The notes under the pieces: generated by a model | What the model was told of the DNA's origin: nothing | Seen by the model: only the letters and a program-made list of their open reading frames with translations | Database searches by the model: none | Assembly (NCBI GenBank): GCA_032718475.1 | Contig: JAUCBJ010005450.1 | Coordinates: 1-54,599 of the forward strand | Direction: 5' to 3' | DNA from: Nemertoderma westbladi | Lineage: Eukaryota; Animalia; Xenacoelomorpha | DNA: 54,599 nucleotides | Shown: in pieces, positions 1-54,599 of the stretch | Layout of the letters: each line of letters begins with the position of its first letter | Numbering within the stretch: position 1 is the first letter of the stretch | Translations under genes and position numbers: made by a program

Positions 1-581
1 ATCAGTAAAGTTAAGGTATAAATGATTTGGTATGGTATGCCGCATTTATGGATGTTATGCAGGTCGATAAAGGATATATGTCCTTATAATTAAGCCTACT
101 AGTGTAAGGCTAAAGCAGAAAAGCACAAAATACTCTAAAGCCGTTCTTCCTGGCTTAGAATCACTAACAACACTGATAAGAATAACTATAAGAATACCAG
201 CTACCCTTATTCCACGAAGCTCCCGTTCAACACAGAGAAAGAGCAGTGAGATAGGAAAATTCAGTTCAGTAGCTCTGTGATAGGTCAAAATCAAAGCTAA
301 CTCAAATTCTATTGGCAGATACAGAAAGCTGCAACGTGGCAATATCAGCCGTTAGCCGTCGTCATGGTAGCGACACTGTTTTCAAGAGTATCGAGCTTTT
401 TACGTCATGAAATTGCAGATTATGTCCTCTAAAGTACAAATACAGTTCAAATACAGAAGAAATGACTTTTATGTCCTCTAAAACACCAGTACAGCAAGGA
501 CACGGCCTTTTTATGCCTGGCAAACCAACTACAGAGTACTTTAAGGGAAAATAACCGGTTAATGACGCAAAAGCTTTTACA
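1..581 (-). repeat. 3' LTR of E1 (partial)
   Basis: Matches 11224-11804 with 8 substitutions by manual comparison; homology stops at ...ttttaca 581. Confidence 0.93.
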
Positions 582-684
582 CCGCTCCCAGAAAATGGGA
601 TTTAAGTCTATAAAATATAACAAATCACAGTTTCTAAAATATAAAGATACTCTAAACAGTTAGTCTTTCTTACGCAGACGGCGT

Positions 685-2189
685 TTACGCAGTTTTTGAG
701 GCTAGCAAGAGTCCTTTTCTCTTTGGGGCGAGCCACTTTACTAGGAGGGCTATAAATCCTGGGTGAAGGGTGCAATATGATTGCATCAGAAGGTGTAGGA
801 TTATGGTCGGGGTATCCGCCGTTTCGATATGCTTCTCCTCGAGCTGATTTTCCTCCGCTCGTAGCTGGATACGTTCATCCAAAAACTCTCGCAGAGAATG
901 GGGTTGCCTAAGTTCGATATCTTCTTAGAGATTCTGGATTTTACAATCGAACTGAGATAAAGACAATTCGTTTATCGCTTGGACTTGCTGTTACAACTTA
1001 CGTTTATCTGAACAAACGCAGGTTTCCTTTCTGATCTTTGTAGAATAGCGTTTAACTCGTTTGGTACAACGTTCTCCGCCACTTTGGTGACAGGGTATAT
1101 CGTGTTAAGCCGGGACGGGACGATGGTAAGGGTTAAACGGCGATATTAAATGTCCGCGTCCCAATCCGGCTAGGTAGAATGGGCTAGTATCTAGGAAGCC
1201 CACAACTGGGGTGCCACCGACTAATTGTTCAGGTAACACTAGATCTTTGAGCAGTGAGTACAGCTCGGGAGGATCCGTCATACTAATAGGATCAAATCAA
1301 GAGTCTGAAGTCTCACTGGGGAATGAGGAGTTCTGATCGAGTATTCCGAAACTCTGATCATTGGTTTATTTAAGGATCGTCTGAGTCGAACGAGCTTAGG
1401 TGATACATCGAACAAGTTTCGCTCGAAACTCCCGTAAGTATAACGAGTAAAACCGTGTTTAAAGCAACGCCTCCGCGGATGTTTATGTCTTTCCGTTTGT
1501 TGGTTGGGTCTAGGGCATTCATCGCAATAATACCAAAAACGCACGTCTTGTAGGGGAAACGCGAGTGATCTTTCTCCAGCTTACAATATTCCTCCATCCG
1601 TTCGAAGCTATCCGGTACAACAGGTAGCGATCGATCAGCGGTAAGATACATCATAGTGGAATAGAGCCGTTTGAGTTCTACCATGCGGTCATGATGTATA
1701 CCTTGAGGATATCGAGTTTCTAGATTCTGTTGACTGGTAATATCGAGATAGGTTTCTCTCAAGAATTCCAGGTATTTGGTGGAGTCGCTGCGTTTATCCG
1801 GCATTTCGACATCTGCACTTTCAAGTCGGTTTCGAATAGAATTTTCGTGTTCGAGTCTCAGTTTATCGTTCCGCTTCCGCTGGGTATGATATTTAAATAA
1901 ACCATTTCCCTTTGGTGTCTATATCGTTCGTATCGTGTAGGTCGATAGGATGACCAGTAGTTAAGAAGTCCATATACGTACCATTACGATGCGTATAGTG
2001 AGTGATGAATTTTCTACAGTCTAACCCACGCGCAAGTTGCTCCCGGGACATTGGCGGTTAGATATAACGACCATCGTCCTCCGTAGTAGTTGGACCAGCG
2101 TCGCCGCGTATCAAGCTATCATCAAACGCTTGTAAAGGTAGAGTATATCGCTCCCTGATACCAAGATCATCTTCTATCAACTCAATCAT
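685..2189 (-). pseudogene. Decayed extra ORF of E1 (about 500 codons, unknown function)
   Basis: ATG at 2189 (MIELIEDDLGIRERY...) links through stops and frameshifts into ORFs 1370-1804 and 685-882. It lies between the pol remnant and the PPT. Confidence 0.6.
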
Positions 2190-3016
2190 ATCTGCTATAT
2201 AAGTTTATCCATATTATAATGAGTTTATATTTAGGCGAGCGGGCGTCGCTGCCTACCCCAATCCGCCCCCAGACAGTGCGAGATCCTCAGCACCGATGTG
2301 TCGTCGCCGCTGTACTTTCGCCAACGACGTAGCCGCACAACGACAACGACAACCGGCACAAGTCACTCGACTGTCCGTCCCAAAGGCTTAGATACACCTC
2401 AGGTTCTTACTGGAGAGTTAGGGTTACTTTCACAATTGCGACTCGCTACTGTAAACACACCTTAGTAGTAACATTCGCCTATAAACTCACAAATACCACA
2501 CACACAACTTGTCACAAATTACACACACTCGGGTCACTTGTCCGTTAGTCAATGCCTTCCAGAATGTCACTGTATTATTATGTATCCTTGGATACTATCA
2601 GTGCACTATTTATTCCCTATGCTATTCAATGGGACAAGCTTTCTATTGTTCTTTTAACTCAATTCTAATTCTAGCGTGGTTGTTACTATGGTGACATTAT
2701 GTAAAGCTAGCGATAGAATTAGGGTAATTCCAATGCATACAGATCTGGGATGTTATTTAATAGTAATTCTTTAATAGTCAATGTCCTGTTTTATACATGA
2801 CTTTATGAATTTTATCGGCTATTGACTATGTTTGGGAGACTTTCGCACACTCATACGCATAATAGATAAATCTCCGCTCCCTTGATCTATTAATTAATGA
2901 AATTTTGGGAATGTTATAAATTGCGTAAAAATGGCAATTTATTAAATTCATTAAGAGACATGAATTTAAATTTATTCCCTGAAATTTTATTATTTGATAA
3001 TTAAATTGACATATTT

Positions 3017-3296
3017 TGGTTCTAGAACATGGCTGGGGACACAAGATCCTTAATTCTATGAAAATTGTCCTTTTAAGGATATCGGTAAATGCTACGATAT
3101 CTTAATTGACTAGAATTGTTGAAGGATCTGAATTTTACAGATTTTGATTTATTAGATTTGCAAATATTAAATAATTAATATTTGAGATGGGCACCAATTT
3201 ATTCCAGAACTTGTCTGGGGACGTTAACCACTGATTCTAGAATTTGTCTTTCAAGTATATCGGTGGGTGCCACGATATCTTAATCGACTAGAATTA
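3017..3296. repeat. Diverged direct duplication (about 100 bp, period about 180 bp) in the E1 3' region
   Basis: ctgggga...atatcggt...cgatatcttaat.gactagaatt occurs at about 3017-3117 and 3199-3296. Confidence 0.6.
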
Positions 3297-3843
3297 CAGA
3301 TGGTCAAAGGGTTTAACAGATTTATTTTGCGTTATACGCTACTGTTAAAGGGACATCACGCTACTATATGTATTATTTAATATACGGTATGAGAGCAATA
3401 TCGCACGAAGCAATGTCAGTGTGAAGAGGCAAGTCGTTTCCAAGGTCTACCCAGAGCTTGGTTTAGCCGAGACACGAGGATCTGAACTTTGCATTCCTAA
3501 TACTCTGCCTACCAATAATACTTAAATATAGTAGTGGCTTTATTGTACTTTAATAAGTACGGACATTTCATCTTACTGTAGTCACGTATTTATAATATGA
3601 TACGGACAGTAAGGAAAGAGGAAAAGAATTATTTCTTGCCGTCGCATTAAATATAATATATACGTAATTAAGTAATAAACGCGAATATATATTGCACTAA
3701 TCTACTAAATAATCGCTAAAATAACATTCTACTGAATAAAATTAAATAAAACGATTAAAATAAAATTACATAATAATACATACATAAATATAAAAATAAA
3801 ACAAATACAAAATAATAGAGTCACACACCCACTCCATATGTTG

Positions 3844-6800
3844 TTACGTTATGGAGTCCCTAGATATTTGAAGGATTAGGGAGGTGGTCGTGGGAAGAGA
3901 ATCTTGCCTTCCACAGTTTCCGGAGAGTCCTCCATTCCCTTCCGGTAAACACAAACGACCGACTGGGTGATTGAGTCGCTGCATCCTGAATACAATTCCA
4001 GGTTTCCTCTTCGTCCTGGAATAGTGACGATAGAAACATCGCTCAAAGTATATGAAGGCGTCACAAAGCCGATTCCAGGAGCTATAGTGGTCCGTCGCTC
4101 TCTGCAGGAGAGGTGAGAGTCCCTGCGGGACGTCTGATGTTCCAGAGCTCCAATCGCTCTCTCTGATCTTCATGAAGGATCCACTCGCGGTGGGGAGGTC
4201 CAGATCCACGGCGTCGTCCCTGGCAATATGTAATACCGACAGATCTATCCCGGGTTCAAATAACTCCGCTCCACCCGTCCGGGTTTTAGGTTTAACTTTC
4301 TCCGCTCCCTTGGCTGGTCTAATCTCAGTCGGAGTAAGATGGGGAGGCCATTCATCCTCCTTACTCAGGAAGTCGGGTTCACCTAACCGGTCTGTAGTAT
4401 CTGTCAGTTCTTGAGGAGTTGCTCCTCTGGAAGCGATGTCAATTGGATTAAACTTCTTGGGGCAATATCTCCATTGATCTACATTGGAGCTAAGATTGTC
4501 ATTATCTGAGGAGTGTGGTGTTCCCTCAGTTGGGTCGTCTCCCTCACTAGTATCATCTTCCCATTCACTCACCTGGCAGACGCGATCTTGAAGCAGTCTT
4601 TCCCTGAGCGTTCTACGGGAAGGTCCAGTAAGGTACCAACCTACTCTAGTTCTTACCGCATAGGTCTGTAGTGGCTGCGGTTGAGCAGGTCGTTTCTCTA
4701 ATGTCTCCAGCGCCTCATGCGCATTTTGGCCGATGAGTATTTGCACTCCAGGATAATCAGTCTGGAATCGAGGTATGCTAAGATGTTGGATGCTCTCATC
4801 CTCGTCCCAATTATAAAGGTCTGCTTGAGTAGTAGCGAAGTTCTTTATAGCCACCATTTTCACTGACCTTATGCTATGTTCTCCTAGTTCGTCCTGGGGG
4901 GTGGACAACGCGCCTACATAATAATCAGCTGTTACTGTAGATTTCCAAACTTGCATGATTCCTGACATGTTTAGCTTGGTTCGGAACTTGGGTTGTCCAG
5001 CAAAGATGACTTCGGCTAGTTCTTTATCGATGAATGTTCCTGTGCTACCAGAGTCCAGGAGGGCGTTCACTATATAGCTCTTCTGAGGTCCGTGGACCCG
5101 TAACTGGACTACAGGAAATTCTCGGATTCCTATATTGGAAGTTGACGCTTTCCAAGATGGTTGTTGATCTGAAGTAGTTAGGGTGAGGTCGCTGTCTGTG
5201 TCTTTCTCATACATGAGTGCTCGATACACTGCGGTGGTGTTTATTAAGTAACAGGATTCGTTTTCGTCGGAGAACTCGTCCGTATAGAATCCTTCCATCT
5301 CAGATTGATCAGTGTCGTTCACATCACTGAATTGGACATGTAGTTCGGACTCACTTACCTGACTCGGGCTGTTTCGTTCGAATTCCGTGTGCAACAAGAT
5401 ATGATGTTTTGCGCCGCACTTTGCATACCTTGCATCGGAGTAACAGGTTCGCCGTTGGTGTCCTCGTCTGAGGCAATTATAACACAACCGCTTATCCCAC
5501 ATGACTTCACGTCTATCCTCGAGTGATTTCCTCAGGAATTTATCACACACATTCAAACGGTGGGGCCCGTCGCACAGCACACATTTCGGCTTGATGTTAC
5601 TTACTTTAACCTGTGCTATGTGGTGCACACTTGTTCTTTCCTCGGGCTTTCTCACCTGAATTCTTTTAGGAGACGTAGGAGGGGTTTTTTGTACCGGTTC
5701 CCTTCTGTCATTGGGTCGAGACTTGGATTTACTTACCTGGTCTTTAGGCATTTTATTGACATAATAAGATCTGTCAGTGTCTTTCCCGCTATCCTCTCCT
5801 TGAGAAGTTTGGCTTTCACCGTCGTCGGTATAACATACTGGTGTTACCCTTCTCCTAGAAACGGGTTTCTCACTTACCTTGTTTTCCAGTGTCTTCTCTC
5901 TGGACTGCCTTAGGAGCTGTAATTTCACTTCTCCATCTAAGAATGACATGAGATCAGCCATGGTAGGATCTCGTCGTTGTTGTTCCATCATATATAACAC
6001 TTTCTTGTCCCAGCGTGTACCTACTCCACCCTTGGGCAAAGTAGATGCTAAGGCTCCTACAACCATAGAATTCTGGTATTCATGAGACTTACCTATCCAA
6101 TCTAGCTGTCTACAGATCTCCTGAATTTCGTCGGAAAACTCTATAATCCCGCTGCTAAGAAACTTTCGGGGCGCCATTAATTTCGCATATAAATACCTAG
6201 CTATGTTAGTCTTATTACCATACCTGATGTTTAGTGTATCCCAAACTTGTCTTAATCCGTCTGGATGTCCAATAAACTTTAACGCCATTAACTTGGGAGA
6301 TCCTTCCAAGCACTCGATGAGGAATCTAAGTTTCTCTCCATTAGATAGCACAGAGTTCTGTATGTTATCTTTGTAATATTCATTAAAAGGTAACCATTTC
6401 ATCTCATCTCCATTGAACTTGACGATCTCTCCCACCTTTACCGCTTGCCGGGCTTCGGTTCTAGCCATTTGACGGGCAAAACTTTCTTGGGCCATCGTAT
6501 TATTGAATAGATAATTATCGGTATATAAGTTTCTCGGATTATTATCAAGTCTAGATGAGATATCATTATCAACAGGTTTATAATTACCCTTAATAGGGTT
6601 TACTATAGGAGTTTCTACTTCGCTAGCAGTATAGATGCGTGTAGGCTCCACACCTTGCGCATGAGATACTTCAGACCTAACAGGTTGACACATTGTTACC
6701 GAGGGTGGTGGTATACCCTTTTTTAAGTTTACTAATTTATCGCGTTCTAACGCGATACTTTGCTGCACTTCTTGCAACTCTAACTTACTTTCCCTCACTG

Positions 6801-8259
6801 TTCCTTTTAAATGTTGGACAGTCCCTTCCAACTCTCGGACCTGTTGGGAGGAGCGTATCCGATTCTCCTTCATCTCTCCGAGGAGAATATCCATCCCCCG
6901 CCGTCTCTCGTCTACCCAATCAACCGCCGAAACGGGATCCGCCAACGTCGTAGCGGGCAGACGAGGGACAACGGGCGACAAATCATGAATACTTCGCTCG
7001 GGGTCCAGGACCTGAACTGTCTCCTGGGCAGTTCTACGGGGCACAGGTAGCTTAGTGCTATGCAGAGGGAATTTATAGGTAGCTTCAGGGAGCACAGGTG
7101 TGTCTATCACCGTAGGGGTGATTTCAAGAACAGGCCTAATTATTTCAGGCTCATCTACTATAGTAGGGAGTCTTTCTATTTCAATTATTTGGTCTGTGGG
7201 TTCTGTACTACCTAAGTTGGTGTTATTTAGTTGTCTTCTAACAGCTGGAGGCAAATCAGGCAATTTCTGACGGTGGAATGTTCTTTTACGTCTGCTTAGA
7301 CGAGATCGCTTTCCTCCGCCTTCAGTGTCGGTGGTATCGCCTTCCTCAGATGATGTATACCCCTGTCTTTTGGGAGTAGATCGACTCATCATCTGCATAT
7401 TACTAGCTGCTAACTGTTTACTGAAGTCGTCTTGCTTCTCTTGAAGATTTTCCAACTCCAGTTGGATGATCTCTTCAGCCGCTTTTCGTTCTACTTCCGC
7501 CACTGCTGCCGCTTTTGCCTCTGCCACTGCTGCTTTTGCCTCTGCCGCTGCCGCTTTTCGTTCTGCCTCTGCCACGGCTGCTATCTTTCTGTCTTCTATA
7601 CGTTTTTTCCTTACTTGTTCTTCCTTTTCTCTAGCGATGCGGAGTTGTTCATCGAATTTAGCTTGGTTCGCCGCTAACATTTCCGCATCGATTGCATCCA
7701 GCACAAGCTTGGTTCCTTCACTATTAGGGCTAAGCCCCTCCAGCCTTCTCCTCAACTCTTCATCTCCCACAAAGCGTTGATAGTCTGACAGATAGATGTC
7801 AATGGCATCTCTCTTTCGCGGCCCCTCCGCTGTCCCTTCGCTTTCTTCTTGAGAAGAAGTGGCGTCGGTTGATTCTTCATAGGTTGGCCGTTCATCATAA
7901 ACCGTATCCGCCATCTTCGCTCCGCGTTCGGGCGTCCGCTCAACAGTATCCGAACTACTGGAGCTCTCGGGCCGCTGAGAACTAGGTTCTTGGCTCGCGG
8001 GTTGTTGAGGTTCCGCTGCTTCTTGGTCCCGCTTGACCTGAGCTCGAGTGCCTATGATAGACCTACGATGTTGGACTAGCCTAGGGTCTGATACTACTAC
8101 TTGAGGGATGATTTTTCGCACAGTAGGAGGGGACTTAGACTTGGATCTAGGATGTTCTATACTTGGATCTGGGTCACTGATCTTTTTAAGACACTGTCTA
8201 ACAGTCATTCTAACACTATCTAGGAGACTATCTGACAGTGATTGGGTTGTGTCAGACAT
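3844..8259 (-). CDS. BEL/Pao Gag-protease polyprotein with RNase H and integrase tail remnants (1471 aa)
   Basis: N-terminal coiled coil; DUF1759-like KFNGDEMKWLPF; Zn knuckles CVLCDGPHRLNVC, CYNCLRRGHQRRTC and CGAKHHILLH; aspartic protease LLDSGSTGTFI; RNase H tail WRYCPKKFNPIDIASRG. No RT YxDD motif and no integrase D,D35E core. Confidence 0.9.
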   Translation of the reverse strand: MSDTTQSLSDSLLDSVRMTVRQCLKKISDPDPSIEHPRSKSKSPPTVRKIIPQVVVSDPRLVQHRRSIIGTRAQVKRDQEAAEPQQPASQEPSSQRPESSSSSDTVERTPERGAKMADTVYDERPTYEESTDATSSQEESEGTAEGPRKRDAIDIYLSDYQRFVGDEELRRRLEGLSPNSEGTKLVLDAIDAEMLAANQAKFDEQLRIAREKEEQVRKKRIEDRKIAAVAEAERKAAAAEAKAAVAEAKAAAVAEVERKAAEEIIQLELENLQEKQDDFSKQLAASNMQMMSRSTPKRQGYTSSEEGDTTDTEGGGKRSRLSRRKRTFHRQKLPDLPPAVRRQLNNTNLGSTEPTDQIIEIERLPTIVDEPEIIRPVLEITPTVIDTPVLPEATYKFPLHSTKLPVPRRTAQETVQVLDPERSIHDLSPVVPRLPATTLADPVSAVDWVDERRRGMDILLGEMKENRIRSSQQVRELEGTVQHLKGTVRESKLELQEVQQSIALERDKLVNLKKGIPPPSVTMCQPVRSEVSHAQGVEPTRIYTASEVETPIVNPIKGNYKPVDNDISSRLDNNPRNLYTDNYLFNNTMAQESFARQMARTEARQAVKVGEIVKFNGDEMKWLPFNEYYKDNIQNSVLSNGEKLRFLIECLEGSPKLMALKFIGHPDGLRQVWDTLNIRYGNKTNIARYLYAKLMAPRKFLSSGIIEFSDEIQEICRQLDWIGKSHEYQNSMVVGALASTLPKGGVGTRWDKKVLYMMEQQRRDPTMADLMSFLDGEVKLQLLRQSREKTLENKVSEKPVSRRRVTPVCYTDDGESQTSQGEDSGKDTDRSYYVNKMPKDQVSKSKSRPNDRREPVQKTPPTSPKRIQVRKPEERTSVHHIAQVKVSNIKPKCVLCDGPHRLNVCDKFLRKSLEDRREVMWDKRLCYNCLRRGHQRRTCYSDARYAKCGAKHHILLHTEFERNSPSQVSESELHVQFSDVNDTDQSEMEGFYTDEFSDENESCYLINTTAVYRALMYEKDTDSDLTLTTSDQQPSWKASTSNIGIREFPVVQLRVHGPQKSYIVNALLDSGSTGTFIDKELAEVIFAGQPKFRTKLNMSGIMQVWKSTVTADYYVGALSTPQDELGEHSIRSVKMVAIKNFATTQADLYNWDEDESIQHLSIPRFQTDYPGVQILIGQNAHEALETLEKRPAQPQPLQTYAVRTRVGWYLTGPSRRTLRERLLQDRVCQVSEWEDDTSEGDDPTEGTPHSSDNDNLSSNVDQWRYCPKKFNPIDIASRGATPQELTDTTDRLGEPDFLSKEDEWPPHLTPTEIRPAKGAEKVKPKTRTGGAELFEPGIDLSVLHIARDDAVDLDLPTASGSFMKIRESDWSSGTSDVPQGLSPLLQRATDHYSSWNRLCDAFIYFERCFYRHYSRTKRKPGIVFRMQRLNHPVGRLCLPEGNGGLSGNCGRQDSLPTTTSLILQISRDSIT

Positions 8260-8689
8260 GTTTGTTTACAGTTGAATGCCTACGGCTATAAATACAGCTA
8301 AAGCAAGTCTAGTAATTCAGTATCAACTGCTAGCCTAGTAATTAATTACCGATACTGCTACTCAATGCAGCGTGATATATATATAATATATTAGAATACC
8401 GGTATACTTATAGTATATATAACTATATAAGTATTATTACAGACCAGGTTTATCACAGAATACCGGTATAATTTTAGCACAAATATATAAATATATAATA
8501 GGCCTATCGGGAATACCGGTATACAGCTTACAGTTTGTAGTATATATAATTCTGGAATAGAATTAATTACAAGTACCGGTATAATTTCAGCCTAGATTTA
8601 TAGAAATAAAGATAATAGGCCTATCGTAAATACCGGTATATCAATTATTTTAAATAATTGAATTTCTGAATTTTAGGGTTACTTGGTTA

Positions 8690-9065
8690 GGGGCCGTCCA
8701 AGTATGACGTCTGCACTTTTCCCCAAAATGTTGACCCCCTCCCTCCCCTAAATCAGATGTCATCAGATAGGCGTTGACCCACCCCCCTCCCCTAAATCAG
8801 ATTAAAAAAAATTTTTCGTCCTAATCACTGAAAGATGGTGACTGGTAACTGAAACAGAAGGTCGTGCCTCGGGTCTTCGGGGGCTTCGAACAATTAAAAT
8901 AGGCAAGTTATTTACTGTTCTGCTATATCTCTTCTAGCACCTATAAATTACCATGCTGACGTCAGATTTTGGCTGACCCCCTCCCCTCCCCTCATCAGCA
9001 CGTCATCAGATTTTCCCAACCCCCCTCCCCCCCCTAAAGTGCTGACGTCATACTTGGACGGCCCC
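8690..9065. mobile_element. PIF/Harbinger (Tourist-like) MITE in the E1 leader
   Basis: 30-bp TIR GGGGCCGTCCAAGTATGACGTC(T/A)GCACTTT; TTA target duplication at 8687-8689 and 9066-9068. Confidence 0.9.
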
Positions 9066-11110
9066 TTACTTTACTTACTTTATTACCGTTATTTGAGCAG
9101 TAGTCCAACTGATATTGAGACCTAATTGTTGTATGGTAGGCCTACTATTTATAAATCGTTAGATTTGATTTATAATATATATATACCCGTTTAATGGGTT
9201 TTGTCAATATTTGAAATAAATGTTATTATTTCTGGGGAGTAATCACTACACAAAGCGGTGCGCTTTCAGTGAAGTGTTACTTATAGGACACTAAAACAAA
9301 TAATTCTAATTTACCTAAGTTACTTAATACTACAATTACGTACAATTCGGGTGAGATTACAATCTCTAAATAAACACAAAAATTTACAAAAAACACAAAA
9401 TACGAATTTTTAGGGTAATTTTACAAGAAGTCTACAAACCAGCCTAACAAAGGGTTAGAATCTGGTTATTACAACGAACAGGGCACTACGGTATTTGAAA
9501 ATAATAAGTAGTAGTAAATACACTGCGTTGTCCAGATAGGAAAATACCACCGCCTGACGACCTATAGCCGTATCGCTATAGGTTCTACGTTATGTATCAC
9601 GGAGTGTTCCTACCTAGAAGCTAATAGAGCTAATCGAAGGTGCCTATCAACCACTTTACAACACAAATATAATGCCTACAATAATTACTTTCGGAAAGCA
9701 CTGTACACTAAACCCTAAATTAGGTACGAGTACTTGTACAACAGATAATCAGTAGTTAAATATACTTGAACAGCTAAAAGAACCACGGCATCTGCTGGAG
9801 TGACCGGTGCACAAAATCACCAGTCTTTACCTACGCCAAGCAGCCCGTGTAGTACCGGGGTTAGTTTAACTATAACGGTATGTATAACAAACACAATTAC
9901 TGTAGGAACAAACTTGGGGAATATGAATGTTGCGAATAATCGCATAAACTCTGAATAATAAATATTACGCTACGCGTACAAACTACTCAAACAAAATGCA
10001 GACCAAATACCGACAGACTACCATCAAGCCTAAACAAACTACGGTATATGCAGACTCCGAAATAATTAGGTAGTATGCGTTCTAACCCAGTAGTACGACT
10101 TATTCTTTAATTGGGGGTTTACCTTACAGCATTCGCTGCCCCTACTTCCTAACCGTTCTTTATCGGACAGGTGATCTACACACACTGCAATCCGTTCAGA
10201 CTTAACAGCAATCAGACAACAGCTCAGCCTACAAATTGTCTGTACAATCTGATCAGGTTTACACGCCTTCTGTTCAATACTGGCCTACTAACAAATAAAA
10301 CTGACAGAAATAGGCCTAAGTAAAATCCCAATAAAAACCAGGCGTCCCCGATTAATTATTAAGACCTACCGGCATATATAATCAAATCGAATAATACTGC
10401 TGTACTTATACGGAAGTACCGGTTAGGACAGTTAGGCCTACGGACCTACCGAAGTACCGGTTCTGGCAGTTGGACCTACGGGCCTACGGATGGACCGTTC
10501 AGGTTTACCGGTTGACCGGTACTTTCAACTTTATTGCTTACTGCAATAAAGAAGCTATATCCTTTATTGTTCGCGCTTTCAGACCTTTGGCAGTTTAACC
10601 CGCCAAATTAGGATGTCTTCTAGATAATAAATCGCTTTAGCCTCTAACAAGTATTTGATTCAATACACTAGTTGAAACCAATCTGTGCGCGATCATTCAC
10701 CCGTTGGATATACCCGGGAGATTGATTTCGACAGCTTAATCGTATTGCTATGTAAGCCTAATGTATTATTCGACTGACAGTATTATATAATCTCTGACAA
10801 TATTATTCACCTTCGGGGAATATTAACAGTTCCTTTAGGACGTGGCGCTCTATCTATATAAACAGAGTTATGACTTAAACTACTCACAACGATATGGCTT
10901 AGTTATAATTCACATATATGTCGCATTCTTTAGGAAATGCTTCTTTATCAGTTTCACTCATACACAATGCCGCACAATACTGCACACTAATCTGCCGATC
11001 TTCACTGATTTTAGTCACATATAAAAGGAACACAGACTGGCTCATGTAGGGTCTATCAAATAACATTAGATTCACTTCAAACCACTTTAACATAAGTCAC
11101 AATCGTTATA

Positions 11111-11804
11111 TGTAACCCTTCTCTCTTACCTTCGGTATATCAAGAATATTGGGTTTCGGGGTTATTTCTCGTTATTCCAATATAATAATTCATCAACAAA
11201 TATAATGAATAACCGACAGCAAAATCAGTAAAGTTAAGGTATAAATGATTTGGTATGGTATGCCGCATTTATGGATGTTATGCAGGTCGATAAAGGATAT
11301 ATGTCCTTATAATTAAGCCTACTAGTGTAAGGCTAAAGCAGAAAAGCACAAAATACTCTAAAGCCGTTCTTCCTGGCTTAGAATCACTAACAACACTGAT
11401 AAGAATAACTATAAGAATACCAGCTACCCTTATTCCATGAAGCTCCCGTCCAACACAGAGGATGAGCATTGAGATAGGAAAATTCAGTTCAGTAGCTCTG
11501 TGATAGGTCAAAATCAAAGCCAGCTCAAATCCTATTGGCAGATACAGAAAGCTGCAACGTGGCAATATCAGCCGTTAGCCGTCGTCATGGTAGCGACACT
11601 GTTTTCAAGAGTATCGAGCTTTTTACGTCATGAAATTGCAGATTATGTCCTCTAAAGTACAAATACAGTTCAAATACAGAAGAAATGACTTTTATGTCCT
11701 CTAAAACACCAGTACAGCAAGGACACGGCCTTTTTATGCCTGGCAAACCAACTACAGAGTACTTTAAGGGAAAATAACCGGTTAATGACGCAAAAGCTTT
11801 TACA
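11111..11804 (-). repeat. 5' LTR of E1 (inner boundary at 11111 tentative)
   Basis: 11224-11804 matches 1-581. The 11111 boundary is inferred only from a TGTAA/TTACA terminal inverted repeat. Confidence 0.75.
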
Positions 11805-12142
11805 ACAACTATATCCAAGAAATTTAACAAAACCGCAAATCAGTCAAAGTGAAAAGGGGGGACAGTTCCCCCTTCAACCCCCCTTTCAATCAGCACCCCG
11901 TCCCAAAAGCAAAGCCGCACCAAGACCGAGTCAAGCAGAATAACCTATGGAGATAGATATTTATTATGACAACACACCCGGTTCTTTTAAATTTGCGTGA
12001 TTTGAGTTTTATGCTCGCACCACTAATTGAGTTTTATAATATTTGTAAGAAATGTTAAAACTTATCTTATGCCAATGTAGTAATGGTATTAAAATATAAT
12101 TAAATTAATTTGCACTATTAATGCTTCAGCTAAAAAATGATG

Positions 12143-12797
12143 TGTGGCGGAATCCACTGGAGTTGACAGTGGTGGATTCCGACCGGTGTGGATTGTACGC
12201 GTCGTCGCGTCCGTGGGCTGCTGGGCCAACGCTGGATATATGTTAGGCTGAAGGCCGTTGAAAAGACAGAGTTAAATTGTCAGTATTAATAATCACAGCA
12301 ATTGATAATAGCACAGTCTGAATATAATAATATGCAATACAAACAGTAACGACGACGGTTAAAGCTATTCCGGTCTCACAACTGTAAGGAACTAACTAAT
12401 CTAACTACAGTATCAACTAACTAATAATCAGTAATCATAACGGTTATATCATTGACACATATTACACTCTACACCCTACACTACTGGGCGGCCTTAATAT
12501 CCAATAGATGCGCTCTTGTCCTCCCCAATGTGCTTTCCTGCCTACTATTGGCTTAACCTGATTAATACTCACCTCGCCACTCCCTGTTGGCGTTATCCCT
12601 TGGTGCTAGCCTTACTAGCTTGTTTGTCCCTCTGAGGAAGTTTGACCTCTCACCTCTCTCTGTGGCTTACGGCGTGTGTCGCCCCAGTTGGTTATGAGGT
12701 GAGATTATTATTGGTAATCTCACATCGCCAACTATATTGGTAAAATGCCACTAGTCCCATTTTTGGTGGGTAATGAACGAAATTGAATGTGCTTACA
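12143..12797 (-). repeat. 3' LTR of E2
   Basis: TG...CA termini and adjacent PPT; homologous to LTRs at 32009-32584, 39588-40201 and 46031-46618. Confidence 0.85.
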
Positions 12798-13445
12798 CTC
12801 CCCCCTATGCTATCTTCCAGGTGAGAAGATAGCATCAACCTTAAGTGCGCTTCAATTCCGCTGGAATCCAATCTAATATTGGACGTGGGGTGGAATTTTC
12901 TTCTCGGGGTCGGCTTTCCAGGCCGGCCCCCATGGGTCTGTTATCACTACCCATCCTTGGTACATCTGCTAGCTATGTTGTACCAAGGCATCTGGCGTCT
13001 CTGTTTTAGATAATTGCCCTCACTCCTCACACAATTTTTCTTCTTGGACTTTGTTGTCCCTTCCTCTTTCACCAGTCCCTTGGGATTCATCCTCCTCTAT
13101 GCTCCCCCCCCCCCACACTTGAATCTCGCACTTCTTTCACCTCCTCAACTCTAACACCTTCTCCCCATGCTTCCCCCATTCCCCGTACTCAACCCCTTTT
13201 ATTGTCACGCACCATGTCTGTGAGATCCGTCTAATGTCTCGTCCTCCTGTTCCAGTCAATTGGTCCCCGATCCTAGTAGCTACTTGGAAAAGGGTATATT
13301 TTTACTATAGTACATACATTGATTATATTGGGTATTAGTTAATTAATTTTACGTACGTACATACTAATTGCACTTAATTAATTGCACTTAGGAGTTTGTA
13401 CTGTCCCGTTCATGTGGTGCCTTCCAGGCACACTGTTCCTGAATT

Positions 13446-14179
13446 CTAGTTTGCTCCTCCCGTCTTCGGGAACCATCTGAGTTTCTTGCCCCTATCGTCA
13501 TCTTGCCTGGGCCGCTTCCTTCCTTCCTATTTATCCTTGAGGCTACTCATCGTCGCCGATACCGTCTTGCCAAGCCCCATTGTTGGTTCTTTGGGCGCAG
13601 GTGTTATCAACTCCCGGTATCGCTTCGCAGGTGGTCCCACTGAATGTCCCTCCTGCCTCCCTCTAGTAGCGTCCCACAAGATCATCTCCATCGCCCGCGG
13701 CACGTGCCCCCCAGAAAGTCCCTGAATTCGATCATATTTTCTGGTGACCATCTGTCTAGGTATCTTTGGGTGTTGATGACCCCTCCGTACGATGCCGCTG
13801 TCGCTACCTCCTGATACGTGAATGGTAGTATCCTCTTGGTGATCTCTTGGTGGGCTTCCACATTAATGTTAAAGAAGCCCCACCAGAACTCCTGGGCCTT
13901 CATCCTTTGTTGTGTCATGACTCCGACATCGGCCCACTCCTCGAAGATTCGGAACTTCTCCTCATCATCGTCCATCCAGTCGCACTGGCGCTCAAAGTGC
14001 CCTCTAAACTTGCAATTTGAACATCTGTTGTGCAACCTCGGACATGCACCCATCTTATGGCTTGACTCGCGACAGTAGAGACACGCCATCCCCTTCTGGA
14101 AACGGTATAGACAGTTCTTTTGCTGATGGGTTAGTCTCCCACAGTAATCGCAACCGTGTACTATTGTGTCCCGCCCCAA
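13446..14179 (-). pseudogene. Extra ORF3 of E2, C-terminal part (frameshifted): three CCHC zinc knuckles and a basic tail
   Basis: CDYCGRLTHQQKNC, CLYCRESSHKMGAC and CSNCKFRGHFERQC. It overlaps the upstream ORF in the -1 frame; a second shift near 13710 and one stop (13527) extend it to 13446. Confidence 0.7.
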
Positions 14180-16074
14180 GTCGTCCTTGGCTCCGCGTGG
14201 CCTCCTGGGTCTATGGAGCCGCTGGTCATCTGGACGCTGTCCTCCCTACCCAAGTCGATGTCCACCTCCACCCTCGGCATTGTTTCTCCAAACACTACCC
14301 GTGGTGCTGTTCCCGGTTGCTCGCCCAACCTGATCGTACTCGCCGCAAAGTCCATTGCCGGCTCCCCATGCTCCCAGGTCCACTTACCGGGTTTCTCCCA
14401 GAAGGCTCTCGCCCCGCTGGCCGTCACCACCCTCCCATCCACCCAGTCCGTATCTGAGTGGCCGATCCTCACTATCAGTGGCATCGCCCCGAACTCGTCC
14501 TCCTCCTCTTCCCCTGCTGGGACCGCAATCCTCTCTATCAGCGGCATTGCCCCGAACTCGTCTTCTTCCTCCCCTGCCGGGAGCGGATCCGAACCCGGTA
14601 GCACAGTTGATCCAATGTGTCCCTTTCCACCCTGGTATCCGCCCATAGCCTTCCACCCTTCTACCTCCCTCGGTCTCTTCCTCCCAATGTCGCCCTCAGA
14701 GCCCACTGGTACGGGCATTCCTTGCAACCCCGATGTTGACTGTCTTGGCGTTTCTTCCATCCAACCCAGTTCGTCTTCCAGCCAAAACTCGTCTGAGGTC
14801 TCTGATCCCCACTTCTCTTCCAAGAGTTGGGCTTCGAACTCATCCTCTCCCCTTATATCCGCTTCTCTGTCCGCTGCCTCCCTTCTCTTTCTCCTGGCGA
14901 CCTCCTCTAGTCTCCTTTCCTCAACCCTATCCGCCTCCAGTTTCCTCCATCGCTTGTACGGTGTGTCTACATCTCTGTCTAGAAGGTGTCGGGTATCGAA
15001 AAATACTGACTCGCCCTTCATCCCCGGGTGGTCTACAAGACCTTTGAAGGCCACCTTAAAGGCTCTCCTGTGATTCAGAGGTGCTCCTGATAGTAGAAAC
15101 GCCGTCGGCTCCCTCCCGAAGATCACTGTAATGAATAGGTTTAATAAACCTATCATTATCCAATCCTCCTGTAAGATATATCTCTTCTGATATATCTTTA
15201 TCGCTCCCCTCCGGAACTGATACACTTCCTGCTTTCCTGGCCTCGCTCCCCACTTCAGCGAGTTCGCAAGTTCCGAACCCCGAGTCCGAGTCCGGAACTT
15301 GTTCCAGTCCATTGGCTTGTGGCAGATGAGTCCCATCAGTTGGCCCATCGCCACGGCTCCGCAATGTCCCGTGTTCTCCACCAATCCCAATCCCTCTGGT
15401 CTCGTCATAGCCATATAGACTACCTGCATGTCCAGGAGATTGGAGGTGTCCGGTCCAATGATCTTATCCGCGTCATCGCAGATCGCCGATCCCACCTTGA
15501 TCGTAGTTTTCTGTCTCACTAGGTCCTGCACCGCCCTCAGCAACCGGTTTAACTTCGGCCCGCTCTTCTTCCCATAGGTCCCCAGGTCGAATAGAAAGAT
15601 ATCTCCGTTCGGCGCTGCCAAATGCAGCAATATAGTTCTAGCCGATCCTGCCAACCCCCTTCTCGAGCCCTCGTCATCCTCCACAGTCCCTTTGTCGTCT
15701 AGGACCATGTATCCGCCCCTCTCCACGGAATCTACACATCTCCTCCACTCCTTCCTCGGTGGTTCCCTCTCCCTCGGATACTTCAGTATCCCAAATGTCG
15801 CCTCGTCTCCCTTCACAACGTACTGAAGATGCTCGTGGATCGCGTTGTCCAACGACGGCGTCCCGTAGGTCCCGACCAGTCGTCGCTCGTGCATCTCCCT
15901 AAACTGGTCCTGTAGCGCGTGCGCCCAGTGACCCTTTGGGAGTAGTTTGTAGTATCCCTTCGTCTTCTCCTCCAGATGCCTCTGCGTGAAGTCCACTAGC
16001 AACTCTTTTCCAGTCTTCTCCGACTTTCTCTTCTTTACTAATTTCTCCGCCATCACGAATCCATGCGCTCTCAT
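14161..16074 (-). CDS. Extra ORF3 of E2, N-terminal part: DnaQ/DEDDy-like 3'-5' exonuclease domain (RNase D/WRN/EXD-like), then charged coiled coil and acidic repeats
   Basis: Ordered motifs MVLDDKG, LLHLAAPNGDIFLFDL, LVRQKTTIKVGSAICDDADKI, NLLDMQVVY, KWGARP, QKRYILQED follow the WRN/EXD/Mut-7 exonuclease pattern. Confidence 0.72.
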   Translation of the reverse strand: MRAHGFVMAEKLVKKRKSEKTGKELLVDFTQRHLEEKTKGYYKLLPKGHWAHALQDQFREMHERRLVGTYGTPSLDNAIHEHLQYVVKGDEATFGILKYPREREPPRKEWRRCVDSVERGGYMVLDDKGTVEDDEGSRRGLAGSARTILLHLAAPNGDIFLFDLGTYGKKSGPKLNRLLRAVQDLVRQKTTIKVGSAICDDADKIIGPDTSNLLDMQVVYMAMTRPEGLGLVENTGHCGAVAMGQLMGLICHKPMDWNKFRTRTRGSELANSLKWGARPGKQEVYQFRRGAIKIYQKRYILQEDWIMIGLLNLFITVIFGREPTAFLLSGAPLNHRRAFKVAFKGLVDHPGMKGESVFFDTRHLLDRDVDTPYKRWRKLEADRVEERRLEEVARRKRREAADREADIRGEDEFEAQLLEEKWGSETSDEFWLEDELGWMEETPRQSTSGLQGMPVPVGSEGDIGRKRPREVEGWKAMGGYQGGKGHIGSTVLPGSDPLPAGEEEDEFGAMPLIERIAVPAGEEEEDEFGAMPLIVRIGHSDTDWVDGRVVTASGARAFWEKPGKWTWEHGEPAMDFAASTIRLGEQPGTAPRVVFGETMPRVEVDIDLGREDSVQMTSGSIDPGGHAEPRTTWGGTQ

Positions 16075-16404
16075 CCAACTGGTGGGGCCTTACATAGGCT
16101 CAGTTTAAGTGAGAGGGTCGTCAAACAGGATGTTAATCGTTCCGATCAGTGATAGCCTACCTCATATATTTCGTTTTTGGTATATTTTGTACAAATATAC
16201 CCCCTAAGTGTCAATTCGCCCTAAATTTGTAATTTTTGTCCATTGCTTTTATTAATTATTCTAGAATTTCCTCCCACCAGTTGCCATAATTTGTTAATTT
16301 TCTAATTTTGTCATTATTTACCAATACCCTACGTCTGTACTACGGGCTGTGCGGTACAGTAGTCTATTTCGTGCGGCCTACACGGTCTATCCTACTGTGC
16401 CCAC

Positions 16405-16885
16405 ATGTCCCCCCCTTTACCCTCACGTGGCGCCCTTAATGCCCACAAGTTTTACGGTACTGTGTACCCTTCTACTACGGTATGCGTACATAACATACCC
16501 CCCAATTCCTCACGTAGCGCCCTCAGTGCCCACAAGTTCTACGGTACTGTGTACCATTCTACTACGGTAGGGTATGCATATATACCCCCCAATTCCTCAC
16601 GTGGCGCCCTCAGTGCCCACAAGTTATACGGTACTGTGTACCCTTCTACTACGGTATGCGTACATACCCCCCAATTCCTCACGTGGCGCCCTCAGTGCCC
16701 ACAAGTTTTACGGTACTGTGTACCCTTCTACTACGGTATGCGTACATACCCCCCAATTCCTCACGTGGCGCCCTCAGTGCCCACAAGTTTTACGGTACTG
16801 TGTACCCTTCTACTACGGTATGCGTACATACACCCCAATTCCTCACGTGGCGCCCTCAGTGCCCACAAGTCTTGCGGTACTGTAA
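16405..16885. repeat. Tandem array, about 6 units of 82-87 bp, between pol and ORF3
   Basis: aattcctcacgt recurs at 16504, 16591, 16673, 16755 and 16837. Confidence 0.95.
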
Positions 16886-17136
16886 ATTAGGTAGGCCTAC
16901 GTTGGTACATTATTGTACCCGTCCGACGTACATAATTGTAACTACCTACACTGTATATTATGTACGTTGGTACATCTGTACCCATCAGACATACATAATA
17001 TCTACTATCTACCTACAGCGTACCTTGGTACTAACTACTTATTTTATTATTTTGCTTATTTTTATTTTTATGTGTGGGAAGGGCGTCTCGCCCTCATTCC
17101 CACCCCCCTCAGTCCAATATATTGGACGACTCAACT

Positions 17137-18144
17137 CTAAGGCGACCCTTCCAATAGGCAACACTTTCCTACCGCCCTCCTGTAGGTCTTCCTATCTTTG
17201 GCCCCTATCTTTCCTCCGATCCTCACTTCCACGGATCTAATTCTTCCATCCTCGTCGGGGTAGGTTTCTACTACCCTAGCTAGTCTCCACTGGTTATTGA
17301 TAATTGTGTCATCCGTGACGATTATCAGGTCACCCTTCTTTAGCTCCCTTTGACTGTTCCTCCATTTACTCCTTTTGTGTAGTGTTGGAAGGTACTCTTG
17401 TATCCACCTTGTCCAATACTCTGCGCTTATTGCCTTAGCGACCTTCCAGCTTTGACGTGAATGCATATCGTCTGGATCCACGCTCCTCATGTCAATCGTC
17501 GCTGGTCTCTCCATAAGTAGGTGTGCTGGTGTAAGGACGTCCAGTGATTCTGGGTCGTCGTTCTCGGGGTATAGCAGTGGGCTATTAATAATCCCCTCAT
17601 ATTTAGCCAACACTGTCCTCAATACGTCCTCCGTGATCCATATGATAATTCATCAGTTTGGTCATTAGTCGTTTGGAGCTTCCCACAAGTCGCTCTACAA
17701 ATCCTAGTGTGTGTGGCGCGTATGGTGTTCTCCTTTCCCACCTTATTAGGTGTTTCCTCATCGCCGCCCTGACATCTTCTCCCTCCAGGATGTCAAGGGC
17801 CTCCGCTAACTCGTTCTCCGCGCCCACGAAGTTACTCCCGTTGTCTGAGTATAATACCTCGACTGTCCCTCCCCTGCGGGTTACAAACCTCTCAAGTGCA
17901 TTAATAAATGCTGACGCCGTAGCGTCCTGGGCTAGTTCTATCCCCACCGCCCTCGTATTATTGCAGACGAAGATAATGCCGTAGCGTTTCTCCGTATGCC
18001 GCATCACCTTTATCTTAATCGGCCCAAACATGTCCACGCCGCAGTGTGTGAATGGTGGGTCGTGATGCCTCACCCTGTTGGCCGGTAATGGCGCCTTCTC
18101 CTGTACAGCCCTCTCCTTCTTCGTCCGTCGGCAGGTCTGGCACT
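17137..18144 (-). pseudogene. BEL/Pao integrase core plus DUF5641 (frameshifted)
   Basis: PFTHCGVDMFGP, YSDNGSNFVG, GFVERLV; then LTPAHLL, YWTRWIQEYLPTL, WRLARVVETYPDEDGRIRSVEV, RRAVGKCCLLE. Confidence 0.92.
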
Positions 18145-18450
18145 AAGCAACAACTCCTTCATCAAGACAGCGAGCTCAACGCGCTGTCGCCACAATTGGA
18201 CGATGACGGGATCCTGGTCATGAACTCCAGGGTGGTAAACAACAACAGCCCAGTCATTCCACCGAAACCGATAATAATCCCCAATAAGTCACCAATAGTC
18301 AACCAGATCATATGGGATTCCCATAAATCTATACTACATGGGGGTACTAAGCAGACCCTGACCGAAATCCGGAAAACATTATGGGTAATCCAACTCAGAA
18401 AGATGGTGAAGGCGGCAGTGGGGCAGTGCCAGACGTGCCGACGGACAGAC
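18143..18450 (+). pseudogene. Inverted segment encoding the integrase HHCC zinc-binding domain of E2
   Basis: LSPQLDDDGIL...DSHKSILHGGTKQTLTEIRKTLW...CQTCRR reads on +, opposite to the flanking pol sequence. Confidence 0.88.
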
Positions 18451-18475
18451 GGGGACGAAGTGAACCGAGTTAGCA

Positions 18476-18987
18476 TGCTGACTCGGTTCACTTCGACCCC
18501 GTACCCCTTCATTTGCTCGTATCGTATCACGGCTTTAGCCGCCCCTTCCAGATCGATGGTGGGTCTCGTTTTGGTATCCTTACCAACTCCCCTGAGGAAA
18601 TCTCCGTAGGCCCTCAGATATGCTACCAGTTTCTTAGTCTTATACCAGCCGGAGCTGTAACTGAGCAACATATCTGTTGGGCTGTCGCACGACTCTCTCG
18701 GTTTTAGTTGCGGTGGCGCCTCCTTAATCTCCCTCGCCAATTGGCTGTTTATTTCCTCACCCTCCGATTCCTCTCCCTCCTCCTCTACTGTTACTTCCTC
18801 TGTACCTGGGTCTACCTTCCTCATTGGTGGCCAGCTCGACCTATCGTTAAGGAAGTGCGGCCCATGCTGCCACAACTCATGCTTTCTCGAGAAAGCGTGG
18901 CGTACAATGCCCCTCGATAGCAGATCTGCTGGATTGTCGTCGGTTGGGCAGTAGTGCCACTTTTCCAGATCGGTCGTTGCCCTTGTC
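18476..18987 (-). pseudogene. BEL/Pao RNase H C-terminus and linker (continues from 22028-22187)
   Basis: [18 protein letters not shown]...LWQHGPHFL; joins across the LINE to the upstream RNase H piece. Confidence 0.85.
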
Positions 18988-21691
18988 GCACAGACACGGT
19001 GGTGGTGTCTGTACTTACATTCGATGTGATTTAGCTTTTAATCGTAGGGAAGATTTAGAGACTTGTGACGAAGTTTTACTGGTGGAACTTTTACTTCCTA
19101 AAACTAAACCTATTTTAATCGGTACTTTATATCGGCCCCCTAAACAATCAGATTTTTTGCAAAATTTTGAAAATACAATTTTATGTAATCTTAGGTCAGA
19201 CTGTGAAATATATTTCTTAGGTGATTTTAATATCTGTTACCATCACAAAGCATCCCCCATCTGTAAACAGTACCAAAGTATTTTAAATTTGTTTGGTTTA
19301 AAACAAATTATTCGAGATTCTACCAGAATTACCAGTAAAACTTCTACTTTACTAGATCACATCCTTTGTAATAATACCGATATTATTTCTCAATCTGGGG
19401 TTTTACCTATAGGTCTAAGCGATCATTTTATAGTTTTTTGCACAAGAAAGACACAAAAATCTTTTTTCGGGGATCATAAAACAGTAACAGTTAGGTCTAT
19501 GAAAAATTACAGCAAGGAACGCTTTTTAAGTTTGTTAGTTAATTCTGACTGGGAACCCTGTTTTAAGGCCGCTGACATTAACCTTGCGTACACTGTTTTT
19601 AAAGATATATTTTTAAAGGCACTTAATACTGTAGCACCAATTAAAGAAATTAGTCTTAAACAACGCACTGAGCCCTGGATGACCTCGGGTATTCTTAGTA
19701 ATATCAGAGAAAGAGATAACTATTTGTATAAATTTAGGAAATACCGTGTTTTAGCTGATTATAATAATTACTGCAAATATAGAAACCTTGTCCAACGGGA
19801 AATAAAAAAAGCTAAATCTGAATATTTGTACAACAAAATAAGTGAGAATAAAGATAATCCAAAAAGTCTATGGTCTACCCTAAAATCTTTAGGTTATAAA
19901 AACCTTAAATCTAAATCGAATATTGTTCTGCAAGATAACGGTGAGCTGATTCATGATCATACTCTAGTTAGTAATTTATTTAATAATTTTTTTACTAGTG
20001 TTGCCTCTAATTTAGTTAAGAAATTACCGTTATCAAGTAATAAATATAGTATAGGGTCCGAAACTCTAAATAATTTTTATTTAGAAAAGTTACAAAATTC
20101 AGAAAAGTTATTTTTAAAACCCGTTTCTGAGGATTTCGTTTTCCAAAATCTACTTAGCCTATCAGCCTCAAAAAGTACCGGTCTAGATCTAATACCTGCC
20201 CGTTTTCTTAAGGATGGTGCTGTAGTACTTAAAGTGCCTATTACTTTTATTATTAATTACTCTATCGTAGATAATGTAGTACCAGACGAACTGAAATTAG
20301 CTAAGGTTGTTCCTCTGTATAAAAAGAATAGTAAAGTAGAACCCTGTAATTACAGACCTGTTAGTATCTTAAGTATTGTATCTAAAATTCTAGAACGTTC
20401 TGTTTTTCTACAGCTGGAGGCACATCTTAGTAGGCTAAATCTGATCTATGAACTTCAGTCCGGTTTTCGTAAATCATATTCTACAGACACCTGCCTTATT
20501 AACTTAACTGATACAATTAGATGTAATAACGCAAAGGGTTTATATACTGGTATGGTAATGTTGGACCTACAAAAGGCTTTCGATACTGTAGATCACGAAA
20601 TTCTGCTTGGTAAGTTAGGCCTGATGGGTGTAGGTTCTATAGACTGGTTCAAGTCCTACCTGTCAGACAGAGGTCAAACTGTAGTCATTAGCAAATCGCT
20701 GTCTACTGTACAAGAGATTACCTGTGGTGTACCGCAAGGTAGTATATTAGGTCCTCTGCTTTTTGTATGCTATGTAAATGATATGATAAGTAGTATAGAT
20801 CCCGATTTTAAACTCATTTTATATGCCGACGACAGTGCTCTTATTTTCTCTCATAAAGATCCTATCCATATTTCCCAAAAGTTAAGTGCAGTTCTAGAAT
20901 CTTGTAATGAGTGGTTGGTTGATAATAAGCTATCCATTCACTACGGTAAAACTGAAAGTATTTTGTTTGGTTCCAAAAGAAAGTTAAAGAAGGTAACTAA
21001 GTTTGAAGTCACTAGTAATGGACATAAGATTGAAAATAAAAAGGAAGTTAAATATTTAGGCGCCACATTGGATAACTGCTTATCAGGAGAAAGCACAGTG
21101 AAAAATATTTTCTCGAAAGTTAACAGTAGGCTTAGGTTTCTATACAGAAATAAAAATAGTTTAAACACCGACTCCCGCAAGTTACTTTGCTCTTCTTTAA
21201 TACAGTGTCACATGGACTATGCGTGCTCTTCTTGGTATGAAGGCTTAACCAAACAGCTTAAATGTAAATTACAAGTAGCTCAGAATAAAGTAGTACGATT
21301 TATGAAAGACTACAAACCTAGGCACCACCTAACTCCAGATGACTTTTCTGAATCTGGACTACTTAACTTAGATAGTAGAGTTAAGCAGCTACGCCTTAAC
21401 CATGTGCATAAAGTGTATAATGGTAAATGTCCCAATTACCTAAAACAAAAATTCAACAGAGTACGCGATACACACTCTTACAGTACCAGAGCTAGTGCTT
21501 CAAACTTCTACCTCCCGAATTGTAAATCCTTTGAATCTGATACTTTCTTTTTTAACGGCATAAAAAATTGGAACGCTCTGCCTAATGAAATTAAAAACCT
21601 AAATAATCAACATTCTTTTAAATCTGCAGTTAAATCTCATCTCCGTGTGCAATGTAAAAATAGGTACAATAGTCCTACAGTAAGTTATTAG
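18944..21691 (+). CDS. LINE ORF2: truncated AP endonuclease plus reverse transcriptase (first ~15 codons are flanking host sequence)
   Basis: HGGGV, YRPP, GDFN, LDHI, SDH; [49 protein letters not shown]. Confidence 0.93.
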
Positions 21692-22027
21692 TTTATTAAT
21701 TATTTACTATTTATACTGTAATTACGTTTTATATTAAATTGTTCTGTACATTACATCTTTATCGTTGAGTCGGGCATTGTCACGCTCTCGGTAAAGTTGT
21801 ACATGTACATATTGTAATTACGTTTTATATTGGTTTTAGGTTAGCGTAGTGTAATATTGTATTTGTAACCAAGTAACATAAAGGACCCCCTTGGAAATAA
21901 GCTGCAAAGCTTTAGGGGTAATCCTATATGTTATGTTGGACAATACCTTTATACCGGTACATTGTTTGGTGTATTTGTTATTGTTTTTACATAATGTATA
22001 AATAAATCTATCTATCTATCCATCTAT
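18988..22027 (+). mobile_element. 5'-truncated CR1-group LINE (Crack/Daphne/L2-like) inserted in E2 RNase H
   Basis: Uninterrupted ORF2; 3' UTR with AATAAA and a (TCTA)n tail; possible imperfect TSD cttgtc/cttatc; host pol is contiguous across the insertion. Confidence 0.9.
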
Positions 22028-22187
22028 CTTATCTCGTCCACCCTGTACGCCACAAATATAGGGTAACGTGTCTTCTCGTTATGTAGCCACCCTAACACTA
22101 CCATGGAATCTGTCCAGTAGTGTGTCTCTACTATACTTGGTATAGTGTCCACCAAATATGCTGTCGCCCTTACTCCTAGTACTTGCG
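22028..22187 (-). pseudogene. E2 RNase H fragment upstream of the LINE insertion
   Basis: VLGVRATAYL...HYWTDSMVVLGWLHNEKTRYPIFVAYRVDEI. Confidence 0.8.
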
Positions 22188-23971
22188 GTGTTTTGTCATT
22201 GTGACATTTGTTTTTGCATTGTATCGAATGTAATTACATCCAGGTTGTACAATGGAAAAACACTTTAAGTACAAAAAATAATCCTGAAGTCAAAATATTA
22301 ATGGAAAGTGAAAAATAATCAGGTAGTAAGATTTCCCACCCCCGTAGGGTTGTAAACAATTAGTAATTTACGGACATTTTAAACTAACAATCTGATGGCA
22401 AACAGTAATTTGCGTTTTACTCTAAATGACTTTTTGTGACTTGCGTTGTTTTCACATTGCACAGCTCAGTATAGGCCTATATTCCATAGGTTATAAGATC
22501 CCCCCCCCCCCCTCCCAGCACCCTGAGCAGTGAGCATGAGCACCTCTCAACAATCCTGAGTATTCCGGCAATTAGAAACAAAAATGAAGTTTATATTATA
22601 TAATATAAATAAGCAAAATTTTTCTACCAACCAATTTAATTTAATTTACTATAAACTAAATCTATAATTCGGTACACTGAACTGCAAAGAACATACTGAT
22701 ACTACATATAAATCTAAGCAAATGGAAATATCACATGCAGAAACACCAAAAATACGTGTATGTTTCATTAAATTTTGGTCACTATGAAAATATTAGATCG
22801 TAAAACCCGAGGATAGCAGCAAATATTGGGGTACCTGCTATCTAATTAATTAATCAATTCAAAATAGTTAAAGGTTAGGATAATTAATAATTTAAATTAA
22901 TTTTAAAGCATAATATACACTTTCACTTAGTTTTTATATTAATCATTTTATGAACAAACTGTAAGGCTGTGGGTATAGGAATATATGTTCAGCTCATTTA
23001 TTCAACAGACGTTCAGTAAAAGGCACATCATGAACAGTTCCGCGCCGGTTGTTTCCACACGATTTGTCTCTACAACAGATAAAGATGCCACATATATTCC
23101 GAGTGCCATGACGTTCCATATTTTACACCTTCCATCTTTATTATTGTGGTAGACTAAGTGGTACCAGTATGTGACAATGGCGAGGGTAAGATACTGGAAG
23201 TTGGACAATGTCAGCCTCTATGTGTGTGTGACGTGGGACATATATCATAATATGTGTGTCGGAAGTCAATAATTATGGCATCGAACTCACACAATAACAC
23301 GGACATTTGGAGGTCAGCCCTGGTATTATTGTAGCTGTTCACTTGTGTCATCCAGTTCTACAGTACAACACTCCAGACCCGTAACCTTACGTCAACTTCC
23401 AGCAATGCTGCAAAAGTGAACGTCTGAACAAATCCTATATCATTTATAGCATTTATCTATTGACCTTGAGTGGATGATAGCCATTGTATACAGTTACGGC
23501 TTTTGGTGAAAAATATATCGAGTAAAAATGTTAGAAAACATAATGCCGAAGATTGTTAACCGCTTATCTTGTTGTACTAACTGCAATGAATTGAATAAAA
23601 TAGATATTAAACTGAATATATTCCTAAACAACACTAAAGCGATTAATTGAACGTTCAGAACTCAGTTGACATGATATAACAAAAATACGCACTGCATGAA
23701 AGCGTTTCAGTGTGAAAGGCCCTCGTTTATTTACGTAAATCTTCCTCGCTACGCTCGCGTCATAACGCTGAAAAGTATCAATGATGAAAATAGTTATTAT
23801 GGGTAACCAATTTAAACTGCACTGCACTGCACATTAGCATCACATTTTAAATAACCAAAACACAGAATAATTAATAGATCAGAACCAACGCTATTGAAAT
23901 CAAATAATAAGGGACGTTAAACATTGTTTGTAAATTAATATATCGACTATCGACTCGAGTACAACATGGCC

Positions 23972-24034
23972 GGCTAGGGGGCATACATAGGCATAGGCTA
24001 GGGGGCATACATAGGCATAGGCTAGGGGGCATAC
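23972..24034. repeat. 24-bp minisatellite, about 2.6 copies
   Basis: ggctagggggcatacataggcata repeated. Confidence 0.85.
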
Positions 24035-24392
24035 TATTCATACATAGGCTGGTATTTGTTCATATTGTTTATTTTAATTTTTAACTAATTTTCGGATAAG
24101 TTCTCATATAAGATCACTAAAAGCCGGGCCCTGAGTTACTCTACGTCAAATAATGTGACACAGAAGTAAAATAAATCGTGGTTCATGTGGCACTTTATGG
24201 ACAGGACGCCCTCTAACTCTTGCCAGTTTTACCGAAATACATATTTTACTAAGTATATTATACTTTGATCGGTGATCATTCTTTATTCTACTACTATATT
24301 CAATATATTCAAGGTTTAATAACGAAATTCCAAAATGTAAAAAAATAATAATTCAGAAATTAAACCCAGAATCGTAGAGAAAAAAGGCAATA

Positions 24393-24741
24393 GGGCCATT
24401 CTCACCAAAATTGGCCAAACGGGTGTCCTGAAGCCATAACTTCTGTTTATGGCGGTTCTAGAAAGTGGTTGATGGCTTCAATGAAAGCTGCTGAAGCGTA
24501 GATTTTGTACAATTAATTTCAGCCTCAAACAGATATCATATCTTCCCGTAGCAGAACATAATATGGCCAAAAAGTGACATTTTCAAATGTCCCAGGTCCA
24601 AAGTGCGAGTAGAACAAACTGTTATGAAATTCCAACCCAAGGTCCATCCATATCCAATAAACCAAAATACTAATTACTACACTAATACTAATTTTTGGAA
24701 AAATTTACACCCGTTTTTGCCAACTTTGGTGAGAATGGGCC
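24393..24741. mobile_element. MITE, possibly Harbinger-like
   Basis: About 34-bp imperfect TIR GG(G/C)CCATTCTCACCAAA(A/G)TTGGC..AAACGGGTGT; TSD not clear. Confidence 0.75.
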
Positions 24742-25746
24742 AGTACCGTATTAAATCAACAAACACCCCCGCACCACCTTAGTACTCTATTCTTTAATAA
24801 TTCAATAGATTTAAATTCCATGGAAATGGAGGCAACTTTAAACACAAGTTTGGAGAGCCAATGCCACGGAATCCAAACTCGTTTGTTACTCAATGACCTT
24901 CTCTGGTAGTATCGGTATCTGGAATATGTGAACCGACACAGTAATTAATCAGTGATATGTGTTTGTTTGTTTGTTTGTATGTGTGGGTTGGATGACTGAG
25001 AGGGCATACGTTTTCAGTTTACTGGTTTCTACTATAACGTAAGTTCATTATTCTTCTGCATAACCTTCATCACACTGAGTCGTTTACAACTGTTCGGTGG
25101 GATGTCCGATGGGCTAACGGCCTCCTTGGATATTATGAATTACAGTTACAATGAATTTTACCCGCATAGATCCAATAGTAACTGCAATAAAGATCTACAG
25201 TATTAGGGTTAATCCTCTTATCAAACTCGACCGTTTCCCTAAAAACTAAAATACCAAATAAAACAAGGGTTTGACATACACACAGACAGCTAAGGTACAA
25301 ACAAACACAGACTCCACTGATTGAGAGGTGTAGAAAACATGAACGAACACCCAGAGAAACGAACAACAATGAGCTACCGGGGCGTGTCTAAAAGTAGGAA
25401 ACAAAAAATACTCATTAAAAGTCGTCGCTCTAAGTATATAACTTGATTAATCCGGAATTAAAACGAATACAAACCAATAAAAATAATGAATTAACTTATG
25501 ATTAATTATCCAGACCACCAGTAACAATATTAACAGCACATTTAGGTAATTAATTATACATCGACGCATAAAACACCTTTGTAACAAAAACGTCAACAGT
25601 CGCTAAACCTTGACAAGAGTCACGTAAAACACCTAAAGTAAATGAAAAATATAATTATTATTAATATAAATAACACCAAAATATATTTCGAAAAAGATTA
25701 CCCCACCTCTGGCTACACTAATAGACGAGGGCATTGACCTCCTCAA

Positions 25747-26331
<585 letters not shown>

Positions 26332-26687
26332 CTAAGTGGTTTTATTAAAAAGGAAATGTCCACATACAAATGGGAAAACTTTAAATACAATTAAAACCAG
26401 CAGTTATAATTTGAGTTTTATTTAAAATTATCATTTATTTTTGCATGATCCCCAAAAGCCGAGATGTGCCATACAAAACTGACTCAAGTTTATCACATGG
26501 AAATTAATTAATTAATTAATTAATTAAAAAATTAATTATATTTTTTTAAATGGCAGAACAAATTCGCTGTAAATACAGTTTTACATAACATAGTCATTAA
26601 CTCTCTAATAGTGGGGGTTGGCAGGACGTATATAATTTGATTGGGACGGGGTTTTGATGTCAAATGGAGCCGAAACGCCAAAACTTA

Positions 26688-26996
<309 letters not shown>

Positions 26997-27959
26997 CTAT
27001 AATATATAAGGTTTATAATAATTAACGAATTAGCCATTAACGAAGCAGCATTTGGACTGTAATAAAATAATGATATGAAACCCTCGCTTCCAGCTATGTA
27101 AACTATATACAGAGGTCCCGAAAGCCAAACAAATCATTCCCGATAGAATTTACCTCAACTAATTCTCGAGGGCGATACAGAGCAAAGAAAACAGCTTTGA
27201 GGACATCGAACTTTATTATTATTGTTATTGTTAAAATATTCCGGCAGCTGTGTTATTCTTACATTATGCTGTTATGTGTAGCGGTATGTGGTTTACGAGC
27301 CGAGCTGGCTCGGCTACGAGCCGAGCCAGCATAGCAATTTATTCAATCGAATATTTTTCTGAACAACCCTACCTCAATTGGTTAGGCCACAACCTAACGT
27401 GATGCTGTCCAACTATTATTATTATTATTAATAATCACGTTAAATAACTGTAGAATAAGATATATGACAGTATGAGAAAACTTATTAAAAAAGTTATGCA
27501 TACATTATAATTAATTACATTGAACATAAGTGTATATGTAACGTCTACGGACAAATACTATGGTGTTTTTTTCAGTTTCCATATTCACTATTCAGATATA
27601 GTATTTAAGTTGAGTAAAAAAGTTGTTGCTATCCACATTCAGGAAGTCCCTCTAAAGGCATGCATGCCAAATCTCCCCTCGTGCCAAACCTCCCTGGTCT
27701 CACCATATGTTACGTCTACGTCAGTACGTACCTTTTTAAATACAATACTGTGGTGCTTTTATCTTAGAGAGTCTTAAATGTATTTATAATACGTATGTAC
27801 AGTATAATTTAATACACTCAATTTGTATAACGTAAAGTGTTACTGTTATCTTAATAATGATTTCGTTATTCAGTTTACAAATAATGTTACTAGGCCTATT
27901 CATTTTTTTCCTAGTGTGTGTGTGCGGGCTTCATAAGCAATAGCTTCCTGCCTGATGCC

Positions 27960-28967
27960 CAGGGATGGTTAAAACCTAATTTTTAAAAAAACAAAATTAG
28001 GTTTTTTCTTTAATTGAATAAAACCTTATAAAACCTAATAAAACCTAATAAAACCTAAAAAAACCTAATAAAACCTAAATTTTCATACAAATATTAAGAA
28101 ATCTTTCGAGAACCAATGACTTAATTGCTGTTTTGAAGGTTGTAACACCCACTAAATCGACCATTGCGGTTTCATTGCGCCTATTCTCAAGTCTGTGAAG
28201 CAATTGCAAGTATGACTTATTAACTTAAAATAATCTCACCAAACTATGGCAAAACTATCGTACACGTACAGTACTGCAGTACTGCGTACTGCAGTTAGCC
28301 CCAAGACGTTACAGACAGACAGAAGGGTGTTTTTATTCTTTTTATGGGTGTAACTCGAAAAATCAACCCTCATTACCGATGGAATAAAAACTTTCACCCC
28401 CGGGATTACATTTTTCAAAAACATTTTAAGTGATTACATTTGCAAATTAGCTGAAATACAACAGGAATTTATTAGACTGTTAGATGTATTAAATTACCGC
28501 TATAGGCCTATGTCATAATTATTATACAATGGAATACCAGTACCGGTAATGGATTCCAATTCCATATTTATCAGTATTTCCAATGTCCAAACCAACTCCA
28601 AAAGTTGAATTTTAAAAAAAGTTGAATTTTAAACCCTTCTCCAAAAGTTGAATTTTAAAAAATAAAGTTTAAATTTCAACTCAGTTGTAAATAGAACTCC
28701 CCGACTGGATAATCTGCTAATGTCTAATCGAACCGTCTTTGAAGGTCTAGCACTCTCACATTTCGTTGTGTGCTAGATAGCACACAACGAAATGTGAGGT
28801 TTTTCCCCCATACTGTCATACCCAATAATTAGGCCAACGGATTGCACTCTCGTGGCAGACTGGAATAAAACCCAATAAAACCTAATAAAACCTAATAATT
28901 TTTACACTAGGTTTTTTATTAAAACCTAATAATAAAACCTAATATTAAAACCTAATTGCCATCCCTG
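27960..28967. mobile_element. Non-autonomous hAT element in SURF4 intron 1
   Basis: TIR CAGGGATGG; perfect 8-bp TSD CTGATGCC; many subterminal AAAACCTAAT repeats. Confidence 0.92.
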
Positions 28968-29101
28968 CTGATGCCCTATTAATCATTAAATCATGTTACG
29001 GATGGACGTTGAGAGTAAACACCCAGGACCAGAGGCTCTCGCGGGGTTCTTGGAAAAAAAAATATAGCTAACCTATATATGCCTACCTGCCTATACCTGT
29101 A

Positions 29102-29513
29102 CAGTTAGGAACACTGGTCACTTTCTGGCTGAAGCTCAGCCAAAAATTGTCCACATATTTACAGTTAGAAAGTGTCCGTGCAGCCACTATTTGTCCTTCA
29201 CAGGCTGCGATTATTTCCGGACATATTTTGGCTGTAATTCCACTAGTACTCAAAGCATAAGCTGGGCACATTTTTATTTTTAATATTATGATAGTTATCC
29301 CAACGATGAGATTCTAATTCTCAAATTAATTTATACAGAATTTTATGGCGATTCTAATGGCATAATTTTTAGAATACCAATGTTAAAATTTCACTGCCGG
29401 TTTTCAAATGGAATTTAGCATTGTTTTCTATGGAGAAATTTCACTCTGAGAGCGTATTCCGCGGACACATTCTGGCTGTAAATTGGACATATTGTGACGA
29501 GTGTTCCTGACTG
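29102..29513. mobile_element. MITE with 5-bp TSD in SURF4 intron 1
   Basis: 20-bp TIR CAGT(T/C)AGGAACACT(G/C)GTCAC; CTGTA duplicated at 29097-29101 and 29514-29518. Confidence 0.8.
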
Positions 29514-30304
29514 CTGTATACCGGTACACAGTATATTGGTTTGGTATACTCCTATATATTATTTTAAAAAAAAGAAACAATAACCCATATCAGAAGAAAG
29601 GAAATTAGTACCTGGAACCATTAACTGGAACCCTTACAGACAAGTGCAGCTACAGGCCCTAATCCGAATCCAGTTATTACTGTATTAGGTATTCAGTACC
29701 GGTAATCTTGTAATACCTAATTAAGTCAGCAAGTTATAAACTGAAATACAGTAGGCAGTACCGGTAGGCCCTATGAAATAAATATGTGGTAACGCCTAGG
29801 CTATACCAGTTATAGTTCATATCCCTGTATCCGTACCGTTGGTATTTTCGTATTGCAAAAATAAGACTATAAGTATGAAATACCCTATGTTATTGAGATA
29901 TTGTTTATTGTTTTGGTTAGAAAAGCCCACCACTGTAACCTGCTCCTTTCCGTTAATTAAGTAATGGAGATTAGTTTATTGTTTTGGTTAGAAAACACCA
30001 CCACTGTAACACCACCGGTACGCATATGAACGATAACCGCTATACCTGTCAGCCTGTACAGCTGTATACAACTATACCGGTACACTAAAAACACTATAGG
30101 CCTACTACATACTACTATCAGACTATGCTTATACAGGTATACAGCCTATTTCAGTACAGCAGTATTTTAAAAATAAATAGGCCTATCAGAAATATACCAC
30201 TCCAAACAAACTACCAGACAACGGTACAAACGACGATACCGCCTCCTGCTGTCGTCGTCTGCTCGTCCTGCTTCAGACTGTCAGATACAAAACCGAAAAC
30301 TTAC

Positions 30305-30361
30305 CCGGTCGGCACCATCCTCCGCTTTTGCGATAAATTCTTTTGAGATTAGGCCTACCAT
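30305..30361 (-). CDS. SURF4: SURF4 exon 1 (first coding exon)
   Basis: MVGLISKEFIAKAEDGADR followed by GTAAGT. Joined CDS is 57+308+454 = 819 nt, 272 aa. Confidence 0.88.
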
Positions 30362-31419
30362 TGTCGTGATTGCTGGTTATTGCAGAGCACTGAGCGAATG
30401 TCTGAATGTCGCTATGTCGGACTGTCGGAGCACAGAGCTGCAGAGCACAGCAGCACAGCACACAGTCTGCCAGTACGGGTACTGATAGTTCAGTAGTTAT
30501 CGTTAGTTGGAGTGACAGAATGCATGAATATGAATACTGACTGGAATAGCGAATGGCCTAACCAACAACTAACTGACTGAATGAATGGTAGTGCAATCAG
30601 GCAGGCAGTACAGCAATACAGCAATAGGGCAAGGCTGTAACACTGTAATATATAGCTGTATACAGTATAGGCCTAACTACGGACTTCTTAAATCACTCCA
30701 CGTTATATCGCAGTTACCCAATCATCATTCTCAATTTTGTTTTAGCTGTCTATATTATCAGACCTGAGTCGGTATTGCAGTATTGATGAGGCTGTATGTA
30801 ATTTCTTATTTTTCCGCGCTGCCATGGATTTATTCGATTATATTTATTATTAACTATAATCAGATTATCTCCATCCGTAATTATATACAGTAATTATCAA
30901 TTGCGGACTAATACTATTAACATTAAGTAATTATACTGCGTCATGCCTTGTGTTAACACATTAACAGCGAGATGAGATAAGTAATTATTATTAACGCCGT
31001 TACGGAATTCGATGGGGTTTTCGATTTTTATATTAAACTCATTATCCTGAATCTCACTAGCCTAGTTTCGAGTCACCAATGCCAAGACTTCATACTTTTT
31101 GAGGAATTTTTTCTAGAATAATTTGTATTTAATTACATTCATAAGGATTTCTTATTACTGGGTGCATATAAAAGGTAAATAAAATAAATTTTCGCGCTAT
31201 CGCGCATCGGACCAGCATGGTTTCGAAATTCCAAAACGAGGTCTTCACTTTTGCAGGTTGATTTTGTTCTAGTAGGTCATGGTTCTAGAATTAAGCAACT
31301 AATAATAGATCAAATTTTTTAGTAATTATTGTATGAAATATGATTGTATTTTTACATAATTAGTTCTATACATCGACATCGAAGCATAATATATAAAATT
31401 GCAAAATTAATGTTTAAAA

Positions 31420-31535
31420 ACGCCAATTCGTAACCAGGCATTCTGATTTGTAACCGGGAACTACAATTTGTTAAAAGATTCAGATTTGTAACTAGAAACT
31501 CAGATTTGTTACCAGGAACTCAAATTCGTAACTGC
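31420..31535. repeat. Degenerate ~20-bp tandem repeat
   Basis: caggaactcagatttgtaac-like units, about 5-6 copies. Confidence 0.65.
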
Positions 31536-32008
31536 TACCAGTTGACTGTTTTTATGAAATAAAAAAGGTCGGTTCCTTATCGGGCCCTTATTCCTTATCG
31601 GGCCCTTATAGGCCCTTCACTAGTAAATACAGTATTCTGTAATCTTATATCTTGTAAACGTGCTTGGTATGGAAATTATTTGTTTCATATTATATTTTTA
31701 TTAATGGTAGCAATGTTTATTTTCTTATTATGTGGGACGAGCCACAAAGTCAGCTAGCCTCACGCCTTACACTTTAGACACTTGTTTAGTTTACTTATTG
31801 CTGACTGACATAGTTCATTTTTGTAATAGTCTTGGCTCGGATTCCTCCCCTGGGCTCCTTCCAACCAGCCAGCTTGCTGGCTTTCTACAGTAGTATTAAT
31901 TGCTACGAATGTTTTTTATTTTAGGCTAACTGATTTTAACTGATTAGGCTAACTAATTAGAATAAATTAGTGTTCTTTATTTTATTTACCTAATACAATA
32001 AGAGCCCG

Positions 32009-32584
32009 AGTTGGCGAGGGAATCCCGACCGATGTGTTTGCTTTTGGATAGTACGCGTTGCCGCGTCTGCTGGCTGCTGAAAGGCTTGTGGTATCTGAAA
32101 GGCCAGAGGCCGAAAGAATAAGTTTTAGTGGCAGTTGTTCGTAATGTCAGAATACAATAATAGCACAGTCAGAATACAATAATAGCACGGTTACTGACGA
32201 CGGTTTAAACCGTTTTGCTTCTGCAGCTCTGCACAAACCAAGTAAACAACAGGTAATAAAGGCAATGGTTATATTACTAACACATATGGAATATTGCTAC
32301 TTAGTTCGTGGCCTGGCCAATGATGCATCCCAATCGGATGGTGTTCTGCCCCACCATTGGCAATCTATCCTTCCTTCCCTTGGCACACCCTGTTCCGCTA
32401 GCTCCCTTCATCCCCCTGAGATGGCTTGTAGCCTCTCATCTCTCCTTGTGGCTGCCAATGTATATTGCCTCCGTTAGTTGTTAGGTGACATTATATTGGT
32501 AATGTCACCTAGCGAACTATAATTGGTAAAAAGCCACTTTCCCCATTTTCCACTAGGTAGTGCAGCGAATAGGATCCGCTCACA
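32009..32584 (-). repeat. 3' LTR of E3 (outer ~16 bp missing)
   Basis: Aligns to 39604-40201; ends ggatccgctcaca next to the PPT. Confidence 0.88.
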
Positions 32585-33247
32585 CTCCCCCCCCCCCCCC
32601 ATGCTATCTTCCCAGTGAGAATATAGCATCAACCTAAAGTGCAATCCAATCTAGTATTGGATGTGGGGTGGTATATTTTTCTTGGAACCAGTTTTCCAGA
32701 CTAGTCCCAATAGGTTTGTTTTCACTACCCACCCTTGGTACATCTGCAAGCTAAGCTGTACCAAGTTAACTGGCGTCTCTGTTTAGACGATCGCCCCTTC
32801 TCCTCACTCAATTTTATCTCCCCGGACACCATCATCCAACCTCCTCACCTCCTCCTCACCTCACTAGTCCCATAGGACTCATCCTCCTCCCTGCTCCCCC
32901 CCCCCCCCCCACACTTGGATCACACACTTCCTGCCTTTTCCCAAAAACTCCAGCACCTTCCCCCCATGCTACTCTCATACTCAACCCCTTTTATTCTCAC
33001 TCTACACGCCTGTTAACCCACACAACCCACGGTCCCATCAAGTGTCCCTCCTACTCATACCCCCGGTAGCACCCGTCTGGACAATTCTTATCCCGCAGGA
33101 TGTGAGCTCTCACAATAAATCCTAAACTCCGCCCTGTTGTTCAATGACCACACAATCTGGGTTGGCCTACCCCTCTACTCTTCCTCCCATGTGTTTCCCT
33201 AATACGTCTGTTAACCCTTAATCATGAGTCCAGCTAGGCTCTATCTA

Positions 33248-33386
33248 TATGGTCCTGTTGACCCGCGGCATTTTTACGTACGTATGTGGTCCCATTGACC
33301 CGGCATTAGTGCTTATGTATGGTCCCATTGACACGGCGTTAGTGCCTATGTATGGTCCCATTGACCCGGCGTTAGTGCATATGTAT
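33248..33386. repeat. Tandem array, about 4 units of ~33 bp, downstream of the E3 pol remnant
   Basis: tatggtcccattgacccggc.ttagtgc.tatg repeated. Confidence 0.85.
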
Positions 33387-34160
33387 TTAAATTATGTACG
33401 TTGGTACGTTCATACCATACATTAGTACATGTGTACTATGCATGTATTGTATATTTGTACCCATCAGACATACGTAATTGTAACTAGCTACACCTATTAT
33501 GTACATTGGTACGTTCGTACCATATGTTAGTCATATGTTTTTTATATTTTATTTTTGTGGGAAGGGTGTATTGCCCTCATTCCCACCCCCCTCAGTCCAA
33601 TTTATTGGATGACTCATCAACCTAAGGGCGATTCTTCCAGCAGGCAACTCTCCCACTGCCCCCCTGTAGGTCCTCTTATTCTTCGCCCCACTCTTCTTGT
33701 CAATTCCAACTCTCTTGGATCTGACCTTCCCTTCTCCCCAAGATCGGATCTTTCTGTCATCCCACAGAACTCATCATCTTTTCCAGGTGTCAAAATGCCA
33801 CCCTTCATATCATCCTCACAGGTATATGCCACCTCTGCTGGCCTCCCCCTCAATATGTGCGCTGTCGTTAAAGCCTTCGATGTCCCTTGGTCATCCTTCG
33901 GTATGCATAATGGATACCATTTAATGCCCCCTCGCACTCCGCCAGCCCCGTGTTCAACACGCCTCCTCTAATTTCCCCATTCCCTTAGTCACCCTTCATC
34001 ATCGGCTCCTTTCCCTTTGGATTAACCTTCTTACATCCTCTCCCTTTCCACCTTGTCTTCTTATTCGATACCAGGGGTATCTGTATACTCCTTATTTGGA
34101 TCGGCGTCTCTTCCATATATCTCTCCAGATATCTCGCCGTCCAATCTTCCCCATCCTTGT

Positions 34161-36600
34161 ACCGTATCCACCATCCAACATATGTGCTGGCAACAAACTG
34201 AACAAAGCGCTCAAGTCGCTGCTCAAGATGGATACTACCTTGTGTCTTCTGGTGAAGTTCACCTCTGAATATATATAATTTAAAAGCATACATCAGGCTG
34301 GCCATCCACCTGGCGTTGGAAGCAGCACCAGGCTGATAAAATGTATGTGGGTATTCGCCACCAAGTAGAAAAATGGCAAGTACAAGAAGTTCTCGATAAT
34401 CGGCATGGCAGTTAATAGTCCCCAACAGTTCCTTAAGGTCATGTCTTTCCTGGACATATTTATCAGTATCAGGTACACATTGACCCTTTGTTAGATCTAG
34501 GGCCATCCATTGTTTGCGTAGTCTACCATGGAATCGGGGACTAGGGCCACTGGTTGCACCAAATACCAGGCTGTGTACTGCACTGACTATAACCTCCCCA
34601 ATGTGGTGGCGGCAGGCAAGCCATATCACTCGCCGATCTATCCACTTCTCCAGATTCCACTTATAGATTCCACAGATACCACTTCTTGAGATGTATGGGT
34701 GGACCTTACCTCGATAAACTTCAGGAAGCGGTGTACGACATTAATAGAACACACAATGATGCTCTAGGATCTTCTCCATTGGAAATGGTATCGGGTAGAT
34801 CTAAACAACCACCATTAACTGATTGGCCCTCTGAGGATAAACAAGTTACAGCAAAACCCCATATAGGAGATCAGGTCTTAGTGCGAACTAGAGGAATTTG
34901 CAATAAACTGAGTCCAAGATTTTCAAATCCAGGAGTTGTTGCAGGGAGGCCATTTGAGCAAGTAGTACTTTTAGCTGACGGTAGATCCATAAATATTCGA
35001 GATTGTAAAATTATTCATGTTTCTGGTGAAGGGGGTATGTATGTGGAGTAAATTAGTTGTTGTGAATTACTTTAGCCTTATTTGTGTATGGAGGGAGATT
35101 TGATTTGAGATTATTTTCTTTAGTTGAATATAATGCGGAATGTAGGAATGTGAGAAAGACAGACTTTTAGATACCCTACTTCAGTACCGTACCTGTTATC
35201 TTAACACAGGTGCCATCCAGCCAACCAGAATTAGAATTAGTCGTGTCAAAGACAAGAAATGCTACCAAGTGTAACGTTGTACTATTGAAGTAATGTCCCG
35301 AGAGGAACTAGTACTTGCAGCTCCAATTCCCAACAGTTTTGTGTACTTTGTGCTGCCATCAGCATTTGGGACACCACTGCCAGTTATGGCTACAACACAT
35401 CGATCAACATCTGTAAGGGAGCATTTCAGATGAGCCATTTGTTCCCATCCCAGTGGACTGCAATTTTGTGTTCTCCAGGATCAAAGGAGTCCTTAATATA
35501 TTTGGCCCTTGCTGCTCGAGATGCTGACTGGCCACTTAGTGTGCTAGTTTTGCTGAGTGTGACCTGATCTAGATTACCTTCACTGGCCTTGATAATTGCA
35601 GCAGTGTAGGCTGTTGCAGCTCCAGATGAAATTCCAATGCGATCAGCAGTCTGAGCTACTGTCTGGTCATTCATTATGTTCCGTGGCATCATCAGTTGCA
35701 CTGAAGCACACCTCTTGCTTGATGTTGCTGAAGATGGTGGAAGATAGTCAACATCAGAATCAGTACTATCATCCTCTGAAGCAGACCTCGACATATCAAG
35801 TTCAACAATTTTGTCCAAGTCATTCTGCTTTCTAAGCATTTCTTACCATTCCCTGTCAAGTTTACTGTCCAGTTTGTCTTTTTGTTTCATAGCTTCCTCT
35901 TCATATTTCAAATCCCTTGATTTCAGAAATGGTAGATCTTCTCCCTGTCTAAGTTTTCGAATCCATTCACATTCTTCAGGCAGCAGCATACCTATAGCAA
36001 CTTGCCATTGTATTATAATCTATACCTTATAATATATAACTCAAAATTCGATTATTGGATAATAGGCTACCGGTACAGTACTGTAGTAACTGAATATCAC
36101 TCACTAAACCTACTGTATGTAGTAGGCTACATCAGTAGAATATAGTACAAAGCCCTGTGTTTTAGGGTAGTCCTACCGGTACCGGTAGGTAGGACAGTGG
36201 AATGCAGAACATCCAAAATGCAAGAGTGGATCAGAAGTGCAGTAACGCAGTATACTTGTCATGTAGTGTCATTTGTATAGGCCTACAGGTATTACATTAC
36301 TACAACTGTACAGTACAGTACCTTAAAGCCGCCATTCAAATTAAAGATAAACATATGACAAACGTGATGTTATCAGTATTTTTCAAATCTAATGCATTCC
36401 ATGAAAACTGTCCCTTAACCGCACTCAAGCTCATCGGGCGATAAATTTTGCGACAAGTCAAAAATTCATTTAGCTCCAGTAACTTGCATGTTCAACATTA
36501 TGATTCCATACTTGGCACAACTTAATATTATAGGAAATAGAACAAATTAAGCTGACAAGTCTTCTCTGTATCTCAATTTGAATATTTTCGGATCGGTCTA
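34161..36600 (-). mobile_element. hAT-like (probably hATm-type) DNA transposon relic with a decayed transposase, 3' end deleted
   Basis: VHWDG (35426-35839), VFDTTNSNSG (about 35230-35255), WLACRHHIGE and PGAASNARWMA (33985-34629); candidate terminus TAGACCGATCC at 36600; no second TIR found. Confidence 0.7.
34670..35208 (+). mobile_element. Gypsy-like 3' fragment (integrase tail, PPT, 167-bp LTR at 35042-35208) inserted in the transposase
   Basis: AVYDINRTHNDALGSSPLEMVSGR...IGDQVLVR...KLSPRF; purine tract GGTGAAGGGGG then TGT...ACA. Left boundary approximate. Confidence 0.72.
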
Positions 36601-36637
36601 CTGTATAGGCTAATCGATCTTCTTTCAGCAGTGCCTA

Positions 36638-38241
36638 CTACTGGTCGCAATCGATGGTCTTATGCGTCCCATCCCATATATGCATGCTTTCTATGTAGCT
36701 GGCACCTGTAGTTTGGATTATAACGCTCTCTGTATAGTGTCTTGCATATTTCGTCCAGGTCTGAGTCGGATGGTTTGTTGTTTTGGTTGCACATACCCGT
36801 GTCAGGGGTGTTGTTTCTGCCATAGCCACCACAATTGTTCTGTGGACTAGAAGTCCCCTCAATAGTTGCATATGGCAACGATTGCCTCACTCTCGGAAGT
36901 TCATCTGCAGCACTGTGTTCCAGTTTAGGTCGGCTATTCCACTTTCGGTACCTTGCCCAGACTTTCCTCGCTGTACACTGGATCCGTTATCAACTCGGCT
37001 TCATAGTTAAGGAATTTTGACATCTCTTCCAACCCTGGCTCCACACTCTTCTTTTCTCGAGTGGAGAAAGCGATCTTCCTCCATTTATTCCTCAACCATA
37101 TCGGTAGTGCCTGCGCTATGCTTGTGATGTTACTTAAAGCATTAAGTTCGTATGGTGCTTCTAGTGTCTTTAAAACTATCAATGCCTTTTCTACTTTGTT
37201 GGCGAAGGCTTTCATACTAACAGGGTTATCCGTGAGTCTGCCTGATGTTATTCCCCTTAAGGTTTGTCGGATAATCTTCGCCGGATGGCCAAATTCCCTA
37301 TCCAGGGCTCTCCATGCTGTTGTAAATCCTTCTTCAATTCCCTGATATTGCTTCACAATGTTGTAGGCAGGCCTAGCAGGTTCCTGCCTACTCACCAGTA
37401 TGTAAGCCACGACCTCCAATCTTTAATCCCGGCATTCGCACTACCCTATCACCTACACTATCTCTCCCAGCATGGCCTATAGGCCTAGTATGTCCAGTAA
37501 GACCTATAGTATGTCCTGCAGTCTGAATGTGCTCCCCCAAACAGAAGTTTAATCTTCTCGAATATTACGAGAACTTCTCCCCGCGAGTACCATATCGTCG
37601 ATCGGCAGCTACATTCTGACAGGAAGTTTCCCTTCGATCCCCTCTTATCTCATCATCCTTGTCTCGGTACACTCTGTACCCCTCTCCCGGTGTATGATAT
37701 ATTTCACAAGGTTGTGATTCTCTGGGGGCGATCTCCCGAAGTATGACCCCACCGGCCCTCCCTCTCTACTTAAACTATTGACAGTTCACTGTCCATCCTA
37801 TCTCAACATCTCCGGTTGCCCGTAGCAGCATCTCCTCCCCCCTCCTTGCATCCTCTGGTTTCGGCATTATATCCACGTTCATGAGGTATTGTATCGACCT
37901 CCCGGATGAACTCTACTGTTCTCCTTCCATCTTCCGATTGGGCTCAAAGTCCTCTCGTTTGGCCGCTTACGGCACCAACGTTCCTCCCTCTACCCGGTTG
38001 TATGGCCTCGCGGATATTTGTTGCCCTTCTACTATCCTCCGTCGTTGGGAGCCCTGGTTCACTTAACTCACCGTGCGCATTTCCCGCCGACATTTGTGGG
38101 GCATTTATTGTATTGTCTGTGGGGCCGAACCAGCTTCGCTCTCGGATAAACCCATTTTTGCCAGTTCTAATCGGTGCTTTTGCTTTGCCTGATCTGCATT
38201 AACCCCCTTAACCGGGTGTGCATATCATACCTCATTCTTTT

Positions 38242-38281
<40 letters not shown>

Positions 38282-39530
38282 CTCTCTAACACTCAGATCG
38301 GCTAACTCTGCCTCTCTCGCCTCTCGCTCTCTGCGCTCATTCACTTCTCTCTCAATCCTCTCAGCTTTCCTCGCTTCTAGCTCTTCGTGCTCGTTCACTT
38401 CTCTCTCAACCCTCTCTGCCTCCCTCGTGCCCCGCTCTTTGCACTGATTCATTTCTCTCTCAACCCTCTCTGCCTCCCTCGCATCATGGTCTTTGCACTC
38501 GTTTGTCTCTTTCTCTTCACATTCTCTATGCTCACTCTCTTCCCTTTCCTCCCTTTTTCTGCCCTCACTTATTTTCCTCTCCTCGCCCTCTCTATAGTTT
38601 CTCACCACTTTCTCGACCCTCTCTTTACACTCTCTCACTAGCTGCCTTTCCCTTTCTAATAACGCAGTCCCCTCATCCAGCTGTCTCTCTGATTCCTTTT
38701 GGTCTAATGCGACCAAGTCTAGCTGACACACCAGATCTATCTCTAACACCCTTCTTGCTTTCGCAGAGGATGTAGTGGACTTTTCGGTTGCGACAGACTC
38801 CTGTCGCCTGTTTGTTCTACTAATTTTGCCGTGCTTACTAGCATTTCTACTAACCGATGACACCGAATCTTCGGGGTTAACCTCGGGTTTGTGTCGTGCG
38901 GATCCACCCATCCCACTAACTTAATTCCCTGTGCATCCACTAGATAAGGCCCTATCTAGGTTGCATTATCTCGGATCACCACAATTCGAACAGGTCTGTG
39001 GCAACCCCCCTTACCCTCTCACTCGCTAGTTCTCCCTACCCAAATCGGACTAGGTAGTGGAAATGTTTATTGCACTCCCCGAGTCTCCGGTACAACTTGG
39101 GCTGGTCTACCTTTCCTCCAGTCTTAGCATCCTTGAATATCTTCCTCATCGCGTTGTACCCTCATTGTAGGCGATCGCTCGTCTGAACTTGACCTTCTCT
39201 CCTCGTCCGGCGTCGTACCGACGGCCCCACCATTGCCATTCCAGTGGGCCGTTCGCCGCCTTCGGCCACTGGTTGGCTGGTGATTCCGGTACTTCGTTCG
39301 CCGCTCTGATCTCATGCCGACTTGCGTCTCCCTTCTCCTTGTACTCGACCGCTCTCCTCCTCAACGACCAAACCGTCTTTCCTCGGCGAATCTGGTGTGG
39401 CGGGCCGGTACTGCCTCGTCGTTGCCTCCCGAATTGTTTGGTCTCTATCGCTCGGGGTGCACGGTGGGCTTCCTTCTCCCTCTGGACCTTGGGGTGGTTG
39501 TTCGCTCATCATCCCATTGAGTGTCCTCAC
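36638..39530 (-). pseudogene. Decayed BEL/Pao gag of E3
   Basis: DUF1759-like AWRALDREFGHPAKII...LPIWLRNKW...FLNYEAELITDPVYS; E/R-rich coiled coil at 38240-38911 including a (CT)n microsatellite; many stops and frameshifts. Confidence 0.75.
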
Positions 39531-39587
39531 AGTTTCCTTGAGTTTTCCTTGAAGTCATGGTTTAGACTTTCTAAGCGTGGTTTAAAC

Positions 39588-40201
39588 TGTGACAGGATCC
39601 CCAAGTTGGCGAGGGAATCCTGACCGATGTGTTTGTTTCTTTTGAATAATATGCATCGCTGCGTCCGCTGGCTGCTGAAAGGCTTGTGGTATCTGAAAGG
39701 CCAGAGGCCGAAAGAATAACTGAGTTTTAGTGGCAGTTGTTCGTAATGTCAGAATACAATAATAGCACAGCTAGAATACAATAATAGCATGGTTACTGAC
39801 GACGGTTTAAACCGTCTTGCTTCCACAGCTCTACACAAACCAACTGAACAACAGGTAATAAAGGCAACAGTTATATTACTAACACATATGGAATATTGCT
39901 ACTTGGTACGTGGCCTGGCCAATGGATGCATCCCAATCGGATGGTGTTCTGCCCCACCATTGGCTAATATATCCTTCCTTACCTTGGCAATCCCTGTTCT
40001 CTGATACCCACGTGCTAGCTCCCTTCGTCCCCCTGAGATGGCTTGTAGCCTCTCATCTCTCCTTGTGGCTGCCAATGTATATTGCCTCCGTTGGTTATTA
40101 GGTGACACTATATTGGTAATGTCACCTAGCCAACTATAATTGGTAAAAAGCCACTTTCCCCATTTTCCGCTAGGTAGTGCAGCGAATTGGATCCGCTCAC
40201 A
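39588..40201 (-). repeat. 5' LTR of E3
   Basis: Terminal inverted repeats TGTGA..GGATCC at both ends; direct repeat of 32009-32584. Confidence 0.9.
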
Positions 40202-41324
40202 TTAGTAGAGTAAACTGGTCTTTGGGGCCGTTTCCCAGGTTGTGGACCACAATGTGGATAGGGAAAACATTTCACACATAGCACAAATTGTTATTTGTCT
40301 GCTTAGGCTACTGTGTATTAGATTAGAAGAGAGCTGGGGTGGGAGCTGGGGGGGGGGGGGGTCTCCCCCAAATAGACTACTGTAGGCCCACTGTTTAATA
40401 GAGCATGCTGTTCACAAACGCCTTATTACATATTCACTTTAGAATAGGCGCTACCTTTATGTTTAATAATTGAAGTATTATTTATTATTATATCCTAGCA
40501 AAGATAAGAAGTTGATGAAACAGAGATATGTCGCTTTTAGGTTGCAATGTTATTCATCTCATTATTGTTTCAAATTGTTTGCACAAAAATACTTGTCCTC
40601 GCTTTAATATGTAAATTTATATGGTGGCCCTCAACCGCCGCACCACCGCGAGAATAATTAATATAGGTCCATCTGATGCAACACAACTCCCCGAACACGA
40701 TTTTGTATGCAATAACACGTCCGGGTGGGTTGGCTAAACATCTGGTCCGGTCGAGAGGTTTTTCTTCAAATATTTTTTTCTCGCAGTAGCAGTTCAGGGC
40801 CACATTGTAAATCAAAATAGGCGAAGATAAAAATAAAATAATCTGGCAATAACAACAATTAAATTGCCTTATGACTCTAGAGTCCCTATTGGCAGATATG
40901 ACAAACACACTTGTTAACTACTGTACAGTACATGTACTGTTCTTATCCTGGGACTTTGGACCAATAGTTGAAAGGTAAATTCCATGTAAAAGATTGCAGC
41001 CTGGACCGGAATACAGACATGTAATAAGTTTTATTGCAAATGTAATAAATAATAATTGGATATAATTATTGTATTGTATTATTATAACTTTTATTGTTAA
41101 TATTTAAATATTTTTGTATTTCATTGATGTTGTTTTTAACCCCTTAAACATGATCAACGTCATTAATAACGAGAACAGGGGTTATAAGAAACTATTAATG
41201 AACACGTTGACAGTGATTATGGCTCTATTGGCAGCCATCGTTACTGCGCACCCTGAAATAATACAGAATATAATGACATCAGATATTTTTAAAGCGGCAT
41301 TTCGAAGTGGTGATTCTGGTAATA

Positions 41325-43551
41325 CAGTCCCGCTCTCAAAAAGCATTCCTTTGATCAAACATTGATCAAACTTTGATCAAACATTGATCAAAGTTTGATC
41401 AAATATTGAAATGTATCAGGCTTATAAATCCTGCCATTGAGTTCTACCAAAGGCGCTGCACTTCAAAGTCTAGATTCCCACTGAGCTGTGTGTCAATCAA
41501 GCAGCCCTAACTCTCTCTCTCTCTCTCTCTGCTCTCTGTGTGTGTAATGCTCCATGTGCTCTGTAGGATGTCTGCAGAGCACATAGGACACCACTTCCAT
41601 ATCATACCATAGGTTTGTAAGCTATAGCCGTTATTTAAACCAGTTAAAGCCTAGGTTATAATAATTTACAGCGATTATCAGAAAATAACAGCCGCAATTG
41701 AATCTCCACTTGGCGGTGTGGTGGTAATGAAAGTAATGGCAGGTATGGGCTGTGAGGAGTTTAATTCGGAGTTACGCAATGGGTTGGGTGGATGGCTACA
41801 ATACATTAGAATGGTGGGGGGGGGGGGGGGCACTAGCGTACCGAGGGGGAGGCCATATGAAAGCATACTGAAGTCTTTCCATTTGAAATGAGAAAAAAAA
41901 TAATATATAGGCCTATATATATTAAAGATCCACATTCCAAATTTTCTGAAACAAAAGCATTTTTCTAAAGGGGGGGGGGGGGGGGGGGTAATATAAGAAT
42001 ATCCCTTGGTATTATTATATCAGTTGACATTGTGGCCTTCTGGCTGGCCACAAGTGGGAAATACGTTGCTTTCTTGTAAGGAGAAATAATTGATTCGAGT
42101 CACAACAAATTATGTCATAGGGAGTACAGGAGTCAGCGGTCTCCGTGCTATTTGCTGTATATTATTAGCTTGGGGTGCCGACAGCGACAGACCACTAACA
42201 AAGTAAAGGCATATCATGTGTAATGGCTCTTAGCTTATGCCGCCCCAGCATGTAAAACCATTTATCTGCTGTGGAATGGAATTCCCCGAAATTTCGAAAT
42301 TTACTATAAAGTCTTCCCAAGAGATTAGACAGCCAACTAACCCACACACAGGAGGCCGCCAACCAAAGAGATTGGCCTCCTGGCACTGAGCTGGCCTAGT
42401 CGCAAAGGAACTATGCAGGTAGTAATGTGTACTAAACAATACTAATGGCTACAATACATTATAATGGGGGGGGGGGGAGGGGGGGGGTGCAGGTCCGCAG
42501 CTTGTACAATGATATAGTCATAGTCCACAACAAGAGAGGGGATGGGATCACTGGGGTTATATTGATGCCTTGTCCTTGACTTACAACGACCTGTGAGCAA
42601 AAGTGTGGTTTGTCGGCCGGATGGTTAAAACCCTCCATTAATTAAAAATGAATGAGCATAATTTAATAAGTATTACTAACCCAATTTGATTTTTAATATT
42701 TAAAAAATTATAATTACAATACGTTAATCTGAATTAAAAAATACGTAACTAATGATGTACATAACATAGTTTACTTTAAAACAAATTAGATTTTCAATAA
42801 AATTACCTTATCAGAGTATTAAAATTAAATTACGTACATTTTTAGAAGGTATTTTAGGGGGTGCGCTGGCGCTAGCGCTTGGATTTATTTATTTCTTTAT
42901 TTACATTTATTAGTATAATTAGAGACAGGGGCAGGAAGGAAGCTTGTCGAATTTACACAATTACTGTATAAGCAAATGCAATGCAACGGCAGCCATCGCG
43001 CTGCTACGTCAATGGAGGTCTTTGGCCTTGATTCTGATTTAAGGAACATTGAAACTAATTTCTAATATAACAATAATTTAAAAATATTCCAAAGGATGTT
43101 TTTCTGAACTAGTTGTTGGTGTAATAATAGGCCCTGCCCTACAAGAACAAGACTCAGTCTGGGACACTACCACAACACTGCCATGTAAATCCAATCGCGG
43201 TCCATCCACAAAGTCAAGCAAGCTCCATCCACCGCCCTGTCAATCACATCGCGGCTTGGCCATTAACAAAAGCCAGTTCTCGGCGGGAATCTGAGTTCAA
43301 AGGCATGCCGCAGAAGAGCGATGTAAACTGTTACCTTGAAATCATTTCAATGTCATTTCAATATGAGACAGAAAGTCTGGAATTTCGGTCCATCGATTTC
43401 AAGGTCATTTCAATATGCCATCAATGTCATTTCAATGTCAATGCTACTTTCAATGATATTCTATGGACACATTTTGATCAAACTTTGATCAATGTTTGAT
43501 CAAAGTTTGATCAATGTTTGATCAAAGGAATGCTTTTTGAGAGCGGGACTG
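41325..43551. mobile_element. Non-autonomous TIR DNA transposon (TA TSD, CAGT termini; Tc1/mariner-like or CMC-like)
   Basis: About 78-bp essentially perfect TIR CAGTCCCGCTCTCAAAAAGCATTCC followed by tandem TTGATCAA palindromes; TA on both sides; no transposase recognised. Confidence 0.9.
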
Positions 43552-44332
43552 TACGAATACCGACAACATTGACAACATAGTCAACGGAACAGCTGCAATA
43601 GATAAAGTGTTTGGAGGTGAGGGTCTTTCCCAGACTATTAACCACGAACTGGCAAACACCGCACAAGCTAAAATAGACAATTTACTTACTACTGAGTAAG
43701 TATAAAAACGTAATAATTTATGCAATATAGTAAATCATTAATTTTTTTATAAAATGGAACAGTTCATTCAGCCACACTATTCGTTTACACATTAAAACAT
43801 AATAAAGGTGCAAGGGGGGCATAAGGGGTGGCAGAACAATTATGATGCATTATTGTAATTTGTAAGCGTTCGTAACGCTGTATATCCCATTAAAATATCG
43901 TTACAACTTACATATATAATATACTATATAGATAATTAATAAGAGACAGCGGAGTAACAGTATAGCACAATCAGCCCATCACCATGTATAGTATACCACT
44001 ATAATACCAGTAAGCATTTAAGCTGTAGGCCTATTTACAGTAGTATATACAATACTCCAGTTCCGTCAGATAGTTGTGTCCGTTGTGTATGCGGTAGGCC
44101 ATGCCCAACAGGTCATAACCATTATGGACCTATAATTCTACCACCTTTATTATAGGAAGGGATCTTGGGGTCTTAGCCTCGAATGATAAGTTTTCATTTA
44201 CCGAAAATAACTTATCTTTTATTGGCGCAATTGTAGGACTAATCCCATCACATGCGTACTTTTTAACTGGGTAGTGTACAAATTTAGGAATCGCATAATA
44301 TTCATTGAAATGAATATCACATATCTCTCCAA

Positions 44333-44375
44333 ACCACGTACGCGTTTCGACCTTACTGGGTCTCATCAGCGTGGT
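44333..44375 (-). ncRNA. Minimal type I hammerhead ribozyme
   Basis: ACCACG-CUGAUGA-GACC-CAGUAA-GGUC-GAAAC-GC-GUA-CGUGGU: full catalytic core, 6-bp stem I, 4-bp stem II, palindromic ACGCGU stem III. Confidence 0.85.
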
Positions 44376-44438
44376 GTCGGATTCGAACCTGGGACCTCGA
44401 GGTGGAAGCCGAGACAACAACCACTAGGCCACAGGTTC
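44372..44438 (-). promoter_or_regulatory. tRNA-derived (Gly-TCC-like) Pol III promoter head
   Basis: A box TGGCCTAGTGG, B box GGTTCGAATCC, anticodon-like loop CTTCCAC; acceptor stem does not pair. Confidence 0.75.
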
Positions 44439-46030
44439 TTGAGATATGGAGTATTAATTTCAAAGCCAGCTCCCATTTTATTAGCACCTGATTTGTATTA
44501 TTGATAGTAACAATGTGTTGTCAAGCTGTATTATTATACATTAATTATAGAATAAGTTATTTTCGGTTAATGAAAACTTATCATTCGAGGTTAAGACCCC
44601 CTAGATCCCTCCCTATAATAAATGTATAATAACAAATACCTCAAAAACACAGCTTGCCAACACATTGTTACTACCTACCACCTGTCGCACAATTATTTTC
44701 TAGAATTAACGACCATAGCCTCAATACTTTGGCCTACTTTATTCTTATCTACAACGTTTGAAGATAGAATACAAACAAACATAATCAATTATAATGTACC
44801 TGTAGCTGTTATGGGTGAATGTGTAGTTTCATTATTAATATAATTTTTGATTAGCACATCTTATCGAATTTGGCTTTGAATTTAAGGTTTTTTTTATACT
44901 TTTCTAACATTTCGTCACGGGTTTTACTTGGTACTACTGTAGTACTCTCTGCCACCCCGTGATGAAAAGCTATGATAGGGTTATACTGTATAAAGGCGTA
45001 TCTTGAAGGAAAGCCCGGTAATTAAAAATTGTCGGTAATTCCAGGCCTTTGCCTATTTTAGGTGGAGACAGAGAGTAGTCTGTAACATCAACGAAGGAAT
45101 TAGTGCAAATGACATAGATGAAGTCATCGACAACATTGCCAAAATGCACAATATGCCAGACGACTTAAAGAATATGTACAAAAAAGCGAAAGATGGAAAC
45201 ATCCACGCATTGGATTTCGTTGAGTATGTCGACGCTAACGCAGTGTTTCATTACGGACGCCTCGCCGTTCTCAAACAGACCAACGGCGACTACATGGTGG
45301 TACAAGCTCTCGCGAGTCTCAAGGCAACTTTGGCTCCATTGGATATCCAACCCAAAGAGGCGGTGGAGACAGCTAAACAGTTCGAATGGTATCGGTATGG
45401 TGCGGGCGACCAGGCCGCAATCAATACCAGAGCCCAGACTGAGTTCAGGGAATTCTTCAAACGATCCATAGGGTCTCAGATTCATCAAAATTGCCAGGAT
45501 TTTAAACACGATATAAGTAAAAAGGCTCCGGACGCTGCTAATATGTTTGAATCGACTGAAAATGCTGAACCGGTAAAGCCTGAAGTCATAAGTTCTTAAC
45601 GTCAATAACACATTCGAAAGCTTTATTTCAGTACAGCTTATTAAATTCAGCTTCGGTTCAAATACATAAATAGGTTCCTGCATAATTTACAATTTTTAAA
45701 ATAATTAATTTATAATTAAATACTTTTTAAAATATTTAAGAGTATAATTAAATTTATTTAAATATAAAAAACAATATGCCAAATAGTGTAGGCCTAAAAG
45801 CCGTTTTGACTAAAACTATTAAATTTATAGAGCCAATCAATATGTTATATATTTTTTGTCTGATGCATCATGTCTGGTCTCTTTTGTCCTGCTAAATTTC
45901 AGCTGAGGCTATATTTTGTACCAAAACAAAAAATAATAGAAAATAGGAGACAAAATAATGGCAAAAGCAGACAGACAGACAACATAATCTAATTAATTTA
46001 TTATTACTAATTATTATACATAGTATATCT

Positions 46031-46618
46031 TGTAAGCGGATTCAATTCCGCCTCATTACCCTCATACAGTACAATGGGATACGGCATTTTCAGCAATATG
46101 TTGGAGATACGAGATTAGCAATAATTAATCTCGTATCACAACCAACATCGGGGACAGTACAAACCCCAAAGCCACACACAAAGGGAGGTTTGAGGTCAAA
46201 CCACCTCGGAGGGGACACAGCTAACAGGGGCTAGCAACAGAGGGGAAACACTCCCAGAGAATGGAAGGGTGTGAAGTAGGTTGTTAGCCAATAGGGGCGA
46301 GGGAGAGCATCCACTAGGTAGCAGGCCAAGGTAATGTAGGAGTGAAGTAATCATATATTATCTCCTACATACCGGTTTATCATTCAGTTACCCAGTTGTC
46401 AGTTTCAGTGCAGACCGGCATTATTGTCTTACCGTCATCACAGTGCTGTTATATGCTGTCATCACATATTACTATTACCGGTTTTATCATTACTGTGCTA
46501 TCATTACACATATTATTATATATCGGAACGAAAGGAACATCAAACTCAAACATTTTCTCCACCAGCCTGCGGCGACGCGTACAAACATAACCCAGTCGGG
46601 ATCCCTGATCCCGTCACA
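46031..46618 (+). repeat. 5' LTR of a further E2/E3-family element (E5), followed by a short leader that abuts the RTE
   Basis: Starts TGTAAGCGGATTCAATT...CATTACCC like the E2 LTR and shares GGCATTTT...GAGATTA.CAATAAT; ends GATCCCGTCACA. Confidence 0.78.
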
Positions 46619-46698
46619 GTAAGACAATATTGAGAACTACTAGAACTGTGACTGCTAGAAGAGATAAAGTAAAGATGAGCGATAGAGGACCCCGATCA

Positions 46699-48880
46699 TC
46701 AGAGGGAGTGAGGAAGTAGATCTGGTATGACGTCGTCTTTACTTCGCCAGAAGTACCCACTGAATCTTAATCTGCGTTGTTGTCTCCAGCTGATGTTTAG
46801 GGCTGCCCTTAGTAGTCTTGTGTAGCAACCATCAATTCGTTGTTCAAGTGATTTAGTCAGTGTCCTGGTCTCACCCCCGTATAAAAATACACTTTCCACT
46901 GTGGCTCGAAAGAACTTAGTCTTCAGGTGCCTGGAGAGATCTGATTTCCAGATGGTATCCATTTTTGATAGAGCTACCCAAGCCTTTGCTTTCCTAACTT
47001 CTATGTCCTTTTTGCTACTCTCTATCCATGATCCAAGGTACTGGAAGTCATCGACCTTCCTTAGTTGATTATTAGCAATGGTTGTCAAGTTTCCATCAAC
47101 ATTAAAGGTCATGAATTCGGTCTTGGTAGCATTTATATGTAATCCAACCTCCTTAGCAGCCCTCTCCACTTTATTTAGTAGAAGCTGTGCATCTGCTAGC
47201 GTATTAGAGAGCAGGGCGATGTCATCCGCAAAGTCGGTGTCTGTGACTGTAGTTGCCGGATATCTACTGCTTCTGCGTTCTTGAAGTGTGAATCCCAGAT
47301 CTTCACCCTTTGTGGCCGTCCTCATTGCGTAATCCAGCACAATTACAAATAGTAATGGTGTTAATGTGTCACCTTGCAGTACGCCAGCCAGGATTGAGAA
47401 AAACTCAGTTTCACCATCTGGTGAGAGTACCTGCGCTTCTGTGTCACAATATAACAATCCAATGCCAGCAACAATTACTTCTGGTATTCCATAAGCTCTT
47501 AGGATTTCAAGCATTTTACCTCTATGGATGGAGTCGAATGCCTTCTTGAAGTCCACAAAAGTCATGACTGCGGGGAGATTCTTTGACTTAATTCCTTCAA
47601 TCAGTCTCCGTAGTGCAAGTATCTGAGCTATTGTTGATCTACTTGGTCGAAATCCGTTTTGGCTCATACGCAGTAGTTTCTCTATGTGAGGCCTAATCCT
47701 ATATAGAATCATTTTATTGTATATTTTGGCAGCTACCACAAGCAGACAGATCCCACGATAGTTTGTTGGTATGCCGAGGTCTCCTTTCTTGGGGAGAGGC
47801 TTTAGTTGACCTTTAGTCCAAATTGGTGGTGGCTTTTCCCCTTTTAACATCCGGTTGCAAACATTCAATAATGGTCTATTTAGCACTCAGGTTTTCCATA
47901 CCTCCGCTGGGATTTCATCTAATCCACTCGCTTTATTATTGGACATGCTTTTAATGCTTGTTTGGAGTTCGGCAGGTGTGAAGTCCCCTGTTTCTATAGG
48001 TAGTGTCTTGTCATATATTTTCCTTGTAGGGCTGACCTCGATGTTTGGTGGCTGCCCAAGCAAGTTGCTGAAGTGATTTTTCCACTTCCCAACACGTTCT
48101 TCAGGACTATCGGCTTTGAGGCGCCCCTTTGCACAACTTTTCCGACCAGATACCTCATTTACAGTTTGCCAGGTAAGTCTTGATTGTTGCTGTATGTGAG
48201 CAGTTGTAATTGCTTCAGTTTTATCCTGTATGTACTTTTCCTGGCTGATGTTGTAGGCCAATTTAAGATTGTCCTTAGCTTTCTCAACCTTGTTAATGTT
48301 TTCGGTTGTTGGTTGTTCGGTTTTAACTTTGTAGGCTATCTTAAGATCTTCTCTCTTACAAGTAACCTCAGAGTTTTGCCATGGCACATACTGTTTTCGT
48401 TTAGGTTTCTGGGGGATATGCCTCTTAGCTGATTCCTTGTGGGCTGTTATTATATTCTGGTATATTGAATCGGTGGATTGGTCTTCATCCATTGACTGAA
48501 GTGCTTCAAAGCGGTTTCGAACTTCTACTGTATAAGCATCCTTTACAGCATTGTCAGTTCTGAGTTTCTCCCAGTCATAGTTGATTTGCTTGCTTGTCCT
48601 GGGTTTGCTGGCTCTCAAACTGAGTCTGATCTCTGCAGTCACAATTCTGTGGTCCGAACCAATTAAGTTGAACGAGCTGTATGCCTCGCAGTTGATCATG
48701 CTATTTCGCCACTTTTTGTTTATAAGGATGTAATCCAGTTGTGCTTTGGTTCCATTAGGGTATTGAACGGTCCATAGCTTCCCCTTACTCTTTTCGAATG
48801 TGTTGTTTGTTGGTATCAATTCACATTCTTCCATTAGGTCTAAAAGTAAGTACCCATTTCTGTTAGAACTGGTGTTGATG
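46699..48880 (-). mobile_element. RTE-clade LINE fragment (AP endonuclease tail plus RT, one in-frame stop at 47887, both ends truncated)
   Basis: QLDYIL, GSDH; NYRGICLL, QNGFR, VDFKKAFDSI, GVLQGDTLTPLLF, DFADD, FQYLGS, SVFLYG.ET.TL. Confidence 0.9.
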
Positions 48881-49015
48881 AATTATTTCACTATAAGATA
48901 GCATTTGTAGTTTAACTTTAACGTAAAAACTTTTGAAAATCCGACGTATTTTGATTAAGTTACAGTAATGTAATATGCCTATTCATATTTGTACACATAA
49001 AACCCTTAGGTACTC

Positions 49016-49086
49016 TCGTGGCGTAGTGGTCAGATGGTTAAGGCGTTGGTTACATTACGTAGGTTACGAGTTCGAATCCCAGTCGG
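49016..49086 (+). promoter_or_regulatory. tRNA-like A/B-box segment
   Basis: TGGTCAGATGG (49027) and GAGTTCGAATC (49068); no complete cloverleaf. Confidence 0.6.
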
Positions 49087-52000
49087 GAAATTTGTATTTT
49101 GGGGCCATTTATTTTCGTGTGGTGCTAATTGGTAGGCCAATGAGAAGCGTACAGCGTAGCGAATAATGAGCCAGGCCAATCATAGGGCATAAATTATCTT
49201 ATTGCTCAAATGTGAGGCAGTGGAAAATTCTGTTAGGATTCCATGTCCCAGATTTAGTGTAAGGGCCGGACTGCGTTGAACGATGAGCTGGGCCAATCAT
49301 AGAGCACGAAGCACTTCATTGCTCAATGGTGAAGCTGTGGAAAATTCTGTTTAGTTTCCATGTGCAATTTCTAGTATAAAAAGGCCGGTTTGCCTTCGGT
49401 TATCACCTTATATTATGTCACTTCTTACCACTTTGTAAAACTCTTACTTTTGTAAAATTAGTTTATTCGGTTTCTTGTTGAAACTTCGTTTGATAAATCC
49501 TTTTGTAAAACTGTAAATATACTGCAATTTCCTGACATGTTTTCTTTTGGTCCGACTTCGGGACAGCCGAACACCAGGGAGATGGCAGCCTAGATCGTTA
49601 GGCCGTAAGCAACGCAGGGAAGGGATGTCCACAACACGCTAGCGCCCACATTTGGATTGACCGCGCACCCCCTTTGCCCTTCGAAATACTCCACTTGCTA
49701 TGCAGCGCCCGCTTTGTGAGAAGGTAAGACTTTGTTCGACGCCCTTGCCCGCCGTAAGACCTATAGATCAGGGTAAGCGTGACACCGCACTGGACGCCGC
49801 AAATTTAGGATCAAATAATTATATCCAGACACCCCCCCCCCCTTCTTGTCAGTCCTACGAACCCCTGGGTTAACCTGTACTTCCTACAGGTGCGAACTAT
49901 TGCCATTCGTCAGTACGCGAGTACACATTAGGTACGGACAGCATACGTTCCATAATTTAGTGATTCATAGCACTGACTGTTTGGTACCGGTTCGCTTTGT
50001 AGAACGTACATTAGTACCCCCCCCCCCCCCCCCCCTTGTCTGGAGTTAGCTATTTGATCAGGCAAGGAGCATTTCTGCTACCGGCACACTGCTTGGCCTA
50101 GGGAGGTTTATTAATATCCTACCGCGCCTTGCCACGTACTGATAGGTATTGCTGCTAACTACCGCAGCAACAAAGTTCTAGAATTAAATTAGTATACCAG
50201 ATCAGCTAACGTACGGTAGCGATTAACCCCTATTCTTATCTTACAACCAGAATCTGGTATTAGTGCCGATCACGGGTGTAGTTACTAACACTGTGGTTGC
50301 CCATTGGGTTGTGGATAGGAAGGAGAGAGCTTTGACGTCATTCGTGAGTATAAAGTTCTACAAACGCGACTAGTTTATTTTAGTAGCTAGCGCACGGTAT
50401 CATTTTAGTCAGAAAATCACTAAAACCTAGTAAAGGAATTACACGAAATTGTTTTATTTGTAACACACCCACACACACACGCCCTAAAACATATTGCCCT
50501 TAAAGTTCTACTAGCTATAGCGTACTATACATTACTTTAGGTGGAAATTATCCGTATTTGTAAAATTAGGATCTGATTTAGTTGCGGCAAAATAAGGAGT
50601 ATTTCACTTTCGTTATTAAACTGTTGTTTGTCTGGACAACGGTATTGTTACATTTAGGCCTGACCTTTTAGACTGATTTCGTACAGGGGGATCAGTTATT
50701 GTTACATTTAGGCACGACCCCTTTTCGACTGATTTAGGACTGTCAGTGTTGTTACGCTAGGTCTGTTAACCCACTAGCTCGTATATAAACCATATAAATC
50801 ACACCGCGGCAAGTTACTGTATTTAGGACTGTCAGTGATAGTTAGGATTCGCTGCGCGGGGATTGTTTTCCCGTGAGTTTGGTCTGTTACTGTAACTGTA
50901 CATCTGCCTCACCGGTTAGAGGACAGGTATCCTTCTGTCTAGTACGTAGGCATTCGACCCGCTCACGTACATAGAATAGATACAAGGCTCTGTTCCTCGC
51001 CAGTAGTCGTTTGTGTACTGTATCTGTTTGTTTAGATATCCTGGACTGGGATTTGTTGTCAGATACTGTACAAGCCCGTATACATTACTAGAGTCTCATA
51101 GTAAGATACATCGTTACTAGGATCTGGTAAGCGGTATACTACTGGACCCTTACAGTAGGAAGTATTTTATATAAATTAGTATATAGTATTTCTACCATAG
51201 TGTATAGTATTCCTACCTTACAGTAGGAAGTATATTATACAAATTCTGAAATTAGTGTATAGTACTTCTATCGTAGCGTATAGTATAGTTTAGGATTGTT
51301 AGCTATTGAAAGTAGGAGATATTTAAAATTTAAGGTTAGTAAATTTAGTAATTTAGAACGTCCCCTGCTTCAGTAGGCTTTTAGGGTAGCTAGTACTTTC
51401 GTATTTAATCTTTGACTAGCTAACAGTTAGTTTGTAGCACTTTGTTTTACGCCGTGTGTGTGCGGTGTTACTTTTCGGTACTTGAAAAGGTACATAGGGT
51501 TTAAAGACCAATTTGTATCGGTACCTAGGAAGATTTTTCGTAAGCGTAGAAGTAAAACTCTCACCTTCGACCTTTTCAGGACTCAAGGACTCATTTCTGG
51601 ACCGCTTCGAGGATTAGACCGCTTTTCGCAAAGTTTGGGAGACAATAAATTCGTCCGCGCCGCCGAAAAACGGAAAGACCCACGTCCGGTTTGTATTTGG
51701 GAATTTGTACGACTGGAAGATCAAAGGAACGTAAGTTTTACGACTCGCGTCGTTCAAACTTAAGAAAGCACAGTAGTACTCAAAATTTGTGGGTTTCACT
51801 GTCTATTAGTAGTGTTGTTGGTACATATTTTCCCGTTAGACGTTGCTGTTTGGCCTATTGTTTTACTTGTTGATCTACATTTTGTTAACGTATACCGTTA
51901 TCTCACTTATTCGTACAAATTTAGCCGGTAGGCTAGATTACTACTTATTTTATTATATACCTTGTTAGTTTTATTTGTACCGGTTAGGGTATATATGATA

Positions 52001-52160
52001 TATATATATATCAAGGTAAGTTTGACATTTGTACATTTCGACATTTTGACATTTCGACATTCTGACTTGTTGATTTATTTGTACCGGTTAGGTAAGTTTG
52101 ACACTTCAACATTCAGACACTTGACATTTTATTACCCGTACTTGACGTATATAATAAGAC

Positions 52161-54599
52161 ATGAGTGACACACCCCATTCGACGAGATACCCACCTACCG
52201 ACTATGACTCGTGCGACCCGGACAGATCGACAGTAGACGAACCGAGAAGGAGAACCCGAGATTCCACCGATGTCACACCGCTTGCATCGCCGGTACCCCG
52301 AACGGAAATACCGGAAGCCGCAACGCGTGGCGACGGCAGAATCGAAGATTTCCTTACCGTCCCGCAGACTAGATCGCGGGAACCGGACATGGTAAGTTCG
52401 ACTGGAAGCCAGGAGAACGTTATTAGAAGTATAGGAGGACACATGGCCCAGATTACTCGGAACCTCGGAGAAGGTTTTCGCGTTTTACGCGAGTTAACCG
52501 CCCCGATGTCGAGATACGAGTTCTACACCTTACAGGTAAGAATAGAAAGTAGGGTACATGCCTCCGTAGATAAACTTAAAGGTTTGCACGAACTTGCAGA
52601 GTTGCGTGGCGACAACTTTACTCAGGTAAAGATAGTAGATAAATTGGTAAGTGCGAGAGAAAGCCTTATCCAGTTTAAGTCGGTGATAAGATTGGCTCAA
52701 CAGGAGCAGTTCGACCAACTGCTAGGTGAGTCAGTTTCGGACGCGTTGTTACAACCCGAAGAGGAAGAAGAACTCTACTGCCTGGACGGAAGGTTGGAAA
52801 CGCTGACCAATTTTCTTCGTAGATGCGGCGTACCGATCGACGAACCGGAACTCGAACCGCGAGGGACGACGGAAGTTCTCACTACGGAAGGCTCGCGAGC
52901 CTACCAACATCCACCACTGGATAGATCGTTCGTTAGCGTACGGAGCAACGTTGGCGACGTTAGTAGAACAGCGTCTGGAATTACTCGACAACAACAGGAG
53001 GTTGCACGCCGACAACAAGTCGCCGAGGAAGAAGCGCAACTACAGATGGCACAGATCACCATCGAAGGAGAAAAACAGCGCAGAGAGGACGTAGCGAAAC
53101 TTGCGAAACTTCAAGCGCAGGCTGAGTTCGAAGCATCAGAGATGCGGAGACTGGAGGAGGACTTAGCGCGAGAAGCGGCCGCGGCGGCAGCAGCCGACGA
53201 GTTAGCACGACAGGCGGCAGCTGACGAGTTAGCACGGAAGAAAGCAGCATCCGACGCTCGTGCCAAGTTGGAGGCGCGGCAAATAAACGCTCGATTAGCT
53301 ATACAGGAAGCGGAATTAGCGGCACAACAACAGGACGCAGATCGACGCGAAAGGGAGATGCAACTACAGTTCGAATTGAATCGTAGATCGCGCGAGACAG
53401 CGAACGCGCAAGCGGACCTCGAACTCGACGCGAGAGATAGATCTATGAGATCGCGAACTGGACACGACTTGTCTGCCCTGGATCGTATGGAAGCTCGATA
53501 TCGCGGAATACAGAAGCGGATCGAGGAAGGAAGCGTGGGAGCGATAGATCGAGGAGAGGAGTTCGTCGAGGATTACTGTAAACGTTTTCCCCAAGTTATT
53601 CCTATGCTCAAACCCACGACTCCGATAAAACCGGTCTTTGTTACGAAACCTAAGGAAATAACGCCTGTGCGTTCGACGCAAGGCAACAGGTTTGTTGTGA
53701 CGGAATTACCGCAACCTAGGGCGACTTCATCGCCAATTTTAGCAGGTAACATTACTAGTCCACCTACAGTAAGTCGTAGTTTACTTGTAGAGAGAGACGA
53801 ACCTGCGTTTATGACAGTAAAACAGGTGAGTAAACCATTACAAGTTAAACCTGTGACGTGCTGCGCGAACCCAGTCATTTATAAACCTACAGTAGAGCTT
53901 AACTCAGATGTTTTTACTAGACCTCTCACCCAATGTTTAACGAGACCTACGACTTCGTGGAAGGCTTGCGAGCCTACCGAACAACGGAGAGCCGTAGATC
54001 CCAGATCACAACGAACTCGACCAAGGATAATACGCCGGACGCGAACCCGCCAACCACCTTATCCGGACGACAGCGATTCATCCAGTGACTCGGAGTCGAC
54101 GGAACGGGAAATATTCCGTACGGGAGCGGCAGCGGCAGCGGATTACAAACGGGAGGAGAGATCGACGAATCCCTACATCGACAATCCACCTCGAGAAACA
54201 CCCCAACAGAAACCCACGTTGCAACCAGCGGAAGCGATCAGCACCAACAGACTCGCCGAAATAATGCGACCTGTAGCGGACCGACTAGCTCAGATAGAAG
54301 AGCGACTCGAAGCGCAACCGTCGGATCGATCACGGACCAGCGTGGAATTGGAACAACCTAGACAACATCGACCACCGAGGAGAGAACAGGAGACTAGACG
54401 GACTCCGACACATCGAGAGGAAGATCCCGTTAATAATTCCTACCGACGAACAACGCGCGGAAGGGAGCGACTGGACGACGCCATCGAACAGGGACGCGGA
54501 CAGTTGGATTTAGTTAGCGAGATCGCGAAATTCGCGGCTAGACACGGATTACCGGCACAGCAACCGCCGAAGTTCTCTGGCAACGCGAAACACTGGCGT
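52161..54599 (+). pseudogene. Decayed BEL/Pao gag of E4
   Basis: ATG MSDTPHS..., A/E/R-rich coiled coil with stops; ends LPAQQPPKFSGNAKHWR, the start of a DUF1759-like domain. Confidence 0.7.

Follow-up and report, generated by a model that had tools for sequence, protein, structure and literature searches.

Third open reading frames that encode DEDDy-type exonuclease domains have been published for the LTR elements Juno, Vesta and Athena/Terminons of bdelloid rotifers (PMC5408684; reviews PMC6431247, PMC5718144, PMC6338049), a precedent that the preliminary description of the present DNA had named and that PMC5408684 bears out. The authors of that paper propose that these ORF3 proteins act in 3'-end processing or in silencing, the function being untested there (PMC5408684). 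In Dada DNA transposons, a DEDDy domain is described inside the transposase (PMC3706591). DEDDy ORF3s in LTR elements, and proteins that combine a DEDD domain with CCHC fingers, are already published. The ORF described below resembles the ORF3s of Juno, Vesta and Athena, as these are described, in being a third, non-env ORF placed after pol, in possessing what is probably an RNase D-like DEDDy domain and in having a variant catalytic tetrad. It is carried by a BEL/Pao element; the rotifer clades Juno and Vesta, in the accounts cited, are not BEL/Pao. Within BEL/Pao, the env-bearing belpaovirids Tas, Cer13 and Atlas have an extra gene at the same position (PMC8742986, PMC9094657); unlike the ORF found here, that gene is described as an envelope glycoprotein, and env is the only third gene named in the ICTV profile of the Belpaoviridae (PMC8742986).

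The window, by which we mean the whole stretch of 54,599 nt that was analysed, is animal DNA, containing several retroelements as well as a SURF4 gene split by an intron (25747 to about 27000). One of these, element B, is an LTR element on the minus strand, and the extra ORF lies in its 3' half. Read in its own direction, element B enters with a remnant of RNase H at 22030-22185 (minus strand; WTDSMVVLGWL...FVAYRVDEI), which is in the same frame as the sequence that breaks off at about 18977 and which we take, from its likeness to BEL RNase H sequence, to be a BEL RNase H motif. Between these two pieces an L2/CR1-type LINE has been inserted on the plus strand (18980-22030, ends approximate). 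Its ORF, at 18851-21691, matched RVT_1 (E 4.9e-36) as well as Exo_endo_phos in a domain scan, and loose contig ends occur at its border, at 18990, in all four public DNA runs. Beyond the LINE only about 150 bp of element B remain (about 22030-22185), the sequence stopping at about 22185. On the other side, the end of RNase H and a linker occupy 18162-18977 (minus strand); a local inverted piece lies near 18373-18501, and contigs of the public runs contain an opposite-strand joint, 18182/18476, in the same region. The integrase core and a BEL-type C-terminal domain follow in two frames at 17137-18142 (minus strand; rve E 5.5e-7, DUF5641 E 2e-26), and then, between integrase and the extra ORF, a tandem array of six units of 82-87 bp (16406-16902; repeat family D2). 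Past the ORF are a 3' untranslated region with a purine-rich PPT at its end (12798-13221, minus strand; 72% shared with the sister element C) and a 3' LTR of 655 bp (12143-12797, minus strand; far end 12143 or 12141). The LTR has TG...CA ends and is preceded by the purine run; element C has a pair of LTRs homologous to it, which it resembles in part at 69-77%. No reverse transcriptase, gag or 5' LTR of element B was found in the 54,599-nt window. Element B is incomplete: the LINE splits its RNase H, and its 5' half is missing from the window. DUF5641 together with the upstream RNase H motifs presumably marks BEL/Pao, and we assign element B to this group because of its BEL-type integrase end, those RNase H motifs and its kinship with element C. 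The BEL/Pao setting given in the preliminary description is thus upheld by the integrase end (rve, DUF5641), by the PPT and LTR and by this kinship.

Element C (32005-40201, minus strand) contains a BEL gag domain (DUF1759, E 7e-5) and matches element B at 76% after the integrase and at 72% before the PPT. Between the integrase end and the region before the PPT, element C has about 0.4 kb, versus 3.7 kb, including the ORF, in element B. Element C is without the extra ORF, but because it is heavily deleted, gain of the ORF in element B and its loss from element C are indistinguishable. A third element, A, possesses a BEL gag with its own set of zinc knuckles, the first of which is of the form CX2CX3HX4C, unlike the CX2CX4HX4C of the knuckles in the ORF. 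Because of this difference in spacing, the latter are not simply a copy of the gag knuckles of element A.

The extra ORF lies, in element sense, between the integrase end (17137) and the PPT and 3' LTR (12797). Its main frame is open on the minus strand from 16089 to a stop at 14163-14161. The ATG at 16074, from which the ORF was originally counted, differs from the other copies in three of the four public runs (the fourth being uncovered there), and the start is therefore more likely the ATG at 16053, which gives a main open frame of 630 codons (14161-16053, minus strand; ORF scan and copy comparison); the extent of the ORF to 13446 stands. Two weak pyrimidine-AG sites lie upstream of the ATG, at 16099 and 16079, and are not evidence of splicing. 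A second frame, open from 14245 to 13682, contains three zinc knuckles, and a third supplies a tail, with a stop at 13529 and the final stop at 13448-13446. The reconstructed ORF, of about 870-876 codons, is thus interrupted by two frameshifts and by a single late stop, and frame reading bears out the layout of about 875 codons with three knuckles that had been proposed for it. From a basic N-terminal part it runs through a nuclease-like domain and a charged helix to an acidic linker, after which come the knuckles and a tail.

The nuclease-like domain (residues about 96-320; 15094-15768, minus strand) was delimited as a DEDDy/WRN-like exonuclease fold from an Atlas search, from profiles and from purifying selection, all presented below. 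Translation places LDDKG at 15702-15688 and YILQED at 15180-15163, as the preliminary description had them, and ICDDADK at 15483-15463; LLDMQ is also present. Residues D119 and K121 of the candidate ExoI motif are encoded at 15699-15691, D194 of ExoII at 15474-15472, and Y292 and E296 of ExoIII at 15180-15166. The charged stretch that follows (14809-15021, minus strand) has 39 of its 71 residues as D, E, K or R (21 D/E, 18 K/R) and is a helix in a low-confidence single-sequence model. We describe the coiled coil first proposed for it as a possible one. The acidic linker, probably disordered, spans 14434-14808 (minus strand) and includes a 63-bp internal duplication (14465-14585), found in a repeat scan. 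The knuckles (13982-14152, minus strand; individually 14152-14111, 14083-14042 and 14023-13982) lie, in this copy, in a different frame from the main ORF, and all three conform to the CX2CX4HX4C spacing. When all six frames of the window were scanned for CX2CX3-4HX4C, seven matches were obtained, among which these three form the only in-frame trio. They match zf-CCHC_4 at E 0.015 and, weakly, the knuckles of LIN28, of retroviral NC and of Trypanosoma brucei RND (TbRND) at E 0.05-5.8. The C-terminal part (13446-13981, minus strand), which includes the second frameshift and the late stop, gave no family match in a scan of domain libraries. From this arrangement we infer a fusion of exonuclease and knuckles, which in this copy must be read across a frameshift.

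Whether the ORF belongs to an element family was addressed with contigs of four public DNA runs aligned to 11000-19200 (8.2 kb, divided into 30 bins). All 30 bins were covered in three runs from two studies (X1 and X2, one sample; X3, the second study), and the shallow fourth run, X5, from a third study, covers 25 of 30, part of the ORF being among its five uncovered bins. The 551-bp nuclease stretch (15170-15720) alone was matched by 1066, 781 and 860 contigs in X1, X2 and X3, respectively, most of them less than 95% identical. In other copies, deletion joints connect the interior of the ORF with the LTR (12591-15034), the ORF with the integrase (14220-17154) and the ORF with the 3' region (13282-13863), and a diverged contig from X5 spans 13304-13765, the end of the ORF plus the 3' region. 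Apart from a 10-nt AT-rich match, neither a target-site duplication nor a terminal repeat was detected at the borders of the ORF. The ORF is present in many diverged copies and so belongs to the element family. The separate insertion with its own target-site duplication that the preliminary description had kept in view did not materialize; instead, the joints tie the ORF to LTR and integrase.

The differences among these copies carry information about selection. Forty of 61 differences were listed for the nuclease region, and 11 of these, from an indel-rich patch at 15276-15289, were dropped, leaving 29 to be scored. Among the differences listed and scored, 21 of 29 are at third codon positions and 21 of 29 are silent, compared with a neutral expectation of 0.29 for the silent share (p 1.4e-6). 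If the 11 dropped differences are taken as non-silent, the silent excess has p 1.3e-3. Those listed at the codons of D193 and D194 are silent. Because silent differences far exceed the neutral share, purifying selection must have acted on the nuclease domain during the diversification of the family. Contig coverage, joints and silent differences together confirm that the ORF is a selected part of the element family.

The identity of this selected domain is suggested by two approaches. In the ESM Atlas, a 240-residue query comprising the domain gave PF01612 in 30 of 30 named matches (score 0.94, 180 shared features, recognition 3153), some of them in clusters named "Werner syndrome-like exonuclease". 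An unfiltered search with a longer piece gave PF01612 in 24 of 30, a result from the same evidence source as the first. The other approach used five home-made profiles constructed from bacterial reference sequences, of which only a 90-sequence WRN-like set was significant. With this profile the domain was detected at E 9.7e-5 (a single comparison), none of 1000 shuffles scored as high, and the domain ranked first among 59 frames of the window; the HMMER match is 29 residues long and its 8.3 bits exceed the best shuffle, at 8.1, by 0.2 bit. A comparison with hhalign gave E 6.5e-4, a probability of 28% and 159 collinear columns, with none of 266 shuffles reaching the score. The seed of this set matches the human WRN exonuclease at E 1.6e-23, and the profile also matches Mut-7 and EXD2 in the PDB. 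In the alignment, KVGSAICDD falls on KVGVGIxxD and YILQEDW on YAATDAW, and five motifs are in the right order and spacing relative to the WRN-like group.

These results must be set against several negative ones. Scans of the domain against Pfam, NCBIfam, PHROGs and PDB sequences returned no match, and the HMMER test against PF01612 suggested in the preliminary description gave no match. The other profiles were not significant: a 12-sequence WRN-like set gave E 0.079, an NrnC-like set (34 sequences) E 0.12, an RNase D set (30 sequences) no match and the latter two pooled E 0.16; in hhalign comparisons the observed score was reached by 20, 7 and 7 of 60 shuffles. Single-sequence models reached a pLDDT of 35-38, and fold searches on these low-confidence models gave no DnaQ match. 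As a control on the Atlas result, shuffled proteins reached 0.9 in 4-10 of 100 cases. The DEDDy-like fold first proposed has in its favour the agreement of Atlas and WRN-like profile and the ordered motifs, and against it the Pfam scan and four profiles. We regard the support for the DEDDy/WRN-like call as moderate, and the domain as very probably a WRN-like DEDDy fold.

Relatives of the ORF were sought more widely. Word-index protein searches (lengths 114-2000 aa) found no homologue, scans of metagenome and viral contigs found no relative, and no rotifer ORF3 was returned in either the protein or the contig searches. A HMMER search of 1.84 billion protein representatives gave two matches at E<=0.001; both were rejected as repeat proteins in which the score came from one short segment repeated 3-6 times. 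The BEL/Pao survey PMC3118150 does not contain the word "exonuclease", and no BEL/Pao exonuclease ORF was found in the literature searched, a scope that ended short of older subscription papers, Repbase/GyDB and supplements. What appears to be new here is that the carrier is a BEL/Pao element, that the subtype is WRN-like and that three knuckles are joined to it, a fusion itself inferred across a frameshift. Older papers on the nematode Cer BEL elements may mention an exonuclease-like accessory domain.

We next consider whether the encoded protein could cut RNA or DNA. The catalytic tetrad of this copy is D119, K121, D194 and E296 (D-K-D-E), accompanied by Y292. At ExoI, D119-D120-K121 departs from D-x-E; at ExoII, D194 aligns with the Asp of KVGxxIxxD; at ExoIII, Y292-x3-E296 departs from YxxxD, with an Asp one residue later. 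In the WRN-like alignment, W298 is in register with the tryptophan of YAAxDAW, and because of this register the canonical Asp position of ExoIII is occupied by Glu. The motif YILQED is thus as it was given in the preliminary description, with the refinement that its register puts a Glu at the Asp position. In TbRND, the ExoI Glu and the ExoIII Asp bind the A-site metal (PMC7797062). Since Lys and Glu here replace what would be the ligands of that metal, the protein of this copy is probably not an active nuclease.

The preliminary description had attributed the ExoI lysine to private CpG-type decay, which predicts a near-fixed difference from the other copies at that codon. No support was obtained for this: near-fixed differences elsewhere were listed, but at the Lys codon there is none among the differences listed, and at most 1, 2 and 1 of the kind needed could exist beyond them in the three runs. 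An edge effect is possible, since the codon is 27 nt from the edge of the compared stretch and no differences were listed within 67 nt of that edge. The ExoIII acidic codon lies outside the compared stretch, 15170-15720. We lean towards a family state that is non-canonical at the catalytic sites, with the proviso that this copy is decayed and that its residues may not represent the family.

To account for these features we regard the ORF as an accessory gene that a BEL/Pao family has conserved across its many copies; tentatively, and with less than even confidence, we favour as its product an RNA-binding pseudo-nuclease that would grip and shield the element's RNA. An RNA 3'-end-binding protein fits because the nuclease fold is selected, its ligands are altered and the knuckles are of a type that binds single-stranded RNA; shielding of the element's own RNA is preferred because selection on an accessory gene is best accounted for if the benefit is specific to the family. 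In this mechanism the protein would be made from a subgenomic RNA, with dimerisation mediated by the charged helix, and would bind element transcripts with a sequence preference given by the knuckles. A DEDDy-fold pocket whose catalysis is lost or weakened (the ExoI Glu being Lys here and the ExoIII Asp being Glu) would bind the RNA 3' end, and the three knuckles would hold the single strand upstream of it, in the manner of trypanosome RND, whose own knuckles bind RNA upstream of the DEDD active site (PMC7797062). Host 3'-5' decay, or trimming coupled to small RNAs, might in this way be blocked until the RNA is packaged. There is precedent for the use of such a fold without catalysis: EXD1 is reported to be an inactive DEDD protein that binds single-stranded RNA and acts in piRNA biogenesis (PMC4712191), and Egl with mutated catalytic residues is reported to keep its RNA binding and to work without them (10.1101/2025.08.03.668247). 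A bolder version, which we judge unlikely, would have the ORF encode a counter-defence protein in which a WRN-type fold and LIN28-like knuckles recognise RNA 3' ends by sequence and block or reverse piRNA trimming and the decay of the element's own transcripts, in convergence with trypanosome RND.

Several other explanations have to be weighed against shielding. That the ORF reached one BEL copy as a mobile insertion of its own, or as a retrocopy captured from the host, is extremely improbable: element C is without it and AT-rich spacers lie on both sides, as such an origin would have it, but there is no detected target-site duplication or terminal repeat at its borders, and coverage is continuous with integrase and LTR, with the three joints and the X5 contig described above linking the parts. 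It is also improbable, although less so, that the N-terminal domain is not DEDDy and that a real accessory gene, for example a second nucleocapsid-like RNA chaperone, has acquired nuclease-like motifs by chance. Such a gene would explain why all library scans are negative, why low-confidence models yield no DnaQ match and why shuffled proteins can attain 0.9 in the Atlas; it would not explain why Atlas and profile agree on the WRN-like group, with five motifs ordered and spaced.

The catalytic residues bear on a different possibility, which we consider rather unlikely, that the protein of the family is in general a working 3'-5' exonuclease and that this copy alone lost a ligand. The enzyme might trim element RNA, primer tRNA or cDNA 3' ends, or degrade small RNAs fed to it by the knuckles, as TbRND does guide RNAs. 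The Asp of ExoI, that of ExoII and the Tyr of ExoIII are present and the fourth site is acidic, the variant tetrad of the rotifer ORF3s, DEED, is possibly active according to the authors (PMC5408684), and this copy has several private differences, two frameshifts and one stop. However, two of the four ligands deviate, and the ExoI Lys codon is free of listed differences, with room for only the 1, 2 and 1 noted above. Finally, the protein might be a silencing decoy that binds host piRNA or siRNA precursors, or competes with EXD1, Nibbler/Mut-7 or trimmers, and lowers small-RNA defence broadly. The WRN-like profile, which also matches Mut-7 and EXD2, places the domain in one fold class with these two, copies of the family are numerous, and EXD1 offers the example of an inactive DEDD protein in piRNA biogenesis (PMC4712191), but the protein homologue searches gave no sequence link to host small-RNA factors, and a general suppressor would presumably help all transposons equally and be harder to keep under selection. 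We regard a decoy, too, as unlikely.

How retrotransposons become so numerous in animal genomes in the face of small-RNA defence is an open question, and these results bear on it. To our knowledge, few element-encoded counter-measures to this defence are known. If the counter-defence reading were true, the ORF would give the element a suppressor of its own against the piRNA pathway of animals. Whatever its role, it is a selected accessory gene without sequence relatives among the 1.84 billion protein representatives searched; with it, the range of DEDDy cargo described for rotifer elements comes to include BEL/Pao, and a design that combines exonuclease and knuckles is added.

As a whole, the locus may be compared with known systems as follows. 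Unlike the rotifer DEDDy ORFs, which are described without coiled coils, the ORF has about 870 codons, a charged helix and three CCHC knuckles, and its D-K-D-E tetrad contrasts with DEED in the rotifer ORF3s when the two are set side by side by description. The WRN exonuclease/EXD2/Mut-7 group (PF01612) is the best-matching subgroup, sharing the KVGxxIxxD register of ExoII and the YxxxxxW register of ExoIII; the domain departs from it in the replacement of the ExoI Glu by Lys and of the ExoIII Asp by Glu, in insertions of about 10 residues and in a similarity below database significance. EXD1 and Egalitarian (PMC4712191; 10.1101/2025.08.03.668247) are alike in that a nuclease fold is reported to bind RNA without catalysis, and they provide the model for the proposed role; both are host genes, with Lsm or EHD and dynein-binding parts and, as described, without knuckles, and homology of the ORF to them was not found in our searches. 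Trypanosoma brucei RND (PMC7797062; PDB 7C42/7C45) is similar in design, its CCHC fingers lying C-terminal to a DEDD exonuclease domain. It is, as reported, an active cellular enzyme of the mitochondrion with four fingers on a short linker, whereas the ORF, whose similarity to it is not significant (E 2.9), places three knuckles about 310 residues from its domain and resides in a mobile element.

Element A, a young BEL element on the minus strand, occupies positions 1-11804 of the window and has LTRs that are 98.6% identical. Its leader extends over ~3 kb, and its gag-protease ORF of 1473 codons continues directly into a motif resembling the end of an RNase H; neither reverse transcriptase nor integrase was detected within 1-11804. 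The 3' region of this element contains an ORF of 182 codons (1370-1918) with frameshifted neighbours, and together these are possibly another accessory gene.

Exons of the host gene SURF4 (25747-27000, minus strand; Pfam E 4e-65) sit amid the mobile elements of the window. Among the latter, an element at 41323-43553 is bounded by perfect terminal inverted repeats of 81 bp, inside which are 11-bp subrepeats, and a second inverted pair of 49-74 bp is located at 44143-44625. An LTR-like fragment (46031-46213, plus strand), 73% similar to the start of the LTR of element B, the minus-strand BEL/Pao element with the extra ORF, and on the opposite strand to it, adjoins a non-LTR retrotransposon reverse transcriptase remnant (46699-48882, minus strand; RVT_1 E 1.7e-34).

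Within the pol of element B there is a local inversion (18182-18501), and the opposite-strand joint 18182/18476 is present in contigs from two DNA sequencing runs. The sister BEL element C (32005-40201, minus strand) has LTRs of 91% identity, a decayed gag and a pol that is mostly missing; its ORF pieces at 33985-35842 appear transposase-like by eye and have no Pfam match. Both elements contain a tandem array at a site that could be regulatory or recombination-prone, a place for the gain or loss of cargo. In element B a tandem array of 82-bp units (16406-16902) lies 5' of the extra ORF, and the equivalent place in element C (33248-33386) holds a different, short tandem array.

Follow-up and report, generated by a model that had tools for sequence, protein, structure and literature searches.

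To our knowledge, self-priming of reverse transcription has been proven only for Tf1, and is predicted for its chromovirus kin and for one plant copia lineage. In Tf1, RNase H cuts between bases 11 and 12, leaving a primer of 11 nt (accessible part of PMC7175516). The available sections of PMC6317226 predict self-priming for the TAR lineage of plant Ty1/copia elements (Houba, Osr-1) and the Tcn1 clade, from at least 10 nt of complementarity to the LTR that begin 0-5 nt past its end. The ICTV describes the Belpaoviridae as tRNA-primed, with an 18-nt site for tRNA-Arg or tRNA-Gly and a replication that is poorly understood (PMC8742986). Our literature search, which lay outside subscription journals, Repbase entries and supplements, found no published report of self-priming in BEL/Pao elements, and the terms PBS, tRNA and self-priming do not occur in PMC554778, PMC3118150 or PMC6238403.

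The window analysed here, a 54,599-nt stretch of Nemertoderma westbladi DNA, holds three families of LTR element, E2, E3 and E5, whose leaders match their own LTRs, each family with different letters. Priming by a piece of the element's own RNA is therefore likely, and we conclude that elements of this type probably prime themselves as Tf1 does, likely after a cut behind a conserved AC. The copies of E2, E3 and E5 in the window are all broken. The window also bears a SURF4 exon, several LINEs and several LTR elements, and has no tRNA genes; an Rfam search over 39400-40300 gave no match at E values up to 1.

The first-pass annotation read the minus-strand 5' LTR of E3 as running directly into GTTTAAACC (39587-39579) rather than TGG, with the complement of this 9-mer in the LTR at 39813-39805, just before CGTCGTC (39804-39798). 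Letters and coordinates are both right.

39588 to 40201, minus strand: E3 5' LTR, 614 nt, TGT...TCACA, 90.7% identical to 32005-32584 over 602 columns
32005 to 32584, minus strand: E3 3' LTR, last bases gone, G-rich polypurine tract before it, same site present
39579 to 39587, minus strand: E3 leader nt 1-9, GTTTAAACC, directly after the LTR at the primer-binding-site position
39805 to 39813, minus strand: E3 candidate self-primer GGTTTAAAC, 9/9 complementary to the leader, with a terminal AC that lies 217 nt from the end of the LTR
39798 to 39804, minus strand: conserved CGTCGTC directly 3' of the candidate primer, the 5' strand of predicted helix P2, poorly paired in E3
39801 to 39816, no strand assigned: perfect 16-nt palindrome over the E3 site, foldable as a local hairpin that competes with leader pairing
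36934 to 37422, minus strand: E3 gag remnant, DUF1759 (Pfam E 7.2e-5, under the curated cut-off)
33426 to 33967, minus strand: what is left in E3 of the integrase tail and 3' region, 76% DNA identity to E2 16947-17211, at protein level weakly similar to the integrase tail of E2 (E 8e-5)

Because the E3 3' LTR is without its last bases (self-comparison matches 39600-40201 to 32005-32584 and stops at 32005), the end of the 5' LTR was placed by homology with the E5 and E2 ends, not by its own LTR partner or a target-site duplication. The first TGG of the leader stands at nt 72, beyond the first ATG at nt 30. Six of 2000 dinucleotide shuffles produced, somewhere in the LTR, a match of at least 9 counted from leader nt 1. 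The earlier caution that the 9-mer is weak evidence, being largely palindromic, was sound and even understated the case, as the perfect palindrome over 39816-39801 shows. E3 is a decayed, broken copy that still bears the pairing signature. Inside it, at 33985-35842, lie frames on the minus strand that from their motifs we take to be DNA transposase-like, together with plus-strand frames presumably like a Ty3/gypsy integrase tail; a Pfam search of these frames gave no match, and they are likely nested insertions.

The earlier annotation also held that an element E5, which we take to be the one whose LTR lies at 46031-46618 on the plus strand, repeats the pairing with different bases. This was borne out in full.

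46031 to 46618, plus strand: E5 5' LTR, 588 nt, TGT...TCACA, 73% identical to 5' parts of the E2 and E3 LTRs
46422 to 46432, plus strand: E5 candidate self-primer TATTGTCTTAC, followed by CGTCATC, 11/11 complementary to the leader
46619 to 46629, plus strand: E5 leader nt 1-11, GTAAGACAATA, pairing with 46422-46432

The 11/11 pairing has the same register as in E3 and unrelated letters, and was reached in 0 of 2000 shuffles. Neither E5 nor E2 is palindromic at the site; the 16-nt palindrome occurs in E3 only. E5 is without coding remains in the window, so that its link to BEL/Pao is one of LTR homology only. A minus-strand LINE at 46699-48882, with one stop between two frames, interrupts E5 about 25 nt past its first ATG (46675).

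E2 allowed a forecast. Its 5' half, and hence its own leader, was searched for within the window and is absent, and the forecast concerned other copies of the family.

12143 to 12797, minus strand: E2 3' LTR, 655 nt, polypurine tract before it
12358 to 12367, minus strand: E2 candidate self-primer site, where the window copy differs from most public contigs at 12364 and 12360
17137 to 18142, minus strand: E2 integrase split over two frames, with an rve core (Pfam E 5.5e-7) and a BEL/Pao-type DUF5641 tail (Pfam E 2e-26)

The site, GCTTTAAC-CGTCGTC, was located where it had been placed, at 12365-12351. Among the 40 of 298 LTR letter differences listed for contigs of runs X1-X3, position 12364 has another letter than the window E2 in 99-100% of the summed depth (23, 31 and 23 contigs), and position 12360 in 83-88% (16, 22 and 19 contigs). 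From these letters we forecast beforehand that E2 leaders would begin GTCAAAAC or GTTAAAAC, not GTTAAAGC as the first-pass annotation had it. One contig of run X1 (372 nt, depth 32) joins the E2 LTR end ATCACA to GTCAAAACTA, which begins GTC and makes 10/10 pairs with the site as most contigs read. This result comes from one contig of one run, possibly of the source sample itself, with the LTR site on a different contig; the junction is among the 18 of 29 loose ends listed, and those at 12143 have mixed flanks. The junction search left out run X5, which has zero cover over 12154-12221. The leader GTTAAAGC was not seen, the sole leader found being the one that matches the majority site letters.

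The E2 copy itself is broken. A plus-strand LINE at 18851-21691, with an open 946-aa endonuclease and reverse transcriptase (RT) frame, interrupts it at 18851; the zinc-binding part of the integrase (18052-18609) lies on the opposite strand, an internal inversion; and the 3' region holds, at 16406-16902, six tandem copies of an 82-87-nt unit. The minus-strand stretch 13682-16089 falls in about 3.7 kb between two segments which in E3 are 0.4 kb apart. It encodes a 642-aa frame and a 187-aa frame with zinc-knuckle-like motifs, and is possibly an accessory gene. The 642-aa frame matched nothing in Pfam or PDB; the Atlas gives a lead only, at 0.86, to a cluster with 19% PF01612 3'-5' exonuclease.

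The three families share a pattern. In each, AC closes the LTR segment and GT opens the leader, in one register and with three different sequences, and in E3 and E5 the AC stands directly before CGTCRTC. The primer segment is contiguous in all three. By self-comparison the single LTRs of E2 (12143-12797, minus strand) and E5 (46031-46618, plus strand) in places match E3 at 69-74%.

BEL/Pao domains occur in all 28 homologues of the E2 integrase. The LTRs, at 614, 588 and 655 nt with TG...CA ends, lie within the 0.2-1.2 kb of BEL/Pao elements, a polypurine tract precedes the 3' LTR in E2 and E3, and the coding remains comprise DUF5641 and rve in E2 and, below cut-off, DUF1759 in E3. No RT of E2, E3 or E5 is present in the window, E2 being interrupted at 18851. 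The 18-nt primer site for tRNA-Arg or tRNA-Gly is absent: E3 and E5 have no TGG before the first ATG, and the E2-family leader starts GTC. The assignment to BEL/Pao is therefore made by protein homology and departs from the ICTV description. The first-pass annotation had proposed self-priming of the Tf1/sushi type. Its first half is supported, with no tRNA site and a leader that pairs with its own LTR in three families, in one register, and in the 15 distinct relatives described below; its second half has to be given up, as the E2 integrase ends in DUF5641 and Pfam finds no match to a chromodomain.

We collected 105 relatives with an integrase alignment, 79 metagenome loci and 26 genome-bin loci; the metagenome loci come from the best 80 of 552 confirmed, in 11 of 64 parts scanned. 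These relatives are likely host DNA. Forty-three loci were examined, the remaining 62 being without a usable LTR and leader or left untried. In 14 loci the flanks fix the LTR ends. Seven of these have TGG within 0-7 nt and pair over only 4-6 nt, whereas five of the seven without TGG pair over 11-14 nt: L085 and L052 by 11 contiguous pairs (reached in 1 and 2 of 300 shuffles), and L068, L089 and L036 by 12, 14 and 11 nt across a GT..AG intron (0, 0 and 1 of 60 shuffles). In the other two, L029 and L104, pairing reaches only 6. Scanning supplied the LTR end of 29 further loci, three of them with TGGTCC. Twelve of the other 26 form 10-11 pairs across an intron, with a null of at most 1 of 40; the remaining 14 fall short, eight of these with an LTR cut by the contig start. 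Three candidates were not counted: L081, with 8 contiguous pairs and an 11-pair spliced form that relies on a weak donor (2 of 40 shuffles); L015, with 10 pairs (5 of 40 shuffles); and L059, with 9 pairs. Viral contigs were scanned twice and yielded no relative.

Merging two pairs of copies leaves 15 distinct pairing elements, most often with a pairing length of 11. Thirteen of them pair only with the LTR intron removed, which points to RNA as the partner. Over 17 sequences, pair positions 1-2 never vary and each of positions 3-11 has 3-4 Watson-Crick pair types, a tally of the variety of letters and not an independent test, because the segments were picked for perfect pairing.

Some relatives are of interest in themselves. 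The LTRs of L081 (1561-3189) and L084 (1-1770) are swollen by internal tandem repeats of about 73-87 nt. L094 (5257-11236) and L101 (5220-11280) are complete BEL/Pao elements with 5-nt target duplications in a record titled Wolbachia chromosome, which is likely explained by Wolbachia DNA inserted into the host or by a mixed assembly; megabase contigs of bacterial bins hold two similar cases, L089 and L102.

Integrase trees were built on about 310 columns. Under a mixture model (23 rows, 18 near-copies and unlabelled rows dropped), TGG and pairing relatives fall on opposite sides of one branch with support 94, and E2, a long branch, groups with the pairing elements. An LG+G4 tree (41 rows, without the short matches L103, L105 and L038) put E2 beside the TGG elements at 52%, and a grouping of E2 with those elements was not rejected by an AU test (p-AU 0.58).

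Two other LTR elements of the window were compared. E6 carries TGG at leader nt 11 and forms no more than 5 pairs, its LTR end being placed by eye at 49537. E1, with an LTR pair at 1-581 and 11224-11804 by self-comparison, offered no clear TGG site at seven candidate LTR ends and a pairing of at most 7, so we left it unclassified. Both have long stretches from LTR to gag, about 2.8 kb in E1 (8265-11804) and 2.6 kb in E6 (49538-52161). The window also contains, at 41323-43553, an element whose 81-nt terminal inverted repeats are perfect, consist of 11-nt units and lie 2069 nt apart; it has no frame over 125 aa between them and is likely a non-autonomous DNA transposon.

The introns of the relatives start 170-320 nt into the LTR. 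When a matrix made from the 13 introns was run over the E3 5', E2 and E5 LTRs, a donor lying 157-215 nt before the AC, and an acceptor 24-39 nt before it, ranked first or second.

39844 to 39982, minus strand: candidate E3 LTR intron ending 31 nt upstream of the candidate primer, with the donor first of 33 GT and the acceptor second of 46 AG

On these ranks the E2, E3 and E5 LTRs may hold a similar intron, ending upstream of the primer. The donor is altered in the E3 3' LTR, and splicing in silico gave no longer pairing for E3 or E5 (best 7 and 6). The same letters can be read instead as a TATA box and initiator: TATAA at 39875 and TCAGT at 39845 would place the E3 RNA start 32 nt upstream of the site.

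Folding predicts how such a primer would be presented. The primer helix, P1, forms in E3 and E5 if the RNA begins at the site (fold z -2.8 and -1.6). It leads straight into P2, formed by CGTCRTC and a partner in U5, which is predicted to be strong in E5 and E2 (pairing probability 0.9-1.0) and decayed in E3 (at most 0.2). The third helix, the hairpin P3, closes the end of U5.

46571 to 46577, plus strand: E5 P2 3' strand, partner of CGTCATC, 6/7 positions paired, probability 0.92-1.0
12200 to 12206, minus strand: E2 P2 3' strand GACGACG, 7/7 with CGTCGTC at 12357-12351, probability 0.99-1.0
39593 to 39622, minus strand: E3 predicted hairpin P3 at the U5 end, 10 pairs, 5 nt before the leader
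46597 to 46613, plus strand: E5 predicted hairpin P3 at the U5 end, 7 pairs
12148 to 12181, minus strand: E2 predicted hairpin P3 at the U5 end, 10 pairs

The letters of P3 differ among the three families, and few unpaired bases remain before the leader. The leader 3' of the primer site formed no stable duplex with the LTR (0.0 in E3, at most 0.33 in E5). The E5 helix holds at every RNA start tried (0.55-1.0). In E3 the leader-LTR duplex is worth only -8.5 kcal/mol, and its pairing probability falls from 1.0 with a start at 39813 to 0.8 from 39816 and 0.0 from 39845 or further upstream, because the local palindromic hairpin then wins.

By analogy with Tf1, the element's RNase H would cut at the step from P1 to P2, between the AC and the C that follows, in LTR RNA presumably of the 5' copy. 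Extension of the freed 3' end into the end of the LTR would yield minus-strand strong-stop DNA, which would then transfer to the 3' repeat. Most relatives would need host splicing beforehand, to unite the two halves of the primer. A wider reading we offer tentatively, as a good possibility short of an expectation: that a broad animal branch of BEL/Pao swapped tRNA priming for self-priming, independently of Tf1/sushi and through a different three-helix junction. In most members the spliceosome would build the 11-nt primer from two exons, so that splicing gates replication; the E2/E3/E5 group would be a variant in which the intron ends upstream and the primer is whole.

Self-priming could instead start from the 3' LTR copy, the 3' region of the RNA, spliced and then cut or trimmed to AC, pairing with the leader, priming and circularising the genome. 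Unless transcription begins far upstream, only the 3' copy of U3 is transcribed, and the position of the relatives' introns likewise favours this version; a strict 5'-end primer would require first exons as short as 3-9 nt. All three window families have U- and GU-rich tracts after CGTCRTC; a canonical poly(A) hexamer was sought in the E2, E3 and E5 LTRs and none was found. In six relatives (L084, L081, L021, L036, L061 and L058), however, a poly(A)-type hexamer noted by eye lies within about 30 nt after the site, which is therefore upstream of the likely poly(A) site, which would put the natural 3' end elsewhere than at AC. If the 3' copy were spliced, progeny LTRs would also be apt to lose the intron, yet it is kept in 13 of the 15 pairing relatives. 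Finally, among the relatives that pair from leader nt 0-1 and group together in the mixture-model tree, the 11-nt segment starts at a pyrimidine-A step, like a transcription start, in 6 of 8 (judged by eye, in related sequences). We consider a primer from the 3' copy unlikely.

We think it quite unlikely that the helix is purely structural, serving packaging, dimerisation, translation control or a switch, with some host RNA or protein as primer. Folding alone does not distinguish a primer from a structural helix, and the E3 16-mer could self-dimerise (predicted at -25.8 kcal/mol), but E5 and E2 lack that palindrome. From its first bases the helix takes the place of the primer site; it always ends in AC and adjoins the LTR end, and was found together with a TGG site in none of the 10 TGG loci.

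Leaders that serve as sites for tRNA halves or fragments, with the LTR match secondary, are very improbable. Half-tRNA priming is known in some Ty1/copia lineages (accessible part of PMC6317226), but here at least 15 different leaders each match their own LTR, where a tRNA fragment would stay constant, as TGGTCC does across the 10 TGG loci. Chance, or an artefact of the palindrome, which the A/T-rich, self-complementary E3 9-mer might suggest (it is reached in 6 of 300 shuffles once offsets of 0-5 are permitted), is hardly credible and was ruled out by the E2 junction forecast in advance, the shuffle tests, the pairing relatives and the non-palindromic E5 and E2 in the same register, the anchored chance being about 4e-6, 2e-7 and 1e-6 for E3, E5 and E2 at equal base frequencies.

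If self-priming is true of it, this BEL/Pao branch would be the third superfamily with the mechanism, and would bear on whether RNA self-priming predates tRNA priming or arose repeatedly. It would also explain why primer-site finders miss such elements, and the pairing signature predicts one exact cut position per family.

The elements described here resemble Belpaoviridae in their LTRs of 0.59-0.66 kb, their polypurine tract and their BEL/Pao Gag and integrase domains, and differ from the ICTV description in missing the 18-nt tRNA site (PMC8742986). With the complementarity of at least 10 nt used in the available sections of PMC6317226, E5 and E2 would be called self-priming and E3, with 9, is one short; the TAR and Tcn1 elements are plant copia or chromovirus elements, and those sections do not describe an intron-split primer. 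The accessible parts of PMC10085805, PMC7175516 and PMC4600332 bring our elements closest to Tf1 and Tf2 of S. pombe, Tj1 and the Tf1/sushi group, which likewise have no tRNA site and a primer position complementary to their own LTR, with 11 nt as the usual length and a U5-end stem adjoining the site. Unlike those Ty3/gypsy chromoviruses, they have a DUF1759 Gag, a DUF5641 integrase tail and no chromodomain. In place of the three-duplex 'pretzel' of Tf1, the upstream flank is paired (P3), the downstream flank is unpaired, and P2 follows the primer inside the LTR. The primer of Tf1 is the first 11 nt of its RNA, whereas here it is a candidate LTR segment, known from sequence and split by an intron in most of the pairing relatives.

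Follow-up and report, generated by a model that had tools for sequence, protein, structure and literature searches.

In a 54,599-nt stretch of Nemertoderma westbladi DNA (the window), the 11 nucleotides adjoining the end of the LTR of the retrotransposon remnant E5 (46619–46629, GTAAGACAATA) are the exact complement of a segment within the same LTR (46422–46432, TATTGTCTTAC), with 11 of 11 positions paired at offset 0. This pairing is a real feature of E5, and the earlier note had located both 11-mers correctly. We consider it likely that reverse transcription of E5 starts from a primer of its own making, all self-derived readings taken jointly. We lean, by a modest measure, toward the version in which the LTR segment 46422–46432, cut from the element's own RNA just behind the segment, would act as the primer. 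The parts of E5 and the element that interrupts it are as follows.

46031–46618, plus strand: E5 LTR, 588 nt, from TG (46031) to CA (46618); blastn against the E2 LTR gives 72.6% over 186 nt (E 5.5e-15)
46288–46292, plus strand: CCAAT box, aligned across E2, E3, and E5
46353–46361, plus strand: TATA-like element, putative function
46384–46389, plus strand: Inr-like TCAGTT, ∼32 nt past the TATA-like element, with a second copy at 46399–46404; predicted start near 46386
46422–46432, plus strand: candidate self-primer segment, ending in AC
46433–46439, plus strand: CGTCATC (CGTCGTC in E2 and E3), directly 3' of the predicted cut
46598–46612, plus strand: U5 hairpin GGGATC/GATCCC, pair probability 0.98–1.0; E2 and E3 form this stem too, with larger loops
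46619–46629, plus strand: primer-binding-site position, no TGG, exact complement of 46422–46432
46646–46652, plus strand: CTGTGAC, alternative partner of 46613–46619, predicted to pair with probability 0 when the primer segment is present and 0.96–0.97 when it is not
46675–46713, plus strand: start of a gag-like frame, resembling that of E3 by eye; E5 ends here
46714–48882, minus strand: non-LTR reverse transcriptase element replacing the rest of E5 (RVT_1, E 1.7e-34)

The E5 remnant thus consists of the LTR and 95 nt only, with the junction at 46714 taken from loose ends; the element beyond it is presumably RTE-like. As described in the earlier note, the paired segment lies downstream of a TATA-like element and of TCAGTT (46353–46361, 46384, and 46399 are all present). 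The TATA and Inr labels in E5 and E3 are our assumption, and the spacing between the two motifs is 31–33 nt in both elements. Neither E5 nor E3 has a TGG closer than 70 nt to its LTR end, the first TGG past the E5 LTR (46723) lies inside another element, and no tRNA gene was found within the window. In 1500 dinucleotide shuffles of the E5 LTR, 11 pairs at offset 0 were never obtained. With offsets of 0–9 and splicing permitted, 0 of 200 shuffles reached the match and the best of 11 foreign LTRs gave 7 nt; the specificity of a blind search is weak per locus, 11 nt being reached by 4 of 44 foreign LTRs.

When the E5 RNA is folded from 46386, the primer duplex is predicted with a probability of 0.94–1.0, and it is still present (0.55–0.67) when folding starts at 46422. 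The earlier note also proposed a GTCACAG/CTGTGAC stem. These motifs can pair, but are predicted to do so only with the primer segment absent, and CTGTGAC occupies 46646–46652 rather than 46647–46653. In the predicted fold, CGTC of 46433–46439 pairs with GACG at 46574–46577, a pairing that does not rise above chance across relatives: a conserved second helix next to the cut was rejected as a general feature, as E2 alone beat all 200 shuffles and 3 more of 22 rows stood at ≤20/200.

LTR homology to E2 and E3 identifies E5 as what is left, an LTR with its leader, of a truncated retrotransposon of the BEL/Pao family, a label that applies because the LTR family is shared with E2 (integrase, DUF5641) and E3 (weak DUF1759). 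The relevant parts of these two elements are:

12143–12797, minus strand: E2 3' LTR, same family, with the homologous segment at 12358–12368; no 5' LTR in the window
14161–16089, minus strand: extra ORF of E2 (ORF3), possible 3'-5' exonuclease, no Pfam hit
17140–18142, minus strand: E2 integrase core and DUF5641 in two frames, the BEL/Pao marker for the LTR family
32005–32583, minus strand: E3 3' LTR, lacking its last bases, with a polypurine tract ahead of it
39579–39587, minus strand: E3 primer-binding-site position, GTTTAAACC
39588–40201, minus strand: E3 5' LTR, 614 nt
39805–39813, minus strand: E3 candidate primer, GGTTTAAAC, which falls within a 16-nt palindrome

The end of the E5 LTR aligns as homologous with that of the E2 3' LTR, and at the latter (12143) run X3 contigs of other copies stop or diverge. 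All three LTRs (588 nt in E5, 614 nt in E3, and 655 nt in E2) have TG...CA ends and fall inside the BEL/Pao range of 0.2–1.2 kb. E2 and E3 are 72–76% alike in the pol-end and 3' regions, have the LTR in common, and each carry a polypurine tract before the 3' LTR. Their domain matches are DUF5641 (E 2e-26) and rve (5.5e-7) in E2 and DUF1759 in E3 (7.2e-5, below cut-off); all 26 of 26 homologues of the E2 integrase carry the BEL domains PF05380 or PF18701. A primer site for E2 can be predicted from its LTR segment; among the loose ends listed, the one at 12143, a mixture of three contigs with an agreement of only 0.59, does not show the predicted letters. Within that LTR segment (12358–12368), most of the read depth has a different letter at 12360, which the primer site would be expected to follow. 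Three further observations concern E2. At window position 12302, one 56-nt contig (run X5) is joined to a 21-base T run at a conserved CTGTGCTAT motif, as a poly(A) tail would give, 54–56 nt behind the E2 primer segment (the run type is our guess). Six tandem copies of 82–87 nt occupy 16406–16902 in the interval between pol and ORF3, and an intact-looking 946-aa non-LTR reverse transcriptase frame (18851–21691) lies in E2 pol on the other strand.

Comparison of E5 with E3 shows covariation as put forward in the earlier note: 6 of the 9 E3 pairs differ from E5 on both sides. Only 9 of 11 positions pair in E3, followed by 2 mismatches. Cross pairing of the E5 leader with the E3 LTR, or of the E3 leader with the E5 LTR, amounts to 4–5 nt only. 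A 9-nt match such as that of E3 arises by chance in 8 of 1500 dinucleotide shuffles and is equalled by 1 of 11 foreign LTRs, and in a blind search 33 of 44 reach 9 nt. The primer would end at LTR position 402 in E5 versus 397 in E3, and ACCGTC(A/G)TC is common to both sites. Flanking anchors and pairwise alignment agree with the earlier statement that the two sites have the same position, but four MAFFT runs (three modes in one set) put them in different columns, the E5 primer being aligned with neither the E3 nor the E2 primer site. In the predicted E3 fold the primer duplex has a probability of 0, and the primer sits in a palindromic hairpin; since 8 of the 9 E3 pairs belong to the palindrome, the match is also a direct repeat. 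E3 is therefore a weaker case than E5.

We searched metagenome contigs by integrase alignment and found 509 relatives, of which the best 80 were kept; the 43 loci with a locatable gag start were examined and the other 37 excluded. Among these 43 loci are 23 distinct self-type elements, in which a perfect 10–15-nt complement of the element's own LTR lies 0–9 nt past the LTR end. The match is 11 nt long in 15 of them, 11–12 nt in L046, 10 nt in three, 12 nt in three, and 15 nt in one. Eleven of the 23 are contiguous as in E5; in the other 12 the match appears only once a predicted GT-AG intron within the LTR is spliced out. The paired segment ends in AC in 20 (as in E5 and E3) and in AT in the other three. 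TGG sites of the tRNA type were found in 6 of the 43 loci (L033, L038, L041, L047, L056, and L064); the remaining 14 comprise 3 duplicates or untestable kin, 4 with a GT leader lacking an LTR part, and 7 showing neither type clearly. The positives L005, L014, L072, and L078 come from targeted or relaxed searches, and most LTR ends were set by eye. The point at which both LTR copies diverge fixes the LTR end in a strict subset of 10 loci: six loci without TGG give 10–12 nt (0–2 of 200 shuffles), three TGG loci give 4–5 nt (94–195 of 200 shuffles), and L014 gives 7 nt (6 of 200 shuffles), or 10 nt with any GT donor permitted. A pattern for the LTR end, which retrieves E2, E3, and E5 from the window, had no match in viral_contigs or metagenome_contigs, and an integrase search of viral_contigs found no relative.

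Within this sample, the spliced primer ends in AT in L004 (1627), L011 (4637), and L072 (3825); by eye, pairing in this subgroup resumes past a 3-nt bulge, with changes on both sides. Close kin with and without the intron have the primer end in common (L005 versus L031/L035, L061/L078 versus L066, and L010/L024 versus L025), which suggests repeated intron loss or gain among these close relatives.

In a tree of 30 rows calculated from 510 pol columns (quick search), a single branch with an SH-aLRT of 97 separates all 23 self-type elements from the 6 with TGG sites, and the character requires one change compared with a shuffled mean of 5.5. This count includes L014, relabelled once its spliced match had been found; before that, two changes were needed for the TGG label. 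E2 forms a long branch at the split between the two types (support 16), and grouping it with the TGG elements gives p-AU values of 0.146 and 0.47, so that neither placement is rejected. The E2/E3/E5 family may belong to the self-type clade or, given the distant integrase of E2, may be a second origin.

We propose the following route for E5. Transcription would start near 46386, and folding of the RNA would pair 46422–46432 with 46619–46629. By analogy with Tf1, the element's RNase H may then cut between AC and CG after 46432, and the freed 3' end would be extended into U5 at 46618; the terminal C (46432) lies opposite G46619, which would place the first added nucleotide at the last base of the LTR. 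This would give a primer ∼46 nt long, a 5' fragment paired only through its last 11 nt. During plus-strand synthesis the primer would be copied back into its binding site, so that both would stay matched, and such copying back would explain why the site matches only the spliced junction in 12 relatives, with E5 as the presumptive intron-less form. In this scheme we infer the cut, the enzyme, the start, and action in cis. The claim of the earlier note that the family self-primes finds backing in the position of the site, in the E5/E3 covariation, and in the 23 further BEL elements, whereas its strict Tf1 parallel is doubtful, because the TATA–Inr spacing places the likely start 35–40 nt before the paired segment. 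The primer segment would thus probably lie inside the transcript, unlike in Tf1, where the first 11 bases form it.

The pairing could instead be a leader structure serving packaging, dimerization, or translation control, with priming by a tRNA fragment, a distant site, or a protein. The two mutually exclusive folds predicted for E5 are switch-like, a tRNA fragment could serve any single element, and the family is tRNA-primed according to the ICTV (PMC8742986). We nevertheless give this explanation a minor share: the paired site lies 0–9 nt past the LTR end, at the TGG position of relatives, with the two types mutually exclusive on the tree, and it varies in ∼20 elements yet tracks the element's own LTR, in 12 of them across a splice junction, which is impossible for a host tRNA.

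A transcript that starts at 46422, with its first 11 bases as the primer in the strict manner of Tf1, appears rather unlikely. It would account for a duplex of exactly 11 nt, the Tf1 length, in E5 and 15 of 23 relatives, with the start site providing a hard edge, and the duplex survives folding from that position. The TATA–Inr spacing in E5 and E3, however, points 35–40 nt upstream, and the first exon would measure only 4–7 nt in the 12 spliced relatives.

The same segment may also prime in trans, supplied by a short transcript of the LTR alone, or be provided by the 3' R copy of the genomic RNA, options which we regard as improbable. It is present in every LTR, solo LTRs included, and retention of the intron in the DNA of spliced relatives would imply that spliced and unspliced copies coexist; on the other hand, the cis fold is predicted to form readily in E5, and the Tf1 precedent acts in cis (PMC7175516). 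A chance match in AT-rich sequence, to which the foreign LTR equalling the 9 nt of E3 might point, is scarcely credible and was already largely refuted by the shuffle test on E5, and 23 elements repeat the pairing with a fixed length and end.

The preferred reading, an internal primer cut from the element's own RNA, does not involve ORF3. The earlier note had speculated about a link between self-priming and an ORF3 exonuclease, but neither the 80 BEL loci (best E 0.82) nor E3 gave an ORF3 match, and the space from pol to the polypurine tract is 59–581 nt in 22 of 23 self-type loci, the figure for L035 being a pattern miss. With homologues and matches missing and the space after pol short, ORF3 is not supported as a priming partner, and the pairing does not depend on it. 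For ORF3 of E2 itself, an atlas lead to PF01612 (3'-5' exonuclease) has a score of 0.92 with 161 shared features, which is under the tool's guide value, and no homologue was found among proteins of near length. Frames inside E3 (33988–35886) have no Pfam hit, are unlike E2 ORF3, and perhaps represent a nested insertion.

The window holds several other elements. E1 (1–581 and about 11111–11804, minus strand) is a BEL element with LTRs 98.6% alike; no TGG and no complement of its own LTR is seen in it (best 5–6 nt, contiguous or spliced), its LTR end being estimated and its 3' LTR leaving the window. A separate LTR-like element (about 49060–49565 and 52158–54599), a tRNA-type neighbor of E5, carries a primer site of the TGG type at 49548 and a gag-like frame of 814 aa. 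An element at 41323–43553 ends in perfect inverted repeats of 81 bp, composed of 11-nt units, and an X3 contig that joins 41322 to 43552 represents its empty site. Exons of a host membrane protein, which we take to resemble SURF4, occupy 25747–26996 on the minus strand.

Of known systems, Tf1 is described as having no tRNA site and an 11-nt self-primer, whose 3' end has to be freed by a cut (PMC7175516, PMC4600332). Tf1/Tf2 of Schizosaccharomyces pombe, Tj1 of S. japonicus, and the Tf1/sushi group have, like E5, an 11-nt site beside the 5' LTR that complements their own LTR. The Tf1/sushi pol is of the Ty3/gypsy (chromovirus) type, whereas the LTR kin of E5 carry BEL domains. The first 11 bases are paired in Tf1, whereas the E5 segment is apparently internal, 35–40 nt behind the predicted start, and a predicted intron splits the segment in 12 BEL relatives, the BEL case being read from sequence alone. 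To the Tf1 RNase H cut 3' of the paired segment corresponds, in BEL elements, only the conserved AC end (20 of 23 relatives, E5, and E3). E5 would most likely work like Tf1 self-priming, but it stands outside the Tf1/sushi group.

According to the ICTV profile of the Belpaoviridae, the primer site is 18 nt long and serves tRNA-Arg or tRNA-Gly, and replication is poorly understood (PMC8742986). With tRNA-primed BEL/Pao elements (Belpaoviridae, Semotivirus) the present family shares TG...CA LTRs, a polypurine tract, a DUF1759 gag, and integrase with DUF5641, but E5 and E3 have no tRNA-Arg or tRNA-Gly site and no TGG near the LTR end. Going by what the elements with the same LTR family encode, E5 is a BEL/Pao element; its primer site is where it differs from the family as described. 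A canonical site is also lacking in fungal GalEa Copia elements and bivalve TRIMs, for which PMC6934838 proposes short inverted repeats as a stand-in; both arms are internal and 12–41 nt apart there, whereas in the E5 family one arm lies in the LTR, ∼190–220 nt upstream. We found no report of BEL/Pao self-priming in the literature searched; subscription papers, Repbase, and GyDB lay outside this search and may hold a remark. A word search of PMC3118150, PMC554778, and PMC2996953 returned no mention of PBS or tRNA.

The chances seem to us evenly balanced that a large BEL/Pao branch does without tRNA priming and uses an internal primer from its own LTR, joined by the spliceosome in about half of the sampled members, with E5 and E3 as intron-less forms and possibly a second origin. 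The mode of priming reverse transcription is a defining trait of LTR elements. If our reading is true, self-priming would have originated at least two times, in Ty3/gypsy and in BEL/Pao, and would span a wide animal branch. Such elements would be independent of the tRNA supply and, presumably, of silencing by tRNA fragments, and tools that demand a tRNA site would overlook them. Their primer ends would be exact and testable, and the spliced variants would link the start of cDNA synthesis to splicing.
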